A DNA stretch of 64,000 nucleotides from Parcubacteria group bacterium (GTDB taxonomy: Bacteria > Patescibacteriota > Minisyncoccia > Phycocordibacterales > UBA2135): NCBI GenBank assembly GCA_016204005.1, contig JACQLS010000030.1, positions 25,952 through 89,951 on the forward strand, in the 5' to 3' direction. The notes below the pieces were generated by a model. The model made no database searches, was not told where the DNA came from, and saw nothing but the letters and a program-made list of their open reading frames with translations. This document shows, piece by piece, positions 1 to 64,000 of the stretch (position 1 is the first letter of the stretch; the number at the start of each line of letters is the position of its first letter). Position numbers and translations under genes: made by a program.

Positions 1-22
1 TTGACGTCACGCTATAACTTTT

Positions 23-59
23 AAAACACACCCTCCGCCTAAGGCGGAGGGTGTGTTTT
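23..59. terminator. Perfect 17-bp inverted repeat hairpin (aaaacacaccctccgcc / ggcggagggtgtgtttt) flanked by A/T runs; bidirectional rho-independent terminator-like
   Basis: Palindrome read directly from the sequence; T-run after the 3' arm and A-run before the 5' arm. Confidence 0.6.
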
Positions 60-110
60 AATATCAGCGCGTTGTTTTTAGTGTAAGAATATAGTACCTT
101 TGCCGTAGAA

Positions 111-1391
111 ATGACGCCAGAGATCCTCATGGATGCGCGATCAGAGGCTCGCTCGCTCAAACTTGCTGACTTCGATCTCTATCCGAAACGTGGCTTTCTT
201 GGAGAAGCAGATCCGCTAGAATTTTTTCAGGAAGATATCCGCGGGGCACATTGGCCATGGGTGCGAGAAGTCCAAGATGTTGCCAACGTTCTCCCCAAAT
301 TGTTAATAACGGACAAGGCGCGCAGATATATCACTGACCATATGGGAAGCATGTGGTCACCGCGGGATGGTGAGAGGATTATTGCGCTTTCGAGTTCAGC
401 GCAACATTGTCTCATGCGTACGGTCTCGTTTGTTGGGAACGCTTTTGTGCACGGTAGCATCACTGATATGTGGAGCGGAAAGGCAGAAGCACACATTCCA
501 GAATGGCTCGCCGTGCCATGGTGCCTCCTCGCAGATCAGTTGGGAACAACGCCAACGCTCTCGTACGCATGGTACGCGCTTCATAACTGGCGGCTTGCTG
601 ATCCAACGCAACCGATCTCTCTCGAAAACGTAATGCTCATCAACAATTTTTTTGGCGGGCTTGATGAAGAGGGATTTGTGAAAATCCATGTCGTCGTTGA
701 GGCGGCGTGGGCGCATCTTCCCGATGCTACACAGAGAGCACTCAAGGCTGTCTCCGATGATAATCCGAGAGAACTCGAAGACGCGCTTCTTGTTGTGCGG
801 GACGGGCAAAAAGCCGCCGTCGAAACTATGGGCAAGATGTGGCGGTGGTGTTCACCCAAGGTGTATTACGACCGCGTTCGTCTGCATATTGCCGGGTGGC
901 ACAATAACCCCGCGCTTCCCAATGGTGTCATGTATGAGGGTGTAGAAAAATTTGGAGGGAAGCCACAGCAGTTTGGTGGGGAGACTGGAGCGCAAAGCTC
1001 GGGCATCCCCCTTCAGTACGCTCTGCTTGATGTTCGCCATGAAGATGACATATTTCTCAAATATTTGCTTGGCATGCGCGCGCACATGCCAAGGGGGCAT
1101 CGGGCATTCATTGAAAAGGTAGAAGCATTGAGTCGGAATGGTCTTTCTATCCGTGAGTATGTCGATGCTCACCGGATCTCGAATCACTCGCTTCTTAGGG
1201 TTTATAGACAATGCCTCGCTGCACTTCTCGAGTTTCTCAACGTTCACTATCGATTTGTCGAGGAGTACATTGCGAAGCAAGAACAGACGCTTCCTTTCAA
1301 TACAACTAAGTATGGTACCGGTGGCACTCACGCCCTACCCTACTTGAAGAAGCATATCGATCGCATCGAAGCACTGGTAGAGGAAGTATAA
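111..1391 (+). CDS. Indoleamine 2,3-dioxygenase (IDO) family protein
   Basis: 426-aa ORF. It has the IDO hallmark block GWHNNPALPNGVMYEG...GGETGAQSS...LLDV, which parallels SGWKGNPQLSDGLVYEG...GGSAGQSS in IDO1. The C-terminal RxxH...YHxxxV helices are also conserved. Confidence 0.7.
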   Translation: MTPEILMDARSEARSLKLADFDLYPKRGFLGEADPLEFFQEDIRGAHWPWVREVQDVANVLPKLLITDKARRYITDHMGSMWSPRDGERIIALSSSAQHCLMRTVSFVGNAFVHGSITDMWSGKAEAHIPEWLAVPWCLLADQLGTTPTLSYAWYALHNWRLADPTQPISLENVMLINNFFGGLDEEGFVKIHVVVEAAWAHLPDATQRALKAVSDDNPRELEDALLVVRDGQKAAVETMGKMWRWCSPKVYYDRVRLHIAGWHNNPALPNGVMYEGVEKFGGKPQQFGGETGAQSSGIPLQYALLDVRHEDDIFLKYLLGMRAHMPRGHRAFIEKVEALSRNGLSIREYVDAHRISNHSLLRVYRQCLAALLEFLNVHYRFVEEYIAKQEQTLPFNTTKYGTGGTHALPYLKKHIDRIEALVEEV

Positions 1392-1398
1392 AGCAGTA

Positions 1399-1425
1399 AC
1401 CCACGGCATAGCCGTGGGTTTTTAT
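1399..1425 (+). terminator. Rho-independent terminator (acccacggc-ata-gccgtgggt + TTTTT) after the IDO-like gene
   Basis: Stem-loop followed by a T-run, read directly from the sequence. Confidence 0.7.
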
Positions 1426-1509
1426 TACAAAACGCCCCTTGAGTAAAAGCAACTTCTCTCATCGCTTCTCCACGATACAATGCCATAAGACTTTGACAGA
1501 GGAAATGCT

Positions 1510-2175
1510 ATGTCGCTCAAGAACATTTTGACAAAAGATGCGTGTCTTGAAGATCGCTACATTACCGATTATGGAGAGCTCGCGAAAGTCGTTGCCGACC
1601 TCAAAAGAATGGGATTTCGCATCGTGTTGGCTTCGGGTAGCTGGGACCTCTTCCACGAGGGACACGCTGAATATCTGGCATTAGCCAAGCAGCGCGGGGA
1701 TATCCTTGTCGTGGGTGTTGATAGCGATGAGAAAATCCGTAGACGCAAGGGTCCGCGTCGTCCCATTGTTGGAGAAGAAGAACGGATTCGTATTCTTTCT
1801 CACGTACGCCACGTTGATATTATTGTGCTCAAGAACTCGGATCATCCGAAACATCATCTGTTAAAGACCGTAAGGCCAGACGTACTCATCATTTCAGAAT
1901 CGACAGGGCATGAAGAGGGTGATATTGAAAGCGCGAAGGCACACTGCGGTGAGGTATTTTTGGTTCCCCCGCAGTCGACGACCTCAACGACTGCTAAGGT
2001 GCGCCTGCTTCATGTCATGGGTCAAGAAGACTTGGTTAGCCGCGTGGAACCTGCCCTCGAAGCTCTTCTCCGAACAAAACTGGTTGAAAATGCTCCAGCA
2101 CTCGCGCAACTCCTTGCTCCGGATGTCGTAGGGTTGTTGCGGCAAGGAGTTATCGGCGAGAGGGAGAAAAAGTAA
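1510..2175 (+). CDS. Cytidylyltransferase-superfamily nucleotidyltransferase, RfaE/HldE domain-II-like (heptose-1-phosphate adenylyltransferase-like), with a ~70-aa C-terminal extension
   Basis: Motif ASGSWDLFHEGHAEYL (HxGH nucleotidyltransferase signature) followed by ILVVGVDSDEKIRRRKGPRRP, which closely matches the HldE C-domain. Confidence 0.65.
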   Translation: MSLKNILTKDACLEDRYITDYGELAKVVADLKRMGFRIVLASGSWDLFHEGHAEYLALAKQRGDILVVGVDSDEKIRRRKGPRRPIVGEEERIRILSHVRHVDIIVLKNSDHPKHHLLKTVRPDVLIISESTGHEEGDIESAKAHCGEVFLVPPQSTTSTTAKVRLLHVMGQEDLVSRVEPALEALLRTKLVENAPALAQLLAPDVVGLLRQGVIGEREKK

Positions 2176-3020
2176 TGCGAAAGGTAATCATCGCCTACGT
2201 TCCCGTACTTCACAGCGGCTATATCAAGCTGTTTAGGGCAGAGGGCGCCGAGGATCTCTATATTATCGGCGAAAAGCTTCTTAAGGAACTTTCGGATTTC
2301 GATTATCTTGTTAGGAAAGACAAATTGCGCGCGCTTGAGACCTACGAGGTCTGCCTTGCGGTGACACCGCTCTGTTTGTTTGAGAATGTCTACGTCCTTG
2401 AAGATGTTAATGAGCTTAAGAAAGCAGGCGATCTTCTTATCGTCATGCCAGATGAGGACATTTCTCGAGCGATTGCGAACACCTATTTTCCTGATCGACA
2501 GGTAGAGTTCCGTCCGATTTTCCTCCGATGGCATCGAGACAATGTTGCCGAGAAGCAAAGTGTTGCAGTGCATCGCGCGCTTCCCGTCACCACATTTGAT
2601 GAAGAGATTATGCGGCGCGCCTTCAAAGAAGGGGAAAGAAGTTTCGATTGGTGGCGGCAGATTGGCGGCATTATCGTGAAAGACGGAGAAGTTGTTCTTG
2701 TTGCTCACAATGCTCATGTTCCTGAAGAGCAGATGCCAAACATTGTGGGCGATCCTCGAAGCATCTTTAAGCGAGGCATTAACCTCGACCTTTCCACGGC
2801 CGATCACGCAGAAGCTGTTTTGATCGGAGAGGCAGCGCGTCGCGGTATTCCGCTTGAAGGAGCGTGGTTGTATTCAACCGATTTTCCTTGCCCGCCATGT
2901 GCGAAGCTCATCGCTCGTTCGGGTATTAAGCGCTGCTACTTTAGTAACGGATACGCTGTGCTTGATGGTGAAGCTGTATTGAAAGCGAGTGGCACCGAGC
3001 TCATTCATATTTCTGTCTAA
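2175..3020 (+). CDS. Two-domain protein: unknown N-terminal domain (~130 aa) plus C-terminal dCMP/cytidine deaminase zinc-binding domain (ComEB-like)
   Basis: HAEAVLIGEAARRG...PCPPCAKLIARSGIKRCYF equals the H(A/C)E...PCxxC deaminase signature. Its start overlaps the stop of the upstream gene (ATGA), which suggests translational coupling. Confidence 0.65.
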   Translation: MRKVIIAYVPVLHSGYIKLFRAEGAEDLYIIGEKLLKELSDFDYLVRKDKLRALETYEVCLAVTPLCLFENVYVLEDVNELKKAGDLLIVMPDEDISRAIANTYFPDRQVEFRPIFLRWHRDNVAEKQSVAVHRALPVTTFDEEIMRRAFKEGERSFDWWRQIGGIIVKDGEVVLVAHNAHVPEEQMPNIVGDPRSIFKRGINLDLSTADHAEAVLIGEAARRGIPLEGAWLYSTDFPCPPCAKLIARSGIKRCYFSNGYAVLDGEAVLKASGTELIHISV

Positions 3021-3022
3021 TT

Positions 3023-3049
3023 AAAACCCCGAGTTAATCGGGGTTTTTC
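3023..3049. terminator. Bidirectional terminator hairpin (aaaaccccga gttaa tcggggtttt) between convergent genes
   Basis: Inverted repeat with flanking A/T runs, read from the sequence. Confidence 0.65.
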
Positions 3050-4029
3050 TATGCTTCGTAATATCCAGCTGCTACTTTGATCTTTTGCGCGCCCTCTGTT
3101 CTCGGCGCTCCGACAATAAGGTGCGCGTGAAGGTGCATTACGGTGGCGCATGTGTGGCTTGTATCGCCGAAACGAAAGACAAGTGTGGCGCCCGGTATTC
3201 CAAATGTCGCCGTAATCCAATTCACGTGCTCCATAAGTTCGACAAACGCTTGCGGTCTCATTTCGGCAAGCGTCGTTATATGTTCCTTATGGATAAAGAG
3301 AAAATGCAGTTTTGTTCCCCAGTAGGGATAGTCGTTTTTGGTGACAAACCAGTGTTCACCTTCGCGAATAATCGGTTCACGATGGTATTTCCGTAGGTTG
3401 TCTTCTCCGCAGAAAGGACATACGCCATCCTTTTTTACTTGCGCATAGACATCCTCTTGTCCCTGGCGCAATTGTGTCATGTCTACGAATGTCTCGGACG
3501 CCGTGTCTGCTGTCTTTGTCGGCGACTTCCGCTCGTAGAGAATCAATGTCGCCTTATGCTCGTTTTTCTCATATCGGTTCGAAAATTCAGCACGATACGC
3601 AACACTCCATTCGGATAATTCGAGCTCCGGGAAGAACGCATCTCCCTCGGGTTTCGCATGGACTAGGGTGTAGTATACGCGCGTTACGTACGGCAGGAGG
3701 AGCTTGTATATCTCTCCACCGCCGATAACAAACACCTCTTTCGCCACATCCTTGATAAGGACAAAGAGTTCATCAAGTGAGTGCACGACCGTACATCCAG
3801 GAGCAGTAAATGTCTTTTCCCGCGCGAGTACAATATTTGTTCTCTTGGGAAGTGGTTTTCCCAACTTCGCAACAATTGATTCGTATGTCTTTCGCCCCAT
3901 GACAACAGTGTGGCCCATCGTGAGCTTCCGGAAGTGCGCGAGATCATCTGGAATGTCCCACGGGATTTTTCCTTTATTACCGATACAGCGATTTTCTGCT
4001 GCAGCAACGACGATCGAGAATCTCTTCAT
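3049..4029 (-). CDS. folA: Dihydrofolate reductase fused to a C-terminal HIT-superfamily (histidine triad, GalT/Ap4A-hydrolase-like) domain
   Basis: N-terminus MKRFSIVVAAAENRCIGNKGKIPWDIPDDLAHF is a canonical DHFR start. The C-terminus carries CPFCGED...HLHAHLIVG (CxxC plus HxHxHxx histidine triad). Confidence 0.75.
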   Translation of the reverse strand: MKRFSIVVAAAENRCIGNKGKIPWDIPDDLAHFRKLTMGHTVVMGRKTYESIVAKLGKPLPKRTNIVLAREKTFTAPGCTVVHSLDELFVLIKDVAKEVFVIGGGEIYKLLLPYVTRVYYTLVHAKPEGDAFFPELELSEWSVAYRAEFSNRYEKNEHKATLILYERKSPTKTADTASETFVDMTQLRQGQEDVYAQVKKDGVCPFCGEDNLRKYHREPIIREGEHWFVTKNDYPYWGTKLHFLFIHKEHITTLAEMRPQAFVELMEHVNWITATFGIPGATLVFRFGDTSHTCATVMHLHAHLIVGAPRTEGAQKIKVAAGYYEA

Positions 4030-4038
4030 TTTTCCTCC

Positions 4039-5022
4039 TTAGACTGGCGTGTCAATTTTGTGCGGCGGAAGTTGCGGGTGGTAATCTTCCACCTTGAAAT
4101 GCTCGCCACGGAAATCAAAGAAGTTCTTTACGCCGGGGTCGGCCGTTACCGTTGGAAACCGCTCGGCTTGTGTTGCCCCAAGGAACCCCTCTACATCCCT
4201 GATTTGTCTGCGGTAGATGTGGGCGTCTTTGATGATGTACACAACCTTGTCGATGCTATAGCCAGTTTCTGCCGACAACATGAGCGGAAGAATAATACCG
4301 TGTTGGAAGAGATTGAAAGCAAGCCCCACGGGCGCGTCACAACTCCATTGCGTGTGAATATACGTACCGCGACCTGTTTTGGTATCGATGCGGATCATCA
4401 TGTCGCCATGACACGGCACCACCACCACCTTCTGTTGTCTGCCAGTGAGTCGGTAGCAGTATTGCGGGACCCACGGAATTGCCTGGTGGGTACGCAATTC
4501 AGGCCGCTCTTTGATTTGCTGAAGCATTGCCTTAATCTGGTCAAAAGAAGTTCCGTCGCTCATTGGGAAACTGCGATATGCAGGTCCGTATGACCCAGGC
4601 CCCAAATCACCAGGGGGAAGGCCGCGCTTTGCGCACTTCTCGGGAGTTACCCACGGTGCCCACCAGGGGCAGCCGAACGCCTTTAGTTCCTCATGGGTCC
4701 GCGCGCCGTGCATGAAGGCAATGATTTCCCCAGTACCCATTGAGAAGCCCGAACGTCCGGTCTTCGGGTTGGGTGTAACGATATCCCGTTCTGTGACAAG
4801 GGGTGCTCCGTTCGAGAGATCAAATTCCATGACGTGGCCAAAGATCGTAAGGCGTTCCTCATCCATTCCTGACGGCATCCATTTGCCATCCCGCAGAATT
4901 CGATACAGTAGAGTGCGGTATTGCGCATCAGGCGTACGTTTGTCAAAAGGAAGCATATCAATCATTCTTCGCTCCACTTCGCAGGTCTTCCCACAGCGTA
5001 TGTTTTTTTGGAATAAGGTCAA
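4039..5022 (-). CDS. thyA: Thymidylate synthase (ThyA) with N-terminal extension and insertions; true start possibly the internal Met at 4965
   Basis: Aligns to E. coli ThyA: ERLTIFGHVMEFDLSNGAPLVTERDI, GDLGPGSYGPAYRSF, VVVPCHGDMM (catalytic PCH) and TQWSCDAPVGLAFNLFQ (LYQRSCD...PFNIASY). The stop abuts the folA start, the usual thyA-folA arrangement. Confidence 0.8.
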   Translation of the reverse strand: MTLFQKNIRCGKTCEVERRMIDMLPFDKRTPDAQYRTLLYRILRDGKWMPSGMDEERLTIFGHVMEFDLSNGAPLVTERDIVTPNPKTGRSGFSMGTGEIIAFMHGARTHEELKAFGCPWWAPWVTPEKCAKRGLPPGDLGPGSYGPAYRSFPMSDGTSFDQIKAMLQQIKERPELRTHQAIPWVPQYCYRLTGRQQKVVVVPCHGDMMIRIDTKTGRGTYIHTQWSCDAPVGLAFNLFQHGIILPLMLSAETGYSIDKVVYIIKDAHIYRRQIRDVEGFLGATQAERFPTVTADPGVKNFFDFRGEHFKVEDYHPQLPPHKIDTPV

Positions 5023-5057
5023 GTGCCATGTTTTCGTCTGTCGCGGGAGTTGATGGT

Positions 5058-6740
5058 ATGATGGTACTATCTGACGTATTCATGATTCAGAATAAACTCA
5101 AAAACTTGATCAAGGGGGTGATAACAGAACTCGGCATAGAGGCCGAGGATATTCACCTCGAGCATCCGGCAGAGCTTGCGCACGGAGATTACTCAACCAA
5201 TGTCGCAATGGCAGCGGCGAAGATGGCAAAGGTAAACCCAAAAGCATTGGCAGAAAAAATTGCCGCAAAATTGAATGAGAAAAAAGATGAGGATATCGCA
5301 AAAATAGAAGTTGCGGGCCCCGGGTTCATCAACCTCCATCTTTCTTCGTCCTTTTTCGGAAAAAGCATGGGAGAAGCTGTCTCAGAAGGAGACAGTTGGG
5401 GGAGAAACAAGGCATATGAGGGGAAGAAGGTCATGGTGGAATACACTGACCCGAATCCGTTTAAGGAGTTTCATATCGGGCACCTCATGTCGAACGCAAT
5501 CGGCGAGTCCATCGCGCAGCTTATTGAGTTCGGTGGCGCGAAGGTGAAGCGGGCAAACTGGCAGGGTGATGTTGGTCCCCATGTTGCGAAAGCTCTTTGG
5601 GGTAAAATGCAAAAGCCAGGATTGGGTTGGGGAGAGGCGTATGCGTATGGCGCAGGCGAGTACGATGCGCACAAAGAAGAGATAGATACGATAAACCAAA
5701 AGGTGTACGCCAAAAGCGATAGCGCGATAAATGCTTTGTATGATGAAGGCCGCGCAGAATCACTTAAGCGTTTTGAGGAACTATACAAAACACTCGGCAC
5801 GACATTTGACCACTACTTTTTTGAAGGGAAGGAGGGGCTCTTGGGCAAACCAATAGTCGAGGAGTTTTTGAAAAAAGGTGTCTTTGAAGAAAGTGATGGT
5901 GCCGTTGTTTTCAAGGGAGAGAAGTACAATCTTCACACGCGTGTCTTCCTCACGTCGCGTGGTTTGCCCACCTACGAGGCAAAAGAGCTTGGCCTCAACA
6001 AGACAAAGTTTGAAGTGGAACCCGATTTAGACGCTTCAATCATAGTGACTGCAAACGAGCAAACTGATTACTTTAGGGTTGTGCTCAAAGTCATGGAGCT
6101 TATTTTCCCGGAGATTGCCTCCAAGACGACGCATATTGCCCACGGCGTGATGAAATTCGCCTCCGGAAAAATGTCCTCGCGTAAAGGGAATGTTGTTACC
6201 GGCGAATCGCTTCTCTTGGGACTAGAAAAACTCGCGGAACAGAAAATTAATGAAGGCGGGCGTACGGGAGATACCGCTGAGAATCTTGCAGAGGTAGTAG
6301 CCGTGGGCGCCATTAAATACTCGATTCTCAAACAAAATACAGGACGCGACATTGTGTTTGATCCAGAACAGTCGCTTTCTTTTGAAGGAGATTCTGGCCC
6401 CTATCTTCAATACACACATGCGCGGGCGCGCTCCATTTTACGCAAGGCAGAGGAACGCGGCATAGAGCCGCGCGCAGAGGAGAGAGCGGTTGGCGATGTA
6501 GAAAGAATGCTTTATCGCTTCCCTGAAGTTGTAGCGCGTGCATCCAAGGAATACGAGCCACACTATGTAACGACGTACCTTACAGAACTTGCTGGTGCGT
6601 TTAATACATTCTACGCGAAGGAGCGTATTTTAGATGCGGGAGAAGACGCGCCATACCGCGTGTTGCTCACCGAGGCAGTGGCGGTCACGCTTAAAAATGG
6701 CCTCCACCTTTTGGGCATCAAAGCCCCAGAGGTCATGTAA
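5058..6740 (+). CDS. argS: Arginine--tRNA ligase
   Basis: Class I HIGH motif (FHIGHLMSN) and KMSKS-like motif (KMSSRKGNVV); length about 560 aa. Start chosen at the ATG with a GGGAG SD-like element 10 nt upstream; the ORF track allows 5028. Confidence 0.85.
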   Translation: MMVLSDVFMIQNKLKNLIKGVITELGIEAEDIHLEHPAELAHGDYSTNVAMAAAKMAKVNPKALAEKIAAKLNEKKDEDIAKIEVAGPGFINLHLSSSFFGKSMGEAVSEGDSWGRNKAYEGKKVMVEYTDPNPFKEFHIGHLMSNAIGESIAQLIEFGGAKVKRANWQGDVGPHVAKALWGKMQKPGLGWGEAYAYGAGEYDAHKEEIDTINQKVYAKSDSAINALYDEGRAESLKRFEELYKTLGTTFDHYFFEGKEGLLGKPIVEEFLKKGVFEESDGAVVFKGEKYNLHTRVFLTSRGLPTYEAKELGLNKTKFEVEPDLDASIIVTANEQTDYFRVVLKVMELIFPEIASKTTHIAHGVMKFASGKMSSRKGNVVTGESLLLGLEKLAEQKINEGGRTGDTAENLAEVVAVGAIKYSILKQNTGRDIVFDPEQSLSFEGDSGPYLQYTHARARSILRKAEERGIEPRAEERAVGDVERMLYRFPEVVARASKEYEPHYVTTYLTELAGAFNTFYAKERILDAGEDAPYRVLLTEAVAVTLKNGLHLLGIKAPEVM

Positions 6741-6830
6741 AGGATCGGACATATCTTGAAAAAATATTGCAACGGTAGGCCTAAAACAAGGCCTTTTTGT
6801 GTAATGTCTAAAAATTGGTACTATTTGACT

Positions 6831-9800
6831 ATGTCTGACGAGCAAAATTCTCAAAAAAAGAGCGTAGCCGATCTTGAAAGGGAAATACTTCGCTTTTGGC
6901 GGGATAATAAGATTTTTGAGAAATCTCTTGCCAAGAAATCCCCCAAGGGTGAGTATACTTTTTACGATGGCCCTCCGTTCGCGAATGGGCTTCCCCACTA
7001 TGGGCACATTCTCGCCGGTGTCCTGAAAGATGCAATACCGCGTTTTCAGACGATGCGTGGATACCACGTTGCCCGTCGCTGGGGATGGGACTGCCACGGC
7101 CTTCCTGTTGAATACGAGATTGAAAAAGAGCTCGGATTAAAAACAAAGCGCGAGATTGAGGAGTATGGTATCCAGAACTTCAACAAGAAAGCGCGCGAAG
7201 CAATCATGCGTTATGCGGATGACTGGCGGCAGATCATCCCTAAAACAGGACGCTGGGTGGATATGGATCGCGACTACCGTACGATGGATTCTTCCTATAC
7301 CGAATCCGTATGGTGGATATTTAAGTCACTGTACGACAAGGGTCTCGTATATGAGGGGTTCAAGCCGATGCATTTGTGTCCCCGCTGTGAGACAACACTC
7401 TCAAACTTCGAGGTGAGTCAGGGGTACAAAGACATCACCGACATTACCGTCACAGTGCGATTACCGCTCAGTAAGGAGAAAAACACTTCTCTTCTGGTGT
7501 GGACGACTACTCCTTGGACACTCCCCGGAAACATGGCGGCTGCTGTAAACCCAAGCGTCGTCTATGCTAAATATCGTCTCTCTGATCCAGTTGAAGAGTT
7601 TGTCATTATTGCCAAAGATCGAGGGGAGGAAATCCTCAAGGATAAAAAGTATGAGATTGTTGAAGAGTTTATGGGGAATACGCTTGTTGGTCGTGCCTAT
7701 GAGCCGCCATTTTCGTACTACAAAGACGCGCCGCTTAAACACAAGGGAAATGCTTGGAAGGTATATGGAGCGGATTTTGTAACGACGACTGACGGCACAG
7801 GCATTGTGCATATAGCGCCAGCGTTCGGAGAAGACGACCTCAACCTCGCAAAAGAAAACGACATACCGGTTGTGCACCACGTTGGTACCGATGGCAAGTT
7901 TAAGAAAGAAGTTGCAGATTTTGTAGGTGAAAGCGTGAAGCCCGCCAATGATTTGCAAGCCACCGATGTACTCATCCTTAAAAACCTATCTTCTCGAGGA
8001 CTCCTTTTTGCAAAAGAGAAGATACAACACCCATACCCACATTGTTGGCGGTGCGATACTCCACTTTTGAACTACGCGGCAAGCTCATGGTTTGTGCAAG
8101 TCACTGCGATCAAAGACGCATTGGTGAGCGCAAATAAAAAAATATCGTGGGTTCCATCCGACATACGCGATGGGAGATTTGGTAAATGGCTTCTGGGCGC
8201 GCGCGATTGGGCAGTCTCGCGCTCACGTTTTTGGGGAGCGCCAATTCCCGCATGGCGGTGCCAAAAATGTGAACGTGTAGAGATTATCGGATCACTCTCC
8301 GAACTTCAGGAAAGAAGCGCTGATTCAGGCAACACATTCTTTTTAATGCGGCACGGCGAGGCGCGTAGTAATAAGGAGGGGTTTGTGAGTGCCTCAGTGA
8401 GTGCGCGCAACAACCTTACAGAAAAAGGGAAAAGGGAGGTTGATAAAGCCGCGAAATTTTTGCGGCGGCAATCGATCGATCTCATCATCGCTTCTCCGCT
8501 CGAGCGCACAAAAGAAACAGCGTTTCGGACGGCGAAAAACCTCGGATTAAAGAAAGACAAAGTCATTTTCTCGGACCTCATCCGCGAAACGGGCGTTGGC
8601 GTTTTTGAAGGTAAGCCGATTTCAGAATGGCAATCCCAGTTCTCTTCTTTGGAAGACAAATTCAAAATACGTCCCCAGGGAGGTGAGCATATCAATGATA
8701 TAAAGAGCCGAATTATCCCGTTCCTATATGAAACGGATCGCAAGTACACGAAAAAGAATATTCTCATTGTTTCGCATGCTGATCCGCTTTGGGCTCTTTA
8801 CATGGGGGCGCTTGGATATACGGAAAAGCAGGCAATTGAGGTTCATGGTAGGAAAAAGGATTTTATAAAAACAGCAGAAGTAAAAAAACTTGATTTTGCT
8901 CCGTTACCACACGATGAAGCATACACGCTCGATCTCCATCGCCCCTACATCGACGAGTTGAAGTTTAAATGTCTTTGCGGCGGTAAGATGAAGCGTGTTC
9001 CCGAAGTCTTCGACTGTTGGTTCGAGTCTGGAGCCATGCCCTATGGGCAAATGCACTATCCGTTTGAAAATAAGGACATCTTTGACCCAGAAAAGCAACG
9101 AGGATTCCCCGCGCACTTCATTGCGGAAGGGCTCGATCAGACGAGGGGGTGGTTCTATTCCCTCCTGGTCCTTGGGGTTGCGCTCTTTGGAGAGCCAACC
9201 TATAAGAACGTCATCACGAACGGCCTTGTACTCGCAGAAGACGGGCGGAAGATGTCAAAACGGTTAAAAAATTACCCAGAACCGACTGATGTAATAGAGA
9301 AGTACGGCGCAGACGCTTTGCGATTTTACCTCCTTTCCTCACCTGTTGTCCGAGCGGAAGACCTTCGTTTTAGCGAGGAAGGCGTTCGGGAAATACAAAA
9401 CAAGGTAATGAGCCGGCTTCGCAACGTCGTGTCTTTCTATCACATGTATGCTGGAGATACGTCGGATGGCGGAAGTGTTCCGAAATCAAATAACGTGCTC
9501 GACACGTGGGTGAGGGTCCGTCTCACCGAGGTGGTCAATAAAGTCACCGAGGCAATGGAGCAGTACGAGCTCGACAAGGCCGTTCGTCCACTCGCCGAGT
9601 TCATTGACGATCTCTCGACGTGGTATCTTCGCAGATCGCGTGACCGCTTTAAGTCAAAAGACGAGAGTGATAGGAAGAACGCGGTAGCGACAACGCGCTA
9701 CGTTTTAGTGGAGACAGCAAAGCTCATCGCTCCCTTCGCACCTTTTGTTGCGGAAGAAGTGTATCGCTCATTGTCTCCGAATGTGGAAAGTGTACATCTT

Positions 9801-10391
9801 GAAACATGGCCCAAATATGAACCAAGGTTTCCGATTTGGCCAAACCCGATGGCGCTTTTTCACCGCATTTTCCGGTCACACGGCGATATAAAGATTCTTG
9901 AAGACATGGCAGAGGTACGACACATCGTGTCCGTTGCTCTCGAAGCGCGTGCAAGCGCGGGCATTAAGGTGCGTCAACCCCTCGGGAAACTCTCTGTTAA
10001 AAGCAAAAAAACAAAAATCGTCGGCAATGAAGATCTTCTCACGTTAATTAAGGATGAGGTAAACGTAAAAGAGGTCGTGTTCGATTCGTCTATCAGAGAT
10101 GATGTCGAGCTCGACACGGAAATAACCGAAGAGCTAAAAGAAGAGGGGGCACTCCGCGATCTTATTCGTGTTGTTCAGGATTTGCGCAAGAAAGAAGGTT
10201 TGAATCCCGGTGACAACGCTGTTCTCTTGGTTACTGCGGGCGTTTCGGAACAGCAGTTTATAAAGAAATTCGAAGATGAGCTCAAAGATTCGACAACAGT
10301 TGAGATGGTTGAATTTGGCACCGAGATGCGCGGTGAAGAAGTGAAGGTAGATAACTTTACGTTTAACTTGAAGCTAAAAGCTAAAAGCTAA
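6831..10391 (+). CDS. ileS: Isoleucine--tRNA ligase carrying an inserted histidine-phosphatase (PGAM-like, RHGE) domain between the catalytic core and the anticodon-binding region
   Basis: PPFANGLPHYGH (HIGH), KMSKRLKNYPEP (KMSKS) and the N-terminus MSDEQ...LEREILRFW are typical of IleS. Residues ~500-720 contain LMRHGEARSN...SPLERTKETA...IVSHADPLWAL, which are histidine-phosphatase signatures. The ORF track start is 6756 (TTG); 6831 matches homolog N-termini. Confidence 0.85.
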   Translation: MSDEQNSQKKSVADLEREILRFWRDNKIFEKSLAKKSPKGEYTFYDGPPFANGLPHYGHILAGVLKDAIPRFQTMRGYHVARRWGWDCHGLPVEYEIEKELGLKTKREIEEYGIQNFNKKAREAIMRYADDWRQIIPKTGRWVDMDRDYRTMDSSYTESVWWIFKSLYDKGLVYEGFKPMHLCPRCETTLSNFEVSQGYKDITDITVTVRLPLSKEKNTSLLVWTTTPWTLPGNMAAAVNPSVVYAKYRLSDPVEEFVIIAKDRGEEILKDKKYEIVEEFMGNTLVGRAYEPPFSYYKDAPLKHKGNAWKVYGADFVTTTDGTGIVHIAPAFGEDDLNLAKENDIPVVHHVGTDGKFKKEVADFVGESVKPANDLQATDVLILKNLSSRGLLFAKEKIQHPYPHCWRCDTPLLNYAASSWFVQVTAIKDALVSANKKISWVPSDIRDGRFGKWLLGARDWAVSRSRFWGAPIPAWRCQKCERVEIIGSLSELQERSADSGNTFFLMRHGEARSNKEGFVSASVSARNNLTEKGKREVDKAAKFLRRQSIDLIIASPLERTKETAFRTAKNLGLKKDKVIFSDLIRETGVGVFEGKPISEWQSQFSSLEDKFKIRPQGGEHINDIKSRIIPFLYETDRKYTKKNILIVSHADPLWALYMGALGYTEKQAIEVHGRKKDFIKTAEVKKLDFAPLPHDEAYTLDLHRPYIDELKFKCLCGGKMKRVPEVFDCWFESGAMPYGQMHYPFENKDIFDPEKQRGFPAHFIAEGLDQTRGWFYSLLVLGVALFGEPTYKNVITNGLVLAEDGRKMSKRLKNYPEPTDVIEKYGADALRFYLLSSPVVRAEDLRFSEEGVREIQNKVMSRLRNVVSFYHMYAGDTSDGGSVPKSNNVLDTWVRVRLTEVVNKVTEAMEQYELDKAVRPLAEFIDDLSTWYLRRSRDRFKSKDESDRKNAVATTRYVLVETAKLIAPFAPFVAEEVYRSLSPNVESVHLETWPKYEPRFPIWPNPMALFHRIFRSHGDIKILEDMAEVRHIVSVALEARASAGIKVRQPLGKLSVKSKKTKIVGNEDLLTLIKDEVNVKEVVFDSSIRDDVELDTEITEELKEEGALRDLIRVVQDLRKKEGLNPGDNAVLLVTAGVSEQQFIKKFEDELKDSTTVEMVEFGTEMRGEEVKVDNFTFNLKLKAKS

Positions 10392-10394
10392 AAG
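10371..10394 (+). repeat. Tandem heptamer repeat (AGCTAAA x3.5) at the ileS 3' end, encoding the C-terminal KLKAKS; near-identical copy at 21856-21879
   Basis: Direct reading: aagctaaaagctaaaagctaaaagct. Confidence 0.7.
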
Positions 10395-10398
10395 CTCC

Positions 10399-10986
10399 GT
10401 GTATACCATCTTTCACACCGATGCGATCGTGCTTGGGGGTAACGATCGTGGGGACGCGAGCCGCGCGCTTTCCCTTTTTACACGTGAGCACGGTCTCTTG
10501 TATGCCCACGCCCAAGGACTTCGTGAATTAAAATCAAAACTTCGATATGCCTTGCAGGATTTTTCCTATGCTCATGTTAATCTCGTGCATGGTAAAAGTG
10601 GGTGGAAAGTGACCAGCGCGCTTCATAAGAGTTCTTTTCTCCCACACGGCGAGATGAGGGCGCGCTTGGGTGCTATTGTACGGGTGTCGAAACTCTTGCG
10701 TCGCCTTCTCCCGGAAGAAGAAAAGAACGAAGCACTGTATGACGAAATTCTTCAAACGTTTTCAATGATTAAAAGCACCCCATTTAGTCCCCAATATATT
10801 TTCAATGTTGAGGTTATTCTTGTCATGCGCATCTTGGCGCTTTTGGGCTATTGGGGAGACGATGTTCGTTTTGCTCCATTCCTCGAGGAAGATATTGCGA
10901 AAGAAGAGCTGCTTCAACAAATGATGAGCATTAAACCTTTTGCTATTCGTGAGATTAATAAAGCGCTTAAAGAAACCCAACTGTAA
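10399..10986 (+). CDS. recO: DNA repair protein RecO (short form)
   Basis: N-terminal OB-fold pattern (TDAIVLGGNDRGDASRALSLFTREHGLLYAHAQG) typical of RecO; 195 aa. Confidence 0.55.
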   Translation: MYTIFHTDAIVLGGNDRGDASRALSLFTREHGLLYAHAQGLRELKSKLRYALQDFSYAHVNLVHGKSGWKVTSALHKSSFLPHGEMRARLGAIVRVSKLLRRLLPEEEKNEALYDEILQTFSMIKSTPFSPQYIFNVEVILVMRILALLGYWGDDVRFAPFLEEDIAKEELLQQMMSIKPFAIREINKALKETQL

Positions 10987-11009
10987 ATCCATTTCCTGTG
11001 TGCCATGCA

Positions 11010-11035
11010 AAAACCCGCAAGAGCTGCGGGTTTTA
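11010..11035. terminator. Bidirectional terminator hairpin (aaaacccgca agagc tgcgggtttt)
   Basis: Inverted repeat with A/T flanks between convergent recO and the lipoprotein gene. Confidence 0.65.
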
Positions 11036-11042
11036 TCACTCG

Positions 11043-11570
11043 TTATCTTTTTTGAATCAGCTTCGCATCTCCGCCCGTAAAGATAAAGACGTCGAATGTC
11101 TCTCGTTCAAACGTATAGAGAGCGTGTATGAACCGAACCACGTCGTTCGTGCCCCGCACTTGCACATCCTCGCCTATTTGCCCGACAACCATCACGGTTC
11201 CTGAAAGGGTGCCGCACACATCATCAAACAAGAAGAGGCGTTCCGGATTGTATCCGAATTGTTCGAAGATATCGAGTGCTGCAAGAGCAACCTCCTCCTC
11301 AAAACACGCGAAGTAGTAGGTGTCGGTTAAATCTTTCTCTTCGCCAACAATATACGGGCCTTCGTGGTCAGCCCGCGCTTGCGGAATGGAGAGCAGTAGT
11401 ACTGCGAAGAGAGCGGTAACAATAAGGCATGCGACGAAAAAGGGACGCAGACCCTTCATTGGTTTTTCCGATCCAGAGTCTCTCTCGAGAGTATGCCCCG
11501 AACAACCGGCTGTCAACAGGAAGGTAAACAAAAACATTCCGAGTAGGCGGAATGTTTTTGTGAGCCCCAT
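11043..11570 (-). CDS. Putative lipoprotein (lipobox LTAGC), unknown function
   Basis: N-terminal signal peptide with L-T-A-G-C lipobox; no recognisable domain. Confidence 0.5.
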   Translation of the reverse strand: MGLTKTFRLLGMFLFTFLLTAGCSGHTLERDSGSEKPMKGLRPFFVACLIVTALFAVLLLSIPQARADHEGPYIVGEEKDLTDTYYFACFEEEVALAALDIFEQFGYNPERLFLFDDVCGTLSGTVMVVGQIGEDVQVRGTNDVVRFIHALYTFERETFDVFIFTGGDAKLIQKR

Positions 11571-11773
11571 TAGGACTTCACAGTAAGATGTTTGTTTGCC
11601 TTAATACACTTGGTGCAGACCTTCATCCTTTTCCCCGAAGGCAATTTCGCCCACTGTAGGTTGGGTTGTCTCCGGCGTTTACCGGTCGGGTTGAACTGCG
11701 TTGCGCGGACACGGTTTGAATAGCTTCCGCCGACGAAGGATGTTTTTTCACACAATGGACAAATTCGAGCCAT
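11570..11773 (-). CDS. rpmB: 50S ribosomal protein L28
   Basis: MARICPLCEKTSFVGGSYSNRV...RRRQPNLQ matches the L28 consensus. Confidence 0.8.
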   Translation of the reverse strand: MARICPLCEKTSFVGGSYSNRVRATQFNPTGKRRRQPNLQWAKLPSGKRMKVCTKCIKANKHLTVKS

Positions 11774-11824
11774 ACTTCACAGGTTTAGAATATAACCAAG
11801 CTATGGTATCATACTGGGGTAAAT

Positions 11825-12493
11825 ATGGCAATTGAGCTATTTATTCCCCTCATTCTTATACTCATCATCTCTGTTGTCGCGCACGAGGTGTCACACGGGT
11901 ATATGGCAGAAATATTGGGAGACAGGACAGCGCGTCTCGCGGGTCGCCTCACCATGAATCCCCTGAAGCATCTTGATTTGTGGGGATCAATCCTTATCCC
12001 CCTTCTTCTTATTGTCACTAAAGCGGGGTTTCTTATCGGGTGGGCAAAGCCGGTGCCCTATAATCCCTACAATCTTCGTGACCAAAAATGGGGCGAGGCA
12101 AAGGTCGCCATAGCTGGCCCGCTCGTCAATGCATGCATTGCTATTATTTTTGGGATTCTTGTCCGTTTCGGCACACAAAGCGGTTTTTTTGCGAATGTGG
12201 CACCAGAAGCGGTACACATGCTTGCCTTTGTCGTATACATTAACCTCTTGCTCGCGTTTTTTAATTTAATTCCCATCCCACCACTCGATGGGTCCAAGGT
12301 GCTTGCTGCGCTCTTGCCCTTTCATCTGGCGGAGCGATATCGAGCAGTAATGGAGTGGGCGCTTCAGTACGGTTTTTTTGTTACTGTTGCGTTTATCTTT
12401 CTCTTCTTCTATTTTCTCTGGCCATTCTTCTTTGCGTTTCTCGCGCTACTCTTCAAGCTCATTACGGGGGTCTCTCTATCGGTATTCCTTTAA
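11825..12493 (+). CDS. Site-2 protease family (peptidase M50-like) integral membrane zinc metalloprotease
   Basis: HEVSHG (HExxH) inside a transmembrane helix; multiple TM segments. Confidence 0.6.
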   Translation: MAIELFIPLILILIISVVAHEVSHGYMAEILGDRTARLAGRLTMNPLKHLDLWGSILIPLLLIVTKAGFLIGWAKPVPYNPYNLRDQKWGEAKVAIAGPLVNACIAIIFGILVRFGTQSGFFANVAPEAVHMLAFVVYINLLLAFFNLIPIPPLDGSKVLAALLPFHLAERYRAVMEWALQYGFFVTVAFIFLFFYFLWPFFFAFLALLFKLITGVSLSVFL

Positions 12494-12501
12494 GAAGGGG
12501 G

Positions 12502-12530
12502 TTGCATTTTATAATGCAGTATCCTATAGT
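12502..12530 (+). promoter_or_regulatory. Sigma70-like promoter for the rpsL-rpsG-fusA operon: -35 TTGCAT, 17-nt spacer, -10 TATAGT; spacer contains the palindrome tgcattttataatgca
   Basis: Hexamers and spacing read directly from the sequence. Confidence 0.55.
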
Positions 12531-12568
12531 GACTAGTACTTGGCTTTTGCGCCGAGTTTTGTTTTAGC

Positions 12569-12979
12569 ATGACAACGATTAATCAGCTGATTAAGAGACG
12601 AAGAAGGACCCCAAGAAAAAAGTCAAAAACACCCGCAGTTGGGCGTGGTTTTAATACACTCAAAAACAGACCAGTCTTTTACCCGTCTCCTTTTAAGCGT
12701 GGGGTATGTGTGCAAGTGCGTACCACAACGCCGCGTAAACCGAACTCTGCTGTTCGAAAGATTGCACGTGTGCGTCTCACTAACGGTCAGGAAATAACAG
12801 CGTACATTCCGGGAGAGGGGCACAACCTGCAAGAACACTCGGTAGTTTTGGTTCGTGGAGGTAAGGTAAAAGATATCGGCGTGCGCTACACGATTGTCCG
12901 CGGTATTCTTGACACAACAGGTGTTGAAAAGAGGCGACAAGGAAGAAGCTTGTATGGCGCAAAGCGTCCTAAAAAGTAG
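12569..12979 (+). CDS. rpsL: 30S ribosomal protein S12
   Basis: [10 protein letters not shown] and the overall S12 sequence. Confidence 0.9.
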
Positions 12980-13000
12980 ACATATTAGATTTTCAGTACA

Positions 13001-13471
13001 ATGAGGCGTCCAGTCAAAAAACGACATATTGTAGGGCCTGACTTCAAATACAATTCTCCTAAGGTTGAGAAGTTTGTTAACTATGTCATGAAAGATGGTG
13101 AGAAGACAGTTGCACGAAAGGTTGTCTACACTGCATTTGATGAAATTGCAAAGAAGACAAAAACAGAGAACCCGCTTGAGGTGTTTGATAAGGCGATCAA
13201 AAACGTTGGTCCGACCGTTGAGGTCAGGACGCGCCGCATTGGTGGCGCCAACTATCAGGTTCCGCGTGAGGTGAAGGCAGATCGACGCCTGGCGCTCGCC
13301 ATGCGATGGATTCTTCTTGCGGCCCGCGGCAAAAAAGGGCGCCCCATGCACTTGAAGCTTGCTGACGAGCTTATTGCCGCGTCCAACAATGAGGGCGAGG
13401 CCGTACTGAAGAAGGCAAATGTCCACAAGATGGCTGAAGCCAACAAGGCCTTCGCCCACTTTACGTGGTAG
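13001..13471 (+). CDS. rpsG: 30S ribosomal protein S7
   Basis: S7 consensus N-terminus and length (156 aa); follows rpsL. Confidence 0.9.
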   Translation: MRRPVKKRHIVGPDFKYNSPKVEKFVNYVMKDGEKTVARKVVYTAFDEIAKKTKTENPLEVFDKAIKNVGPTVEVRTRRIGGANYQVPREVKADRRLALAMRWILLAARGKKGRPMHLKLADELIAASNNEGEAVLKKANVHKMAEANKAFAHFTW

Positions 13472-13504
13472 TGATAGACCATATCGATCTCGCAGTTCTG
13501 TTGT

Positions 13505-15652
13505 ATGAAACGTGACTATCCACTAGAGAAAGTTCGAAACTTCGGAATCATTGCCCACATTGATGCCGGGAAAACCACCACTTCTGAGCGGGTTCTTTTT
13601 TATACTGGAATGACGCACAAAATCGGAGAAGTGCACGAGGGAGACACGGTTACTGACTGGATGGAACAGGAACGTGAGCGCGGTATTACTATCACCGCAG
13701 CAGCCATCACCTGTTTCTGGACAAAGACAGACGAGACAGATAAGACGAGCATAGAAAAAAAATACCGTTTCAATATCATTGATACCCCGGGCCACATCGA
13801 CTTCACCGCGGAGGTGAAGCGTTCACTCCGCGTTTTGGACGGCGCCGTCGTCGTCTTTGACGGAGTTGCCGGAGTTGAGCCACAATCAGAAACAAACTGG
13901 CGTTACGCAGACGAGGCCCAGGTGCCCCGTGTCTGTTTCATTAACAAGCTGGACCGCACAGGAGCATCATTTGAAAGGTCCTACGCAAGTATTCTTGATC
14001 GTTTGAATAAAAATGCCATACGTCTGCAGATCCCCATTGGTGAGGAGAGCGCCTTTGAAGGAGTCGTCGACCTTCTCAAAATGAAAGCGTATCGCTTTGA
14101 AGGAGAAATGGGCGCAAAGGTTGTTGAAATCGAAATCCCCGAACATCTGAAGGCCGCCGCAGAGGGCTATCGGCAAGAGCTTGTTGCAAAGATTGCTGGC
14201 GAGAACGATGAGTTGATGAACGCTTACCTTGAAGGCAAGGAGATCCCCATTGCTGATCTTAAAAAAGTACTCCGAGAACTTGTCATTAAGAATAAGATTT
14301 TCCCGGTATTTGTTGGCTCTGCTCTTAAAAACAAGGGCGTACAATTGGTGCTCGACGCGGTTGTTGACTATCTGCCAAGTCCGCTCGATGTTCCTGCGGT
14401 TATCGGCACCGATCCGAATACAGGAGAAAAGATTGAGCGACACCCATCTGATGAGGAGCCGTTTGCTGCGCTGGCTTTCAAGTTGCAAAGTGACCCATTT
14501 GTTGGACAGCTCACGTTCTTTCGCGTGTACTCCGGATCTATTGAAGCCGGTTCTTATATTTACAATTCTACAACGGGTGAAAAAGAGCGTCTTGGCCGTA
14601 TCGTTCGGCTTCAGGCAGACCAGCGTGAAGAGGTGAAGAAGGTTTTTGCCGGAGAAATTGCCGCGGCGGTCGGACTCAAGGGCGCCAAAACGTCGCACAC
14701 GCTCTGCGATGAAAACAAGCCGATTATTCTCGAACAGATCATATTCGCTGAACCTGTTGTTTCAATGAAAGTTGAACCAAAGACAAAAGCTGACCAAGAG
14801 CGTCTCGGCATGGCGCTCTCACGCCTCGTTGATGAAGACCCAACATTCCGCGTTAAGACTGACACGGAAACGCTCGAGACCATTATTTCAGGCATGGGTG
14901 AGCTTCACCTCGAGATTTTGGTTGATCGTATGAAGCGTGAATTTAAGGTTGAAGTGAATGTCGGCGCCCCGCAGGTTGCGTATCATGAGACGGTTACCGC
15001 ATCGGCAGAAGCTGAATCGAAATACATCCGTCAGACAGGTGGTCGTGGTCAATACGGTCACGTAAAGATCAGACTAAAGCCGCTTGAGGCAATCGAGGAG
15101 GGGGCGAAAATTCCAAAAAACGTGAAGCGCGAGGATCACTTCGAGTTTGTTAACTCCATCAAAGGAGGTGTTGTGCCCCAAGAATATATTCCACCCGTTG
15201 AAAAAGGAGTTAGAGAAGCCATGGAGCGGGGCATTTTGGCCGGATTCCCGGTTGTCGATGTTTCGGTTGATCTCTATGACGGTTCATACCACGAAGTAGA
15301 CTCCTCCGAACTCGCCTTTAAAATCGCTGGGTCGCTCGCGTTTCAGGATGCCGCGAAACGAGCAAAGCCGGTGCTCCTCGAGCCCATTATGCGCATCGAA
15401 GTCGTTGTGCCCAAGAAGTTCATGGGGGACGTTACGGGGAACCTCAACTCGAAGCGTGGCCAAGTGACAGACATGGAAGAACGGGGTGAGCTCCAGGTCA
15501 TTCACGCGCTCATTCCTCTCGCAGAAATGTTTGGCTATGTGACGACCCTTCGCTCTATGACTGAAGGCCGCGGTACCTCCACCATGGAATTTGAAAAATA
15601 TGAGATAGTGCCGCGCCACGTGGCAGAAGAGATTATTGCGAAACGCGCGTAA
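13505..15652 (+). CDS. fusA: Elongation factor G
   Basis: AHIDAGKTTTSERVLFYTG G-domain; 715 aa; str operon context. Confidence 0.92.
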   Translation: MKRDYPLEKVRNFGIIAHIDAGKTTTSERVLFYTGMTHKIGEVHEGDTVTDWMEQERERGITITAAAITCFWTKTDETDKTSIEKKYRFNIIDTPGHIDFTAEVKRSLRVLDGAVVVFDGVAGVEPQSETNWRYADEAQVPRVCFINKLDRTGASFERSYASILDRLNKNAIRLQIPIGEESAFEGVVDLLKMKAYRFEGEMGAKVVEIEIPEHLKAAAEGYRQELVAKIAGENDELMNAYLEGKEIPIADLKKVLRELVIKNKIFPVFVGSALKNKGVQLVLDAVVDYLPSPLDVPAVIGTDPNTGEKIERHPSDEEPFAALAFKLQSDPFVGQLTFFRVYSGSIEAGSYIYNSTTGEKERLGRIVRLQADQREEVKKVFAGEIAAAVGLKGAKTSHTLCDENKPIILEQIIFAEPVVSMKVEPKTKADQERLGMALSRLVDEDPTFRVKTDTETLETIISGMGELHLEILVDRMKREFKVEVNVGAPQVAYHETVTASAEAESKYIRQTGGRGQYGHVKIRLKPLEAIEEGAKIPKNVKREDHFEFVNSIKGGVVPQEYIPPVEKGVREAMERGILAGFPVVDVSVDLYDGSYHEVDSSELAFKIAGSLAFQDAAKRAKPVLLEPIMRIEVVVPKKFMGDVTGNLNSKRGQVTDMEERGELQVIHALIPLAEMFGYVTTLRSMTEGRGTSTMEFEKYEIVPRHVAEEIIAKRA

Positions 15653-15670
15653 CTACGAATAGTGCAACTA

Positions 15671-15702
15671 AAACACACCCACTTCACAGTGGGTTTGTTT
15701 TT
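15671..15702 (+). terminator. Rho-independent terminator after fusA (cccact tcac agtggg + tttgttttt)
   Basis: Hairpin plus T-run. Confidence 0.6.
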
Positions 15703-15718
15703 ATCACGGCTCTAAATC

Positions 15719-15747
15719 TTGACCAAAATAGTTTAATGTGCTAGAAT
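15719..15747 (+). promoter_or_regulatory. Strong sigma70-like promoter (-35 TTGACC, 17-nt spacer, -10 TAGAAT) with GAGGAGG SD preceding the ORF at 15782
   Basis: Read directly from the sequence. Confidence 0.6.
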
Positions 15748-15781
15748 CTTTTTAGTCCTGCTTGAGGAGGCGGGTTGAAAG

Positions 15782-16114
15782 ATGTCGAAAAACGACTCTC
15801 GCCACGAAGACATTGAAAGCCTGGCTTCAGTTGGCGCCCTGGTGAACGGGCTCCCGCATGAAGGCGAAGAAGAGTATGATAGGAGAAAACGAGCGCTGAA
15901 GAGACAATTTGGTAAGCTTTCTTCTCGCGAACTTCGCGCAAAGAGGAGAAAAATCGGTATACAACTGTTATCCGATTTACTGTCTCTGGACGCTGAAGGG
16001 CAGAAGAAGCTCAAGCGTCTTTCGACTGAAAGACTTCGCGCAAAGTCGAAAAAGATAGCGGAAAAAACCCTCGCTCAACTGGAGGAGCCAGCACATGAAC
16101 ACGCGTCAATATAA
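15782..16114 (+). CDS. Hypothetical K/R-rich small protein (110 aa)
   Basis: ORF with a good promoter and SD; no recognisable domain; predicted coiled-coil/basic. Confidence 0.45.
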   Translation: MSKNDSRHEDIESLASVGALVNGLPHEGEEEYDRRKRALKRQFGKLSSRELRAKRRKIGIQLLSDLLSLDAEGQKKLKRLSTERLRAKSKKIAEKTLAQLEEPAHEHASI

Positions 16115-16496
16115 ACCTGAGCAACTTGAGACGTTGCGGCAACTCCGCAGCACTATTCAGCAATATGGAATGCACATTGCATCGAAGCCGTTTGCTATCT
16201 TCACCCTTCGAGCTGCAAAGCGAAAGCATCCGCTTGAATTCGTCTGTGCGTCACCAAGCGATCACCCGGTCTTCAATCAGGCCGCCATCGTCCGCTTGTA
16301 CCGCGGAAAGGTACGCATTCAGTTCTTCTATGCGAATACATGGCCTCGTCCCATAACGAGGGCTCTTGTTAAGGAATTCGGCAAGCGGGTAGAGTTTGCT
16401 GAGAAGTCCATATGGGGCCACCGCGAGCTCCTTGGAGAGAAGGCAAGGACCTGGAAGGAGTACGCGACTCCAAGTGAGGTACAGTCTTTTGTATAA
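16095..16496 (+). CDS. Hypothetical protein (133 aa), overlaps the upstream ORF by 20 nt
   Basis: ORF only; no recognisable domain. Confidence 0.4.
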   Translation: MNTRQYKPEQLETLRQLRSTIQQYGMHIASKPFAIFTLRAAKRKHPLEFVCASPSDHPVFNQAAIVRLYRGKVRIQFFYANTWPRPITRALVKEFGKRVEFAEKSIWGHRELLGEKARTWKEYATPSEVQSFV

Positions 16497-16502
16497 GTGT
16501 TT

Positions 16503-16526
16503 CAACCGCCGAATGGCGGTTTTTAC
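16503..16526 (+). terminator. Terminator hairpin (aaccgcc gaat ggcggtt + TTTT)
   Basis: Read directly from the sequence. Confidence 0.6.
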
Positions 16527-16574
16527 GTGGCAAAGAGCAAAAACGCTCGTGTTCTACAGCTATAGTGACTGGGG

Positions 16575-16602
16575 TTGACTCTTTTCCGCAGTTTGCTATA
16601 GT
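16575..16602 (+). promoter_or_regulatory. Sigma70-like promoter upstream of tuf (-35 TTGACT, 16-nt spacer, -10 TATAGT)
   Basis: Read directly from the sequence. Confidence 0.5.
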
Positions 16603-16695
16603 GGTAGAAATCGCAATCGGTGCGCATTTTTCTTTTGGAAACAGGGCGCCGAGAGAATAATCATTAGTAATTACTTATTAATAATCTAATTTTTT

Positions 16696-17889
16696 ATGGC
16701 AGAACAATTTAAGCGAGACAAGCCACACGTTAACGTGGGTACCATTGGCCACGTTGACCACGGTAAGACGACTCTCACCGCAGCTATTCTTCACGTTTTG
16801 AACCTCTTGGGACACAAGGTGAAGTTGCGTGGTGTTGATGAGATCGACAACGCGCCTGAGGAAAGGGAGCGTGGTATTACTATCGCCCTCTCACACAACG
16901 AATATGAGACGGCGAAGCGTCACTATGCGCACATTGATGCTCCTGGTCACGCAGACTATGTTAAGAACATGATCACTGGTGCCGCACAAATGGACGGCGC
17001 AGTACTTGTTGTTGCTGCGACTGATGGCGCCATGCCACAGACACGTGAGCACATTCTCCTCGCAAAGCAGGTGGGTGTTCCAAAGATCATTGTCTTCTTG
17101 AACAAAGTAGACATGGTTGATGATAAAGACATGGTTGACCTCGTTGAAGAAGAAGTGCGTGAGCTTTTGACTAAGTACGGATACGAAGGAAAAGAAGTAC
17201 CTGTAATCCGCGGATCGGCGCTCAAGGCGCTTGAAGCGACGTCAAAAGACGACCCATGGGTCAAGGGGATTGCCGAGTTGGCAAACGCTCTTGATGAATA
17301 CATCCCACAGCCAGACCGTGATCTCGACAAGCCATTTCTTATGCCTGTCGAAGACATTTTCTCCATTGAAGGTCGTGGTACGGTCGTTACTGGTCGTATC
17401 GAGCGTGGAAGGGTCAAAGTAGGCGAGGAGGTTGAAATCATTGGTATTAAACCGACCTCAAAGACAACGGTGACAGGTATTGAAATGTTCAACAAGTCTC
17501 TTGACGAAGGTCAGGCAGGCGACAACGCAGGTATTCTTCTTCGTGGTAGCAAGAAAGAAGATATCACACGCGGACAAGTACTCGCTGCGCCTGGCTCTGT
17601 TACACCACACACGGAATTTGACGCTGAAATCTACGTTTTGACAAAAGAAGAAGGCGGCCGTCACACTCCGTTCTTCACCGGCTACAAACCGCAGTTCTAC
17701 ATCCGCACCACAGATGTTACGGGTGAAATGTTGCTTCCAGAAAGCGTGAAGATGGTTATGCCGGGTGACACAATCACCATTAAGGCAAAACTTATCGCCC
17801 CAGTTGCGCTTGAAGAGCAGCAACGCTTCGCGGTTCGCGAAGGCGGCAAGACTGTTGGCGCGGGAGTTGTAACCAAGATTACTGTTTAA
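16696..17889 (+). CDS. tuf: Elongation factor Tu
   Basis: [26 protein letters not shown]; 397 aa. Confidence 0.95.
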
Positions 17890-17957
17890 GGCTCTAGGCC
17901 TTGGGCACTAGGTGCTAGAAAAATGCTTTAGTACCTAGCCCCAAGTTCTCGATCATC

Positions 17958-18326
17958 ATGGCAACGGAAACAAAACAAAAGAAAACAGCACGACCTCGAA
18001 AGAAGAAAGAGGAAGCGCAGGTCCACCGCCTTCGTATACGCGTCATGGCGTATGAGAACAAGGTGCTTGACGCAAGCGTGAAGCAAATTATTGACACGGC
18101 AATGCGTTACGGAGCAGATCTTCATGGGCCAGTGCCGCTTCCAACGGAAATCAAGAAGTATACGGTTAACCGTTCGACATTTGTACACAAAAATGCCCGT
18201 GAACAGTTTGAAATGCGCATTCACAAACGACTTATCGACATCGTGAATCCTTCGCATCAGGTTATTGAGTCCTTAACAAATCTCACGTTGCCGTCAGGTG
18301 TCAATATCGACGTCAAAATGATCTAA
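17958..18326 (+). CDS. rpsJ: 30S ribosomal protein S10 with a K-rich N-terminal extension
   Basis: RLRIRVMAYENKVLDASVKQI core; about 22 extra N-terminal residues. Confidence 0.88.
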   Translation: MATETKQKKTARPRKKKEEAQVHRLRIRVMAYENKVLDASVKQIIDTAMRYGADLHGPVPLPTEIKKYTVNRSTFVHKNAREQFEMRIHKRLIDIVNPSHQVIESLTNLTLPSGVNIDVKMI

Positions 18327-18327
18327 C

Positions 18328-18948
18328 ATGTCATTCCTTCTCGCAAAAAAGCAGAATATGATTCAATACTTTGATGAAAACGGGCGGGCATACCCCGCTA
18401 CTGTTTTAGTTGCGGGACCGACTACGGTGACGCAAGTCAAAAGCACTGAAACTGACGGATACAATGCCGTACAAGTCGGATTTGGGGAACAAACCCACAC
18501 GCGTCTCTCCAAGGCGCTTCGAGGGCATCTTAAAAAGTCAGGTACGAGCGCTCGTCATGTCAAAGAATTTCGCACTCCTGAAGTTCCAACACAAACTGTT
18601 GGGGATGTGGTGCGCGTAGAAGACGCCTTTAAGGTTGGCGATACTATTGTCGTAACGGGCATCTCCAAAGGCAAGGGGTTTCAGGGTGTTGTGAAGCGCC
18701 ACGGATTTGGTGGAGGTCCACGATCACACGGACAAAAGCACTCAGAACGTGAGCCGGGCTCTATTGGCGCAACGTGGCCACAGCGCGTCATCAAAGGCAT
18801 GAAAATGGCCGGTAGAATGGGTAGCGACCGCGTGACAGTAAAAGGACTCAAGGTTTTGAGTATTGACGCTAAGCAAAACCTCTTGGTAGTTAGTGGCGCA
18901 GTGCCAGGAAGACGGGGTACGCTCTTAGAGGTTAGGAGTAGCAAGTAA
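18328..18948 (+). CDS. rplC: 50S ribosomal protein L3
   Basis: L3 consensus; S10 operon order. Confidence 0.9.
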   Translation: MSFLLAKKQNMIQYFDENGRAYPATVLVAGPTTVTQVKSTETDGYNAVQVGFGEQTHTRLSKALRGHLKKSGTSARHVKEFRTPEVPTQTVGDVVRVEDAFKVGDTIVVTGISKGKGFQGVVKRHGFGGGPRSHGQKHSEREPGSIGATWPQRVIKGMKMAGRMGSDRVTVKGLKVLSIDAKQNLLVVSGAVPGRRGTLLEVRSSK

Positions 18949-18952
18949 CAAC

Positions 18953-19630
18953 ATGGAATCCCCAATCTACAACCAAAAAGGAGAAGAGGTTGGAAAAATT
19001 TCTTTACCAGAGAGCATTTTCGGCCTGCCCTGGAATGCTGATTTGGTACACCGTGTTTTTGTCTCCTACACAGTGAATGCGCGGACTTCAATTGCCCACA
19101 CAAAAAATCGCGCAGAGGTTTCTGGTGGTGGAAGGAAGCCTTGGCGGCAAAAGGGGACAGGTCGCGCGCGACACGGATCAATTCGCTCGCCTTTGTGGGT
19201 TGGTGGCGGTATTGCGTTTGGCCCACGGAACGAGCGAATCTATGAGGCAAAAATAAACAAAAAAGAGAAAATCAAAGCCCTCTTTGTTGCGCTCTCAGAA
19301 AAGATGCGTAGTGGAGAGATCTTCTTTCTTGATGCGCTTACGCTTGCGGATGCAAAGACACGCGAAGCAAAAACGCTTCTCTCGTCACTCGCAACCGCAT
19401 TGGGCAAGGACATGAATGCCACCCGGGCGCATGGAGTAATGGTCCTCACTTCAGCACAGGAGGAAATGCTTATTCGAAGCTTCCGTAATATCGGAAATGT
19501 AGAGGTAAAGAACATTTCGGATGTTAATCTTCCTGATGTCTTGCGCTTTAAATATCTAATCATTGTCGACCCAGAGAAGGGACTTCCTAAACTAGAGGGA
19601 AGGAAGACAACCCGTCGCGTTAACGCCTAA
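18953..19630 (+). CDS. rplD: 50S ribosomal protein L4
   Basis: Position and similarity (RKPWRQKGTGRAR). Confidence 0.88.
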   Translation: MESPIYNQKGEEVGKISLPESIFGLPWNADLVHRVFVSYTVNARTSIAHTKNRAEVSGGGRKPWRQKGTGRARHGSIRSPLWVGGGIAFGPRNERIYEAKINKKEKIKALFVALSEKMRSGEIFFLDALTLADAKTREAKTLLSSLATALGKDMNATRAHGVMVLTSAQEEMLIRSFRNIGNVEVKNISDVNLPDVLRFKYLIIVDPEKGLPKLEGRKTTRRVNA

Positions 19631-19662
19631 GCGTTACCTATTTATACGTTTAACTTTTTCTC

Positions 19663-20142
19663 ATGGCTTTATTCGATTTATTCAAAAACCAAAAGAAAGG
19701 CAGGGATGCCGATGCGGTAACTGCAAAACCGGCGCGCGAAACGGCGGCGGCGGAAGCACGCGCTCGTGAGAAACAAACGACATCTAAGGGGGAGGCAAAA
19801 GAAAAGAAGCAAAACCGCGCAGTCAAAGCAGCTGTAGCCAACACCCGTGACTCGGCAGAGGGCGGCGAGGCATACGCGTCTATTATCCTCAAACCTTTTA
19901 TTACGGAGAAGTCCTCTTTTATGAGTGCGGATGGCGCATATGTGTTTGCTGTCAGCAAAGATGCTACAAAGAATGAAATTAAAAAGGCGATCCGTGAAAT
20001 GTACAAAGTTACTCCGAAGCGAGTGAATATCCTAACACAACACGCAAAGCGTCGTTTTCTCCGGGGTCGAGAAGGCGTTCGCTCACGTCCCAAAAAGGCA
20101 ATTGTCTTTTTGAAAAAGGGTGATAGAATCGAATTCGTATAA
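19663..20142 (+). CDS. rplW: 50S ribosomal protein L23 with a ~65-aa A/K/E-rich N-terminal extension
   Basis: ILKPFITEKSS...YVFAVSKDATKNEIKKAI core. Confidence 0.85.
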   Translation: MALFDLFKNQKKGRDADAVTAKPARETAAAEARAREKQTTSKGEAKEKKQNRAVKAAVANTRDSAEGGEAYASIILKPFITEKSSFMSADGAYVFAVSKDATKNEIKKAIREMYKVTPKRVNILTQHAKRRFLRGREGVRSRPKKAIVFLKKGDRIEFV

Positions 20143-20153
20143 ACAGCTAGACT

Positions 20154-21002
20154 ATGAAGAAATTACGACCAACAACACCGGGACAACGAGGCGCCATCCT
20201 CCCAAGCTTTAAGGCAGTCTTAACGACCGGAAAACCGTTTAAGGCCCTTGTTCGTGGCGGGAAAAGGCATGGTGGACGTGGAAACACAGGCCGCATTACA
20301 ACCCCGCACAAAGGAGGTGGCCACAAGAGGCGTCGTCGCCTTGTTGATTTTCGTTTTGATAAAAAGGATATACCGGCGCGTGTTGAAACTATCGAATATG
20401 ATCCTGACCGCAGTGCCTTTATTGCCCTGGTCCTCTACAAGGATGGGGAGCGCCGCTACATACTTGCACCAAAGAACATGCGCCCCGGGGACACGTTCAT
20501 TGTTTCAAAGACCGCAGAATTGAAACCAGGTAACCGCACAGTTTTAGGAAACATCCCTGTGGGTACCTTTGTACATAACATCGAGATTCAGGCAGATGGC
20601 GGCGGTAGAATCGCCAGATCGGCAGGGGGATCTGCACAAGTAATCGCACACGCAGAGGGTCACACACAGCTTAAGATGCCGTCCGGAGAAGTGCGCAAGG
20701 TATCGCGTGCTGGGTGGGCGACGGTAGGAGAGGTTTCGCACGAAGAGCACAAGCTGCGTAGCATTGGCAAAGCAGGACGTTCACGATGGAAAGGCATTCG
20801 ACCAACAGTCCGAGGTGTTGCCATGAACCCGGTTGACCACCCGCACGGTGGTGGTGAAGCGCACCACTCGATTGGGCTACGTTCAGGCCCTAAGACACGG
20901 CAAGGAAAGCGTGTCGGGGGTGTTAAGACTCGTCGAGCAAAGAAATATTCGAACAATCTTATTATGCAAAGGAGGAAGAACGCCCGCGAGCGCAGGCGAT
21001 AG
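20154..21002 (+). CDS. rplB: 50S ribosomal protein L2
   Basis: GRITTPHKGGGHKRRRR motif; 282 aa. Confidence 0.92.
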   Translation: MKKLRPTTPGQRGAILPSFKAVLTTGKPFKALVRGGKRHGGRGNTGRITTPHKGGGHKRRRRLVDFRFDKKDIPARVETIEYDPDRSAFIALVLYKDGERRYILAPKNMRPGDTFIVSKTAELKPGNRTVLGNIPVGTFVHNIEIQADGGGRIARSAGGSAQVIAHAEGHTQLKMPSGEVRKVSRAGWATVGEVSHEEHKLRSIGKAGRSRWKGIRPTVRGVAMNPVDHPHGGGEAHHSIGLRSGPKTRQGKRVGGVKTRRAKKYSNNLIMQRRKNARERRR

Positions 21003-21034
21003 GAGACCCCGCCCCCCTTTTGGCGGATTATTAC

Positions 21035-21069
21035 ACAAAAGCCGGTCGCCTCAGGCGACCGGCTTTTGT
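21035..21069 (+). promoter_or_regulatory. Perfect 16-bp hairpin (acaaaagccggtcgcc tca ggcgaccggcttttgt) within the rplB-rpsS gap, followed by a promoter-like TTGACT(21071)...TATAGG(21092); internal attenuator/terminator-plus-promoter candidate
   Basis: Read directly; an unusual 136-nt gap inside an otherwise tight S10 operon. Confidence 0.45.
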
Positions 21070-21138
21070 GTTGACTTTTATCCTAGCGTTGTATAGGATA
21101 CCTTGAAGGCCCGCAAGGGCTCATTTTAACTGATTTGT

Positions 21139-21486
21139 ATGGTACGTTCATCCCGCAAAGGTCCCTACGTTGACCCCAAGCTAATGAAAAAAGTCGAAGG
21201 GCAGAAACCTGCGAGCGGGGTTATTAAGACATGGTCGCGTGACAGCCAGATTGCGCCAGAAATGGTTGGCTACACCTTCGGGGTCTATAACGGGAAGGAA
21301 CATCTCCCCGTTGCGGTAACGGAAGAAATGGTGGGGCATCGTTTGGGTGAATTCTCTCCGACAAAGAAATTCCTACGGCACGGAGGTAAGATGCAGAAGG
21401 AAATGGAGCAGAAGAAGCGCGAGGCGGAAATTGCCGCAGCTGCCGCAGCTAAGGTAGAGAAAGCTCCTGCCGAGAAGAAAAAGTAG
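21139..21486 (+). CDS. rpsS: 30S ribosomal protein S19 with a K/A-rich C-terminal extension
   Basis: [17 protein letters not shown]...[10 protein letters not shown] core. Confidence 0.88.
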
Positions 21487-21501
21487 TAACCAAACTTTTC
21501 C

Positions 21502-21879
21502 ATGAAAGCTTTTTTGCGAAACTATCGACAATCACCAAGAAAAGTTCGGCTTCTCGCTGATCTTGTTCGTGGCAGGGAAGTTTCGGACGCCCTCGTCATC
21601 TTGGAAGCGGCTGTAAAGCGCGGAGCGCTGCCCTTGAGGAAGCTCTTGAGCTCGGCTATCGCTAATGCAAAAAAGAATGACGGCATTGGAGACGAGAGCG
21701 CGCTATACGTAAAAGAGATTCGAGTCGATGAGGGTCCAACCATGAAGCGCGGAATGCCACGTGCATTTGGCCGTTCAGCAATCATTCGAAAGAGAACCTC
21801 GCACATCTCCCTTGTTTTGGGAGAAAAAGTGCAAAAACCAGAACCAGTTGAAACTAACAAGCTAAAGGCTAAAAGCTAA
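21502..21879 (+). CDS. rplV: 50S ribosomal protein L22 (ends ...KLKAKS, encoded by an AGCTAAA heptamer repeat)
   Basis: MKAFLRNYRQSPRKVRLLADLVRG core. Confidence 0.88.
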   Translation: MKAFLRNYRQSPRKVRLLADLVRGREVSDALVILEAAVKRGALPLRKLLSSAIANAKKNDGIGDESALYVKEIRVDEGPTMKRGMPRAFGRSAIIRKRTSHISLVLGEKVQKPEPVETNKLKAKS

Positions 21880-21889
21880 AAGCTGTTTT

Positions 21890-22564
21890 ATGACACACGT
21901 CGTCCATCCATACGCTCATAGATTGGGGATACTCCGTGACTGGAAATCACGTTGGTTTAAAAATGGCCCCGTATACAGGGATCAGCTTCGTGGCGACACG
22001 CTCTTGCGGGAATATCTTACTAAGCGCTTGCGCAGTTTTTATATTGCTTTGATTGAGATTGAGCGAAATGGCAAGATGACCAAAGTCATAATCTCGTCTT
22101 CTCGCCCAGGTATGATTATTGGAAGGCAGGGTGAAGGCTCATTAAAGTTAAAGAACGACATAGAGCAATTTGCTCGAAAGAAAAAGTTAAATGTCGGAGA
22201 GCTTAAAATCGAGGTAACAGAAGTGCGCTCGCCAGAATCAAACGCGGCAGTTGTCGCGTACATGATTGCGGAGGGGCTTGAGCGCCGCCTAGCTTTCCGT
22301 CGGGTGCTTAAGCAGACGATGGACAAGGTTATGGCAAATAGGCAGGTAAAGGGTGCCCGCTTTGCTCTCTCCGGGCGCCTTGGAGGTGCCGAGATGGGCC
22401 GAAGAGAAGCATTAAAGCAAGGAAACATTCCACTTCAGACGCTTCGAGCGGATGTTGACTTTGCTCGCGAAAAAGCGTACCTTCCCTACGGCGTCATAGG
22501 TGTTAAGGTATGGATTTATAAGGGCGAAGTGTTTGAAAAAAGCAAGGAAAAGCCCCGCAGGTAG
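21890..22564 (+). CDS. rpsC: 30S ribosomal protein S3
   Basis: KVHPYAHRLGILRDW core; KH domain. Confidence 0.9.
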   Translation: MTHVVHPYAHRLGILRDWKSRWFKNGPVYRDQLRGDTLLREYLTKRLRSFYIALIEIERNGKMTKVIISSSRPGMIIGRQGEGSLKLKNDIEQFARKKKLNVGELKIEVTEVRSPESNAAVVAYMIAEGLERRLAFRRVLKQTMDKVMANRQVKGARFALSGRLGGAEMGRREALKQGNIPLQTLRADVDFAREKAYLPYGVIGVKVWIYKGEVFEKSKEKPRR

Positions 22565-22587
22565 AACACCTTTCATACAACCCCACT

Positions 22588-23007
22588 ATGTTGTTTCCCA
22601 AAAAAGTAAAACACAGAAAATGGCATCGGATGCGTAAAAACCCAAAGAAGGTACGCATCGAAACTCGAGGCACTACAGTCGCCTTTGGCTCGTTTGGTTT
22701 GAAGGTGATTGCTCCCGGCTTTATTAGGTCCAACCAAATTGAAGCGGCTCGAAAAGTTGTTGCACGCGCGACAGCAAAAACCGGTAAAATGTGGATTCGT
22801 GTTTTTCCTGACCGTCCGTTTACCCAGAAAGCGGCAGAAGTCGGCATGGGTAAGGGAAAGGGAGATGTACAAGGGTACGAAGTAGAAGTATTGCCGGGAA
22901 GGGTCCTTTTTGAAATTGATGGAGTAGAGAGCGTTGCCGCGGAGCTCGCTTTGCGTAAGGCCGGCTCAAAGCTCCCAGTAAAGACTAAAGTAGTTGCGCG
23001 GGTTTAG
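22588..23007 (+). CDS. rplP: 50S ribosomal protein L16
   Basis: MLFPKKVKHRKWHRMR N-terminus and operon position. Confidence 0.88.
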   Translation: MLFPKKVKHRKWHRMRKNPKKVRIETRGTTVAFGSFGLKVIAPGFIRSNQIEAARKVVARATAKTGKMWIRVFPDRPFTQKAAEVGMGKGKGDVQGYEVEVLPGRVLFEIDGVESVAAELALRKAGSKLPVKTKVVARV

Positions 23008-23010
23008 TTT

Positions 23011-23199
23011 ATGCAATACAAGGAACTACAATCAAAAGGAGTAGACGAGCTCAAAAAGCTCATCAGAGAGAAGCGCAAGGCGCTGCGGCTTTTTCGCTTC
23101 GGCTCCGCAGGTTCACGAACGAAAAATGTGAAAGAAGGCCGGAATTTGCGAAGAGATATAGCGAGAATTTTAACAAAGGTTACAGAGAAGTCATCATAA
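23011..23199 (+). CDS. rpmC: 50S ribosomal protein L29
   Basis: Size and position; [18 protein letters not shown]. Confidence 0.8.
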
Positions 23200-23200
23200 T

Positions 23201-23446
23201 ATGGCTACAGGAGACCGAAAAACACGTCGTCAGCTCAAGGGGACCGTTGTCTCTGACAAATCGGACAAAACCGTCGTTGTTTTGGTAAACCGGTATGTTG
23301 AGCATTCGAAATACGGGAAGTTTATGCGTGTAAGCAAGAAATACAAAGCACACGATCCGGAGAACAAGTATAAGATTGGAGACACCGTTGTGATCGAAGA
23401 ATGCGCTCCGATATCAAAAGATAAACGTTTTAAAGTTTTAGCATGA
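23201..23446 (+). CDS. rpsQ: 30S ribosomal protein S17
   Basis: [28 protein letters not shown]. Confidence 0.88.
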
Positions 23447-23814
23447 TACAACCAGAAGCAAAAGTCATAGTTGCCGACAACTCGGGCGCACGCTTGTGCG
23501 AGGTCTTTAAAATTTTAGGCGGAACGCGAAGGCGTTACGCACGCATTGGCGATATTGTTGTTGCCTCTGTTAAGATTGCTGAACCGCGCAAGCTTGTAAA
23601 GAAAAAAGATGTCGTGCACGCTGTCGTGGTGCGTCAGCGCCAGCCATTCCGTAGAAAAGACGGCACGTACGTCAAGTTTGACGACAATGCTATCGTCATT
23701 ATCGAGAAAGGCAAAAAGGAGCCTCGTGCGGGACGTATTTTTGGACCTATCCCGAGGGAGCTGGGCGAACTTGGTTATCAGAAGATTATTTCTCTAGCAC
23801 CTGAGGTGGTGTAG
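23443..23814 (+). CDS. rplN: 50S ribosomal protein L14
   Basis: [17 protein letters not shown]. Confidence 0.92.
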
Positions 23815-23825
23815 CCTCCTATACT

Positions 23826-24131
23826 ATGCGGATTAAAAAAGGCGACAATATAATAGTCATTTCTGGTAAAGACAAAGGCAAGACGGGTAAAATCACCCAC
23901 GCCTTTCCTTCTGATGATCGAGTTATTGTTGAAGGCGTAAATATGAGGAAAAAGCACAGAAGGTCAACGCAATCTCGGCAGAAAGGACAGATAGTTGAAT
24001 TTGCCTCTCCTATTCATGCTTCGAACGTGATGCTTGTTGATCCTAAGACAGGAAAGCCAACGAGGATCGGTATGAAAATGGAAGGGGGGAAAAAGGTGCG
24101 CGTAGCGAAAAAGAGCAACACGGTACTGTAA
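23826..24131 (+). CDS. rplX: 50S ribosomal protein L24
   Basis: [23 protein letters not shown] (KOW). Confidence 0.9.
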
Positions 24132-24159
24132 AACATTTTGAGTTTTTGAAACATATCGT

Positions 24160-24720
24160 ATGAAGCTAACAAAGGAAAAAGAAAAAACAGCATTCGATGC
24201 CCTTAAGGGTGTATTTGGGTATGAGAATCGAATGGCCTCGCCACGTCTCGTCAAAGTAGTGGTTGGCTCTGGCACAGGGAAAGCATCGCGTTCTGATAAG
24301 AATCGGAATGATTTTATTGCTGAGCGCTTAGGGAAGATTGTTGGCCAAAAGCCGTCTCCGCGCGGGGCGAAAAAGTCAGTCGCGTCATTTAAGGTGCGTG
24401 AGGGGGAGCACATCGGTTTTTCGGCGACATTGCGAGGCCGACGTATGTATGATTTCCTTGACCGCTTTCTCTCAATTGCCTTGCCGAGGACACGCGATTT
24501 TCGCGGGGTATCCCGTACGGCTATTGACCAGATGGGAAACATTACGATTGGGGTGCCCGAGCACACGGTTTTCCCTGAAACGACAGATGAGGAATTGAAA
24601 AATGTCTTTGGGCTTGCCGTTACTATCGTGACTACGGCAAAGACAAAGGCGGAGGCAGAAGCGTTTCTTACACACATCGGCGTACCCTTCAAAAAAGAGG
24701 AGGAGTCTAAAAAGGCATAA
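24160..24720 (+). CDS. rplE: 50S ribosomal protein L5
   Basis: Position and similarity. Confidence 0.88.
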   Translation: MKLTKEKEKTAFDALKGVFGYENRMASPRLVKVVVGSGTGKASRSDKNRNDFIAERLGKIVGQKPSPRGAKKSVASFKVREGEHIGFSATLRGRRMYDFLDRFLSIALPRTRDFRGVSRTAIDQMGNITIGVPEHTVFPETTDEELKNVFGLAVTIVTTAKTKAEAEAFLTHIGVPFKKEEESKKA

Positions 24721-24785
24721 AAGTAGCAGATTGACTTCCGGTACCACCTTCTATATTATGTGTGGAAGCCCGTTAGGGCTTTCAT

Positions 24786-24980
24786 TTGGTTTTTATGGCA
24801 AAAAAGTCTGTAATTGCAAGATCAGAAAAGAAACCCAAATATCAGTCGCGCGTCGTACGGCGCTGTTTTCGATGCGGAAGAAGGAGGGGTTACATGCGTG
24901 ACTTTAATCTTTGCCGCATTTGTTTCAGGGAGCTCGCAAATGAAGGGATGATACCAGGAGTTAAAAAGTCTTCTTGGTAG
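24786..24980 (+). CDS. rpsZ: 30S ribosomal protein S14 type Z (zinc-binding)
   Basis: [23 protein letters not shown] CxxC...CxxC motif. Confidence 0.88.
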
Positions 24981-25009
24981 TAAAACGTTTTCAAATATTC
25001 GATTGAACC

Positions 25010-25396
25010 ATGGATCCAATAGCCGACATGTTAATCCAAATAAAGAACGCAAGCTTGGTCCGGAAGGGATCGGTTGTTGTTCCCTATGCTAAGTTCTCGC
25101 ACGCGGTTGCCGACGTACTGGTGCGCGAAGGATATCTAAAGGAGGCAAGTAAGAAAGGACGTAAGGAAAAAAAGGTGCTTGAACTTGAGATTGCGTATGA
25201 GAACGGAAAGCCAAAGGTAGAAGATGTACAGCGTCTTTCAAAACTCTCTCGTCGAAAATACCTCGCTGTTCATGAAATTCGTCCCGTGCGCCAAGGCTAC
25301 GGAACACTTGTCATCTCAACACCCAAGGGGGTTCTTACAGGAGACGAGGCGAAAAGGCAAAAAGTAGGAGGAGAGGCCTTGTTTAAGATTTGGTAA
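25010..25396 (+). CDS. rpsH: 30S ribosomal protein S8
   Basis: MDPIADMLIQIKNAS. Confidence 0.9.
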   Translation: MDPIADMLIQIKNASLVRKGSVVVPYAKFSHAVADVLVREGYLKEASKKGRKEKKVLELEIAYENGKPKVEDVQRLSKLSRRKYLAVHEIRPVRQGYGTLVISTPKGVLTGDEAKRQKVGGEALFKIW

Positions 25397-25403
25397 TACG
25401 CGT

Positions 25404-25937
25404 ATGTCCAGAATAGGAAAACGACCAATACCCATACCAGCAAAAACAGAAGTTACCGTGGATAACCACACGGTTGTTGTTCGTGGGCCTCTCGGCGAGA
25501 CTCGTCGCTCCTTTACGGATGAGGTTTCTATTGAAGTAGAAAATGGCGCTGTGCTTGTTACCCCGCGTCGTAATGCTAAGCGAACACGCGCATTGTGGGG
25601 CACATATGCCGCGCACATAAAGAACATGCTCAAGGGAGTCAATACTCCCTATGCGAAAGATTTAATCGTGGAAGGCGTAGGATATCGCGCCGAGGTTAAG
25701 GGAAAGTCCTTGGTGCTCCAGGTTGGCTTTTCACACCCGGTACCAATGCTTATCCCCGAAGGTATTTCTGTGAATGCGGAAAAAAATGCTATTCGCGTTA
25801 GTGGTATTGATAAGGAGGCGGTTGGTCAATTTGCCGCAGATGTGCGCGCTGTAAAGAAGCCAGAGCCGTATAAGGGCAAGGGTATCCGTTACGCGGACGA
25901 AGTTATCCGAAGAAAGGTTGGTAAGAAAGCCGCGTAA
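25404..25937 (+). CDS. rplF: 50S ribosomal protein L6
   Basis: MSRIGKRPIPIP N-terminus. Confidence 0.9.
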   Translation: MSRIGKRPIPIPAKTEVTVDNHTVVVRGPLGETRRSFTDEVSIEVENGAVLVTPRRNAKRTRALWGTYAAHIKNMLKGVNTPYAKDLIVEGVGYRAEVKGKSLVLQVGFSHPVPMLIPEGISVNAEKNAIRVSGIDKEAVGQFAADVRAVKKPEPYKGKGIRYADEVIRRKVGKKAA

Positions 25938-25970
25938 AGAATCGTTTTCATAATTCTTATTTGTAATCAT

Positions 25971-26321
25971 ATGAAGTCTAAAACAACTTTAAGGAAACGG
26001 CGTCATATACGCATTCGAGCAAAGGTACACGGAACAGCCACGCGTCCGCGTCTTTCGGTGTTTCGATCGAACAAGCATTTTTATGCCCAGCTTATCAATG
26101 ATGATGCCTCCGTTACGCTCGGCGCTTCATCTGACGGTAAGGTAAGGGGCGGCAGAGAGAGCTCTCCGAAGGAGCGTGCAAAACTCATTGGTGCTGATAT
26201 CGCGGAGCAGGCAAGAGAAAAGGGCATTAAAGAAGTTGTCTTTGACCGCGGTGGTTTTGCCTACACAGGTATCATTAAAGAATTTGCTGAGGCTGCACGA
26301 GGGGCAGGTCTTGGATTTTAA
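25971..26321 (+). CDS. rplR: 50S ribosomal protein L18
   Basis: RLSVFRSNKHFYAQLI. Confidence 0.88.
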   Translation: MKSKTTLRKRRHIRIRAKVHGTATRPRLSVFRSNKHFYAQLINDDASVTLGASSDGKVRGGRESSPKERAKLIGADIAEQAREKGIKEVVFDRGGFAYTGIIKEFAEAARGAGLGF

Positions 26322-26330
26322 ACTGTATCT

Positions 26331-26972
26331 ATGACAGACGTTCCAACAAACACAAACACAGAACAAAAAGTTGTGACTGAAGCTCAAACTTCCGTTGCCG
26401 GGACAAGTGCTCCAAAGAGTACTTCATTTGGCGGGAGGGGTGCCGGGAGGGGAGAACGACCCCGGAGAGGAAGAGGAGGGCGCCCCGGAGAAGGAGGCGA
26501 CTCTCGTCGTGGAGGAGGCCGTCCGCGTCGCACAAACACTCGCGCGCGCCCCGAGTTTGACCAAAAGGTCATTGATGTTCGTCGTGTCGCTCGTGTCGTT
26601 GCCGGAGGTCGGCGCTTTAGCTTTAGCGTTGTTATCATATTGGGCGACAGGAAAGGGAGAGTTGGTGTTGGTATCGGCAAAGGGGGGGACACATCACTTG
26701 CGATTGAAAAGGCGACAAGGTTCGCAAAGAAAAGCATGATAAAGATACCTCTCACCGAATCGATGTCGATTCCGCACGAAACAGGCGCGAAATACTCGAG
26801 TGCCGTTGTCGAAATTGTCCCAGCCCCGGGAAAGGGTTTGGTTGCCGGAAGCTCAGTCCGAACAGTCCTCGATTTTGCTGGCGTCACGGATGTTGCCGCA
26901 AAGGTTATGGCTCGGAGCAAAAACAAACTAAACAATGCTCGAGCAGCCATTGAAGCATTGAAACGGCTCTAA
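26331..26972 (+). CDS. rpsE: 30S ribosomal protein S5 with a G/R-rich N-terminal extension; rplO follows directly with no rpmD (L30)
   Basis: KRVARVVAGGRRFSFSVVIILGDRKGRVGVGIGKG core; N-terminal GGRGAGRGERPRRGRGGRPGEGG low-complexity stretch. Confidence 0.88.
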   Translation: MTDVPTNTNTEQKVVTEAQTSVAGTSAPKSTSFGGRGAGRGERPRRGRGGRPGEGGDSRRGGGRPRRTNTRARPEFDQKVIDVRRVARVVAGGRRFSFSVVIILGDRKGRVGVGIGKGGDTSLAIEKATRFAKKSMIKIPLTESMSIPHETGAKYSSAVVEIVPAPGKGLVAGSSVRTVLDFAGVTDVAAKVMARSKNKLNNARAAIEALKRL

Positions 26973-26982
26973 TATTCACACC

Positions 26983-27432
26983 ATGCAATTAAACAAACTA
27001 AAACCAGCAACTGCTCGCAGGGCAGGGAAACACATCGGCCGCGGAGGTAAACGCGGTACGTATTCGGGGCGTGGCGGAAAGGGTCAAACAGCGCGTTCAA
27101 ATACGCACATGCGCCCTGAGATGCGAGACATCATTAAAAAGATCCCCAAGAGGCGTGGGTACGGCAAGAACCGCGCTCGCACGGTTAATGACTCGCGACG
27201 CGAATCCTTGCCAATAACTCTGAAACTCCTTGAATCAAAATTCTCTTCTGGAGAATCCGTGACTGTAGAGACCTTGAACGCTAAGGGGCTCATTAAGAAG
27301 AGTCGTTCTGCCAGGCTCCCCATCAAGATTTTGGGAATGGGTGCGCTCTCGAAAAAGCTCTCCGTCTCCGGCGTATCTCTTTCTAAGGGTGCGAAAGAGG
27401 CGATTCTACATGCCGGAGGCACAGTAAAGTAG
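26983..27432 (+). CDS. rplO: 50S ribosomal protein L15
   Basis: MQLNKLKPATARRAGKHIGRGGKRG. Confidence 0.88.
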   Translation: MQLNKLKPATARRAGKHIGRGGKRGTYSGRGGKGQTARSNTHMRPEMRDIIKKIPKRRGYGKNRARTVNDSRRESLPITLKLLESKFSSGESVTVETLNAKGLIKKSRSARLPIKILGMGALSKKLSVSGVSLSKGAKEAILHAGGTVK

Positions 27433-27490
27433 CTTCACTAGCTTTCTGGGGGATGACCACCTAACGGAAGCTAATGAAGCCCATGAAGCC

Positions 27491-28762
27491 ATGCAAACCT
27501 TCTTCCAAAAATTCAAATTAGCTCTCAGTGATGCAACGCTCCGAAGGAGGATTCTCTTTGTCTTGGGCGCGCTTGTTATTTTTCGCATTCTCGCTGTTGT
27601 CCCAATTCCGGGGATTGATCCAGTGCGTCTCTCAGAATTTCTTTCGAATAACCAATTTTTTGGACTCCTCAACATCTTCTCAGGAGGCGGTTTGTCCAAT
27701 CTCTCTATTGTCATGTTGGGTGTTACCCCGTACATCACGGCCTCCATTATCATGCAGCTTTTGACTGTCATGTCAGCCAAGCTTAAGGCGCTCTACCATG
27801 AGGAGGGTGAGGCGGGGCGCAAGAGGTTCATGCAGTATTCGCGCCTCATCATGGTCCCGCTCGCGGTTATTCAGGGAGTTGGATTGATCCTCATCCTTTC
27901 ACGGCAGGGTGTCGTCGAGAGTTTGGGGGGCTTTGACCTATTGACCAACGTCATTGTTATCACGGCGGGATCGGTGCTCCTCATGTGGTTGGGAGAGCTC
28001 ATATCAGAATTTGGGATCGGCAACGGTGTCTCGCTTATTATCTTTGCGGGTATCGTGGCGGCACTTCCAGCTACGGTTCAACAGCTCATCTTCACCTTTG
28101 ATGTTGCCCAAATTCCTGTGTATCTCGGGTTCTTAACTGCGGCCATTATTATTGTTGCCGGTATTATCTGGATCACGGAGGCAGAACGGCCGATTCCTGT
28201 TTCTTATGCGAAAAGAGTCCGCGGAGGACGGATGTATGGCGGTATTCAAACATATCTCCCGTTGCGTTTGAACCAAGCGGGGGGTATCCCGATCATCTTT
28301 GCGCTCTCTATTCTCCTTTTCCCGCAAATGATTGTCAACTTTCTCGTAGGGGTAGACAATACCGCCGTACTTGCTGTGGGGAGGATGCTACAAGCGTTTT
28401 TCAACAACACCGTACTCTACGCCGCTTTCTATTTCTTCCTCGTGTTTTTCTTCACGTATTTTTACACTGCGGTGACGTTTGACCCGCACTCTATTGCCAC
28501 GAATCTTCAAAAGAACGGCGCCTTTATTCCCGGTGTACGCCCCGGCAACACAACAGCGGACTACATTGCGGCGATTTTGACGCGCATCACTCTTGTTGGC
28601 GCCCTTTTCCTTGGCACTGTGGCAGTTCTCCCCGTTGTCATGCAAGGTATTACCGGCATTACTGCATTTGCGATCGGAGGCACAAGCGTCCTCATCGTCG
28701 TTGCTGTTTTACTCGATCTCGTGAAAAAGATTGACGCGCAAATAGCAATGCGAGAATACTAA
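27491..28762 (+). CDS. secY: Preprotein translocase subunit SecY
   Basis: 10-TM protein downstream of rplO; SecY consensus blocks. Confidence 0.9.
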   Translation: MQTFFQKFKLALSDATLRRRILFVLGALVIFRILAVVPIPGIDPVRLSEFLSNNQFFGLLNIFSGGGLSNLSIVMLGVTPYITASIIMQLLTVMSAKLKALYHEEGEAGRKRFMQYSRLIMVPLAVIQGVGLILILSRQGVVESLGGFDLLTNVIVITAGSVLLMWLGELISEFGIGNGVSLIIFAGIVAALPATVQQLIFTFDVAQIPVYLGFLTAAIIIVAGIIWITEAERPIPVSYAKRVRGGRMYGGIQTYLPLRLNQAGGIPIIFALSILLFPQMIVNFLVGVDNTAVLAVGRMLQAFFNNTVLYAAFYFFLVFFFTYFYTAVTFDPHSIATNLQKNGAFIPGVRPGNTTADYIAAILTRITLVGALFLGTVAVLPVVMQGITGITAFAIGGTSVLIVVAVLLDLVKKIDAQIAMREY

Positions 28763-28891
28763 AATAGTATATGGTATTTAGTATCTTGTATTTGGTATAG
28801 AAAACACACGCTCCGATGTTTTGTCCGAGCGCGTGTTTTGTTTTTGTGCGTACGTCGTATACTATATACCAAATACTAAATACTATATACT
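28763..28891. repeat. Nested palindromic intergenic element: ~34-nt imperfect terminal inverted repeats (agtatatggtatttagtat... / ...atactaaatactatatact) flanking a terminator hairpin (aaaacacacgctc...gagcgcgtgtttt + T-run)
   Basis: Read directly; MITE/REP-like architecture between secY and adk. Confidence 0.5.
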
Positions 28892-28898
28892 TTTGTTT

Positions 28899-29480
28899 AT
28901 GGACAACGCCTACATTTTTATCGGCCGTTCCGGATGCGGCAAAGGAACACAAGCAGAGCTTTTGAAAGCCTATCTTGAAAAGAAAAATCCCGGGCAAAGG
29001 GTCATATGGTTTGGCACCGGGGAACGGTTCAGGACGTTTCTTAAAGAACCTGGACATACACAGGATATTGCTCGCGGTTATGTTGAAAGAGGCAAGCTCT
29101 CCCCTGAATTCTTGGCGATTCATATCTGGTCTCATTTTTTTATTGAGGATATTGTTGGCGGCGAAAGTGTCATCTTTGACGGCACGCCAAGAAAACTGAA
29201 TGAAGCGCGTGTGCTTGACGACGCCCTCGAGTTTTATGGCGCGAAGGTTTCGGTGATTTTTATAAATGTTTCTCGAGAGTGGGCGCGAGAACGTTTGCTC
29301 GGGCGAGGAAGACAGGATGACACAGAAGAATACATTAAAAATCGACTTGATTGGTTTGAAAGTGACGTTGCAGAGACGCTGGCTTTCTATAAGGACTCAA
29401 AACATGCCTTTCTCGAGATTAATGGCGAACAGCCAATACCAAAAGTACACGAGGATATCGTGAAGCAGCTTGAAGCGTAA
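28899..29480 (+). CDS. adk: Adenylate kinase
   Basis: IFIGRSGCGKGTQAELL P-loop; start at the internal Met of track ORF 28821. Confidence 0.85.
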   Translation: MDNAYIFIGRSGCGKGTQAELLKAYLEKKNPGQRVIWFGTGERFRTFLKEPGHTQDIARGYVERGKLSPEFLAIHIWSHFFIEDIVGGESVIFDGTPRKLNEARVLDDALEFYGAKVSVIFINVSREWARERLLGRGRQDDTEEYIKNRLDWFESDVAETLAFYKDSKHAFLEINGEQPIPKVHEDIVKQLEA

Positions 29481-29490
29481 CGTATCAGTA

Positions 29491-30261
29491 ATGGCAATCT
29501 TTAGAAATGAGCAAGATATAGAGATTCTCCGAGAAGCCGGTCGCCGGCTTGCTTTTGTCGTGGGAGAGGTAGCGAAAAAAGCAGTTCCCGGAGTTTCCGA
29601 AGAAGCACTCGATCTCTACGCAGAGGAGTTAATCCTCAAGGGGGGAGACAAGCCGGCGTTTAAGGGATACCGACCTTCTGGCGCCCGCGCTCCTTACCCG
29701 TCGACGATTTGCATTCAGACGAACGATAAAGTGGTGCACGGCATTCCGACCGGCTACATCCTTAAAGAGGGCGACATCGTTGTCATAGATACCGGGCTCG
29801 AGCATAAGGGTTTCTTTACCGACATGGCAATCACCATCCCTATAGGAAAAGTCGATGCCGCCGCAAAGAAACTGATAACGACAACACGCGACGCGCTCTA
29901 CGCGGGGATCAAGGAAGCCCGTGCAGGTAATCGCCTCGGAGACATTGGCGCTTCTGTTGAAGCGGTAGTCAAGAAAACAGGATTCTCAATTGTCCCCGAG
30001 TTTGGAGGGCATGGTATCGGGAAGAAACAGCATGAGGACCCCTTTGTTGCCAATTACGGAAGAAAGAAAACCGGACCCCTTCTTGAAGAAGGCCTTGTCA
30101 TCGCCATTGAACCTATCGTCAATGAAGGTTCTCCGGAGGTGATCTTCGAAAAAGACGGCTACACCGTGCGTACCAAAGACGGAAAACGAAGCGCGCAGTT
30201 TGAACACACAATCCTTATTACCAAAGGGGATCCGGAAATCATCACAGACCTAAAAAACTAG
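29491..30261 (+). CDS. map: Methionine aminopeptidase type I
   Basis: MAIFRNEQDIEILREAGR... metal-binding D/D/H/E/E pattern; follows adk as in spc/alpha operons. Confidence 0.85.
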   Translation: MAIFRNEQDIEILREAGRRLAFVVGEVAKKAVPGVSEEALDLYAEELILKGGDKPAFKGYRPSGARAPYPSTICIQTNDKVVHGIPTGYILKEGDIVVIDTGLEHKGFFTDMAITIPIGKVDAAAKKLITTTRDALYAGIKEARAGNRLGDIGASVEAVVKKTGFSIVPEFGGHGIGKKQHEDPFVANYGRKKTGPLLEEGLVIAIEPIVNEGSPEVIFEKDGYTVRTKDGKRSAQFEHTILITKGDPEIITDLKN

Positions 30262-30311
30262 TACACATTCTCCCATCGACTATTCTGCCATCACTACGTA
30301 TACTATAAGGA

Positions 30312-33044
30312 ATGGCAGTTGAAAGAGCCCCCATCCCGCAGCCGTTTACCACACCAGATGCAGAACTCGCGTACTTGCGGGAACGTCTTCGTCTAAAAGA
30401 GCGCGAGCTTGAGACCCGTGGTGAGAGAGATGCTTTAGCGAGAGCTGCAACGGAAACAGTGCAGGAACACGCCGCCCGATCTCCCGAAGAAGTACTTCCA
30501 AAAGAACAAGTGCTCCCCAAGGAGGAAGCTGAAGCTATAGCACTCAATCTTTCACCAGAGAAGCATGATGATCGCATGGGCGAGTTCCTCGGACTCCTTC
30601 AAGAGCGGGGTATTAAAAATGCCCTTTCGGTTATTGAGTCACTCAAGAGTCCTCATCTTGCAGACGATTTTCATCGTTTTTTGATTGCATATGTGAAAGG
30701 AGGGCATTCTGTCTATGGGTTGAAAGAGCGCGGAGAGTTATGGAAGTCACTGCGAATGACGCTCTACGAAGTTTTCTTGCCAGAAGCTGTGAAAGAAGAA
30801 CTTAAGGGGAAGACACTCAAAGAACTCCTCTCTTCTATGGAGCAGTTCTTCGCGGGAATGGCATCTATTTCCGACGTTTCCCCTGATACTACACGCCACT
30901 GGAGCGCTGAGTTGGCGCTCGCAGAGTCTGGGTCGGAAGTTGTTTTTTATGTTGCTGTTCCTGACACAAAGAAAGATCTTTTTGAAAAACAACTTCTTTC
31001 TGTCTTTCCTAAGGCAGAACTTTACGAACAAAAAGATGACTTCAACATCTTTAACGAGGGGGGGATTGCCGTTGGTGCTGTTGGGACATTTAAGCGGGAG
31101 GCGATTCTTCCCCTCAAGACATACGACACCTTTGACTACGATCCTTTGAATATCGTTCTCAACACGTTTTCAAAACTGGCAAAAGACGGAGAAGGCGCGG
31201 CGATACAATTTGTTTTTGAAGCAACGCCCAACTCACTCGTTGGAGACTATCGGAAGACATTGGAAAAAGTAGAGAAGGGAGCGTCACTCAAAGATGCCTA
31301 CGGCGGATCCTTCACCAAGGAGTTCATCAAGGCTTTTGGCGGCATCATGGGCGACAGTCCAAGTAAGGAGAAAGAGAAGCACGTTGATACCGCGGTTGTT
31401 GAGGCGATCCGCGCGAAAATCGCCGCGCCAATCATAAAAGCAAACATTCGCTTAATAGCTGGAGCTGCCGATTCCGCACGGGCGAAAGAAATTTTGAGTG
31501 ATATGGTGTCCGCATTTCGACAATTTGAAAATACGACAGGAAACACCCTTGTTTTTAAAGAAATGGAAGGCGGCAAAAAAGATGTCCTCTTGAAGTCATT
31601 TTCATACCGCTTATTTAACGAGAGCGAATCATTACCCTTGAACCTCCGTGAGGCGACGACTTTGATGCATCTCCCGTCGGCGGGTATTGAATCATCCCCG
31701 CACTTGAAGCAGGCGAAGAGCGGTGGAGCTCCAGCCCCCGTCGCGCTTCCCACAAGCGGCACCCTCTTGGGAGTGAACCACTATAGGAACACCGAAACAA
31801 AAGTATACCTTACGAAAGAAGACCGACTACGACACTTCTACGTCATCGGTCAGACGGGTACAGGAAAGACGACATTATTGAAAAATATGATCGTGCAGGA
31901 CATCCAAGATGGCGACGGTGTCTGCATGATTGACCCCCACGGCACGGACATTCAAGATGTCCTGGGGCTTATTCCCGATCATCGGAAGGAAGACGTCATC
32001 TATTTCGACCCGAGCAATTTGAATCGCGTCATGGGGCTTAACATGCTCGAGTATGACCCACGTTTTCCAGAGCAGAAGACCTTTGTTGTCAACGAGCTTT
32101 TTAGCATTTTCCAAAAGCTCTATGGGGCGGTACCGGAGTCTATGGGGCCCATGTTCGAACAGTACTTCAGAAATGCGACACTCCTTGTTCTTGAGGACCC
32201 TGAATCGGGGAATACACTCCTAGATGTGTCACGCGTGCTCTCGGACGCTACCTTCCGAAAAGCAAAACTTTCGAAATCCAAAAATCCCGTGATCAATCAG
32301 TTCTGGGAGGAAATCGCGGAGAAAACAGGCGGAGAAGCGGCGCTTTCAAACATCGTTCCCTACATCACGAGCAAATTCGACATCTTCACCGCGAACGACT
32401 TTATGCGACCAATCATTGCCCAGTCGAAATCGTCCTTCAACTTCCGCGAGATCATGGACTCTCGAAAGATTCTTCTTGTCAATCTTGCGAAGGGCCGGCT
32501 TGGAGCAATCAACTCGAACCTCCTCGGTCTCATTATTGTCGGAAAGATCCTCATGTCGGCCCTTTCGCGTGTCGACATCGTCGGGAAGGGTGAGGTGGCG
32601 CCGTTTTATCTCTACATCGATGAGTTCCAAAACGTCACGACAGATTCCATCTCAACTATTCTCTCTGAAGCTCGCAAGTATAAGCTTTCGCTCACCGTTG
32701 CCCACCAGTTCATTGCTCAACTCGAGGAAGGTATTCGCAACGCAGTCTTTGGAAACGTTGGTTCAATGGCCGCTTTCCGTGTAGGACCGGAAGATGCCGA
32801 ATTTCTAAAGCAGCAATTTACTCCGATTTTTGGAGCCAACGACCTCATGAATATCGACAATTTCAACGCGTACGTGCGCTTACTCGCGAACGGCCGTCCA
32901 GCGAAGCCGTTTAATATTCGCATTCCTCCGAAGCCGGAAGGCAACCCTGCCCAAGCTGAAGTACTAAAAGAGCTCTCCTCGCTCAAATATGGGCGACCGC
33001 GGGAAGACGTTGAGACCGAGATCGCCACTCGCTACAGCCTTTGA
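30312..33044 (+). CDS. Large soluble P-loop ATPase with a C-terminal VirD4/TrwB/TraD-like (type IV coupling protein-like) NTP-binding domain and a ~470-aa N-terminal domain of unknown function; no TM segments
   Basis: RHFYVIGQTGTGKTT (Walker A), IDPHG, LYIDEFQN (Walker B) and VAHQFIAQL (T4CP Q-motif, compare TrwB GLQSTSQL); 910 aa. Confidence 0.6.
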   Translation: MAVERAPIPQPFTTPDAELAYLRERLRLKERELETRGERDALARAATETVQEHAARSPEEVLPKEQVLPKEEAEAIALNLSPEKHDDRMGEFLGLLQERGIKNALSVIESLKSPHLADDFHRFLIAYVKGGHSVYGLKERGELWKSLRMTLYEVFLPEAVKEELKGKTLKELLSSMEQFFAGMASISDVSPDTTRHWSAELALAESGSEVVFYVAVPDTKKDLFEKQLLSVFPKAELYEQKDDFNIFNEGGIAVGAVGTFKREAILPLKTYDTFDYDPLNIVLNTFSKLAKDGEGAAIQFVFEATPNSLVGDYRKTLEKVEKGASLKDAYGGSFTKEFIKAFGGIMGDSPSKEKEKHVDTAVVEAIRAKIAAPIIKANIRLIAGAADSARAKEILSDMVSAFRQFENTTGNTLVFKEMEGGKKDVLLKSFSYRLFNESESLPLNLREATTLMHLPSAGIESSPHLKQAKSGGAPAPVALPTSGTLLGVNHYRNTETKVYLTKEDRLRHFYVIGQTGTGKTTLLKNMIVQDIQDGDGVCMIDPHGTDIQDVLGLIPDHRKEDVIYFDPSNLNRVMGLNMLEYDPRFPEQKTFVVNELFSIFQKLYGAVPESMGPMFEQYFRNATLLVLEDPESGNTLLDVSRVLSDATFRKAKLSKSKNPVINQFWEEIAEKTGGEAALSNIVPYITSKFDIFTANDFMRPIIAQSKSSFNFREIMDSRKILLVNLAKGRLGAINSNLLGLIIVGKILMSALSRVDIVGKGEVAPFYLYIDEFQNVTTDSISTILSEARKYKLSLTVAHQFIAQLEEGIRNAVFGNVGSMAAFRVGPEDAEFLKQQFTPIFGANDLMNIDNFNAYVRLLANGRPAKPFNIRIPPKPEGNPAQAEVLKELSSLKYGRPREDVETEIATRYSL

Positions 33045-33086
33045 TTTGTTTTATACTGTAGGCATTAGTTACACAACGTTTCCATT

Positions 33087-35435
33087 ATGGCAAACTTCGA
33101 AAGACCAATGAGTACTGGAGGAGCTGAAGGTGCCCCCGAAGCACCACGTCAGGCAACTCGGGCAGAAAAAGCGAAGCTTACGCGGCAGATAAACATACTT
33201 GAGCGTCAATTGGAGAAACTCGCACACGAGGACAGGGAGCAGCCCGGAGCACAAGCGGAGCGCGAGAGAATCGGTGCCGAGCGAAACAGGCTTTGGGATT
33301 TGCGGAATCAGATGGATACGGAAGTTGCCTCCTCTGAAGCGGTATTTCCAAACGTACCCATGGGCGAAGGAACTTTTGATGAAGCCGAGAGTGCGCCCCA
33401 AGAAATGCGCGTTGCTGGGGAGACGTACGAAGATACACCCCCTCCTACTCCCGAAACGCTTCGCCCTGACACGCAAGAAAAAGCAGAAGAGCCCAAGGCG
33501 CACTTCTCTTACAAATGGACTGGCCGTAGGACGGGAGAGCCGGGAGAGGCCGAAGAAATAGCAAGAGAGGAAGCGGAGCGCGAGGAAAAGTTAAGGGCTT
33601 TAGGCAAAAAGACCCCCCAAAAAAACAAGGGGGATATTCCCGTGAGGCAGGAACCTTCAGAACCGGTTGTGTGGGATAGTTCAAAGACAACAGGGAGAAG
33701 GACAAAGGGAGAAGAAGCAATTGATAGCAGAGTAACGGCATTCAAAAAAAAGATTCGTGGTATTGCAGATGGTACGATCCCCGTACCTCTTGCGGGAGAA
33801 ACTCCCGCAAGAGAAACACTCACTGCGGAAGAGGAGCCAACTCCTCTCTATGATGCCGCTGTCAGGGAGGGGTATATCAAAGAGGAACTGAAACCGCGCA
33901 GGAGACGCCAAGCGCTCGTTACACCCAAAGCAGATGCGGAGTTTCCAGGAGAAGTGAGCGAAGCAGAAAGACGGCACCTAGAAGAGCTTGGCCGCATGAC
34001 GCCATGGACGGGTGAAGAGTCTCCCGAAGTCGGAAGAGAAATGACCCCAGAGGAGCAAGGAAGGCGATTAGAGGAATGGTTGGGCGAAATGCAGAACTCC
34101 ATTAGGGCTGAAGCAGAAAGGAAAAGCCTCTGGCAGTATATGAGAGGAGCTTCAGAACGTTATGCGAAACTTCCTTTCTATCAAAAAATTGCTGTTGGAC
34201 TCGCTCTTACAGCAGGTGTTGGAAGTGGAGCACTTCTTGGTGGTCCCGCAGGGCTCGCAATCACGGCGGGTGCAATGGGTGCAAAACTTGGTGTTGGTTT
34301 TCTCACATTCCTTGGCACATACGAAGCTGTCGAGTCGTTGGCGGAACGGTCAAGGGAGAGACAAGTAAAGTTTTGGAACAAATACCCTAGAGTTCTTGGC
34401 GCTGTTGCCGGAGCAATCACGGGGGGCATTTCAGCGTACAGTATCGGGCAGGCTCTTGAATGGGTGGCGGACAATTTCGCATCCAGCGCTACCGAAGGTG
34501 CAGCGCGCGTTGCTGTCGAGGCAGCCGACCGGGGAGGCCAAGTAGTGGCAGAAGTCAGACCGGGCCTCGTAGAACCAAAGGTAGTAACTCCGGAGATGCC
34601 TCCTGCGTCAGATTATGCAGAGGGGTCGGGTGTATATGCCGTTGGAGGAGAAGTGGGTTCCCAAGAAAGTGTTGTCCAGATTGGCGCCGAAGCCGCGCGC
34701 ACTATTACAGCAGAAGTTGCGAAGGGTGACACTGTGTGGGGGCTCTTGAAGAACGGATTAGGAGAGAAGCTCGCAGGGCTTTCCCCAGAACAGCAAACCT
34801 ACGTCATTGATGGGCTCAAAGACAAACTTGCGGCGATGACTCCGGCAGAATTGAAGGACCTCGGTATTAAGAGCGGCAACATTGATCGCATCTTCCCTGG
34901 GCAAAAGCTTGATTTCACGTCTCTCCTTGGGGATTCTTCTCTTGTTGAGAAACTTAAAGCTGGAGCAGAAAACCTTACCGCAGAACAGCTACAGAATATC
35001 CGAGAGGGAGGAGTTGCACTACCCCCCACTCCATTAGCTGAGGCGATGGAGGCGCCTACCGTTGAACAAGCAGCCGAGGTTTTGGAAAAGGGGGCTGAAG
35101 TAGTCGTGAATGAAGAGGCTGGATCCGTGGAACACATGGGCACAGAGGTTTTCTTTGATAAGTCGGCAGCGAACATCTATGAGCAAGGCAACGGCGAGCT
35201 CATAGCTTGGGGCGGCACGGATGATGCAAAAGCGGCGCTTGCGGAACGTATTGCGGGGGAAACGGGGAAGCAAGTGCGTGTGGACGCTTCCATGGGTTCT
35301 TACTATGTAACCCCGGAGGGTTCGCGTGTTTCAATAGAAGAAACATTTAAAAGTTTTGGTGATTGGTGGAGTCGCCTTTGGGGGAACATGCCGGAGCCTG
35401 AAGGAGTGGCCACCATGCTTACGCGTAATAAATAG
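33087..35435 (+). CDS. Large acidic protein (782 aa) with E/R-rich N-terminal region, central glycine-zipper hydrophobic segments and a C-proximal LysM-like peptidoglycan-binding motif
   Basis: GDTVWGLLKNGL...IDRIFPGQKLDF (LysM signature); GLALTAGVGSGALLGGPAGLAITAGAMGAKLGVGFL glycine zipper. Confidence 0.5.
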   Translation: MANFERPMSTGGAEGAPEAPRQATRAEKAKLTRQINILERQLEKLAHEDREQPGAQAERERIGAERNRLWDLRNQMDTEVASSEAVFPNVPMGEGTFDEAESAPQEMRVAGETYEDTPPPTPETLRPDTQEKAEEPKAHFSYKWTGRRTGEPGEAEEIAREEAEREEKLRALGKKTPQKNKGDIPVRQEPSEPVVWDSSKTTGRRTKGEEAIDSRVTAFKKKIRGIADGTIPVPLAGETPARETLTAEEEPTPLYDAAVREGYIKEELKPRRRRQALVTPKADAEFPGEVSEAERRHLEELGRMTPWTGEESPEVGREMTPEEQGRRLEEWLGEMQNSIRAEAERKSLWQYMRGASERYAKLPFYQKIAVGLALTAGVGSGALLGGPAGLAITAGAMGAKLGVGFLTFLGTYEAVESLAERSRERQVKFWNKYPRVLGAVAGAITGGISAYSIGQALEWVADNFASSATEGAARVAVEAADRGGQVVAEVRPGLVEPKVVTPEMPPASDYAEGSGVYAVGGEVGSQESVVQIGAEAARTITAEVAKGDTVWGLLKNGLGEKLAGLSPEQQTYVIDGLKDKLAAMTPAELKDLGIKSGNIDRIFPGQKLDFTSLLGDSSLVEKLKAGAENLTAEQLQNIREGGVALPPTPLAEAMEAPTVEQAAEVLEKGAEVVVNEEAGSVEHMGTEVFFDKSAANIYEQGNGELIAWGGTDDAKAALAERIAGETGKQVRVDASMGSYYVTPEGSRVSIEETFKSFGDWWSRLWGNMPEPEGVATMLTRNK

Positions 35436-35444
35436 AAGCAGTTA

Positions 35445-35488
35445 ATTAACTACTACTCACTACTTACTACTAACTACCCACTAATCAT
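35445..35488 (+). repeat. Array of six tandem heptamers (TAACTAC TACTCAC TACTTAC TACTAAC TACCCAC TAATCAT) abutting the ATG of the downstream ORF, which has no SD
   Basis: Read directly from the sequence. Confidence 0.6.
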
Positions 35489-35806
35489 ATGGCACTGCTC
35501 CAAAGTAATCTCCAGAGTAAAATTGCGACCGAACTCGGCGTTGGCAATCTTCCCCCAGAAAGTCAAAAACGCATTATTGCACGACTCGGAGAAATCATCC
35601 TCCAGCGCGCAACAATGAACATTCTGGACGTACTCCCAGAAGAAAAACGCGGTGAGTTTGGCAAACTTGCGGCAGGCGATGACCAGTCGGCAGTAGAAGC
35701 TTTTTTGAAACAATTTGTGCCAAATGCGGACGAACTGGTAAACGCCGCGATTAAGCAAGAAGTGGAAGCGTTCAAGGGGTTTAAGGCACAACTTGCCGCG
35801 AGCTAG
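35489..35806 (+). CDS. Hypothetical small protein (105 aa)
   Basis: ORF only; no recognisable domain. Confidence 0.4.
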   Translation: MALLQSNLQSKIATELGVGNLPPESQKRIIARLGEIILQRATMNILDVLPEEKRGEFGKLAAGDDQSAVEAFLKQFVPNADELVNAAIKQEVEAFKGFKAQLAAS

Positions 35807-35839
35807 ACCGACTTTTCAATACAACGGGGGGATGTTAGA

Positions 35840-36652
35840 GTGGAATCATCCGCTCTAACTTTGTTTAGTATGAAAGATTCTTTCGAGAAACCATCACAAC
35901 AAGAGGTTGATCCTGATCGGGAACCTTACCCCGAAATCGAGGAGCTCAAGGATCCCCTTGAGAATATCTTCAACCAACTCGCCGAAGGCATCGAGAACGG
36001 CGAATGGTATGACCTCATTGTCGGCGATGATGCCTCGGGCCGCATCCCGACCCTTATTGTTGCTGGAGTGCTTAAAGAAATCGCAGAAGCCCGCGGACTT
36101 GAAAAACCGGATATGCTCTTTTTTGCGGGGGTGAAAGACGTAGCGCTTAAAAAGAAGCGAAAGAGAGAAATTGTGGAGGTACTAAAACAACATGAGAAAT
36201 GGAGTGGAACGGCGCACAAACGAGCGCTTTTGGTTACTGACACCATCGCTTCGGGAGAGACAATCAGAGACATTACTGACGCGTTAAAGGAGCAAGATAT
36301 TTTCTTTAAAATCATTACAATAGGCACCACTTTTGGAGTTCCCAAGACCGAGGAGCAGGTGAAGGAGTCTCGTGAATATATATTAGGAGGCAAGATCATC
36401 TCTGGCATGCGTGGTACCCCTAAAATTTACCAGATGCATACTTATGGTGGTGTGCAAAAGGAGGACAAAGCGAGCATTCATGCTTTGCCGATAAGAACAG
36501 CCTTATCGCAGACGGGGAGTGATTATCCTCCAAACAGCTTCCAAAAAAACATCAACGAAGCCCGCGCCGACAGCAAAGAAATCGCCCACGAAATCGCGGA
36601 GAAGTATTTAGCAGAACACCCCCAAAAAGCTACGGGGAGAAAAGCGGCGTAA
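35840..36652 (+). CDS. Phosphoribosyltransferase (PRTase type I fold)-like protein
   Basis: YDLIVGDDASGRIPTLIVAGVL and LLVTDTIASGETIRDI resemble the PRPP-binding loop (hhhhDDhhxTGxT, here D-T variant). Confidence 0.45.
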   Translation: MESSALTLFSMKDSFEKPSQQEVDPDREPYPEIEELKDPLENIFNQLAEGIENGEWYDLIVGDDASGRIPTLIVAGVLKEIAEARGLEKPDMLFFAGVKDVALKKKRKREIVEVLKQHEKWSGTAHKRALLVTDTIASGETIRDITDALKEQDIFFKIITIGTTFGVPKTEEQVKESREYILGGKIISGMRGTPKIYQMHTYGGVQKEDKASIHALPIRTALSQTGSDYPPNSFQKNINEARADSKEIAHEIAEKYLAEHPQKATGRKAA

Positions 36653-36664
36653 CCATACTATACT

Positions 36665-37648
36665 ATGATTTGGAATCCACACGAAGGTCGCGGATCTAAT
36701 GATCGCTTAGACCAAATAATGCGCGAGAAGCGCAAGGCGCGTCTGGAACAAGAAGCGGCGGCGGAGGAGGCTCGTGTCTTAGAGCTTGCATCTGAAAAGG
36801 CCGAGAAGAGGCTCACGGAAGATCAGATTGATTTTACAAACCCGGAGTTTCGAGGAGTTTTTACTGATGCGGCAGTAGAAAAAGATATGCAATACCTCGC
36901 AAGAGTCGAAGCGGCCATCAAAGAAGGTGAAACAGAAAGGAGCCGGGACACATTTCGCCTCGCGAGAATTCTCGAAGCAATCATTCACGAGCAAACAGAG
37001 CTTGCCAACTGGCTTGGGTCTGGTGCTACTACCATTAAGACTTCACGGCTCGACGATATTGCCAATGGCGTGGATGAGGTGGTGGAGTTTAGAAAAGATG
37101 AAGGTCACACGGCGCACCTTGGTCTTGGTATTGACGTAACGCTCGGCACCCACTTTCTTGGACAGAAGTTTGAAAGGATCAGAAAGGAAATTGAGAGTGG
37201 GAAGCTTGCACAGGTGAGATACTTCAAATCAAGTGATGGGAGCTTCGTCGGAACATTACCACTCTTGCCTCGCGTTATTGTTGGGGCTGAACGGCGGCAC
37301 ATCACAGAGCTTGCGCGGCTTTGGGTGAACAATAAAAATAAAGAACTTGCGGAACATCCGTTTAAAAAAGTTTTGATTGCAGAGATCATTGAGCAGCTCA
37401 GAGCCTTTAGAGAATATGCCCGTTTTGAGGCTATGAGGCAGACTCAACCAGCTGAAAGAGAGAGAAGGGAGGGGGTGATTCGGGCATATGAACGGGCGCT
37501 CCTCATTGCCGAAGGAGTAAAGCGGGGGGAGAAAGCGGCCCTCTCGAAATTGCCTGAAGGAAGCCGTGACGCGGAGTGGGGCAATAACGACCGTGTCCTC
37601 CTCGCCATCCGCCAAGAACTCAAGTCGTTTGGAGCGGGGGTGAGTTAA
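36665..37648 (+). CDS. Hypothetical protein (327 aa)
   Basis: ORF only; charged N-terminus; no recognisable domain. Confidence 0.4.
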   Translation: MIWNPHEGRGSNDRLDQIMREKRKARLEQEAAAEEARVLELASEKAEKRLTEDQIDFTNPEFRGVFTDAAVEKDMQYLARVEAAIKEGETERSRDTFRLARILEAIIHEQTELANWLGSGATTIKTSRLDDIANGVDEVVEFRKDEGHTAHLGLGIDVTLGTHFLGQKFERIRKEIESGKLAQVRYFKSSDGSFVGTLPLLPRVIVGAERRHITELARLWVNNKNKELAEHPFKKVLIAEIIEQLRAFREYARFEAMRQTQPAERERREGVIRAYERALLIAEGVKRGEKAALSKLPEGSRDAEWGNNDRVLLAIRQELKSFGAGVS

Positions 37649-37694
37649 ACCGTGTAGGTTTGCTCTTTGTGTCGGACTAGTTTAAAATACCTCC

Positions 37695-38294
37695 ATGTCA
37701 GATTATAAAAAGTTCAAAGAGGAGAGAACATTTGTTTTAATTAAGCCTGACGGCGTTCGCAAGGGGCTTACCGGGGAAATTATCAAGCGTTTTGAACAGC
37801 GGGATTTGAAGATCGTTGCCCTCGAGATGTTCCAGCCTACAAGGAAGCAGATCGACGATCACTACCCAAAGGAACAGAAGTGGGTTACGCGGTTGGGTGA
37901 AAAATCTCTTTCCACTTATAGCAAATACGGCATTGATCCGGCGAAAGAACTCGGCACCAATGATGCTGCAAAAATTGGGGAGATGGTGCGAGAGTGGCTC
38001 GTTGACTACATGACTTCGGCACCGCTTGTACGCATGGTCGTAGAAGGCGTGCATGCCGTTGATATGGTCAGGAAAATTGCCGGTCCCACCATACCCTCTA
38101 TGGCGGACATGGGAACTATTCGCGGCGACTTTTCGGCCGACTCTCCGGCTATCGCGAATACGGAAAAGCGGGCAGTCATGAACCTGATTCATGCTTCTGA
38201 AACCCCAGAAGAAGCGATGCACGAGATAAAGCATTGGTTTGGCGAGAAACCGCCCATATTCTCCTACAGTCGTTTTTGCATTGATCTCTGGTAG
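37695..38294 (+). CDS. ndk: Nucleoside diphosphate kinase (with internal insertion)
   Basis: ERTFVLIKPDGVRKGLTGEIIKRFE and NLIHASET (active-site His). Confidence 0.8.
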   Translation: MSDYKKFKEERTFVLIKPDGVRKGLTGEIIKRFEQRDLKIVALEMFQPTRKQIDDHYPKEQKWVTRLGEKSLSTYSKYGIDPAKELGTNDAAKIGEMVREWLVDYMTSAPLVRMVVEGVHAVDMVRKIAGPTIPSMADMGTIRGDFSADSPAIANTEKRAVMNLIHASETPEEAMHEIKHWFGEKPPIFSYSRFCIDLW

Positions 38295-38304
38295 TGCTAC
38301 ACTT

Positions 38305-38470
38305 AGGGTAGTTATTGGAGTAAAAATCCAGAATGTTAAAAACCCAGGGAGCTCGAATTGGCTCACTCTACTGATTCGTTCAGGGAATGATGTCTGAGGG
38401 CACCCACCTTGTATATAACGCTCGGGTTTTTCTACTCCAATAACTATTAAAGAATCCCCTGTGGGGTTTT
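38305..38470 (+). other. Structured intergenic region: perfect 14-nt long-range inverted repeat (tagttattggagta ... tactccaataacta) enclosing ~100 nt, followed by a short hairpin + T-run (cccctgtgggg tttttt); candidate small RNA or cis-regulatory element
   Basis: Read directly; no match to an RNA family recognised by eye. Confidence 0.3.
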
Positions 38471-38522
38471 TTAATGCTTCATTATGCCAGATACGATATA
38501 CTAGAGACTACATACCACTACT

Positions 38523-38927
38523 ATGTTTCGTCATCCCTTTTTCTACTTCCTCTTCTGTCTCCTCATCGTCATTACGGCTATGCATGTTTTTGGTATTATG
38601 TATTTTTGGTATGCCACGTATCCACTCCTTGATCTCGTCTTACATTTTGTTGGCGGTTTCTGGATTGCCGGTATAAGTTTATGGATCTTCTTTTTATCAG
38701 GGGCTTCGCGAGCTTCCTATAAGCAGAAAATACCCAAGGTCCATGTTGTCTTGGGTGTCCTCTTCTTCACCGTAATGATAGGGGCACTGTGGGAAATATT
38801 TGAAGTCATAAACGATATAACGCTCCGAGGATACCCAAAATACGAGTTCGATACGATAACCGATCTTATCGCTGACTCGATGGGGGCCCTCCTTGCTGGC
38901 TGGTATTTTGTCCGACGATATTTGTAA
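38523..38927 (+). CDS. Small integral membrane protein (4 TM), unknown function
   Basis: Hydrophobic segments; no CrcB motif; no other domain recognised. Confidence 0.45.
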   Translation: MFRHPFFYFLFCLLIVITAMHVFGIMYFWYATYPLLDLVLHFVGGFWIAGISLWIFFLSGASRASYKQKIPKVHVVLGVLFFTVMIGALWEIFEVINDITLRGYPKYEFDTITDLIADSMGALLAGWYFVRRYL

Positions 38928-38949
38928 CAGTTCAAAAGCTAGTATCTTA

Positions 38950-40314
38950 ATGAGCAAAGCCAAACTTACATTTTGCGGGGGAGCAGGGGAGGTGACCGGT
39001 TCAAATTTCCTCTTGGAGACCGACGAGGCGAGCGTGCTCGTTGATTGCGGTTTGTTTGAGGGATGCGACACCTGTGGCGACAAAAATGTAGATCCGTTTC
39101 CATACGACCCGAAAAAGATCGATGCCTTGTTTGTGACTCACCCACACGTTGACCACGTAGGGAGGATCCCGAAGCTTGTGAAAGAGGGTTTTCGGGGCAC
39201 AATCTACTCCACTCCGCCCACCAGAGATATTGTCGAGGTTGTCTATGACGACGCACTCAAAATCATGAGAGAAGAAACAGCGAGGACGGGAGCACCACTT
39301 TTATACGGACCGGAAGATGTTACGCAAACACTCGCCTTGTGGGAGACCAGAGAGTATCGGAAAACCTTTGTTGTAAAAGGCCTCACGGCTTCATTTAAAA
39401 ACTCAGGGCATGTTTTAGGTTCTGCGATGGTGGAGCTTGAACGCGGTGGAAAAAAGATCGTCTTTACGGGGGACCTCGGTAACTTCCCATCGCCACTCTT
39501 ACCCGACCCCGATGCGGTGAATGACGCGGACTATCTCGTTATGGAGAGCGTATACGGTGATCGAAACCACGAGGCACGGGATGAGCGCCGTTCTGCGTTG
39601 GAAGATATTATTGAGGAGACATCTCGGAAGAAGGGCGTGCTCATGATTCCAGCCTTTTCTCTTGAGCGCACACAAGCTGTCCTTTACGAAATAGAGCACA
39701 TGGTTGAGGGGCGACAGATCCCACGCATGCCCGTTTTCATTGATTCGCCGCTTGCGATTAAGATTACAGACATTTACAAAAAATATTCATCGACCTACTT
39801 CAATAAAAGTGTGGGGATGGAGTCAAAAGGCGGCAACGGCATTTTTGCATTTGCTGAACTCTCTTTCACAAGGACTTCCGAAGAATCAAAGCACATCCTC
39901 GCTGTTCCGGAGCCGAAAATTATCATTGCGGGAGGAGGTATGTCCGAAGGGGGGCGCATTATCTTCCATGAAAAGCATTATCTGCCTCAACCTAAAAACA
40001 CCCTCCTTATTTTAGGATATCAAGCACCAGGTACCCGCGGCCGTGAAATAGAAGACGGCGCAAAGACCATAGAGATACTCGGGGAAGAGATACCTGTTAA
40101 TGCTCGTATTCGCACTATCAGCGGCTATTCTGCGCACATGGACTCCGAGCATCTCCTTGAGTTTGCGGCGAACGACGCAGATGCGGCAAAAACAATCTTT
40201 GTTGTTATGGGAGAACCCAAGTCAGCTTTCTTCCTGACCCAACGAATACGCGATTATGTAGGGCTCAACGCAGTTGCTCCACAGCGTGGTGACACGTTCC
40301 CTCTAGATTTTTAG
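38950..40314 (+). CDS. MBL-fold beta-CASP family metallo-hydrolase (RNase J / CPSF-like ribonuclease)
   Basis: HPHVDHVGRIP (HxHxDH) plus downstream beta-CASP motifs; start at the internal Met of track ORF 38893. Confidence 0.65.
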   Translation: MSKAKLTFCGGAGEVTGSNFLLETDEASVLVDCGLFEGCDTCGDKNVDPFPYDPKKIDALFVTHPHVDHVGRIPKLVKEGFRGTIYSTPPTRDIVEVVYDDALKIMREETARTGAPLLYGPEDVTQTLALWETREYRKTFVVKGLTASFKNSGHVLGSAMVELERGGKKIVFTGDLGNFPSPLLPDPDAVNDADYLVMESVYGDRNHEARDERRSALEDIIEETSRKKGVLMIPAFSLERTQAVLYEIEHMVEGRQIPRMPVFIDSPLAIKITDIYKKYSSTYFNKSVGMESKGGNGIFAFAELSFTRTSEESKHILAVPEPKIIIAGGGMSEGGRIIFHEKHYLPQPKNTLLILGYQAPGTRGREIEDGAKTIEILGEEIPVNARIRTISGYSAHMDSEHLLEFAANDADAAKTIFVVMGEPKSAFFLTQRIRDYVGLNAVAPQRGDTFPLDF

Positions 40315-40362
40315 CGTCGCGCATACCGCTCTGTATGCTATACTTTCTATATCATTACCCCT

Positions 40363-40971
40363 ATGCACCCTGACGAGCAAAAACACGTTCACTTGAAGTT
40401 AAAAATCTGCGTCTCTGGCGCGGCAGAGACCGGTCATTGCGGTCCAGATGCTCTTGATTCAGCAAAAGAACTGGGACGTGAAATCGCGCGGCACAATGCT
40501 GTGCTGGTAACCGGTGCGACAACAGGCTTTCCCCTCTGGGCGGCTATGGGCGCAAAAGAGGTGAATGGTATCTCCCTCGGGCTTTCGCCCGCCTCAACAG
40601 AGGAAGAACATATTGGAATCTACAAGCTCCCTGTCGATTACCTTGATTTGATCATCTATACCGGTTTTGGATACTCCGGCAGAAACCTTCTTTTGACTCG
40701 GGCATCAGACGCGATCATTGTTGGGTGCGGGCGTATCGGAACCGTGAATGAATTTACCATCGCCTTTGAAGACAAGAAGCCCATTGGCATCTTGGAGGGG
40801 TCGTGGGAGACAGACGAAGTGTTCCGAAACATCATTGAAAAGGCACATCGGCCAAACAATAAAATCATCTTTGACTCTGATCCGAAGGCGCTTGTCGAGA
40901 GACTAATGGAGCTTGTGAAAAAAGAAAAGAAACACTACTACCTCTACGAACGCCGCCAAGCAATAGAGTGA
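40363..40971 (+). CDS. LOG-family / TIGR00725-like Rossmann-fold nucleotide-binding protein
   Basis: LKICVSGAAETGHCG...AVLVTGATTG...GTVNEF pattern typical of LOG/SLOG proteins. Confidence 0.5.
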   Translation: MHPDEQKHVHLKLKICVSGAAETGHCGPDALDSAKELGREIARHNAVLVTGATTGFPLWAAMGAKEVNGISLGLSPASTEEEHIGIYKLPVDYLDLIIYTGFGYSGRNLLLTRASDAIIVGCGRIGTVNEFTIAFEDKKPIGILEGSWETDEVFRNIIEKAHRPNNKIIFDSDPKALVERLMELVKKEKKHYYLYERRQAIE

Positions 40972-40975
40972 TACA

Positions 40976-41021
40976 AAAATAACAAAAAACGGTCGCCTGA
41001 AGCGATCGTTTTTTGTTATTT
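40976..41021. terminator. Bidirectional terminator: 14-nt perfect inverted repeat (aaataacaaaaaac / gttttttgttattt) around an inner GC stem
   Basis: Read directly; lies between convergent genes. Confidence 0.6.
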
Positions 41022-41363
41022 CACTTTCTCGAGAACCTTCTTGAAGATTTCAGGATTGTTTTCAGCGAGGTCGGCGAGAGATTTGCGATCAAGGCCGATT
41101 CCTTTCTGTTTCAGCATGAAAATAAATTGAGAATACGAGATGTTCCCGTACTCACGGGTTGCCGCGTTGATTTTTACCTGCCACAAGCGTCGGAAGTCTT
41201 TCTTTTTCTTTCGCCGATGTCCAAAGGCATGCACTCCTGCGTGAGCGATTGCTTCGTGTGCTTGTCGCACCTTTTTACTTCGGCCAAATCGATACCCCTT
41301 CGCCTGCTTCAAGGTGTTTCGACGGCTTTTTATTCGCGTTGTGCCTCTCTTTACCCGTGTCAT
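41016..41363 (-). CDS. rplT: 50S ribosomal protein L20
   Basis: MTRVKRGTTRIKSRRNTLKQAKGYRFGRSK. Confidence 0.9.
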   Translation of the reverse strand: MTRVKRGTTRIKSRRNTLKQAKGYRFGRSKKVRQAHEAIAHAGVHAFGHRRKKKKDFRRLWQVKINAATREYGNISYSQFIFMLKQKGIGLDRKSLADLAENNPEIFKKVLEKVK

Positions 41364-41368
41364 AGTCG

Positions 41369-41548
41369 TTAGTTAATGAAACGCTGTTTTGATTTAGCGG
41401 ACATGGTAAATGAACGCATGCGATTGCGGTCGAGCTTGTCGGACTTGCTTTTTCTCGCACGGAAATGGTTTTGTCCGCCTCTGCGCGCAAGCATTTTTCC
41501 GTTTTTCGTGACTTTGAGTCGCTTTGTGTAGGATTTGTTGGTTTTCAT
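41369..41548 (-). CDS. rpmI: 50S ribosomal protein L35 (59 aa; below the ORF-track cutoff)
   Basis: Hand-translated on the minus strand: MKTNKSYTKRLKVTKNGKMLARRGGQNHFRARKSKSDKLDRNRMRSFTMSAKSKQRFIN; sits between infC and rplT as expected. Confidence 0.75.
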   Translation of the reverse strand: MKTNKSYTKRLKVTKNGKMLARRGGQNHFRARKSKSDKLDRNRMRSFTMSAKSKQRFIN

Positions 41549-41565
41549 GGTCGCGTGCGTTTGTA

Positions 41566-42063
41566 CTACTTTTTCGCGCGTTCGAGTATGACCGCGAGGC
41601 CCTTGGGGCTTCTCTTTGGTCCATCAGCTATTTTGTACTCCTCTGTGATAAGTCGTAAGACGCGTTCCAGACGTTCTTGTAAAAATTCTTTCGGGAGGTA
41701 CTTTGCGCGGCCAGCAAGGAAAAGATCCATCTTGACGCGATACCCCTCTTTCAAGAACTTAGAAGCCTGTTTTGCCTTGAGTTCTAGGTCGTGCTCGCCC
41801 GTACCGATCTTGATCTGGAGGGATTTTGTCTCTGTTCCCTGTACTTTAACCCCCCTTTGCTTCTTTTGCTCCAGATACTGAAACTTACCATAATCCATGA
41901 TTTTGGCAACTGGTGGGGTAGCATTGGGCGAAATCTCAATCAAATCAAGCCCCCGCCCTTGCGCTACTTCGAGGGCTTCCTTAAAGGGGATGACACCGAG
42001 GTTACCTCCGTCATCGGTTACAACACGGAGCTCCTGTGCGCGTATTTGGTTGTTTATCCTCAC
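41566..42063 (-). CDS. infC: Translation initiation factor IF-3 (GTG start)
   Basis: RINNQIRAQELRVVTDDGGNLGVIPFKEALEVAQGRGLDLIEISPNATPPVAKIMDYGKFQYLEQKK. Confidence 0.88.
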   Translation of the reverse strand: MRINNQIRAQELRVVTDDGGNLGVIPFKEALEVAQGRGLDLIEISPNATPPVAKIMDYGKFQYLEQKKQRGVKVQGTETKSLQIKIGTGEHDLELKAKQASKFLKEGYRVKMDLFLAGRAKYLPKEFLQERLERVLRLITEEYKIADGPKRSPKGLAVILERAKK

Positions 42064-42166
42064 CTTTGCTTTCAGATTAGGGTAGTATAGAGGATTTTAA
42101 AAGGAATGGCAAGACATTCGACCTTGCTCATGATAAACAAAAACCCGCGTAAGGCGGGTGTATTTT

Positions 42167-43333
42167 TTAGGCGCGGATGCGCGCAATCTCGTAGTTTGAA
42201 TACATCTTATTCCCAGTTACATCTTCTAGCACCGGGAGGAATGGCGGAAGTGAAACTTTACTCGTCTCCCTAGTCAGCTCAACCTCTAGGAGGAGAAGGC
42301 CGGTAGCCGGGTCTCTGAATACATCGAGTTCAAAGTATTGGTTTTCCCACGCGAAACAAAAACGATGTTTTTGTATAACCGCGAACCTGGGGTCGCGAAC
42401 GCGAGCAAGTTCGCCGTACATTTCGGGTGAAATGTGTTTTTCCGTTTCCGCGCGAGCAAATGTCCCAGGAATTTCCCACTTGTGTGTACGATAGTATACA
42501 TATGTACCGTCTTGGCCGCGACGGCGAATGCGTCCTTCATTACCCGGAGCTTCACCCGTCAAATACATCTGTTCAATCTGAACACACTCAAATGGGATCC
42601 GCAGTTCTTTGAGTAGCCGCGGATTAAACGACGGATCGATGAGATATTTTCTCTCAATCTCGATCGGCACCGGGATGCCGAGGACAACGCAGACCTCTTG
42701 GAAGAGTCGATCAATCTTTTCTTCAAAGCCCGTTGAGTTATCAATGGATCGCCAGTGTGGGTGCCCCATCCATGCCTCAAGCGTCTCTTTGTCTCTCTCC
42801 CGAGCTTCTCCCAACGTTGTTTCTTGGCGAGCGGTGTTATTTGCAACCGTGTAGAACGCCTCTGCTCCAAATGCCGCCGTGACGAGATGGAAGACGGCAT
42901 TATAGGGAAGATCGCGCAGGTGGGGGATTTTGAGACCCGACTCGTGCGCGAGTTGTTTGAACAGATCCGCTTTTGCGTACCCGAGTATGTCCATAAAACC
43001 GCGGTCGCAGATCACCACCTTTTTCTTGGCTTTGGATCGAGCCACATAGCGACGGTAGTTGAGTTCCCGTGCAAGTGTCTCTTCAAAGACACAACGTTGG
43101 AATGTTTGAAAGTCCAATCCATTTGCATCCGGCTTAATCCCCGCATTTATGAGAAGTGTCGGCACCTCGGGCGGCATAAAAACCGTGAACCCGCGGTCCA
43201 AGAGCTTCTGTTCAGTGCGGCACAAAGCCGTCGTCTTGCCCGCGCACGGCCCGCCAGTAAGAACCATGATCGGAACGTCTTCTGGCCTCAAGTGTTTTAG
43301 TATCTCTGCCTCAGAACTGAAGTGAGGAAGCAT
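42167..43333 (-). CDS. Two-domain protein: N-terminal P-loop NTPase/kinase-like domain (AAA_28/NadR-like or uridine-kinase-like) fused to a C-terminal CYTH (triphosphate tunnel metalloenzyme) domain
   Basis: VLTGGPCAGKTT (Walker A). CYTH hallmarks: IEIERKYL (ExExK), FELDVF and LEVEL. Start placed at MLPHFSS; the track ORF extends to 43606. Confidence 0.6.
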   Translation of the reverse strand: MLPHFSSEAEILKHLRPEDVPIMVLTGGPCAGKTTALCRTEQKLLDRGFTVFMPPEVPTLLINAGIKPDANGLDFQTFQRCVFEETLARELNYRRYVARSKAKKKVVICDRGFMDILGYAKADLFKQLAHESGLKIPHLRDLPYNAVFHLVTAAFGAEAFYTVANNTARQETTLGEARERDKETLEAWMGHPHWRSIDNSTGFEEKIDRLFQEVCVVLGIPVPIEIERKYLIDPSFNPRLLKELRIPFECVQIEQMYLTGEAPGNEGRIRRRGQDGTYVYYRTHKWEIPGTFARAETEKHISPEMYGELARVRDPRFAVIQKHRFCFAWENQYFELDVFRDPATGLLLLEVELTRETSKVSLPPFLPVLEDVTGNKMYSNYEIARIRA

Positions 43334-43441
43334 GAATGTCACCCAGATCTCCTTTCTTTCTGCATCGTAACCCGCCTCACACACTTTGGGAAGCCTTCGA
43401 AAATTGAAAAAGATGTGAAATCGGGATACTCTAAACCAGAG

Positions 43442-45433
43442 ATGAAAACAACCAAAAGAACATCCATGAAGAGCAAAAGCGCCTTTCGAAGAAGCGAGCT
43501 TGACGGGAACGTCAAGCCGACAGACGATTTTTTCCAGTTTGCAAATGGCAAGTGGGCGGAGCGACACGCTATTCCCGCAACAGAAAGCATATGGGGACCC
43601 TTCCACATTTTGTGGAAGAAAAACCTTGAGCGTCTTCGCATCCTTCTTGAAGATATTTCAGAAGGTAGAGTAGAAGAAGGGGGGAGAGAGTTAGTGCTTC
43701 TTCGCGATTATTACCGAACAGCGATGGATCGCGCAATGGCCAATGCTCTGGGCTCTAGTCCCTTGACGCCCTTCTTTGATGACGTGAACGCCGTGGCGAC
43801 GATTCAGGATATTGTGGCGCTCATGGCACGTTTCCGTAAAGCTGGCATCGGTGGGCCTTGGACTGTCACCGCCTACAGGGACTTGAAGGAGGGAGATCTC
43901 GTTAAACTTTCGTTTGGGCAAGGAGGTTTGGGCCTGCCAGAGAAGACCTACTATCTTTCAGATGATCCCGCCACGCGTAAAGTACGAGATGCCTACCGCA
44001 AGCATGTAGAGAAAATGTTTCGCCTGGCGAACATCGAAGGAGATGCTCGAGAAAGCGCCGATACTATCATGGAGATAGAAACAGCACTTGCTCGGGTATC
44101 AAGAACAAACGCTGAATTGCGGCAGATTGAGAACATTTACAACGAGAGGACAATACCGGCTCTTGAGCGCGAAGTACCCGGCGTGAATTGGCGGATGTAT
44201 CTTTCGGAACTCGGCGCTCCGCCTTTGGACACAGTCAATATTGAGGTGCCGGAATTCATGTCGACAGTTTCGAGTCTCTTCCAAAGTATTCCGCTTCAGA
44301 AGTGGAAAGTGTATTTTTCCTGGAGAATAATCACTTCGGGGGCAAGCTTCTTGAGCGATGCGTTCGCCCGCGAACAGTTTAATTTCTGGGGCAAAGTTGT
44401 TTCGGGGACGAAGAGAATGCAACCGCGGTGGCGTAGGGTCGCCCACGACATTGACGGCACGGTTTTGGGAGAAGTGCTCGGCAAATTCTATATCCAACGT
44501 CACTTCAGTGAGAGCGCCAAAGACTATGTGCGCACAATGGTTGCTTACGTAAAGGAGGCATTCAAGGAACGCGTTAGTTCTCGCCCATGGATGGGGGAGG
44601 CGACAAGGGCAATGGCCATTCGGAAGCTCGATGCCGTGAAAGAAAAGGTGGGGTATCCAGACACGTGGCGGGATTCTTCTCGGCTTCAGCTTACCAACGC
44701 TTCATACTACGAAAATAGCGTTCAAGTGTCTCGCTTTGAATTTGAGGACATGCTCTCCAAGGTGGGCAAACCGGCAGATCGGCAGAAATGGTTTTGTTCG
44801 CCGCAAACGGTTAATGCCTTTTTCGAGGAGGAGCTTGTATCGATGACATTTCCCGCAGGAATTCTGCAGCCACCGTTCTTTGACCCTGAAAGAGATGAAG
44901 CGGTGAATTTTGGCGCAATCGCATCAATCGTAGGGCACGAACTCACGCATGGCTTCGACGATCAAGGAAGAAAGTTCGATGAGAACGGTCATCTCGAGGA
45001 TTGGTGGACCCCGGAAGACAAAGAAGCATTTTTGGAACGCACAAGAGCGTTCGAGGCTCAAATTGGGACGTACCGCATTATTGATGACGTCTACGCAAAT
45101 GGCGCTCTCACTATCGGTGAAACGGTTGCGGACTTAGGCGGGCTCGTGCTTGCTTTCTACGCGATGCAAAAGTTCTTTGCGGAAAAAGGCCGTCCTCGTC
45201 TGGTCAATGGACTCACTCCAGAGCAGCGCTTCTTTCTTGGGTATGCGTTAATAGAGCGCTCAAAGTTCCGCGAGGAGCGCTTGCGCGAAATTGCTATTAC
45301 CGATCCGCATCTGCCATCGTATTGGCGTGTGAATGGTGTGCTTTCCAATATGTCGGAATTCTTTGACGCATTTAATGGGGGTCCTGGCGACAAGATGTGG
45401 CGCCCGGAAAACGAGCGAATAGAGATTTGGTAA
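43442..45433 (+). CDS. Peptidase M13 family (neprilysin/PepO-like) zinc metalloendopeptidase, apparently cytoplasmic
   Basis: HELTHGFDDQGRKFDENGHLEDWW (HExxH ... M13 block) and DFFQFANGKWAE N-terminal M13 motif; no signal peptide. Confidence 0.7.
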   Translation: MKTTKRTSMKSKSAFRRSELDGNVKPTDDFFQFANGKWAERHAIPATESIWGPFHILWKKNLERLRILLEDISEGRVEEGGRELVLLRDYYRTAMDRAMANALGSSPLTPFFDDVNAVATIQDIVALMARFRKAGIGGPWTVTAYRDLKEGDLVKLSFGQGGLGLPEKTYYLSDDPATRKVRDAYRKHVEKMFRLANIEGDARESADTIMEIETALARVSRTNAELRQIENIYNERTIPALEREVPGVNWRMYLSELGAPPLDTVNIEVPEFMSTVSSLFQSIPLQKWKVYFSWRIITSGASFLSDAFAREQFNFWGKVVSGTKRMQPRWRRVAHDIDGTVLGEVLGKFYIQRHFSESAKDYVRTMVAYVKEAFKERVSSRPWMGEATRAMAIRKLDAVKEKVGYPDTWRDSSRLQLTNASYYENSVQVSRFEFEDMLSKVGKPADRQKWFCSPQTVNAFFEEELVSMTFPAGILQPPFFDPERDEAVNFGAIASIVGHELTHGFDDQGRKFDENGHLEDWWTPEDKEAFLERTRAFEAQIGTYRIIDDVYANGALTIGETVADLGGLVLAFYAMQKFFAEKGRPRLVNGLTPEQRFFLGYALIERSKFREERLREIAITDPHLPSYWRVNGVLSNMSEFFDAFNGGPGDKMWRPENERIEIW

Positions 45434-45605
45434 TTGTTAAACGACTGCGAGAGACGCGGTCGTTTTATGTTATAGTCATACCATGGTCCCGATAGTGTCC
45501 GCGGTCACGGACGGAGAGCGTCAAAACAGCTCACATTATTGGGAATATTATAAGAAGTAATTTTCATGGGTTGAGGTTGAGAGACCGCGACCTGACACTA
45601 TCGGG

Positions 45606-46055
45606 ATGGCACTCGTGAGTAACAAGAAAGCGTATTTTAATTATGAAATCCAGGAAAAACTGGAGGCGGGTATTGAATTACTCGGTCATGAAGTGAAGAC
45701 CTTGAAAGGCGGTCGCGGCTCGCTTGAGGGGGCATATGTGATTACACGCGGAAATGAAATGTTCTTGGTGAATATGCATATTCCACCCTACCAAGTGGGC
45801 AATGTCGGGAAGGACTACGACCCCTATCGGCTTCGAAAACTGTTGTTAAATAAGAAGGAAATCGCTTTACTCACAGGTGTTGAAAAACAGGGGGGGTTGA
45901 CAATCATGCCACTTTCCGTGTATAATAAAGGAAACAAAGTCAAGGTTGAGATAGGCGTTGCGCGCGGAAAGAAAAAATACGACAAGCGCGAAACATTAAA
46001 GCGCCGTGCTACAGAGCGCGACGTAGCAAGAGAAACAAGGTCGCGTTTGAATTAG
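45606..46055 (+). CDS. smpB: SsrA-binding protein SmpB
   Basis: KAYFNYEIQEKLEAGIELLGHEVKTLK...DPYRLRKLLL. Confidence 0.88.
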   Translation: MALVSNKKAYFNYEIQEKLEAGIELLGHEVKTLKGGRGSLEGAYVITRGNEMFLVNMHIPPYQVGNVGKDYDPYRLRKLLLNKKEIALLTGVEKQGGLTIMPLSVYNKGNKVKVEIGVARGKKKYDKRETLKRRATERDVARETRSRLN

Positions 46056-46440
46056 AACATTTACACTCTTGAACATTGAGACGTGGCCCACCTCAGAACG
46101 ACAAGGAGAGCACTTCATGCAAGCCACGACTAAGCCAAGACGGAATCGCCGCCATCCACGAAAAGAGCTTGCCGACGGCACGGACCAAGAGTCCGCACCA
46201 CGGGCCGAGCACTACTTCGACATGCCAACGGAGGACAACGAGGGCTGCGAGCCGCTGATGCTCGAGGACCTACGGGGCGGCCCACAGGGCGGCCCACTGC
46301 CACTTACGGCTATCTTCCCCCGCTAAGCGAGGGATTGGGTCAGGGTCTCTACCGCAAGGATGAGACCCTGACCCCCACTTCTCAATGTTTAAGTTGCCGG
46401 TCCTTCGCCGCTTTCAATCTGTTTCGACTGATTGAAAGCG

Positions 46441-46825
46441 GGGGATGATCGGCTTCGACAAGGGGCGTACTTTGAAACGCGCAGGTAGAGCTGGGATAAC
46501 TCTTAAAAAGGCCCCAAACCATAAGTGCAAACAAATTGCGCTCAATCGTTTCGCCTTACTTTAAGGCGAGCGACTTCGTGTTCGTATACGCTTAAGCGGC
46601 GAACGTGAACGCTCCCACTTTTAATTTCTGGTAGAGAGACGGGAGTGTCATACCACCAGGATAGGCATGCAGATTGCTTCGACTGCTCCGCTGAAACCAA
46701 GAAGCTCGATGCAGTTCGGTTTTGTATGTTTCAGACGCTCTGCATTTAAATCAAAAAACACACTACACCTGTAGATCCGTTTCAATTTTCTCTTTGCATG
46801 CGGGTTCAATTCCCGCCATCTCCAT
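46441..46825 (+). ncRNA. ssrA: tmRNA (transfer-messenger RNA), standard one-piece
   Basis: 5' end GGGGAUGAUCGGCUUCGACAAGGGG matches the tmRNA 5' consensus. 3' end GCGGGTTCAATTCCCGC-CATCTCC-A gives the T-arm plus acceptor 3' strand. The acceptor pairs GGGGAUG/CAUCUCC with a G3:U wobble (alanine identity). It sits immediately downstream of smpB. Confidence 0.85.
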
Positions 46826-46837
46826 CGAATTTTGTTC

Positions 46838-46867
46838 AAAAAGCTCTGATTTCTTTCAGAGCTTTTT
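46838..46867 (+). terminator. Rho-independent terminator of ssrA (aaaaagctctga tttcttt cagagcttttt)
   Basis: Perfect hairpin plus T-run. Confidence 0.7.
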
Positions 46868-46873
46868 GATTTA

Positions 46874-46930
46874 CAAAATTCAGATGGAGATGAGCAAGAC
46901 GCTTTTGCGCCTTGCGTGCGGGAATTGAAC
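46874..46930 (-). repeat. Inverted partial copy of the tmRNA 3' terminus (caaaattcagatggagatg ... gcgggaattgaac), split by a 25-nt insert; forms a large palindrome with the ssrA 3' end around the terminator hairpin
   Basis: Reverse complement of ssrA 46804-46835 recognised by eye. Confidence 0.6.
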
Positions 46931-47028
46931 AGGAAGGGGGTCGGGGAAACACCTGTTTCCCTGTGGAGGAAGGCAGGGCGAAGCCCGTTGGAAAACCGTG
47001 GGTTTCCAAAGAGTGAGATAGCGAAGCG

Positions 47029-47080
47029 TCCCCCCATCTCCACAATTCAAAAACACAGCCGCATATGCGGCTGTGTTTTT
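47029..47080 (+). repeat. Direct repeat of the tmRNA 3' acceptor end (CCCCCCATCTCCA vs CCCGCCATCTCCA, plus similar downstream AATT..CAAAAA) followed by its own perfect hairpin terminator (acacagccgcat/atgcggctgtgt + TTTTT); att-site-like duplicate
   Basis: Read directly from the sequence. Confidence 0.55.
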
Positions 47081-47221
47081 GTAAAGGTGACATTGAATAA
47101 CACAACGTTATGATGAGAATAATTCCTATTCCGCATGGAGTAGGTCGCTCTCTAAACGAGAGTAAGGTCAGAACACCTCCCCTGACTGCATGAGGAGGGC
47201 TCAAAGGAAAGAGGAAGTCGC

Positions 47222-47569
47222 ATGACTTCACCCAAAACCCTAAAGATTGTCGGCGGACCTGGCAGATTTGAACTCTTAGTATCTCAAGGTTTTAATGATC
47301 CTGGCTGTCTCTCCCATACTCCAACAGTTGTTTTCAAGTTTGAGCCAGGGGCAGTCACATACCGCAACTCGAGCATTGAAGTGGAAATAACAGCCCTTGA
47401 ATGTACAGACAGAGTTTTTGGGATTTTCCATTTTCGAGGGAAAGTTCAGTCAAACTGGTATGTAGAGGGCACATATTGTGTCCATAACCACGGCGGTGAG
47501 GTGATACTTCACGCGCCCTCCGCCAACTGGAACGAACGTCTCTTGAAATCAGCAAGCGGCGCTGAATAA
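47222..47569 (+). CDS. Hypothetical protein (115 aa)
   Basis: ORF followed by a terminator hairpin at 47585-47616; no domain recognised. Confidence 0.4.
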   Translation: MTSPKTLKIVGGPGRFELLVSQGFNDPGCLSHTPTVVFKFEPGAVTYRNSSIEVEITALECTDRVFGIFHFRGKVQSNWYVEGTYCVHNHGGEVILHAPSANWNERLLKSASGAE

Positions 47570-47623
47570 TGGAATAAGCCTCGTAAGCCCCGATTCTTAG
47601 TCGGGGCTTTTGTTTACTTATGA

Positions 47624-47962
47624 TTGTTGACACACCACCAATACTCGTGTTACGCTCTTTCGGGCTACCGGGTAGTAGCTTTAGTAACTTCACAACCCAA
47701 ACACGGAGGACCGCGCGTGCACATAGTCGGTGAATGGTGGTTTGTATGGATTATCGGGTGGGCGCTCTGTCTCGCCTATATCATCAACAACCAACTTCGG
47801 CGCATTGGAGGGATGGCCGGCGGCATGCTCCAGGGCAACGTCGGCCATAGCGTTAACAGTTTCAAGAAAGGCCTCTTTGGAATGATGTATGCTGGAGTAG
47901 CCGGCACAATATTCTTTGCACTGTTCGTCGTCGCCGTCTTGTATAACATCTTTGCCGGTTAA
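47624..47962 (+). CDS. Hypothetical small membrane protein (possible GTG start near 47714)
   Basis: Two predicted TM segments; ORF only. Confidence 0.3.
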   Translation: MLTHHQYSCYALSGYRVVALVTSQPKHGGPRVHIVGEWWFVWIIGWALCLAYIINNQLRRIGGMAGGMLQGNVGHSVNSFKKGLFGMMYAGVAGTIFFALFVVAVLYNIFAG

Positions 47963-47977
47963 GGGGGAGTAAGCACA

Positions 47978-48829
47978 ATGTGCATCTCAATGGCTCCTGC
48001 CGCCTTCACGGGCACGAAGATTTGTCTCAACGCGACGAGGGTCCCCGAACTCGGCGGGCTTGTTCATGTGCTCATGTATCAGAACACCGTTGCAAGCTCG
48101 GCCGGGCCGAATGCCATGCTCTTGCACCTCCCCGCGGACGATATCGGGCAGAAGAACTTCATCGACACCCGCAGATTCCCGCACATTTTGGACGACATGG
48201 TTGATGTGATGATGCCGAGAGCTCGCGGTGGCGCAAAAAGCATGGGCGGGACAAGAGAGTTCTCCTCTAGTCGCGTGCAGATGTTTGAGGTTGGTATCTA
48301 TACGATCCTTCTTGCGAGGGATGCGTCCGACATTCCCTCTGCGTTGAACAGGGTGCCGGCAAATAAGCGGCCAAAAGTTAATCGCGCGCTCTTCGACTTC
48401 TACGCGAGCGAGTACCCGGGCTACGCGGTTGCTCTGTGTTGTTTCGACAATAGCAACAGCAAAGAGGCAGAACCGATCATGGTTTGGTACCGACCCGCGA
48501 ACAGAAGCGGGAGGTATCGCCTTCCCGCGCTCGACTGCCATACGGGCGCTGTACCTGATCTCAACGCGCAAGTTCAAACTGATCACTGGGTCTTCATGTC
48601 GACCAATGTCATGCAAGGCGGCCACGGGGTACGGTATCGGGAAGAAGGGGCGATTCCACCCCACGTACGCGCTCTTTTGCCGAATAAGGTCTATGGAGCC
48701 TATTTCGGCGATCGTATGCAGAATGGAGACTTCGGAATCTTACAACCCGAGCACCTTGCGCTCGGAAGCAAAAGTAAAATCACCCGTCTTCCGCCCCCGG
48801 GCAGACAAGCGGCCGCAGTCAACGCCTGA
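47978..48829 (+). CDS. Hypothetical protein (283 aa), GC-richer than surroundings by eye
   Basis: ORF only; no domain recognised. Confidence 0.4.
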   Translation: MCISMAPAAFTGTKICLNATRVPELGGLVHVLMYQNTVASSAGPNAMLLHLPADDIGQKNFIDTRRFPHILDDMVDVMMPRARGGAKSMGGTREFSSSRVQMFEVGIYTILLARDASDIPSALNRVPANKRPKVNRALFDFYASEYPGYAVALCCFDNSNSKEAEPIMVWYRPANRSGRYRLPALDCHTGAVPDLNAQVQTDHWVFMSTNVMQGGHGVRYREEGAIPPHVRALLPNKVYGAYFGDRMQNGDFGILQPEHLALGSKSKITRLPPPGRQAAAVNA

Positions 48830-48959
48830 TCTTTTTGAAGCACCGTCGGTTCAACTAAAATAGTATTTCGGTTTTGATGTCGCACTCCCCGTGAGTGCGA
48901 TTTTGTTTACAAAAAACCACACCGTTTGGGTGTGGAAGATCTTGTGTTTTTACACTCTA

Positions 48960-49763
48960 TCATCTGAAATGGGATGGGGTTCCGTTTTGAAATCCGCGGA
49001 CAATGTAGCGGTCTCCTTGCGGATGTTCGTCATCATGATCAACCAAGTGGCTGTCTGGACACGCAAACAAGAAATCAGCCGGCGTTGTCCCCAAGTTTCT
49101 GAACGAGTGTACTTGTCCCGCTTCAATCAGGAACTCTTCACCGCGGCGCACCATTACGGGGGTGTCCCAAATAACGCTTTTGGTCGTCGCTACGACGATG
49201 CCACGGAACTCAGTCGTCGTTGTCAGGACATGCCCGAAATTCATCTCACCAACACCGTCTTTGAAAACATAAGGTTCGACGCCAAGTGCGTGCAAGTGAG
49301 GAGTGACGAATGGCTGTGTCCCCGTAGCAGTTCTACAAAGAACCCTCGCTCCATAGATGCTGTACGCTTGCCCCCCAACGATAACAGGAGGCTGATCTAG
49401 CTTGGCAACAAAAATACCGGCAGCAGGGTCCATCTTTTTTGCCGCTTCCGCCGCGTTAAGCGCGGTAGTTAGAGTTGCCGTACCGACAGCGTGCATGGCC
49501 CTAAATAAGGCACGTATGTCATCATGATGGACATCAAGGATTTCTTCTACTTCGCTACAATACATCCAACCCAATTCTCCCGGTTTCCCGAGCGGTGCCA
49601 TGTCGACATCATATCCGCCCTCTCTTTTTTGGATTATGTCGAATACCGTGCCCTTATTTTTCTCGAAAAAGCTAGGTACTTTTAGCGGGTGCTGTCGTAC
49701 CAACTTGACCTTCATCGTTTTTCCCTCGGGTCGTTGCGTCGATTCCTCATCGCAATGTAGCAC
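48960..49763 (-). CDS. Hypothetical protein with C-terminal cupin-like fold
   Basis: GEEFLIEAGQVHSFRNLGTTPADFLF resembles the cupin motif G(X)5HXH...G(X)5PXG...N; weak. Confidence 0.35.
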   Translation of the reverse strand: MLHCDEESTQRPEGKTMKVKLVRQHPLKVPSFFEKNKGTVFDIIQKREGGYDVDMAPLGKPGELGWMYCSEVEEILDVHHDDIRALFRAMHAVGTATLTTALNAAEAAKKMDPAAGIFVAKLDQPPVIVGGQAYSIYGARVLCRTATGTQPFVTPHLHALGVEPYVFKDGVGEMNFGHVLTTTTEFRGIVVATTKSVIWDTPVMVRRGEEFLIEAGQVHSFRNLGTTPADFLFACPDSHLVDHDDEHPQGDRYIVRGFQNGTPSHFR

Positions 49764-49871
49764 ACGTTTTTAAAAAGTCAAACTATGGGGTGAATCAAAA
49801 AACTAGAACTACGTGACCCCATTATGTTTTTGGTTTTTAAAAAACCACATCATTGTGATGTGGGTTATTTT

Positions 49872-51107
49872 TTATTCCTTTGGAAAGCGAGAAAGTGCAA
49901 CGATAACCTCTGTAATGTCTTGATACGTGTGAGCGGCGGTGACTTGGAAGCGAATCTCTTCTTCGCCCCGTGGCACGACCGGGTAGGTGATACCCGTCGC
50001 AAGGATTCGGTTTTCGAATAGGTGTGTCACCAATTTTCGCGTCTTCTCTGTGTCGCGCGTAAGCAAGGGAACGATTGGATGTTCATCCCCGATCGTTTCA
50101 AATCCATGTGCCTCGAGTCCGAAGCGCAAATGTTCTGCGAGCTTGCGTGCTATAGCAACGCGCTCCATTCCCTCGCGACTATCTAGGATTTGGAGTGCGC
50201 GCATGGCCGCGCCTGCTTCCCCAGCTGTGATTGGGTTTGAATAAATGTATGTGGGAGCGGTTTCTCTCAAATACTCGATGATAATACCGTCTGCCACCAC
50301 ATAGCCGCCGTTTGCACCAAGCGATTTGCCTAGAGTGCCGATCAACACATCAGCTTTTGCGCCAACATATTCTTCTGTTCCGCGTCCGGTCGGGCCAAAT
50401 GCCCCAACACCGTGAGAATCGTCAACGATTACAAGGACTCCTTCCTCGTACTTGTCGTCATGCTCTCGTGCGATTGCCATGATCTCATCAAGCGGCGCAT
50501 GGTCGCCGCGCATACTGAAGATTCCATCAGTCACTATACAGGCGCGTTTTGCCATAGAGGCGTACTGGTTCAAAGAACCTTCAAGTGCCACGACATCACA
50601 ATGCGGATAGACGACGCTTTTCACGGGACGTGCAAGGCGGATCGCATTGATAATGCTATTGTGATTCAGCTTGTCGCTCACGACGAGCGTTTTGTCCGTG
50701 ATGAGCGCGCTTAGGGTGCCCAGAACAGCAGCGTACGCAGAGCTGAAGAGCATACCACCGTCTCGCCCCGCTCTTCCGTGGAACACGGCGAGTTTGCGCT
50801 CCAACTCGACGTGCTGAGTCGAGGTGCCAGAGATAAAACGTACAGCCCCCGGGCCAACACCAAAAAGGTGTGTTGCGCCGGTTTCTGCCTCGATGACTCG
50901 AGGATCGAAGTCGAGTCCGAGATAGGAATTCGAATTCATCCGCAAGAAGGTTTTATCTCCTTGCCCCAAAAGCATATACCGAGGTCCACGGTCATTCTTG
51001 GCCGGGATTACGGCAAAGATGGTATGCTCATGTCTTTTCGAAGTACCAGATGCATCCAGCTCTGCAAGTTTCGCAGAGAAGACCGGAACAAGCTTGTTCG
51101 TTGGCAT
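49872..51107 (-). CDS. kbl: 2-amino-3-ketobutyrate CoA ligase (glycine C-acetyltransferase) / 8-amino-7-oxononanoate synthase family PLP aminotransferase class II
   Basis: Class-II aminotransferase blocks (SNSYLGL, DDSHGVGAFGPTGRG, PLP-binding GTLGKSLG); paired with an upstream tdh-like gene. Confidence 0.7.
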   Translation of the reverse strand: MPTNKLVPVFSAKLAELDASGTSKRHEHTIFAVIPAKNDRGPRYMLLGQGDKTFLRMNSNSYLGLDFDPRVIEAETGATHLFGVGPGAVRFISGTSTQHVELERKLAVFHGRAGRDGGMLFSSAYAAVLGTLSALITDKTLVVSDKLNHNSIINAIRLARPVKSVVYPHCDVVALEGSLNQYASMAKRACIVTDGIFSMRGDHAPLDEIMAIAREHDDKYEEGVLVIVDDSHGVGAFGPTGRGTEEYVGAKADVLIGTLGKSLGANGGYVVADGIIIEYLRETAPTYIYSNPITAGEAGAAMRALQILDSREGMERVAIARKLAEHLRFGLEAHGFETIGDEHPIVPLLTRDTEKTRKLVTHLFENRILATGITYPVVPRGEEEIRFQVTAAHTYQDITEVIVALSRFPKE

Positions 51108-51121
51108 TGTTACGGACTCCC

Positions 51122-52060
51122 TTATGCCGACAACTTCTCGAGCATGTCCTTGACCATCATTGTGAGATCAAACTCATGTTTCCAACCCCACTCTTGTCGC
51201 GCGATACTGTCATCGAGAGACTGTGGCCACGAATCAGCAATGGCTTGCCGCGCCGGATCAACCGCATAACCCATCGTGAAGTGCGGAATATGTTTTCTGA
51301 TTTCAGCCGCAAGTTCCCGCGGAGTGAAGCTCATGGCTGCAACATTGAACCCGTTACGGTGACTAAGTCTTCCCGCAGGTGTCTCCATAAGCTCAATCGA
51401 TGCGCGCAGAGCGTCCGGCATGTACATCATGGGAAGTGCTGTTCCCGGTTTCAGGAAGCACTCATAGCGTCCTGTTGTAAGCGCGGCGCGAAAGATTTCC
51501 ACGGCATAATCGGTCGTGCCGCCACCGGGCGTGTGCGACCACGAGATGATTCCCGGGTAACGGACACCCCTTGTATCAACACCAAAATGGTCGTGATAAT
51601 AATCGCAGAGGAGTTCCCCCGCGAGCTTGGTGATTCCGTACATCGACGTTGGCCGCTGGATCGTGTCTTGGGGAGTATACCTCCGCGGTGAAAGCGGTCC
51701 AAAAGCACCAATCGAACTCGGGAAGAAGACCGCACACGCGCGCAGGCGCGCAACCTCAAGGACGTTCAGGAGCCCCGACATATTCACATCCCACGCCTTT
51801 AGCGGATCCTTTTCCGCGACAGCGGAGAGTAGCGCCGCAAGGTGGAATATAGTATCAACACCATGGTCTTCAACAATGGAGTCCAATACCATTCGTTCTC
51901 TGATGTCAAAATATTGCCACGGCCCCGCGTGATCAAGCGCGCCTTGGTCACTTGTTGCTACGACATTCTGATTGCCATATCTTTCACGCAGCGCACGTGT
52001 CAAATCGGAACCGACCTGTCCGGCCGCTCCCGTTACCAGAATCTTCCTTTGTTTACCCAT
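51122..52060 (-). CDS. tdh: NAD-dependent epimerase/dehydratase-family L-threonine 3-dehydrogenase-like
   Basis: KILVTGAAGQVGSDL Rossmann motif, catalytic YxxxK (YGITK) and context with kbl; start chosen at MGKQRK, which has a GAAGAGGA SD. Confidence 0.6.
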   Translation of the reverse strand: MGKQRKILVTGAAGQVGSDLTRALRERYGNQNVVATSDQGALDHAGPWQYFDIRERMVLDSIVEDHGVDTIFHLAALLSAVAEKDPLKAWDVNMSGLLNVLEVARLRACAVFFPSSIGAFGPLSPRRYTPQDTIQRPTSMYGITKLAGELLCDYYHDHFGVDTRGVRYPGIISWSHTPGGGTTDYAVEIFRAALTTGRYECFLKPGTALPMMYMPDALRASIELMETPAGRLSHRNGFNVAAMSFTPRELAAEIRKHIPHFTMGYAVDPARQAIADSWPQSLDDSIARQEWGWKHEFDLTMMVKDMLEKLSA

Positions 52061-52195
52061 GTTCCTCTTCACGCCTCGCGTGGTATCCAAGAATCTCGTT
52101 TTAGAGTATCAGTGCCGACCCCCCTGTCAAGCAGATTGCTTAAGTCTTCTCTATGTGGAAAAGACAGCTATTCCCTAGGGGGTTTTATTGCTATC

Positions 52196-52612
52196 ATGGA
52201 CATATCGCACAAGGCGCCCATTTTCATGCCAGAAGGGATTCCTACAGACAAGAAAATACTCATTGTTGAAGACGATTTGTTTTTAAGCGACCTTCTTGCG
52301 AAGCGTTTAGGAAAAGAGGGTTTTCATTTTGCCATAAAGTTAGACGGGGAAACCGGCTTGGAAGAAGCGCGCAAAACACATCCCAACCTCATTCTGCTCG
52401 ACCTCCTTCTTCCTGGCATGGACGGGTATGAAGTGCTCCGCCAGATTAAGGCGGATAACGCTCTCAAGGACATTCCCGTGCTGATCGTCTCAAACCTTGG
52501 CCAAAAAGAGGAAGTGGATAAGGGGATGCAGCTCGGCGCGGCAGGCTTCCTTGTTAAGGCGCACGTCGACCTGGACGATATTGTCGCAAAGATTCAGCAA
52601 TTTCTTAAATAG
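52196..52612 (+). CDS. Single-domain response regulator (CheY-like receiver)
   Basis: KILIVEDDLFLSDLL...LILLDLLLPGMDGYEVLRQIK...PVLIVSNLG receiver signature with conserved D/D/K. Confidence 0.75.
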   Translation: MDISHKAPIFMPEGIPTDKKILIVEDDLFLSDLLAKRLGKEGFHFAIKLDGETGLEEARKTHPNLILLDLLLPGMDGYEVLRQIKADNALKDIPVLIVSNLGQKEEVDKGMQLGAAGFLVKAHVDLDDIVAKIQQFLK

Positions 52613-52694
52613 GAGACATTATATAACGTATTATTAATAAATAGAGATCAGTTCGAAGCGCGTTGCGCGGAGGTGATCTCACAAAGATTAGAGT

Positions 52695-53387
52695 ATGGGA
52701 CATTTTTTAGTTTTATTACCGCTCCTCATTATTGCGTCAGCGTTCTTGCACCGGGCGTATAAGAAGGATCCGGACAACCTCTACGCGCACTACTTCAGAA
52801 ACTTTGCCGTGGTGTGGACGGGGTGTACATTAATTGGCGCCACGGCGGTCGTCGTCGGGGGGACTGTCTACGCGCAGCTCATGGGAGCCGCGTTTAGTTT
52901 GCCGCTTCACTATTTTGCAAGCGCCTACCTCGTTCTCTTGGCATTCGCTTTGTACAAGAAGCATGGGATTCTCCCCAAGATTATCGTAGGTCTCATTATT
53001 GCCGCAGGTGCCTTCATAGGTTCCGTCATATTCTTTAAGGCAAACAACCTTTTTGGTTCACTGGGACCGTTGCAGGGCCTTTATGAAGCAACATTCAAGA
53101 ACTTTGCGTATGTACGCTTGAGCCTTCTCACGGGAATATTGATTCCACTCGGACTTTTCTTCTTGAGTGAATCATTGAGAGCAGTCAGTAAGCGGGTTCG
53201 TATGCGCGCGCTCCTTATTGGTCTCGGAACAATCGTTATAGGTGTTTTTGGAGGAATTCACGTGTTCCTTGGGCCGGTTCCCATAGCATTTAAAGTCCAC
53301 TGGGCAGACCTTGTCGTTCCGCTCGGCTTTCTCCTCGTCTTTATTGGGCTTGTCTACGGTAAGACACCCTCTGCTGGGGAGAAATAG
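52695..53387 (+). CDS. Hypothetical polytopic membrane protein (230 aa)
   Basis: Six or more hydrophobic helices; no motif recognised. Confidence 0.4.
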   Translation: MGHFLVLLPLLIIASAFLHRAYKKDPDNLYAHYFRNFAVVWTGCTLIGATAVVVGGTVYAQLMGAAFSLPLHYFASAYLVLLAFALYKKHGILPKIIVGLIIAAGAFIGSVIFFKANNLFGSLGPLQGLYEATFKNFAYVRLSLLTGILIPLGLFFLSESLRAVSKRVRMRALLIGLGTIVIGVFGGIHVFLGPVPIAFKVHWADLVVPLGFLLVFIGLVYGKTPSAGEK

Positions 53388-53421
53388 GACAATGCAGGTT
53401 CCGCCCCAACTCTAATACCAT

Positions 53422-54471
53422 ATGGAAGCTGAAGAAAATCGCATATCCCCCGAAGGGTTGATTAAGGAAAACCTACTGACGCTTTCTGCCGGGCTTATTA
53501 TCGGCGCCTATGCAGGAATAGCATTTGTTGGGTTTTTCTTGTATGAAGTACCGCCGCGCGATATTGAATCGTTTGAAATATTTTTCAACGAAGTATCGGC
53601 ATCGGGGAAAAAATTTTTTGAGTTTCTCATACTCTTCAGCGCGTTTTCTTTCCTTGGGGCGCTTGCGAGCTATGGCCTTGTCCTCACGCGGATGGTGAAG
53701 AAGCTTCGGAGAGAAGTCGTCGTCGTTCGTACGGTAGATAAATCAAAAGACCAATTCATCTCGATGGTGCTTCACCATATCAGAACTCCACTCGCTGGTA
53801 TCAAATGGAGTATCAAAGAAGCGTTCAAGGAAGCAGAGAAGCAAAGCCTTGGCAACGACGGCGTCAAAAGTATCCAAGACGTACTTATGGAGAACGAGCG
53901 AGTACTTACCGCTGTCGAGCATTTGATAGAAGCGTCACAAGCGAGCATGGGCAGGGTGACGTATAACTTCAAAGTGGTTCCCGTACAGGACGTCGTAACC
54001 CGCATCAAAGAAATTGTTGCTTCCCTCGGGGCGCTCGTGAACGCAAAGGGGATTTCGCTCCGATCTAATATTACATCTCCATCGAAAGCTTCGATAAAGG
54101 TTGATATGGAGAAGGTCGCCATTAGCGTTCAAACGCTTTTTGAAAATGCCGTGTCCTACACAGACACAGGCGGCTCGATAACGGTAGAGACCGAAGAGGT
54201 TGCTTCTCATTTTATCTTTCGCATTGCTGACACCGGCATTGGGATTCCCAAAGAAGAACAGGGTAAAATCTTTCAACAGTTTTTTAGGTCCGAGAGCGCG
54301 CGACGAAAGGACCCAGGTGGGTTTGGTGTCGGACTCTTCATTGTAAAGACGTTCTTGAAAGAACATGGTGGTGATATCTGGTTTACTTCAGAAGCGGGGA
54401 AGGGGACAACGTTCAGTTTTAAAATCCCCCTCATCACCTCCGAGACTGAAAAACATTTAGAAAAACTCTGA
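53422..54471 (+). CDS. Sensor histidine kinase (2 TM + HisKA + HATPase_c)
   Basis: H-box SMVLHHIRTPLAGIKWS, N-box/G-boxes DTGIGIPKEEQGKIFQQFFR...GGFGVGLFIVK...GKGTTFSF. Confidence 0.75.
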   Translation: MEAEENRISPEGLIKENLLTLSAGLIIGAYAGIAFVGFFLYEVPPRDIESFEIFFNEVSASGKKFFEFLILFSAFSFLGALASYGLVLTRMVKKLRREVVVVRTVDKSKDQFISMVLHHIRTPLAGIKWSIKEAFKEAEKQSLGNDGVKSIQDVLMENERVLTAVEHLIEASQASMGRVTYNFKVVPVQDVVTRIKEIVASLGALVNAKGISLRSNITSPSKASIKVDMEKVAISVQTLFENAVSYTDTGGSITVETEEVASHFIFRIADTGIGIPKEEQGKIFQQFFRSESARRKDPGGFGVGLFIVKTFLKEHGGDIWFTSEAGKGTTFSFKIPLITSETEKHLEKL

Positions 54472-54577
54472 GCATAGCGCCTACGCAAAGCTCCTGTGGG
54501 ATTGACCACGGGAGCTTTTTGTACTACAACAGTGGCAGAACGTGTGGGCGAATAAACGCCCTTACGAGGAGAGCGGC

Positions 54578-55765
54578 ATGGCGCGCACGTCCCAGATCGG
54601 TGTGCTTCGTGAACGTATGAAGGGTGAGCACAGAGTTGCCATCACCCCCGATGGTGTTCGCACCTTGTCTGAAAAAGGGCACGTCGTGTCTGTGGAATCC
54701 TCTGCGGGGAAGGGTTCTGGCTTTTCTGATGAAGACTATGTTGCGGCTGGGGCTGTACTACAGCCAACCGCCGGGGACGTTATTAACAATTCGAAAATCG
54801 TTGTGAAGGTAAAAGGACTCACGGCGGACGAACGTTCTGTGCTTCCCTTGCTTCGCAGTAAAGTGCTTTGCTGCTTTCCGCACTTTGCCGGGTATACCGA
54901 ACATTGGATGAAGCTATTTCTGGATCATGAAATTACGGTCTTTGGATATGAGACCATACAGAATGACGATGGCCGCCTACCCGTCCTTGCCCCAATGAGC
55001 GCAATCGCAGGTATCGCCGCGGTGCAATATGGCGCGCACTATCTGCAAAAGCAAAAGGGCGGTCTCGGAATAACACTGGGCGCTGTGTCATTGTCAGCGC
55101 ACGCCGGCCACATCATTATCGGAGAACCCACTGTTCCCACTGCAAACGTGGTAGTCGTTGGCGGAGGAGTCGCCGGATTTCATGCAGTAGAAACAGCCGC
55201 AGGTATGGGCGCTCGAGTGCTGTTGTTTGAGAAAAACCCCGGTGTGCGCGAGCGTTTGAGGGAATACTTTAAGAAAACTAATGCCGTCATCATTGTTGGT
55301 GACCCAGACAAGATTTTTCCCGAAGCGCTCAAGGAAGCCGATCTACTCATCAGCGCCGTTTCAAGCCCGGGTGCTCGAGCGCCGCACATTCTTGACAGTG
55401 CGATGGTGCATTCTATGAAAAGAGGCGCTGTCATCGTCGATATCGCGATTGATCAAGGCGGCTCGCTGTGGGGAGCAAGACCAACGAGCCACGAGCAACC
55501 AGTAACACAACTCGGCAATGGTGTCTTGTATTGCGCAATCCCCAACATCCCGGGACAATTTCCCCGGCAGTCGACTCCGGCTCTTGCGAGCGCGCTTAGG
55601 CCGTTCCTCGCCATCCTTGCCGATGAGGGTGTTTTGAAAGGAGTTACTAACTATTCTTTGCTTAAGTCAGGTCTCCAGACACACGGCGGATGGATTACAA
55701 ATGAAGCGGTCGCACGCGATTTAGGAATGATGAGTTATTTTCGTAAGCCGGAAGACGCGCTTTAG
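54578..55765 (+). CDS. ald: Alanine dehydrogenase / PNT-alpha family NAD(H)-dependent dehydrogenase
   Basis: HRVAITPDGV N-terminal AlaDH motif and VVVVGGGVAGFHAVETAAGMGARV dinucleotide-binding fold; start at the Met with an AGGAGAG SD. Confidence 0.65.
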   Translation: MARTSQIGVLRERMKGEHRVAITPDGVRTLSEKGHVVSVESSAGKGSGFSDEDYVAAGAVLQPTAGDVINNSKIVVKVKGLTADERSVLPLLRSKVLCCFPHFAGYTEHWMKLFLDHEITVFGYETIQNDDGRLPVLAPMSAIAGIAAVQYGAHYLQKQKGGLGITLGAVSLSAHAGHIIIGEPTVPTANVVVVGGGVAGFHAVETAAGMGARVLLFEKNPGVRERLREYFKKTNAVIIVGDPDKIFPEALKEADLLISAVSSPGARAPHILDSAMVHSMKRGAVIVDIAIDQGGSLWGARPTSHEQPVTQLGNGVLYCAIPNIPGQFPRQSTPALASALRPFLAILADEGVLKGVTNYSLLKSGLQTHGGWITNEAVARDLGMMSYFRKPEDAL

Positions 55766-55806
55766 TAGAACAAAAACGCAGTAGGTGCCGTATCGGCACC
55801 TTTTTC

Positions 55807-55835
55807 TTGCCATAAATACACCCATATTGTACAAT
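55807..55835 (+). promoter_or_regulatory. Sigma70-like promoter (-35 TTGCCA, 17-nt spacer, -10 TACAAT) ending 6 nt before the ftsH ATG, implying a leaderless transcript
   Basis: Read directly from the sequence. Confidence 0.5.
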
Positions 55836-55841
55836 GCTTTT

Positions 55842-57794
55842 ATGCAAGGTAAGGAGAAAAAAGCAGGGAAAATCGGCAAAAAAATACTAAAAGGGGTTAA
55901 AGAGGGCGGTATGAACCTGTCACCAAGGCAGGGCTTTTTTGGCAACGTGATGACGACACTGGTCATTCTCCTCATGATCGTCTTGGCTGCGTCCCTTTTT
56001 ATGACTGGCGAGAAAAAGACAGAAGAAATCGCAATCTCTCAAGTTGCGAAGGATATCCAAGCGGGAAGTGTGACGAAAGTTGTTGTTGAGGGAGAAGAGA
56101 TCACGCTTACCTACAAGGATGAGGTTACTAAGAAATCAAAGAAAGAACGAGAGACGGCACTCTCAGAGACGCTCGCGAACTACGGCGTGACTGCAGCGGA
56201 ACTTGCAACGATTGAAGTTGAGATCAAGAGAGAATCCGGCTTTTTCTACTGGCTGCTTCAGATAGCACCTTTCCTTTTGCCGCTCATCCTTATCGTTCTC
56301 TTCTTTTGGTACGTTTCGCGCCAAGTCAAAGGGGCGGGGATGCAAGCTTTTACCTTCGGACAGTCGAAGGCGCGCATGATTGATCCGGACGACAAAACAC
56401 AACGGGTACTTTTTAAAGATGTTGCAGGAGTGAAGGAGGCAAAGCACGAACTCGAAGAAGTCGTCGACTTTCTGAAGAGTCCAAAAAAGTTCCTCGACAT
56501 CGGTGCGCGGATCCCCAAGGGAGTGCTTCTCATGGGTGCTCCAGGTACGGGGAAGACGATGCTTGCGCGCGCGGTTGCGGGCGAAGCCAAGGTACCCTTT
56601 TTCTCCATCTCAGGTTCTGAATTTGTGGAGATGTTTGTCGGTGTAGGAGCTTCTCGTGTGCGAGACCTCTTCAAAATGGCAAAGAAAGTTGCTCCAGCAA
56701 TTGTCTTTATCGACGAGATCGACGCTGTCGGTCGTATCCGTGGCACAGGTATGGGTGGTGGGCACGACGAGCGTGAACAAACACTAAACCAAATTTTGGT
56801 AGAGATGGACGGCTTTGAGCCGAACGAGAAAGTAATCGTGATGGCGGCGACTAACCGCCCGGATGTTCTCGATCCCGCACTTCTTCGTCCGGGACGTTTC
56901 GATCGTCGGGTCATTCTTGATTTGCCGGACATTCATGATCGCGAGGCGATCTTGAAGATTCACTCAACCAAGAAGCCGCTCGCGGAGGATGTGAATCTTA
57001 AAATCATTGCGGAACGTACGCCAGGGTTCTCTGGCGCGGATCTGTACTCCCTCATGAACGAAGGAGCGATTCTTGCCGCACGGAACGACAGAAAAACAGT
57101 CACGCAACACGACCTCATTCGCTCGATAGAGAAGGTGATGCTAGGCCCCGAACGGCAGAGCCACCTCCTTTCGAAGAAAGAAAAAGAGATAACCGCTTAC
57201 CACGAGGCTGGGCATGCGCTTGTTGCCTCCATTTTGCCTCACGCGGACCCAGTCCATAAGATCTCGATCGTCTCGCGTGGACATGCGGGCGGCTATACAC
57301 TGAAGCTCCCACTTGAAGAGCGGCGCCTTCAGTCGCGTCGCGAATTTCTCGATGACATTGGTGTGTCACTCGGTGGATATGTTGCCGAAGAAATGATCTT
57401 TGGCGATATTACGACTGGGCCATCAAATGACCTCCAGGTTGGGTCTGCGCTTGCACGTGACATGGTGACAAAGTACGGCATGTCAGATGGGCTTGGGGCT
57501 GTTGCCTATGAAGAATCCGGTGGGCGTTCATACTTGGGACGTACGCGTGGAAGCGCCGATCGAGAATACTCTGAAGATATCTCTGCAAAAATAGACAAAG
57601 AAGTTGCGAAAATTGTTGACCGAGCATTGAAGCAGGTGAAAGAGCTTCTTACAAAACACCGAGATGTTCTCGAAGCGATTGCCCTGGAACTCATCCGTGT
57701 TGAGACACTTGAACGTGCTGAATTCGAAGCGCTCCTCAGGAAACACGGCATAAGCCCGAAGAGTAAAGTTGAGGCAACAGAAAAAACAAAGTAG
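55842..57794 (+). CDS. ftsH: ATP-dependent zinc metalloprotease FtsH
   Basis: [23 protein letters not shown] (AAA Walker A), [12 protein letters not shown] (HExxH). Confidence 0.9.
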
Positions 57795-57828
57795 TATAGA
57801 GAAGACCAAAGCCGCTACGGCTTAGGGC

Positions 57829-57901
57829 GTGCCCGTAGCTCAATGGTTAGAGCACAGAGCTTATACCTCTGCGGTTCCTGGTTCGAGTCCAGGCGGGCAC
57901 A
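57829..57901 (+). tRNA. tRNA with anticodon UAU (reads AUA; tRNA-Ile2-like)
   Basis: Cloverleaf traced by hand. Acceptor GTGCCCG/CGGGCAC with discriminator A; D-arm GCTC-AATGGTTA-GAGC. Anticodon arm CAGAG-CTTATAC-CTCTG with U33 and A37. T-arm CCTGG-TTCGAGT-CCAGG. No encoded CCA. Confidence 0.75.
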
Positions 57902-57913
57902 TAGAGTTGTATC

Positions 57914-58831
57914 ATGCGTTCCGTATTTGAGAAAAACGGCATAACATGGGTGAAGGTGACCGAGCCCAACAGGGGCGACTTTAAGTTTGTCAAAAACTTA
58001 TTTCCCTTCCACCCGCTTGTCATCGAATCCATCGAGTCGCCGACACTTCACCCAGCGCTCGAACAATACAAAGACCACCTCTTCCTTATTCTCCACTTTC
58101 CAATCATTTACCGTGATGCATCGAAAAACAAAGCAGTGGAGGTGGATTTTCTTATCACTAAGAATACACTTGTGACACTGACATATGAACCATATGCTCA
58201 GCTCGACAAGATGTTTAAGAAGTTCGAGAAAGACGAAGAACTACAAAATGAGCTCTTGGGGGAGCACACCGGGAAGCTCGTCCACGGCACCATTGAATGG
58301 CTCATGAAATCGCTCCTAAACGATCTTGATTTCCTTGAGGAAACAGTGACAGACATTGAAGATAGGATTTTCGAAGAGAAACACGCCTCAATCATTGAAG
58401 AGATCTCGAACGTACGGCGCGACATATTGGATTTTCGCCGGACGACTGCTCCGCATCAGACTATTTTAAAACAGCTTTTGCCCCAGGTTGCGAAGGAATT
58501 TTACGGGAACGATATGGAGCCATATTTCGTGGACCTCGCGAGAAACGAAAGCAAAGTGCGGCACCTCATAGAAAACCACAAGGAGACGATTGAGGCGCTC
58601 CATGCGACAAACGAATCGCTGACCTCAAACAGGGTCTCAAAGATCGTGACGCTTCTCACTATATTCTCGACTATCATTCTGCCGCTCAACTTCATGGCAT
58701 CCCTTTGGGGGATGAACCATGAGTTTTTGCCGCTCCGCGATGGTCCGTATGACTTTTGGGTTCTTCTCACGCTCATGTTTGTCATAGGGGCAACCCTTAT
58801 TATCTACTTCCGTCATATGAAGTGGTTATAG
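57914..58831 (+). CDS. corA: Magnesium/cobalt transporter CorA
   Basis: C-terminal two TM helices with WGMNHEF (GMN motif). Confidence 0.8.
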   Translation: MRSVFEKNGITWVKVTEPNRGDFKFVKNLFPFHPLVIESIESPTLHPALEQYKDHLFLILHFPIIYRDASKNKAVEVDFLITKNTLVTLTYEPYAQLDKMFKKFEKDEELQNELLGEHTGKLVHGTIEWLMKSLLNDLDFLEETVTDIEDRIFEEKHASIIEEISNVRRDILDFRRTTAPHQTILKQLLPQVAKEFYGNDMEPYFVDLARNESKVRHLIENHKETIEALHATNESLTSNRVSKIVTLLTIFSTIILPLNFMASLWGMNHEFLPLRDGPYDFWVLLTLMFVIGATLIIYFRHMKWL

Positions 58832-58936
58832 TATCTCGATCTTTGGGAAGGCCGCGCCGAACTCTGCGCGGCCTTTTTGATTTTAAAAAGTCCCCAGCCT
58901 TCTTGCGTGCAAAAGAGGTCGTAGTATTATAAGAGT

Positions 58937-59170
58937 ATGGATACTGGAATAAAAATAAGTCCCGCCCTAATTGGCGCAGGAGTTCTCGTCCTTATTCTCA
59001 TTGTGATCGGCTTCTGGTTTTTACCGCAGAAGCAAGAGGGCGCGCTTCAAAGTGCCGAGGAGGCAAGTGGGGCAGTGCCAGAGATCTCGACTAATCCGGC
59101 CGAGTCGGTGCCAGAGGTAAACCCAGTCGATCGTGCGAACCCCTTTAAATACGATAATCCCCTCCGATAA
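58937..59170 (+). CDS. Small single-pass membrane protein (77 aa), unknown function
   Basis: One TM helix then an acidic/Pro-rich tail; 3 nt upstream of the Cys-repeat protein gene. Confidence 0.4.
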   Translation: MDTGIKISPALIGAGVLVLILIVIGFWFLPQKQEGALQSAEEASGAVPEISTNPAESVPEVNPVDRANPFKYDNPLR

Positions 59171-59173
59171 CAT

Positions 59174-61672
59174 ATGTCCCTTGTTCTCTCTAAAAAATTG
59201 TCAGCCCTCACGATCTTTTTCGCAGGGCTCTTTATGAGTTTGTCTCTTGTTGCTACCGCTCTCGCGGCGACACAAGACTCCTCGATTTCTTTGAAGAAAG
59301 ACCCCAGCTCTGGACTTTTCGTCCTTACTGTGAGAGACCCGGACGGCATTCAGGAGTTCTCTCTTAAGCCAGTTAGGGGGTCTTCTTATGGTGGCGGGCT
59401 AGGTAGCTGTCCTCGGACTTTCACGAGCGACAATGTCGCTGTCTTCACCGACCTCTCTTTTGATCCGGCAATGCCAGCTTTTGTCATTGACTGTAATAAC
59501 AACACAACCGAACTTGAAATCGGCGCTCTTAAAAATGGGTTCACCTCAAGCAGCATTGTGAAGAAAGAAACGCCAGTCACGGAGTCCGTCGATGCAGCCA
59601 CCACACCAACATCCACGAAACAAGAAGAAAAGGAAGAAGACGAGAGTTCCCTCGGGAACGTAACATTTCCCGTGCCGGAACTGGGCAACTGCAAGAGTGA
59701 GAATGATTGCCGGTCCTATTGCGATAACGCCGATCATGCTAAGGAGTGCCTCACCTTTGCTAAGAAGCACAACCTTATCTCCGAAGAAGAAGCTGAAGAG
59801 GCGGCCGACAAGTTTTTGAATGTTAAAAATGGCCCAGGGGGATGCGATTCATGGTCTTCCTGCGAATCATATTGCAGCAGCATTGACCGTTTGGACGAAT
59901 GTATTTCGTTTGCCGAGAAATCAGGGCACTCAAATGAAAAGATAGCAGAAGCAAAAAAGATTCAGGCCTTAGTCAAAAGTGGCAAGCAATTTCCGGGTGG
60001 TTGCAAAGATCGAAACTCATGCGAGCTGTATTGTGCAGACGTAACACACATGGAAGAGTGTATTGCCTTTGCCGAAGATGCTGGTTTTATGCCGGAAGAG
60101 GAGTTGAGGCAAGCAAAGAAGATTCTACCATTGATGAAGCGTGGCGAAATGCCGGGCGGATGCACCTCCAAGGAACAGTGCGAGAAATACTGTGAAGCCG
60201 AAACCCACTTTGAAGAATGTATCGCTTTTGCCGAAAAGGCAGACCTTCTTTCTGGTGAAGAAAAAGAGATGTTGAGAAAGACGGGCGGGAAGGGGCCTGG
60301 CGGTTGTAAGGGCAAAAAACAATGCGAGGCATATTGCGAGACCAACTCAGAAGCGTGTTTCAACTGGGCGAAAGAAAATGGTGTTTTGAAAGAAGAAGAT
60401 CTTGCAAAAATGCGCGAGGGAATGACACGCTTCCGCGACGAACTCGATAAGATGCCTCCGGAGGTTGTATCTTGTCTCAAACAGAACATGGGCGAGGAAA
60501 ACTTCACAAAGATGTCGAGTGGCGAGCCTGTGTTCGACCGCTCTCTTGAGGGCAAAATGAAATCATGCTTCGGCGCCATAACCAAACAAGTAAGCAGCCA
60601 ACTGCACTCTCTGCCACCAGAAGCAGCCGAGTGTATCAAGAACACTATAGGAGAAGACGGCCTCTCGAAGCTTCAAAGCGGAGAGTTTGATCCCACCACC
60701 ACCGATTTTGGTAGTTTGGAGACCTGTTTCCAAAAGATACAGGAGTCATTCGGTGGTCCAGGAGGTTTGGGAGGGCCAGGCGGTTGCAAATCTAAGGAAG
60801 AATGTCAGGCGTATTGTGAATCTAACCAAGAAGAGTGCAAAGGCTTCAGCCCTTCAGGTGGCGGCGGTTTCTCGGGAGGGGGATCAGGTGGCTTCTCCGG
60901 TCCAGGCGGGTGCCATTCAATAGATGAATGCACCGCGTATTGTGAAGGCAATCCCGAAAAGTGCCAAAACTTCGGACCTTCAGGTGGCGGCGGGTTTCCG
61001 GGTGGTCCCGACGGCGGATTCCCTGGCGATGGGGCGACCAGAGAACAATTCCCCGGCGGTGGAGCAACGGGCGGCGGGTTTCCGGGAGGACCAGGCGGGT
61101 GCACCAGCCAAGAAGAGTGCAGGGTGTACTGTGAAAAAAATCCAAGAGAATGCCAAGGGTTTACTCCTCCCGGTGGAGGTCCTGCCTACCAAAACGAGTC
61201 GCAGATAAGGCATGATGGAGGAGCCGAAGAATGCGCAAAGCGGGGCGGCAAATTTGATGGTAGTACGTGTGTCTTTCCCGAGAGGTCTATAGACGGAAGG
61301 AATACATCGATATGCCCCTCTATGCCTACTGTTGATTCCTGTCCCTCTGGACAAGAGAAGGTCGTGACCTTCAAGTCGAGTGAGTGTGGTGAATATTACG
61401 GATGTAAACCGGCATCCAATACAGAAGTGACTAATCCCAGCTCCGGTTACGAGCAACAATACAAAGAAGAATACCAGAGACAATACGAAGAGCAGTACAA
61501 ATTACAGTATCAACCACAGTATCAGCCGCCACCAGCACCATATCCGGACAGCGGTACATACCAACCGCCAACTACTGCACCGCAAGAGGGCGAGACGCGC
61601 CTGTATCAAGCTCCTGAGGGCTCACTCGGAGCAAATGTTCGAGCAATCTTAAGCGGCCTTGCTCATAAGTAG
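59174..61672 (+). CDS. Secreted protein (signal peptide) built from 8 tandem copies of a four-cysteine module (PGGC-x5-C-x2-YC-x6-7-EC), with Gly-rich linkers and a C-terminal Q/Y/P-rich tail
   Basis: Repeats read directly, e.g. GPGGCDSWSSCESYCSSIDRLDEC, FPGGCKDRNSCELYCADVTHMEEC, GPGGCKSKEECQAYCESNQEEC, GPGGCTSQEECRVYCEKNPREC. N-terminal hydrophobic signal MSLVLSKKLSALTIFFAGLFMSLSLVATALAA. Confidence 0.6.
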   Translation: MSLVLSKKLSALTIFFAGLFMSLSLVATALAATQDSSISLKKDPSSGLFVLTVRDPDGIQEFSLKPVRGSSYGGGLGSCPRTFTSDNVAVFTDLSFDPAMPAFVIDCNNNTTELEIGALKNGFTSSSIVKKETPVTESVDAATTPTSTKQEEKEEDESSLGNVTFPVPELGNCKSENDCRSYCDNADHAKECLTFAKKHNLISEEEAEEAADKFLNVKNGPGGCDSWSSCESYCSSIDRLDECISFAEKSGHSNEKIAEAKKIQALVKSGKQFPGGCKDRNSCELYCADVTHMEECIAFAEDAGFMPEEELRQAKKILPLMKRGEMPGGCTSKEQCEKYCEAETHFEECIAFAEKADLLSGEEKEMLRKTGGKGPGGCKGKKQCEAYCETNSEACFNWAKENGVLKEEDLAKMREGMTRFRDELDKMPPEVVSCLKQNMGEENFTKMSSGEPVFDRSLEGKMKSCFGAITKQVSSQLHSLPPEAAECIKNTIGEDGLSKLQSGEFDPTTTDFGSLETCFQKIQESFGGPGGLGGPGGCKSKEECQAYCESNQEECKGFSPSGGGGFSGGGSGGFSGPGGCHSIDECTAYCEGNPEKCQNFGPSGGGGFPGGPDGGFPGDGATREQFPGGGATGGGFPGGPGGCTSQEECRVYCEKNPRECQGFTPPGGGPAYQNESQIRHDGGAEECAKRGGKFDGSTCVFPERSIDGRNTSICPSMPTVDSCPSGQEKVVTFKSSECGEYYGCKPASNTEVTNPSSGYEQQYKEEYQRQYEEQYKLQYQPQYQPPPAPYPDSGTYQPPTTAPQEGETRLYQAPEGSLGANVRAILSGLAHK

Positions 61673-61816
61673 TAAAGAAATATCTGTGAAATCACCCCCG
61701 ACAGCATCATCGGAGGTGATTTCTTTTGTGCTTTTGCGTTTTCGAAGGTCGTCTTCCAGCGCGGGCGTTTTTTGGTATACTGCCGTAAGAGTCCGTTGTC
61801 TTGGAAGTGTGGTGGC

Positions 61817-62458
61817 ATGAGTCGCCCTCCCTCAAGAAAGACCACAAAAAAAGTTGGGGAACTCCCCGCGCTTGAATTGACATCGCTCATACACGCCCTG
61901 GTGGCCGATGAGGTCAAGGGCTCCTTTGAAGATATTTGGCGACGAGTTCATTTACCCCTCCTCCTGAAGCGCCAAGTGTTGCTTTTTGGTGTGATTGACG
62001 AGGATACATCGGAGCGCGTCATAGAAAGTTTGCTGCTCCTTGAGGCAGGTTCGGATCTTCCCATCACACTCTACGTACATTCGCATGGTGGCGACATAGA
62101 TGCGTCGCTTGAGATTTGTGCCGCCATCCAGCATCTCGAAGCCCCCGTTGACGCAATCGTCGTCGGTAAGGCACAGTCATCCGCCTTTCATATTCTGCAA
62201 GCGTGCAGGAAAAGAAATGCGTATTCGTGCGCTACGTTCATGTTGCATGGCCCTCGATTCGTGAATCTCCGTACGGATGCACCCGGGTTTAACAGAAATG
62301 TTCGACAAATGAGGCGTGATTTTGAAAGCATCCTTCAAATGATTGCAGACAGAAGTCGTCTTTCTCTGGAGGAGATTCGTGCGTTCTCTCGCGAGGAAGC
62401 AACGTTCACTGCCGCAGAAGCTCTTCGCCACGGTTTTATTGACACCATCATACGTTAA
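61817..62458 (+). CDS. ClpP-family (peptidase S14) proteolytic subunit-like protein, divergent
   Basis: Alignable to ClpP: LYVHSHGGDIDASLEICAAIQHL (compare [23 protein letters not shown]), GKAQSSAF (Ser), MLHGP (His). Confidence 0.55.
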   Translation: MSRPPSRKTTKKVGELPALELTSLIHALVADEVKGSFEDIWRRVHLPLLLKRQVLLFGVIDEDTSERVIESLLLLEAGSDLPITLYVHSHGGDIDASLEICAAIQHLEAPVDAIVVGKAQSSAFHILQACRKRNAYSCATFMLHGPRFVNLRTDAPGFNRNVRQMRRDFESILQMIADRSRLSLEEIRAFSREEATFTAAEALRHGFIDTIIR

Positions 62459-62467
62459 AGCAAAAGC

Positions 62468-62505
62468 GGTCGCCTCAGCCAGTTGACGGAGGCGACCCTT
62501 TTTAT
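62468..62505. terminator. Bidirectional terminator (ggtcgcctc ... gaggcgacc + CTTTTTAT) between the clpP-like gene and convergent recG
   Basis: Read directly from the sequence. Confidence 0.6.
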
Positions 62506-62516
62506 GAGAAACTGCT

Positions 62517-64000
62517 CTATTCCCAATGTGTTTCTTCGGTTGTGAGGTGCTTTGCGATGAGGGGATGTTCCGCGAGTACCGGGTCTTCATCGAGAAGCGC
62601 CGCGGCCTCCGCGCGCGCCGCTTCGACCATCTTTAAGTTTTGAATCGCTTCCATGCCGAGGTCCGAAATGCCCCACTGTTTTTTGCCTGAGAGTTCACCC
62701 GCGCCGCGTAATCGGAGATCGAGCTCCGCAAGTTCAAAGCCGTTGTTTGCGTCCCGGAGTGCGTGCAATCGCGCAAGCGCGGCCCCTTTTGTGTCGGGAA
62801 ATACATAACAATACGCTTGGTGCGTTGAGCGTAATACTCGGCCGCGAAGTTGATGGAGTTGCGCCAAACCAAACCGCTCCGCACCCTCAATAATGATGAC
62901 CGTCGCATTCGGCACGTTCACCCCAACCTCAATGACGGAAGTTGCCACGAGAATCTGAACCTCTTTGTTTAAAAACTTTTGCATTACATCCTCCCGCTCT
63001 TTCGACTTCATCTTGCTGTGGAGGATTTCTATTGCATATTCGGGAAATACATCTTTTTTAAGTCGTTTTGCCTCTTCCTTGACCGACTTTACCAAAAGGG
63101 CGCGCTCTTTCTCGGGGTCGGGTTCGTCGATGCGTGGGCAAATGACATAGACTTGTCGCCCTTCTTTAAGTTCCTCGCGCGCTTTTTCATACGCACCCGT
63201 TCTCTCTTGGGGAGGCACGATGTGCGTTGCGACAGGCTTTCTTCCCTTCGGCATCTCACTCAAGAGTGTTAAATCAAGGTCGCCGTAAATGGTGAGCGCA
63301 AGCGTGCGGGGAATTGGGGTTGCTGTCATAGAAAGAAGATGCGGCACCCGCTTGTCCTTTCGTACAAGTTCGAATCGTTGCATTGTTCCAAACCTGTGTT
63401 GCTCATCGATTACGACATATGCAAGGTCTTTGAACTTCACGTGTTTTTGAATAAGCGCATGGGTGCCGACCACGATAGGAATCTCGCCGTTCGCCACCCA
63501 CTTCAAGAGTTGGCTTCGCGAGATGCTCGTAGCATCACCCGGATGCACTTTTGATGGAAATTTGTAGCATCCACTTCCGGTAATGAGGCCTATTTGAATC
63601 GGTAAATGCGAGAAGAGGTCAATGAATGACGCGAAGTGTTGCCTTGCGAGGATCTCGGTTGGGGCCATAATGGCGGCCTGAAGATTGCCGAAGTCTTGGA
63701 GTTTACCTTCCGCATGGTCGAAGGGGCGTGACGTGACAATGGCGTGCGCGGTTATGGCCGCGACCGCCGTTTTGCCGGAACCAACATCTCCTTCGAGGAG
63801 TCGCGTCATCGGCTTCCCCTTGCAGAAGTCATCAAGGATTGCGTGGACAGCATCATTTTGTGAGTGCGTGAGCTCGAAAGGAAAGCGCTTCGTGAACTCG
63901 GCAGCGGCTTCATCCGCAACTTTCACTGGAAAGGTCTCATGCGTCTTGTATTCTTGCCGCGCCTTTTGTCTCGAAAGTTGTATGAAAAAGACCTCTTCAA
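62517..64000 (-). CDS. recG: ATP-dependent DNA helicase RecG (3' portion; ORF runs off the window edge)
   Basis: FPFELTHSQ, GDVGSGKTAVAAI (Walker A), VIDEQHRFG (DEQH), helicase C motifs. The minus-strand frame has no stop up to position 64000. Confidence 0.85.
   Translation of the reverse strand, partial: EEVFFIQLSRQKARQEYKTHETFPVKVADEAAAEFTKRFPFELTHSQNDAVHAILDDFCKGKPMTRLLEGDVGSGKTAVAAITAHAIVTSRPFDHAEGKLQDFGNLQAAIMAPTEILARQHFASFIDLFSHLPIQIGLITGSGCYKFPSKVHPGDATSISRSQLLKWVANGEIPIVVGTHALIQKHVKFKDLAYVVIDEQHRFGTMQRFELVRKDKRVPHLLSMTATPIPRTLALTIYGDLDLTLLSEMPKGRKPVATHIVPPQERTGAYEKAREELKEGRQVYVICPRIDEPDPEKERALLVKSVKEEAKRLKKDVFPEYAIEILHSKMKSKEREDVMQKFLNKEVQILVATSVIEVGVNVPNATVIIIEGAERFGLAQLHQLRGRVLRSTHQAYCYVFPDTKGAALARLHALRDANNGFELAELDLRLRGAGELSGKKQWGISDLGMEAIQNLKMVEAARAEAAALLDEDPVLAEHPLIAKHLTTEETHWE

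Follow-up and report, generated by a model that had tools for sequence, protein, structure and literature searches.

A tRNA gene with a genomically encoded UAU anticodon is located between ftsH and corA in the 64-kb stretch of DNA analysed here (hereafter the window), which belongs to the genome of a bacterium of the class Paceibacteria (Parcubacteria, OD1) within the candidate phyla radiation (CPR). The gene probably specifies a functional, single-copy tRNA-Ile3(UAU) that decodes AUA, is charged by a type-2 IleRS (IleRS2), is ancestral and linked to ftsH, and most likely replaces the combination of TilS and tRNA-Ile2(CAU). Evidence for this reading was obtained from the fold of the tRNA, its conservation in related genomes, the usage of AUA codons, searches for the lysidine system and the IleRS that the window also encodes.

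The tRNA gene and its genomic setting

The window was scanned with ARAGORN, which reported a tRNA-Ile on the forward strand with anticodon (tat) at position 34 and with exactly the boundaries listed in Table 1. The same span matched the Rfam family RF00005 over its full length (model positions 1-71) with 71.9 bits (E 9.6e-14), far above the gathering score of 29, and no non-canonical pair was flagged, all 21 pairs of this copy being standard. The first half of the gene reads GTGCCCG-TA-GCTC-AATGGTTA-GAGC-A-CAGAG-CTTATAC, followed after CTTATAC by CTCTG-CGGTT-CCTGG-TTCGAGT-CCAGG-CGGGCAC-A. The anticodon loop consists of C32 U33 U34 A35 U36 A37 C38, and its register is unambiguous because a 5-bp stem (CAGAG/CUCUG) closes a loop of 7 nt. 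The cloverleaf with the loop CUUAUAC (U33, UAU, A37) that had been folded by hand in an earlier note on this DNA was recovered by both programs, which agreed on span and anticodon, and the mis-registration that the note had considered was not seen by ARAGORN. As expected of a tRNA-Ile3, the gene carries a genomic TAT at positions 34-36 within a 7-nt loop, together with U33 and A37. It ends with the discriminator base A73, does not encode the CCA end and contains no intron.

Table 1. Positions of the genes and sequence motifs in the window, with the evidence for each
Feature	Position	Strand	Evidence and remarks
tRNA-Ile(UAU) gene	57829..57901	+	73 nt; ARAGORN, Rfam RF00005, 71 orthologues with compensatory stem changes
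Anticodon TAT (U34 A35 U36)	57862..57864	+	Within the loop CTTATAC (57860-57866); read from the sequence
ftsH	55785..57794	+	TIGR01241 (FtsH), 792 bits; stop codon 34 nt before the tRNA
corA (Mg2+/Co2+ transporter)	57914..58831	+	Pfam CorA, 175 bits, and TIGR00383; begins 12 nt past the tRNA
ileS, type-2 (eukaryote/archaeal-like) IleRS	6831..10391	+	TIGR00392, 895 bits; Pfam DUF5915; scores against PDB chains
IleRS motif WYLRRSR	9621..9641	+	Opposite yeast WYIRFNR (R736, R739); HMMER versus 8WND
IleRS motif VQDLRKKEGL	10173..10202	+	Opposite yeast IQKLRKKCGL (Q996, R999, L1004, three residues involved in reading wobble base N34); HMMER versus 8WND
VirD4/TraG-like coupling protein	30312-33044		

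The true start of ftsH probably lies downstream of position 55785. Because no promoter-like or terminator-like sites were found between ftsH, the tRNA gene and corA, the tRNA is probably cotranscribed with both neighbours and then cut from a common ftsH-tRNA-corA transcript. The only other RNA gene detected by ARAGORN in the window was a tmRNA gene, and no second tRNA was reported. The genes tilS, hpt and ftsH commonly form an operon; among the relatives described below, ftsH is usually preceded by smpB and the tmRNA gene or by infC, and in none of them by hpt or tilS. An ORF of 407 aa upstream of ftsH in the window was considered as a candidate for tilS and rejected, since profile matches identified its product as alanine dehydrogenase. 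No U34-modifying enzymes (MnmE, MnmG, MnmA, CmoA/B) were found among the annotated ORFs of the window. Elsewhere, the window encodes a VirD4/TraG-like coupling protein, and its base composition is flat throughout.

Over 63 long ORFs in the window, 184 of 19,033 codons (9.7 per 1000) are AUA, which supplies 16% of the Ile codons. Among 81 ftsH genes (the window and its relatives), it makes up 980 of 4,008 Ile codons (24%) and is used in all but two (79/81). The usage check proposed in the earlier note therefore identifies AUA as a well-used Ile codon. At FtsH alignment columns in which one genome has AUA, the others carry I, V, L and M at frequencies of 0.53, 0.16, 0.13 and 0.03, respectively, a profile that matches those of the AUU and AUC columns. 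AUA has therefore not been reassigned; it specifies Ile in these genomes, and an efficient reader of this codon is needed.

Conservation among relatives and the search for a lysidine system

Related loci were collected by a scan with the FtsH protein, using one genome per GTDB species, which yielded 80 loci with an FtsH identity of 63-73%. Most of them are labelled as Nomura-, Yonath-, Taylor-, Adler-, Kaiser- or Zambryskiibacteria, Paceibacterota, Minisyncoccia or Parcubacteria/Patescibacteria group; the labels of the remaining loci are generic or inconsistent (e.g. 'uncultured Candidatus Saccharibacteria bacterium'). These relatives, together with the NCBI record of an identical IleRS (see below), assign the window to the Paceibacteria. 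ARAGORN detected a tRNA-Ile(tat) at 71 of these 80 loci. Including the window, it was always located 3' of ftsH (72/72), at a distance of 12-8197 nt, and in 23 loci it was encoded on the same strand as ftsH and no more than 125 nt away from it. Seven of the nine loci in which it was not detected comprise less than 3 kb of contig past ftsH (barely 1 kb or less in five of these cases), and another one, L023, includes 4.5 kb.

The 72 copies of the tRNA (that of the window and 71 orthologues; 63 of the 72 are distinct) were aligned. Positions 32-37 (CUUAUA) and A73 were invariant in all copies, position 38 was C in 68 and U in four of them, and no C34 variant was found among the 72, every copy carrying U34. 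The cloverleaf was 99.5% paired over the whole alignment, and compensatory changes on both sides were observed for 16 of the 21 pairs. The covariation score was 0.714, compared with 0.173 +/- 0.010 in column shuffles, none of which reached the observed value (0/500), and it was at most 0.132 when the pairing partners were slid by 1-3 columns. The features consistent with isoleucine identity include A73, A35, U36, A37 and U12-A23, which are invariant, as well as C4-G69, which is present in 54 of the 63 distinct copies. Isoleucine identity is consistent with these sequence features, and charging with isoleucine is predicted.

In the class Paceibacteria, the possession of a UAU tRNA downstream of ftsH is ancestral. 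Judged by its conservation signature, the tRNA appears to be an essential one that is under purifying selection. The suggestion of the earlier note that the anticodon says something specific about how this lineage decodes AUA is borne out: in 71 of the 80 Paceibacteria relatives the tRNA is conserved and syntenic with ftsH, and purifying selection acts on it.

The search for the components of the lysidine system covered the window and the 80 related ftsH loci, i.e. 1.34 Mb of Paceibacteria DNA centred on ftsH. This DNA contained 107 tRNAs (72 Ile(tat), 24 Ser(gct), 9 Ser(act), 1 Arg(gcg) and 1 Ser(cga)), and no tRNA(cat) was found among them. A motif scan combined with an HMM search likewise identified no TilS in the same 1.34 Mb. 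The PP-loop motif SGGxDS was found only in an ORF for GMP synthase (GuaA), a probable assignment made from the motif context, and in one unrelated ORF. The HMM had been built from the N-domains of 13 TilS proteins encoded on control contigs; it gave 20 hits in the 0.75 Mb of these contigs and a single marginal hit in the Paceibacteria DNA, to the GuaA-like ORF (E 0.0017).

The control contigs were a chance by-product of scanning metagenomes for CAU tRNAs that have a pyrimidine at position 38. Clusters of the type tRNA(CAU)-tilS-ftsH were present on contigs L101, L105, L130, L138, L156, L159 and L172, and five control TilS proteins that were tested reached 181-195 bits with TIGR02432 (cut-off 93.6). 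A search with one TilS, that of L105, assigned it to Omnitrophota. As a source of a Patescibacteria TilS seed, the scan was rejected: its tilS loci are from Omnitrophota and serve as controls rather than as relatives. Most of the tRNA(CAU) genes returned by the same scan resembled the elongator tRNA-Met of other phyla. The controls demonstrate that tilS is detectable and often adjoins ftsH, a place that is occupied by the UAU tRNA instead in Paceibacteria.

Two published annotation tables were also inspected. Minisyncoccus archaeiphilus is the first cultured member of the Paceibacteria, and its complete genome (AP038758) comprises 1305 CDS and 44 tRNAs; the first ~600 of these CDS in the published table included no entry with K04075, PF01171 or 'lysidine'. 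The ~850 features covered in the table of PMX_810_sub, a Nealsonbacteria-like MAG, included no K04075, and the sole product annotated by Prokka as 'tRNA(Ile)-lysidine synthase' was rejected, because UniRef and Pfam identify it as an N-acetyl-sugar amidotransferase. The same ~850 features list two tRNA-Met(cat) and one tRNA-Ile(gat) but no tRNA-Ile(tat), and they include TsaD, whereas MnmE and MnmG were not found. The earlier note had proposed a search of the genome for tilS and a tRNA-Ile2(CAU), whose joint presence would make the UAU tRNA redundant or a pseudogene; over the window and the 80 loci (1.34 Mb), which is the scope to which the result applies, neither was found. The loss of tilS from this lineage is rather likely.

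IleRS, the proposed mechanism and alternative explanations

The window also encodes an IleRS. The longest ORF of ileS starts at position 6756, and the start given in Table 1 was adopted from an NCBI protein of 100% identity (Parcubacteria group bacterium). After TIGR00392, the next-best NCBIfam models were those of the mupirocin-resistant enzymes MupA and MupB, which are type-2 IleRS enzymes. The protein scored 713-753 bits against type-2 structures in the PDB (1ILE from Thermus, 7D5C and 8WND from yeast, 8C8U, IleRS2 from Priestia, and 6LDK from Candida), versus 257-309 bits against type-1 chains (1FFY, 8C9E and 8WNF). Its C-terminus contains DUF5915 (PF19302, residues 1117-1208), and no Zn-finger domain was reported by Pfam. 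It possesses the hallmarks of IleRS2, namely a C-terminal ARD3/DUF5915 domain, no Zn-binding domain and a catalytic core nearer to the eukaryote/archaeal and MupA-type enzymes. A further characteristic of the Paceibacteria IleRS is the insertion of a histidine-phosphatase (His_Phos) domain, which is specific to this class.

In the yeast enzyme, Arg999 reads the carbonyl group of N34 (O6 of G or I, O4 of U or Ψ), which C does not possess, and Gln996 can form an additional bond with Ψ34 (Chen et al. 2024, PMC11685878). Moreover, Arg739 reads A35 and U36, and Arg736 stacks on C32 (PMC11685878). The residues aligned with these positions lie in the two IleRS motifs of Table 1; among the 120 closest IleRS relatives, the Q-x-x-R motif was found in all and W[YF]xRRSR in 119. 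The tRNA positions that are touched by these residues (C32, U34, A35 and U36) are the invariant ones. By homology, the IleRS of the window, a type-2 enzyme with equivalents of Gln996/Arg999, Arg736 and Arg739, is thus predicted to accept U34. The type of the enzyme permits decoding by UAU without proving it, because about half of all bacteria possess IleRS2 and still use TilS (bioRxiv 10.64898/2026.02.03.703510). The solution adopted by Mycoplasma mobile, an Arg in the Zn-binding domain, is inapplicable, because Pfam shows no Zn-finger domain in this protein.

In the mechanism proposed here, the tRNA would be transcribed together with ftsH and corA and excised, and its CCA end would be added post-transcriptionally. 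Charging of this tRNA would then fall to the type-2 IleRS of the window, with the equivalent of Arg999 forming a hydrogen bond to O4 of U34, as it would to O6 of G34; no such bond could be formed with C34. A single IleRS might in this way serve tRNA-Ile(GAU) and tRNA-Ile(UAU) and reject tRNA-Met(CAU) without any modification of C34, a concrete mechanism suggested by homology to the yeast enzyme. At the ribosome, U34 would pair directly with the A of AUA. The presence of t6A37 is suggested by A37 following U36 and by the TsaD found in a relative. Taken together, these steps describe a system in which the UAU tRNA most likely replaces lysidine formation by TilS on tRNA-Ile2(CAU).

The avoidance of AUG would most likely result from an intrinsically weak U34-G pairing at the ribosome together with competition by tRNA-Met, by analogy with M. 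mobile and a Bacillus subtilis suppressor. According to the earlier note, a UAU tRNA must be modified if AUG is not to be read, but this does not hold in general. U34 is unmodified in the tRNA-Ile(UAU) of M. mobile, whose ribosome discriminates AUA from AUG (PMC3575796), and it is also unmodified in the UAU suppressor of B. subtilis, which binds AUG weakly (PMC3919564). In addition, the loop with its invariant C32 and its pyrimidine at position 38 may tune the avoidance of AUG. The 32-38 pair is known to tune decoding, and the tRNA-Ile of Escherichia coli has A38. It could be speculated that C32 and a pyrimidine at 38 lower the affinity for the codon and thereby disfavour U-G wobble. A more far-reaching idea, possible but on the doubtful side, is that the Paceibacteria, with their thousands of species, represent the largest bacterial clade without lysidine and separate AUA from AUG by means as yet undescribed; candidates for such means would be the C32/pyrimidine-38 loop, an unknown modification of U34 and the histidine-phosphatase insertion of IleRS.

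Among the alternative explanations, the one with some weight, although it is unlikely, holds that TilS and tRNA-Ile2(CAU) are retained elsewhere in the genome and that tRNA-Ile(UAU) acts as a parallel reader of AUA. Coexistence of both systems is documented, and a parallel reader of this type has been proposed for Lactobacillus casei, L. plantarum, Cyanothece and Ferrimonas (PMC3575796); many bacteria combine a type-2 IleRS with TilS (bioRxiv 10.64898/2026.02.03.703510), and the search for tilS covered ~1.3 Mb around ftsH as well as parts of two published tables. A dispensable second decoder would be expected to drift or to be lost in some lineages, yet all 72 copies share U34 and the same bases at loop positions 32-37, and the tRNA is found in almost every locus with enough sequence downstream of ftsH. 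Neither TilS nor tRNA-Ile2(CAU) was detected in the 1.34 Mb, nor TilS in the examined parts of the two tables. That the gene is instead a chance fold, a tRNA pseudogene or a case of a mis-registered anticodon is hardly credible: the one feature in its favour is the lack of an encoded CCA, which is normal in many bacteria, whereas ARAGORN and Rfam agree, the 21 pairs are standard and covariation is strong over 63 distinct orthologues.

A further alternative is a recent import of the gene on a phage or mobile element, outside the core decoding set. The VirD4/TraG-like coupling protein in the window would fit such an origin, but the tRNA gene lies between the housekeeping genes ftsH and corA in a window of flat base composition, and its linkage to ftsH is kept across genomes whose FtsH proteins are only 63-73% identical, which makes this explanation very improbable. 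The invariant loop, the covariation and the synteny together exclude a chance fold, a pseudogene and a recent mobile import. An altered code, in which the UAU tRNA inserts an amino acid different from Ile at AUA or does not distinguish AUA from AUG, is also very unlikely. Wobble with G is possible in principle for an unmodified U34; however, in M. mobile and B. subtilis the binding of AUG by a UAU anticodon is only weak (PMC3575796; PMC3919564), the AUA columns of FtsH contain I, V and L with 3% M and are indistinguishable from AUU/AUC columns, and A35, U36 and A73 are present along with a matching anticodon-reading site in IleRS. The preferred reading is accordingly that of a dedicated tRNA-Ile3(UAU) serving as the AUA decoder of this lineage.

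Significance and comparison with known systems

TilS is usually regarded as nearly universal, essential and specific to bacteria, and it belongs to the set of 120 GTDB marker genes. Should AUA be read by means of UAU throughout a class of the CPR, direct decoding by this anticodon would be common in nature rather than exceptional. The class would then offer a deep natural case in which to test the evolutionary route proposed between UAU and lysidine decoding, as well as how Ile and Met are separated by a type-2 IleRS and the ribosome. Estimates of genome completeness and the annotation of tRNAs in these organisms would be affected, and inhibitors targeting TilS would spare them. The cultured M. 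archaeiphilus makes the question experimentally accessible.

Genomically encoded UAU anticodons have been described for few bacteria. Taniguchi et al. (2013) reported nine species without tilS in three clades and a few with both systems, and the tilS-less bacteria with tRNA-Ile(TAT) include Bifidobacterium and Neorickettsia, both of which possess a eukaryote-type IleRS (PMC3575796). The data accompanying tRNAscan-SE 2.0 (File S5) list 17 genomes with tRNA-Ile(UAU), from B. adolescentis, M. mobile and haemoplasmas, and Neorickettsia, and a preprint from 2026 refers to bacterial tRNA-Ile(UAU) as 'rare cases' (bioRxiv 10.64898/2026.02.03.703510). A search of the full-text literature, with most subscription journals outside its coverage, returned no paper that links CPR, Patescibacteria, Parcubacteria or Saccharibacteria to tilS, lysidine or a UAU tRNA-Ile.

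The canonical TilS-lysidine system performs the same task as the one proposed here, the reading of AUA as Ile without AUG, and in the control Omnitrophota contigs its components, tRNA(CAU) and tilS, also adjoin ftsH. Unlike in that system, the anticodon in Paceibacteria is TAT and not CAT in all 72 orthologues, with no TilS homologue in the window and the 80 loci. Similarities also exist to the tRNA-Ile3(UAU) of the archaea Nanoarchaeum equitans and Korarchaeum cryptofilum, which lack tRNA-Ile2(CAU). Eukaryotic cytoplasmic tRNA-Ile(UAU) (ΨAΨ) is paired with an IleRS2 that has the same kind of C-terminal domain and whose Arg999 and Gln996 are conserved in the window; in yeast, however, Ψ34 and Ψ36 are formed in an intron-dependent manner and this modification raises charging 40-fold, whereas the gene in the window has no intron. 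The tRNA-Ile2(UAU) of M. mobile and the haemoplasmas shares the U33-UAU-A37 context and the reading of AUA by UAU, and in M. mobile it carries t6A37 (PMC3575796). Unlike the enzyme of the window, which is of type 2, the type-1 IleRS of M. mobile gained Arg865 in its Zn-binding domain.

The closest analogue is the arrangement of Bifidobacterium and Neorickettsia, in which a UAU tRNA is combined with a eukaryote-type IleRS, and not that of M. mobile. As in B. adolescentis and Neorickettsia, a genomic TAT anticodon occurs together with a type-2 IleRS, both of them encoded in the window. The absence of tilS is documented in those bacteria, whereas in Paceibacteria it was tested on 1.34 Mb and partial tables. 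The trait is confined to single species or genera there, while in Paceibacteria it is class-wide and has a fixed position after ftsH, and the IleRS of Paceibacteria, unlike theirs, contains a histidine-phosphatase domain insertion. Bacterial tRNA-Ile(UAU) as such is established; new are its occurrence at the scale of a class, its conserved position after ftsH and its pairing with an IleRS2 that bears a class-specific insertion.

Isoleucyl-tRNA synthetase and the ends of its tRNA

In the type-2 isoleucyl-tRNA synthetase (IleRS) expected to charge tRNA-Ile(UAU), the two halves of the catalytic core are separated by an inserted, complete histidine-phosphatase domain (Pfam His_Phos_1, residues 529-695, 105 bits). 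The domain (PF00300) is common to all 120 of the 120 closest IleRS homologues (52-100% identity, about 1150-1230 aa), and in a published table for Paceibacteria the Prokka annotation of the gene carrying it reads 'phosphoglycerate mutase GpmB'. A literature search found no paper on IleRS combined with a histidine phosphatase. In the alignment of tRNA-Ile(UAU) from the window and the 80 related Paceibacteria ftsH loci (L001-L080; alignment A1), 34 of the 63 distinct sequences open with C1-G72 instead of G1-C72, and CCA is encoded in only about 7 of the 72 copies.

Positions of the features discussed
Feature	Sequence	Position	Strand	Detail
IleRS ORF	window	6756-10391	+	His_Phos insertion at about 8340-8840
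Indoleamine 2,3-dioxygenase (IDO) homologue	window	111-1391	+	Pfam IDO, 202 bits
DHFR-HIT fusion / deaminase-family protein region	window	3049-4029 and 2175-3020	- and +	
Coupling ATPase, then 782-aa ORF	window	30312-35435	+	
Beta-CASP/metallo-beta-lactamase RNase	window	38893-40314	+	
tmRNA and adjoining smpB	window	46441-46827 and 45606-46055	+ and +	tmRNA: Rfam, 121 bits
tRNA-Ser(ACT)	L009	13968-14057		
tRNA-Ser(ACT)	L014	16256-16343		
tRNA-Ser(ACT)	L021	20153-20242		
tRNA-Ser(ACT)	L024, L025, L033, L053, L055, L068			
tRNA(CAU)-tilS-ftsH cluster	L105	3019-5844		
tRNA(CAU)-tilS-ftsH cluster	L138, L156, L172, L101, L159, L130			

tRNA-Ser(ACT) in related loci

A genome-encoded A34 other than in tRNA-Arg(ACG) is unusual among bacteria, and I34 in tRNA-Ser(ACT) would misread AGA. 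A tRNA-Ser gene whose encoded anticodon is ACT (loop TTACTAA) is present in nine of the related Paceibacteria loci, with compensatory changes in its anticodon stem. The tRNA-Ser(GCT) gene lies within about 210 nt of it in 7 of the 9 loci and about 2.3-2.5 kb away in L053 and L068.

tmRNA and other genes of the window

The tmRNA of the window encodes the tag ANKLRSIVSPYFKASDFVFVYA; tags with SPYF or SPFF are common to most relatives and usually have a final A preceded by an aromatic or aliphatic residue. In these relatives, smpB and the tmRNA gene usually lie directly upstream of ftsH.

The IDO homologue is an enzyme unexpected in a reduced CPR genome. The DHFR-HIT domain fusion adjoins thymidylate synthase and lies near a 281-aa protein of the cytidine/deoxycytidylate-deaminase family, which, because of this thyA/DHFR neighbourhood, is probably a dCMP deaminase and not a tRNA deaminase. 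The coupling ATPase (910 aa, VirD4/TraG/HerA-like) is followed by an ORF of 782 aa without a Pfam or NCBIfam match. Similarity of the beta-CASP RNase to archaeal aCPSF1 reaches 288 bits, and to the NCBIfam 'type VII CRISPR-associated Cas14' model 402 bits; each score is below the respective cut-off.

tilS labels and linkage of tilS to ftsH

PMX_810_sub_00091, a protein of a Nealsonbacteria-like MAG labelled 'tRNA(Ile)-lysidine synthase' by Prokka, was rejected as TilS, since UniRef and Pfam identified it as a PP-loop N-acetyl-sugar amidotransferase; its gene is located in a glycan gene cluster (PMC10936435 supplement). A TilS label assigned automatically in a CPR genome can thus be a false positive.

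The metagenome contigs serving as TilS controls, among them L105 (assigned to Omnitrophota from its TilS homologues), carry a compact tRNA(CAU)-tilS-ftsH cluster; several of these tRNA(CAU) genes share a T-loop, GGTTTAAATCC, that is unusual. On these contigs too, the AUA-decoding genes are therefore linked to ftsH, in a different gene order.

Follow-up and report, generated by a model that had tools for sequence, protein, structure and literature searches.

On the forward strand of the window, the stretch of 64,000 nucleotides of Parcubacteria DNA analysed here, a small gene and a large cysteine-rich gene stand side by side, and the pair is not a one-off: it is a class-wide family of the Paceibacteria. 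The large gene (open reading frame 59174..61672, 832 aa) is predicted to encode a secreted protein with tandem four-cysteine helical modules, and the small one a 77-aa membrane protein that, judged by synteny, is its presumptive partner (Table 1). With moderate confidence we propose that the two genes are one unit making a cell-surface assembly of the Paceibacteria, most likely a surface fibre or an adhesin.

A word-limited search returned 742 homologs with five modules at fixed spacing, and all the named ones are from Parcubacteria. A profile of the module matched 1,758 cluster representatives among 1.84 billion, the named matches again being exclusively Parcubacteria/Paceibacteria; moreover, 217 GTDB species representatives, with at least 14 named candidate lineages, match a single peptide pattern. 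The features of the family are a signal peptide, the entry motif DIxFPVxELGNC, at least five tandem C-x5-C-x2-Y-C-x8/6-C modules and an upstream membrane protein with an NP tail. The window protein shows all of them, and they are common to all 79 testable loci. Even across very deep lineages the N-terminal 420 residues are 40-65% identical, whereas the C-terminal half varies far more in the homolog alignments. The large protein is a real, conserved protein and its reading frame is not an artefact, because it is conserved in the homologs. The large gene has no tandem repeat at the DNA level, so the module repeats must be old and diverged; a DNA tandem repeat, or the low-complexity artefact flagged as a risk in the sequence-only reading, can be set aside on both counts. 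In the databases the relatives are labelled either "hypothetical" or "LamG domain-containing", and these labels mask a common conserved core. An exact-sequence look-up of the large protein gave no record, the small protein is 100% identical to [quoted passage not shown], and our literature search found no paper on the four-Cys module or the gene pair.

The 5' limit of the two-gene unit is a strong intrinsic terminator, upstream of which lies a gene assigned by Pfam as corA. A weak promoter-like element stops 6 nt short of the small gene's ATG, and from its placement a leaderless transcript for this gene is possible; the element itself is graded as tentative because it was missed by the consensus scan. 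As had been noted from the sequence, the 77-aa single-TM reading frame ends 3 nt ahead of the ATG of the large gene. The accompanying suggestion that it encodes a partner is borne out by synteny: a small membrane-protein gene adjoins the large gene upstream, on the same strand, in all 79 loci that hold upstream DNA, the intergenic gap being mostly -4 to +20 nt, and in one locus (L011) the two genes have been duplicated together. The neighbourhoods of the fetched family loci contain no other conserved neighbour, nor any that is sortase- or exosortase-like. With respect to the small protein itself, it has no Pfam or NCBIfam family, and the charges flanking its transmembrane segment (K+R, 1.8 vs 2.1) do not settle its topology. 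The tail consensus across loci is VPEvNP..NPFKY.NPLR, and the NPFKY/NPLR form occurs only where the large protein has an N-terminal beta-sandwich (25 of the 38 loci with the sandwich vs 0 of the 41 without it). This association could be the result either of co-evolution or merely of shared ancestry. Docking of the tail on the sandwich was rejected as a general mechanism because roughly half of the family has no sandwich and retains the partner gene.

Table 1. Features of the two-gene unit and its upstream border, in window coordinates.
Feature	Position	Strand	Residues	Details
Intrinsic terminator after corA	58850..58878	+		8-bp GC stem GGCCGCGC/GCGCGGCC, then T-run; fold -23.6 kcal/mol, z = -3.8
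Weak promoter-like element	58903..58930	+		TTGCGT, 16 nt, TATTAT; read by eye, consensus scan silent
77-aa single-pass membrane protein, conserved partner gene	58937..59170	+		C-terminal tail VPEISTNP..VPEVNPVDRANPFKYDNPLR
Sec-type signal peptide (predicted)	59174..59266	+	1-31	MSLVLSKKLSALTIFFAGLFMSLSLVATALA/ATQ; ends ...ATALA/ATQ, predicted cleavage after ALA
N-terminal beta-sandwich	59267..59557	+	32-128	AF2: eight strands, pLDDT 86-95
Disordered Thr/Glu-rich linker	59576..59647	+	135-158	pLDDT <50 (model residues 105-128)
Five long four-Cys modules	59675..60448	+	168-425	AF2 pLDDT 86-96, continuous helices; three helices per module
Long-module unit boundaries	59675-59827, 59828-59986, 59987-60145, 60146-60289, 60290-60448	+		Module alignment
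Two copies of second, 2-Cys helical repeat	60455..60736	+	428-468, 481-521	PPExxxC...C(F); helical, pLDDT 83-93
Three short four-Cys modules	60773..61168	+	534-560, 576-602, 639-665	Module HMM matches; linkers GGGGF(S/P)GG
Cys-rich region	61223..61411	+	684-746	Six Cys; short helix and beta hairpins (AF2 and sequence)
Q/Y-rich segment	61430..61528	+	753-785	Tyr every fourth residue; predicted helix aa 759-779
C-terminal amphipathic/hydrophobic tail and stop codon	61616..61672	+		EGSLGANVRAILSGLAHK; family-wide feature

The clear signal peptide reported from the sequence was recovered as a Sec-type signal with a predicted cleavage site. It contains neither a lipobox (the sole match to the lipobox regex is internal, at aa 431) nor a twin-arginine (RR) motif, and the N-terminal consensus of the homologs likewise has K, not RR. 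The AF2 model of aa 31-425 (pLDDT 87.3, pTM 0.71) comprises the beta-sandwich and 15 helices in five repeating triplets. The cysteine pair C79/C107 of the sandwich is invariant in the homolog alignment, and Foldseek matched its fold only to generic Ig/C2/CBM-like structures, all at E>0.1. Regex and module HMM agree on exactly eight C-x5-C-x2-Y-C-x8/x6-C modules (C1 at aa 173, 224, 277, 330, 378, 538, 580 and 643), compared to an average of 0.0008 matches in shuffled copies of the protein; the earlier count was at least eight. The C-x5-C-x2-Y-C part of the spacing originally proposed still stands, but the C3-C4 interval of six or seven residues does not: modules 1-4 have x8 there, modules 5-8 have x6. 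The proposed unit of about 40 aa must be revised as well: modules 1-5 are 48-54 aa long with three helices each, and modules 6-8 are cores of approximately 22-27 aa between Gly-rich linkers, which do have the GGGGF(S/P)GG form described. The long modules have the consensus PGGCxSxxxCExYCxxxxHxEECIAFAEKxG, with Cys columns that are invariant in 107 aligned sequences, and their spacing is fixed across the homologs. All told, the window protein has 44 Cys; many other open reading frames of the window have zero.

For aa 421-832 the AF2 model gives confident helical beads with disordered Gly linkers between them, the short modules being single-helix beads of pLDDT 84-93. The 2-Cys helical repeats are kept in homologs. 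The Cys-rich region further downstream holds the recurring motifs C..GG.(W/F)DG..C and CGxYYxC, both of which are also present in homologs, and its best Foldseek match is a weak, granulin-like one (E=7.9). QQY-rich stretches are common among the homologs. In the window protein this Q/Y/P stretch is not, as originally read, the end of the protein, since about 45 aa follow it, up to an amphipathic tail SLGANVRAILSGLAHK. A Pro-rich segment with such a C-terminal tail is present in most family members. The last 14 aa of the window protein have a mean hydropathy of 1.08, and its best hydrophobic run at the C-terminus covers 14 aa and includes an internal Arg. In the family at large, C-terminal hydropathy is at least 0.7 in 53% of 249 members vs 1.6% of internal windows, and the final residue is R or K in 130 of the 249. 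This hydropathy criterion replaced a GP-type tail HMM that proved narrow, finding only 29 further members and scoring the window tail at -1.1 bits. The idea that the tail is a signal common to other protein families was rejected: the 926 open reading frames of the fetched loci gave a single doubtful match of 8.3 bits, to an unrelated 217-aa reading frame (L050, 8367..9020). The amphipathic tail, the 2-Cys repeat type, the beta-sandwich and the class-wide extent of the family were all absent from the sequence-only reading.

That reading had also failed to recognise the module as any known domain, and neither a curated family nor a solved structure has changed this. There was no significant match to Pfam or NCBIfam (both at E<=10) or to PDB sequences, the last compared with the whole protein and with the module profile, and no significant fold match by Foldseek to PDB (both AF2 models) or BFVD. 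The sole Pfam match of the window protein at E<=10 is UTP20_C (E=0.013), under its cutoff. Some relatives do carry known domains. About 45 of 120 have a C-terminal LamG/ConA-like domain (PF13385, for example, in P0001 at 782-944 and P0186 at 741-903), and some have Kazal-like segments (Kazal_1 in P0134 at 30.2 bits, above cutoff; faint Kazal_2 matches elsewhere).

In the assembly that we favour, the large protein would leave the cell unfolded via Sec and fold outside the cytoplasm into an elongated modular stalk, with the beta-sandwich as an optional element at its N-terminus. The five three-helix modules would form a rigid rod, each of them most likely stapled by two disulfides from its four invariant Cys. 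Beyond the rod would come the two 2-Cys helical repeats, flexible mini-modules on glycine linkers, and a lineage-variable C-terminal region, lectin-like LamG in many relatives and a small Cys-rich beta domain in the window protein; the Q/Y-rich helix and the short amphipathic tail would close the stalk. The small membrane protein, presumably produced in step with the large one given the 3-nt spacing, most likely holds or organises it at the membrane through the conserved NP-rich tail. On this view the conserved helical rod would act as scaffolding for a variable distal region that binds glycans or proteins, whether environmental or belonging to a host cell.

With respect to the cysteines, their sequence context favours disulfides over metal sites in the four-Cys modules. 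Isolated Cys pairs lie within single domains (C79/C107, C434/C465 and C487/C518), and the Cys count is even in 103 of 120 homologs. All four Cys are complete in 920 of 929 modules, a retention that prevents the pairing from being deduced from paired losses. The same invariance would be expected if each module were a tetrathiolate site (Zn, Fe, Cu or Cd) and the roughly eight sites together let the protein store, buffer or scavenge metal outside the cell. The predicted geometry could in principle enclose one ion: a single helical turn separates C2 from C3 (i, i+4), C1 occupies the helix N-cap, and C4 is supplied by the following helix; moreover, the habitat of the Paceibacteria is mostly anoxic groundwater, which makes disulfides less favourable. 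Nevertheless, such a metal array seems quite unlikely. Zinc ribbons and zinc knuckles have at least one CxxC or CPxCG per site, and there is not a single CxxC among the Cys of the window protein. In none of the 929 modules is a Cys replaced by His or Asp. The signal is Sec-type and not Tat, which implies that no cofactor would be loaded in the cytoplasm, the isolated pairs of the same protein can only be disulfides, and AF2 predicts a confident helical fold without any ligand. Finally, CPR bacteria are enriched in an MdbA-like oxidoreductase plus VKOR (bioRxiv 10.1101/335083), and encode oxidative folding of this type.

A role of the large protein in adhesion or host interaction, as first suggested from the sequence, is plausible. 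The LamG/ConA-like domains near the C-terminus of about 45 of 120 relatives, and the variability of the C-terminal half, would fit such a role. The strong conservation of the N-terminal 420 aa is, however, unusual for an adhesin, so that a housekeeping role in the envelope fits it at least as well, and Pfam finds neither PF13385 LamG nor any other recognised binding domain in the window protein. Such a housekeeping component, for example a spacer or stalk anchored in the membrane and reaching the wall or S-layer, or a surface lattice cross-linked by disulfides, with the variable C-terminus secondary, would agree with a class-wide pair of fixed architecture and with a neighbourhood in which nothing but a stoichiometric-looking two-gene unit is conserved, as structural complexes typically show. 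It would also accommodate the half of the family that drops the sandwich and keeps rod and partner gene, and the Pro-rich segment and tail of most members. We regard it as somewhat unlikely: S-layer proteins tend to contain few Cys, Pfam and NCBIfam show no wall-binding domain (SLH, LysM or PG_binding), and the variable lectin-like C-terminal domains resemble ligand-binding heads. With regard to surface anchoring, the window protein lacks LPXTG (the pattern LP.[TSA][GAN] is missing and no NCBIfam sorting domain matches), a PEP motif and a lipobox, and no NCBIfam CTERM model matches it or ten strong-tail relatives at E<=10. The lack of a recognised covalent anchor would suit a secreted effector or inhibitor, such as a protease inhibitor or toxin-like binder, with the small membrane protein either aiding its export or maturation or conferring immunity. 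The Kazal-like segments of some relatives point the same way, as do disulfide-rich mini-domains, which are common in secreted inhibitors. Yet the window protein itself has no Kazal match in Pfam (PF00050/PF07648), inhibitors are not typically so large or built of rod-like repeats, the conservation is vertical and class-wide with a core that has none of the variability of toxin/immunity systems, and a protein that stays with the cell is suggested by the conserved tail and the Pro-rich spacer; this alternative is very improbable. There is also a more ambitious version of the surface assembly, in which the pair is a class-defining Paceibacteria envelope system: a disulfide-stapled rod of new fold, captured non-covalently at the membrane and bearing interchangeable distal host-binding domains. 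Here the amphipathic C-terminal tail and/or the module array would engage the NP-rich tail of the 77-aa protein, with no known sorting pathway involved. We consider this version unlikely.

Few bacteria are as diverse or as poorly understood as the Paceibacteria (Parcubacteria), almost none of which have been cultivated. Metaproteomics, cryo-ET labelling and recombinant structural studies gain a concrete target in a two-gene cassette that spans at least 14 candidate lineages, can be recognised by a strict motif, is confidently foldable and is unmatched in curated families and solved structures. If the module is indeed a disulfide-stapled three-helix unit, it would be evidence of extensive extracytoplasmic oxidative folding in supposed strict anaerobes. 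If the more ambitious version holds, non-covalent capture would be a new principle of anchoring, and the largest CPR class would gain its first conserved candidate for an attachment organelle.

Considering the known systems that the window pair brings to mind, the Hcp proteins of Helicobacter (Sel1-like, PF08238) are likewise secreted and built of alpha-helical repeats, each presumably stapled by cysteines. The Hcp/SLR repeat, however, is a helix pair of about 36 aa with two Cys, whereas the long window unit has 48-54 aa, three helices and four Cys in a C-x5-C-x3-C-x8/6-C arrangement, and Pfam gave no Sel1 match even at E<=10. The twin CX3C/CX9C (CHCH) proteins of the mitochondrial intermembrane space offer an analogy in folding, as helix-loop-helix proteins whose fold needs four Cys to be oxidised after unfolded translocation. 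They have two symmetric CX3C or CX9C pairs, in contrast to the spacing of the window module, which is bacterial, probably extracellular and in a tandem array; no homology to CHCH was detected in Pfam or PDB sequences. For attachment in Patescibacteria, the candidates usually named are lectin-like LamG/ConA proteins (PMC12911398). Among such surface proteins of Patescibacteria/DPANN are close relatives of the window protein, 55-62% identical over the shared part and with PF13385 near the C-terminus, but the LamG label covers only an optional insert that the window protein lacks, and neither the conserved four-Cys core nor the partner gene. In approximately half of the family the C-terminus recalls the LPXTG, PEP-CTERM, GlyGly-CTERM and PGF-CTERM signals in having a low-complexity Pro/Ser-rich spacer that leads into a hydrophobic stretch with a basic terminus, although the window tail is shorter and amphipathic, with no signature motif or NCBIfam CTERM match. 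Staphylococcal protein A and Gram-positive surface proteins of its type have a comparable overall plan, with a signal peptide, five tandem three-helix-bundle domains, a Pro-rich wall-spanning region and a C-terminal sorting signal. The window protein shares with them the Sec signal, five tandem three-helix units of about 50 aa, a flexible region rich in Gly and Pro, and a C-terminus that is short, hydrophobic and basic at its last residue. It differs in showing no sequence or fold match, in the four invariant Cys of its modules, in the lack of LPXTG and in its tail, whose 12-14 residues often include E or R and do not suffice for a transmembrane stop-transfer segment; in place of such an anchor, the window system has a dedicated small membrane partner gene.

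The small and large genes are closely spaced: only 3 nt separate the stop of one from the ATG of the other, as a sequence-only reading had described, and in the relatives' loci this gap is mostly -4 to +20 nt. The pair looks co-transcribed across the class. In the window, the small gene is separated from corA by a strong terminator (-23.6 kcal/mol, z -3.8); the hairpin downstream of the pair is weak. A -10-like element directly precedes the small gene (see table), for which a Shine-Dalgarno sequence is not evident, and a leaderless mRNA for the two genes is possible. Elsewhere, the window carries a cluster of translation genes, and its rising cumulative GC skew fits one replichore.

With the 77-aa protein as jackhmmer seed, the plus-strand ORFs of all fetched loci yielded a homolog immediately 5' of the large gene in 79 cases; L019, L067 and L079, which lack it, each start inside the large gene. 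ORF clustering over the 82 loci leaves the small gene as the only conserved neighbour, all else being variable, so that the synteny expected of the suggested partner is indeed found. Among Niyogibacteria MAGs, locus L011 has a small-large, small-large tandem duplication, its small ORFs lying at 3061-3369 and 4595-4903, and L012 has two of each gene; L078 has a second copy of the large gene alone. In the small protein a short basic N-terminus leads into a single TM helix; a variable linker follows, and a conserved tail, VPEI.TNP...VPE(V/I)NP....NPFKY.NP(L/F)(R/E), forms the very C-terminal end. The charges flanking the TM helix do not decide its topology. The gene is present with or without a beta-sandwich in the large protein. 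Among L001-L081, the tail has the NPFKY/NPLR form in 25 of 38 sandwich loci versus none of the 41 without a sandwich, a link that could reflect co-evolution or merely shared ancestry (a clade effect). Loci lacking this form have small proteins ending NPF(E/K/Q).

The large protein begins with a Sec-type signal peptide ending ALA|ATQ, in agreement with the sequence-only reading. At least eight four-cysteine copies had also been claimed; the regular expression C-x5-C-x2-Y-C-x4-9-C has eight matches, with C1 at aa 173, 224, 277, 330, 378, 538, 580 and 643 (shuffles of the protein average 0.0008), and a module HMM built from homologs recovers the same eight copies and no others among the 69 window ORFs. 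That description held overall, with small corrections to its C3-C4 spacing, unit length and true C-terminus. The C3-C4 spacing is eight residues in modules 1-4 and six in modules 5-8; family-wide, x8 occurs in 628 modules and x6 in 257. All four cysteines are kept in 920 of 929 module instances, with none replaced by His or Asp. Tandem Repeats Finder detects no DNA-level repeat, so the copies are ancient and diverged. The protein has 44 cysteines, and many other window ORFs have zero. Two further Cys-rich ORFs stand out in this Cys-poor window (see table); neither matches the module HMM, and they may be spurious antisense or out-of-frame ORFs.

Features of the gene pair and of the surrounding window (aa, residues of the large protein)
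Feature	Window position	Strand	aa	Remarks
Cys-rich ORF	12623..13459	-		278 aa, 19 Cys
Ribosomal-protein/translation-factor cluster	13505..29480	+		EF-G, EF-Tu, S10-spc-like operon, SecY-like ORF; from N-terminal sequences only
Cys-rich ORF	42755..43300	+		181 aa, 11 Cys
Promoter-like TTGCGT-16-TATTAT	within 58903..58939			weak, seen by eye only; TATTAT ends 6 nt before small-gene ATG
Small gene	58937..59170	+		77-aa ORF
Large gene	59174..61672	+		832-aa ORF
Two helical 2-Cys repeats	60455..60736		428-468, 481-521	pLDDT 83-93
Three single-helix four-Cys beads				between disordered Gly linkers; pLDDT 84-93
Six-Cys region			684-746	short helix and beta hairpins
Q/Y-rich stretch	61430..61528			QQYxxQY..., Tyr every fourth residue
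Helix of Q/Y stretch			759-779	second model
C-terminal tail element	61616..61669		815-832	also in homologs P0001-P0257

An AlphaFold2 model of aa 31-425, from an alignment of 106 homologs (pLDDT 87.3, pTM 0.71), places an eight-strand beta-sandwich at aa 32-128, with an invariant cysteine pair (C79/C107) in the homolog alignment, followed by a disordered Thr/Glu linker and fifteen helices that repeat as five triplets. Each long module has C1 immediately ahead of helix 1, C2 and C3 within that helix at a distance of one turn, and C4 on helix 2; helix 3 joins the next module. Because pLDDT stays at 86-96 across the junctions, the model suggests that the five long modules form a continuous rod. 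The AlphaFold2 model of aa 421-832 (pLDDT 69.8) contains the more distal elements of the table and a disordered end. Each 2-Cys repeat is a helical unit of ~41 aa that holds one Cys pair (PPExxxC...C(F)); the repeats are conserved within the sandwich-bearing subfamily and match no Pfam family. The Q/Y-rich stretches, which in many homologs recur on the N-terminal side of the C-terminal tail, are predicted to be helical, which would place a Tyr stripe along one face; a role in self-association or glycan stacking is possible.

This architecture is widespread, and the four-Cys pattern was found in other CPR proteins. A word-limited protein search gave at least 742 matches, of which the best 120 are 33-62% identical; named relatives among these come from Parcubacteria/Patescibacteria MAGs (e.g., Sung-, Nealson-, Niyogi- and Harrisonbacteria), and are annotated 'hypothetical' or 'LamG domain-containing'. 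Nearly all relatives keep the five long modules at near-fixed spacing. A single peptide pattern confirmed 217 loci among GTDB species representatives; the best 80 cover 14 or more candidate lineages, and the complete Wolfebacteria genome CP011209 is one of their sources. Among 1.84 billion cluster representatives, a profile made from the five long modules of the window protein retrieved 1,758 at E<=0.001, of which 925 reach E<=1e-30; the matches carry 5-14 modules apiece. Many members have no beta-sandwich, their mature chain opening with DIxFPVxELGNC, the motif before module 1.

The C-terminal part is variable: LamG (PF13385) occurs in about 45 of the 120 relatives (e.g., P0001 782-944, P0186 741-903), Kazal_1 in one, and many carry no such domain. 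Family C-termini fall into two classes, at times combined: a four-Cys ending, ...CSYVG.PDSQNYKYCKQC(Y/F)PDK, or a Pro/Ser- or Q/Y-rich spacer before a ~15-aa amphipathic/hydrophobic tail with a final R or K (for example SSLLGTILGPWLLLLK and SPLGLILAPFVELFR). The last 16 residues here, SLGANVRAILSGLAHK, are hydrophobic and amphipathic (mean hydropathy 1.08); a tail hydropathy of at least 0.7 is seen in 53% of 249 members versus 1.6% of internal windows. Sortase or PEP-CTERM anchoring signals are absent: the protein has no lipobox at the signal peptide, twin-arginine motif, LPXTG or PEP motif, and no recognised anchor, and NCBIfam sorting-signal models match none of the family tails. The tail may represent a new signal for sorting or retention.

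The sequence-only reading had not recognised the Cys pattern as a known domain, and the libraries bear this out. Neither protein matches Pfam or NCBIfam beyond chance level; in all PDB sequences, phmmer with the large protein and hmmsearch with the five-module profile find no match better than E=0.19; and Foldseek finds none at E<=0.001 for either model against PDB or the first against BFVD, the best being a designed helical repeat (E=0.067, rmsd 17 Å) and, for the N-terminal domain, generic Ig/C2/CBM-like sandwiches. The module is thus undescribed within these libraries, and a full-text literature search found neither the module nor the architecture nor the gene pair described in any paper. 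Family sequences are already public, labelled only as hypothetical or LamG proteins. The exact 832-aa product is absent from the gene-position collection (best database homolog ~60% identical); the 77-aa protein has a 100% identical record, HY457_02795 of Parcubacteria group bacterium, and is also found in SRR12113383/4.

We infer that the large protein is extracytoplasmic and that its cysteines form disulfides: the chain would be exported unfolded, it contains not one CxxC, isolated Cys pairs lie inside single domains, Cys counts are even in 103 of 120 homologs, and CPR bacteria are enriched in MdbA-like oxidoreductase and VKOR (bioRxiv 10.1101/335083). A Cys4 metal array is a less likely use of the same residues. 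Near one homolog (L001, 12368..14040) lie DoxX and a weak thioredoxin-like gene, possible redox helpers that are not conserved neighbours in other loci. On the reading proposed here, the large protein would form a surface stalk that the small membrane protein retains or organises, the conserved rod serving as scaffold and the lineage-specific distal part in binding; LamG/ConA-like proteins are the usual Patescibacteria attachment candidates (PMC12911398). The chief alternative, a housekeeping role of the pair in the envelope, is favoured because the N-terminal half is conserved to an unusual degree; release as an inhibitor or effector is less likely.

The Sec-type signal, the confidently predicted modular architecture and the variable C-terminal region are solid observations on a large, well-defined family, whose function is inferred. 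As a secreted, cysteine-stapled helical-repeat surface protein it is of a known kind; neither its four-Cys module nor its obligatory small partner nor its unclassified C-terminal tail is known. We propose a surface stalk because the layout resembles that of Gram-positive protein A-type surface proteins, with five three-helix units, a flexible Gly/Pro region and a hydrophobic, basic C-terminus, while the protein fails every membership test for that type and for other sorting systems.
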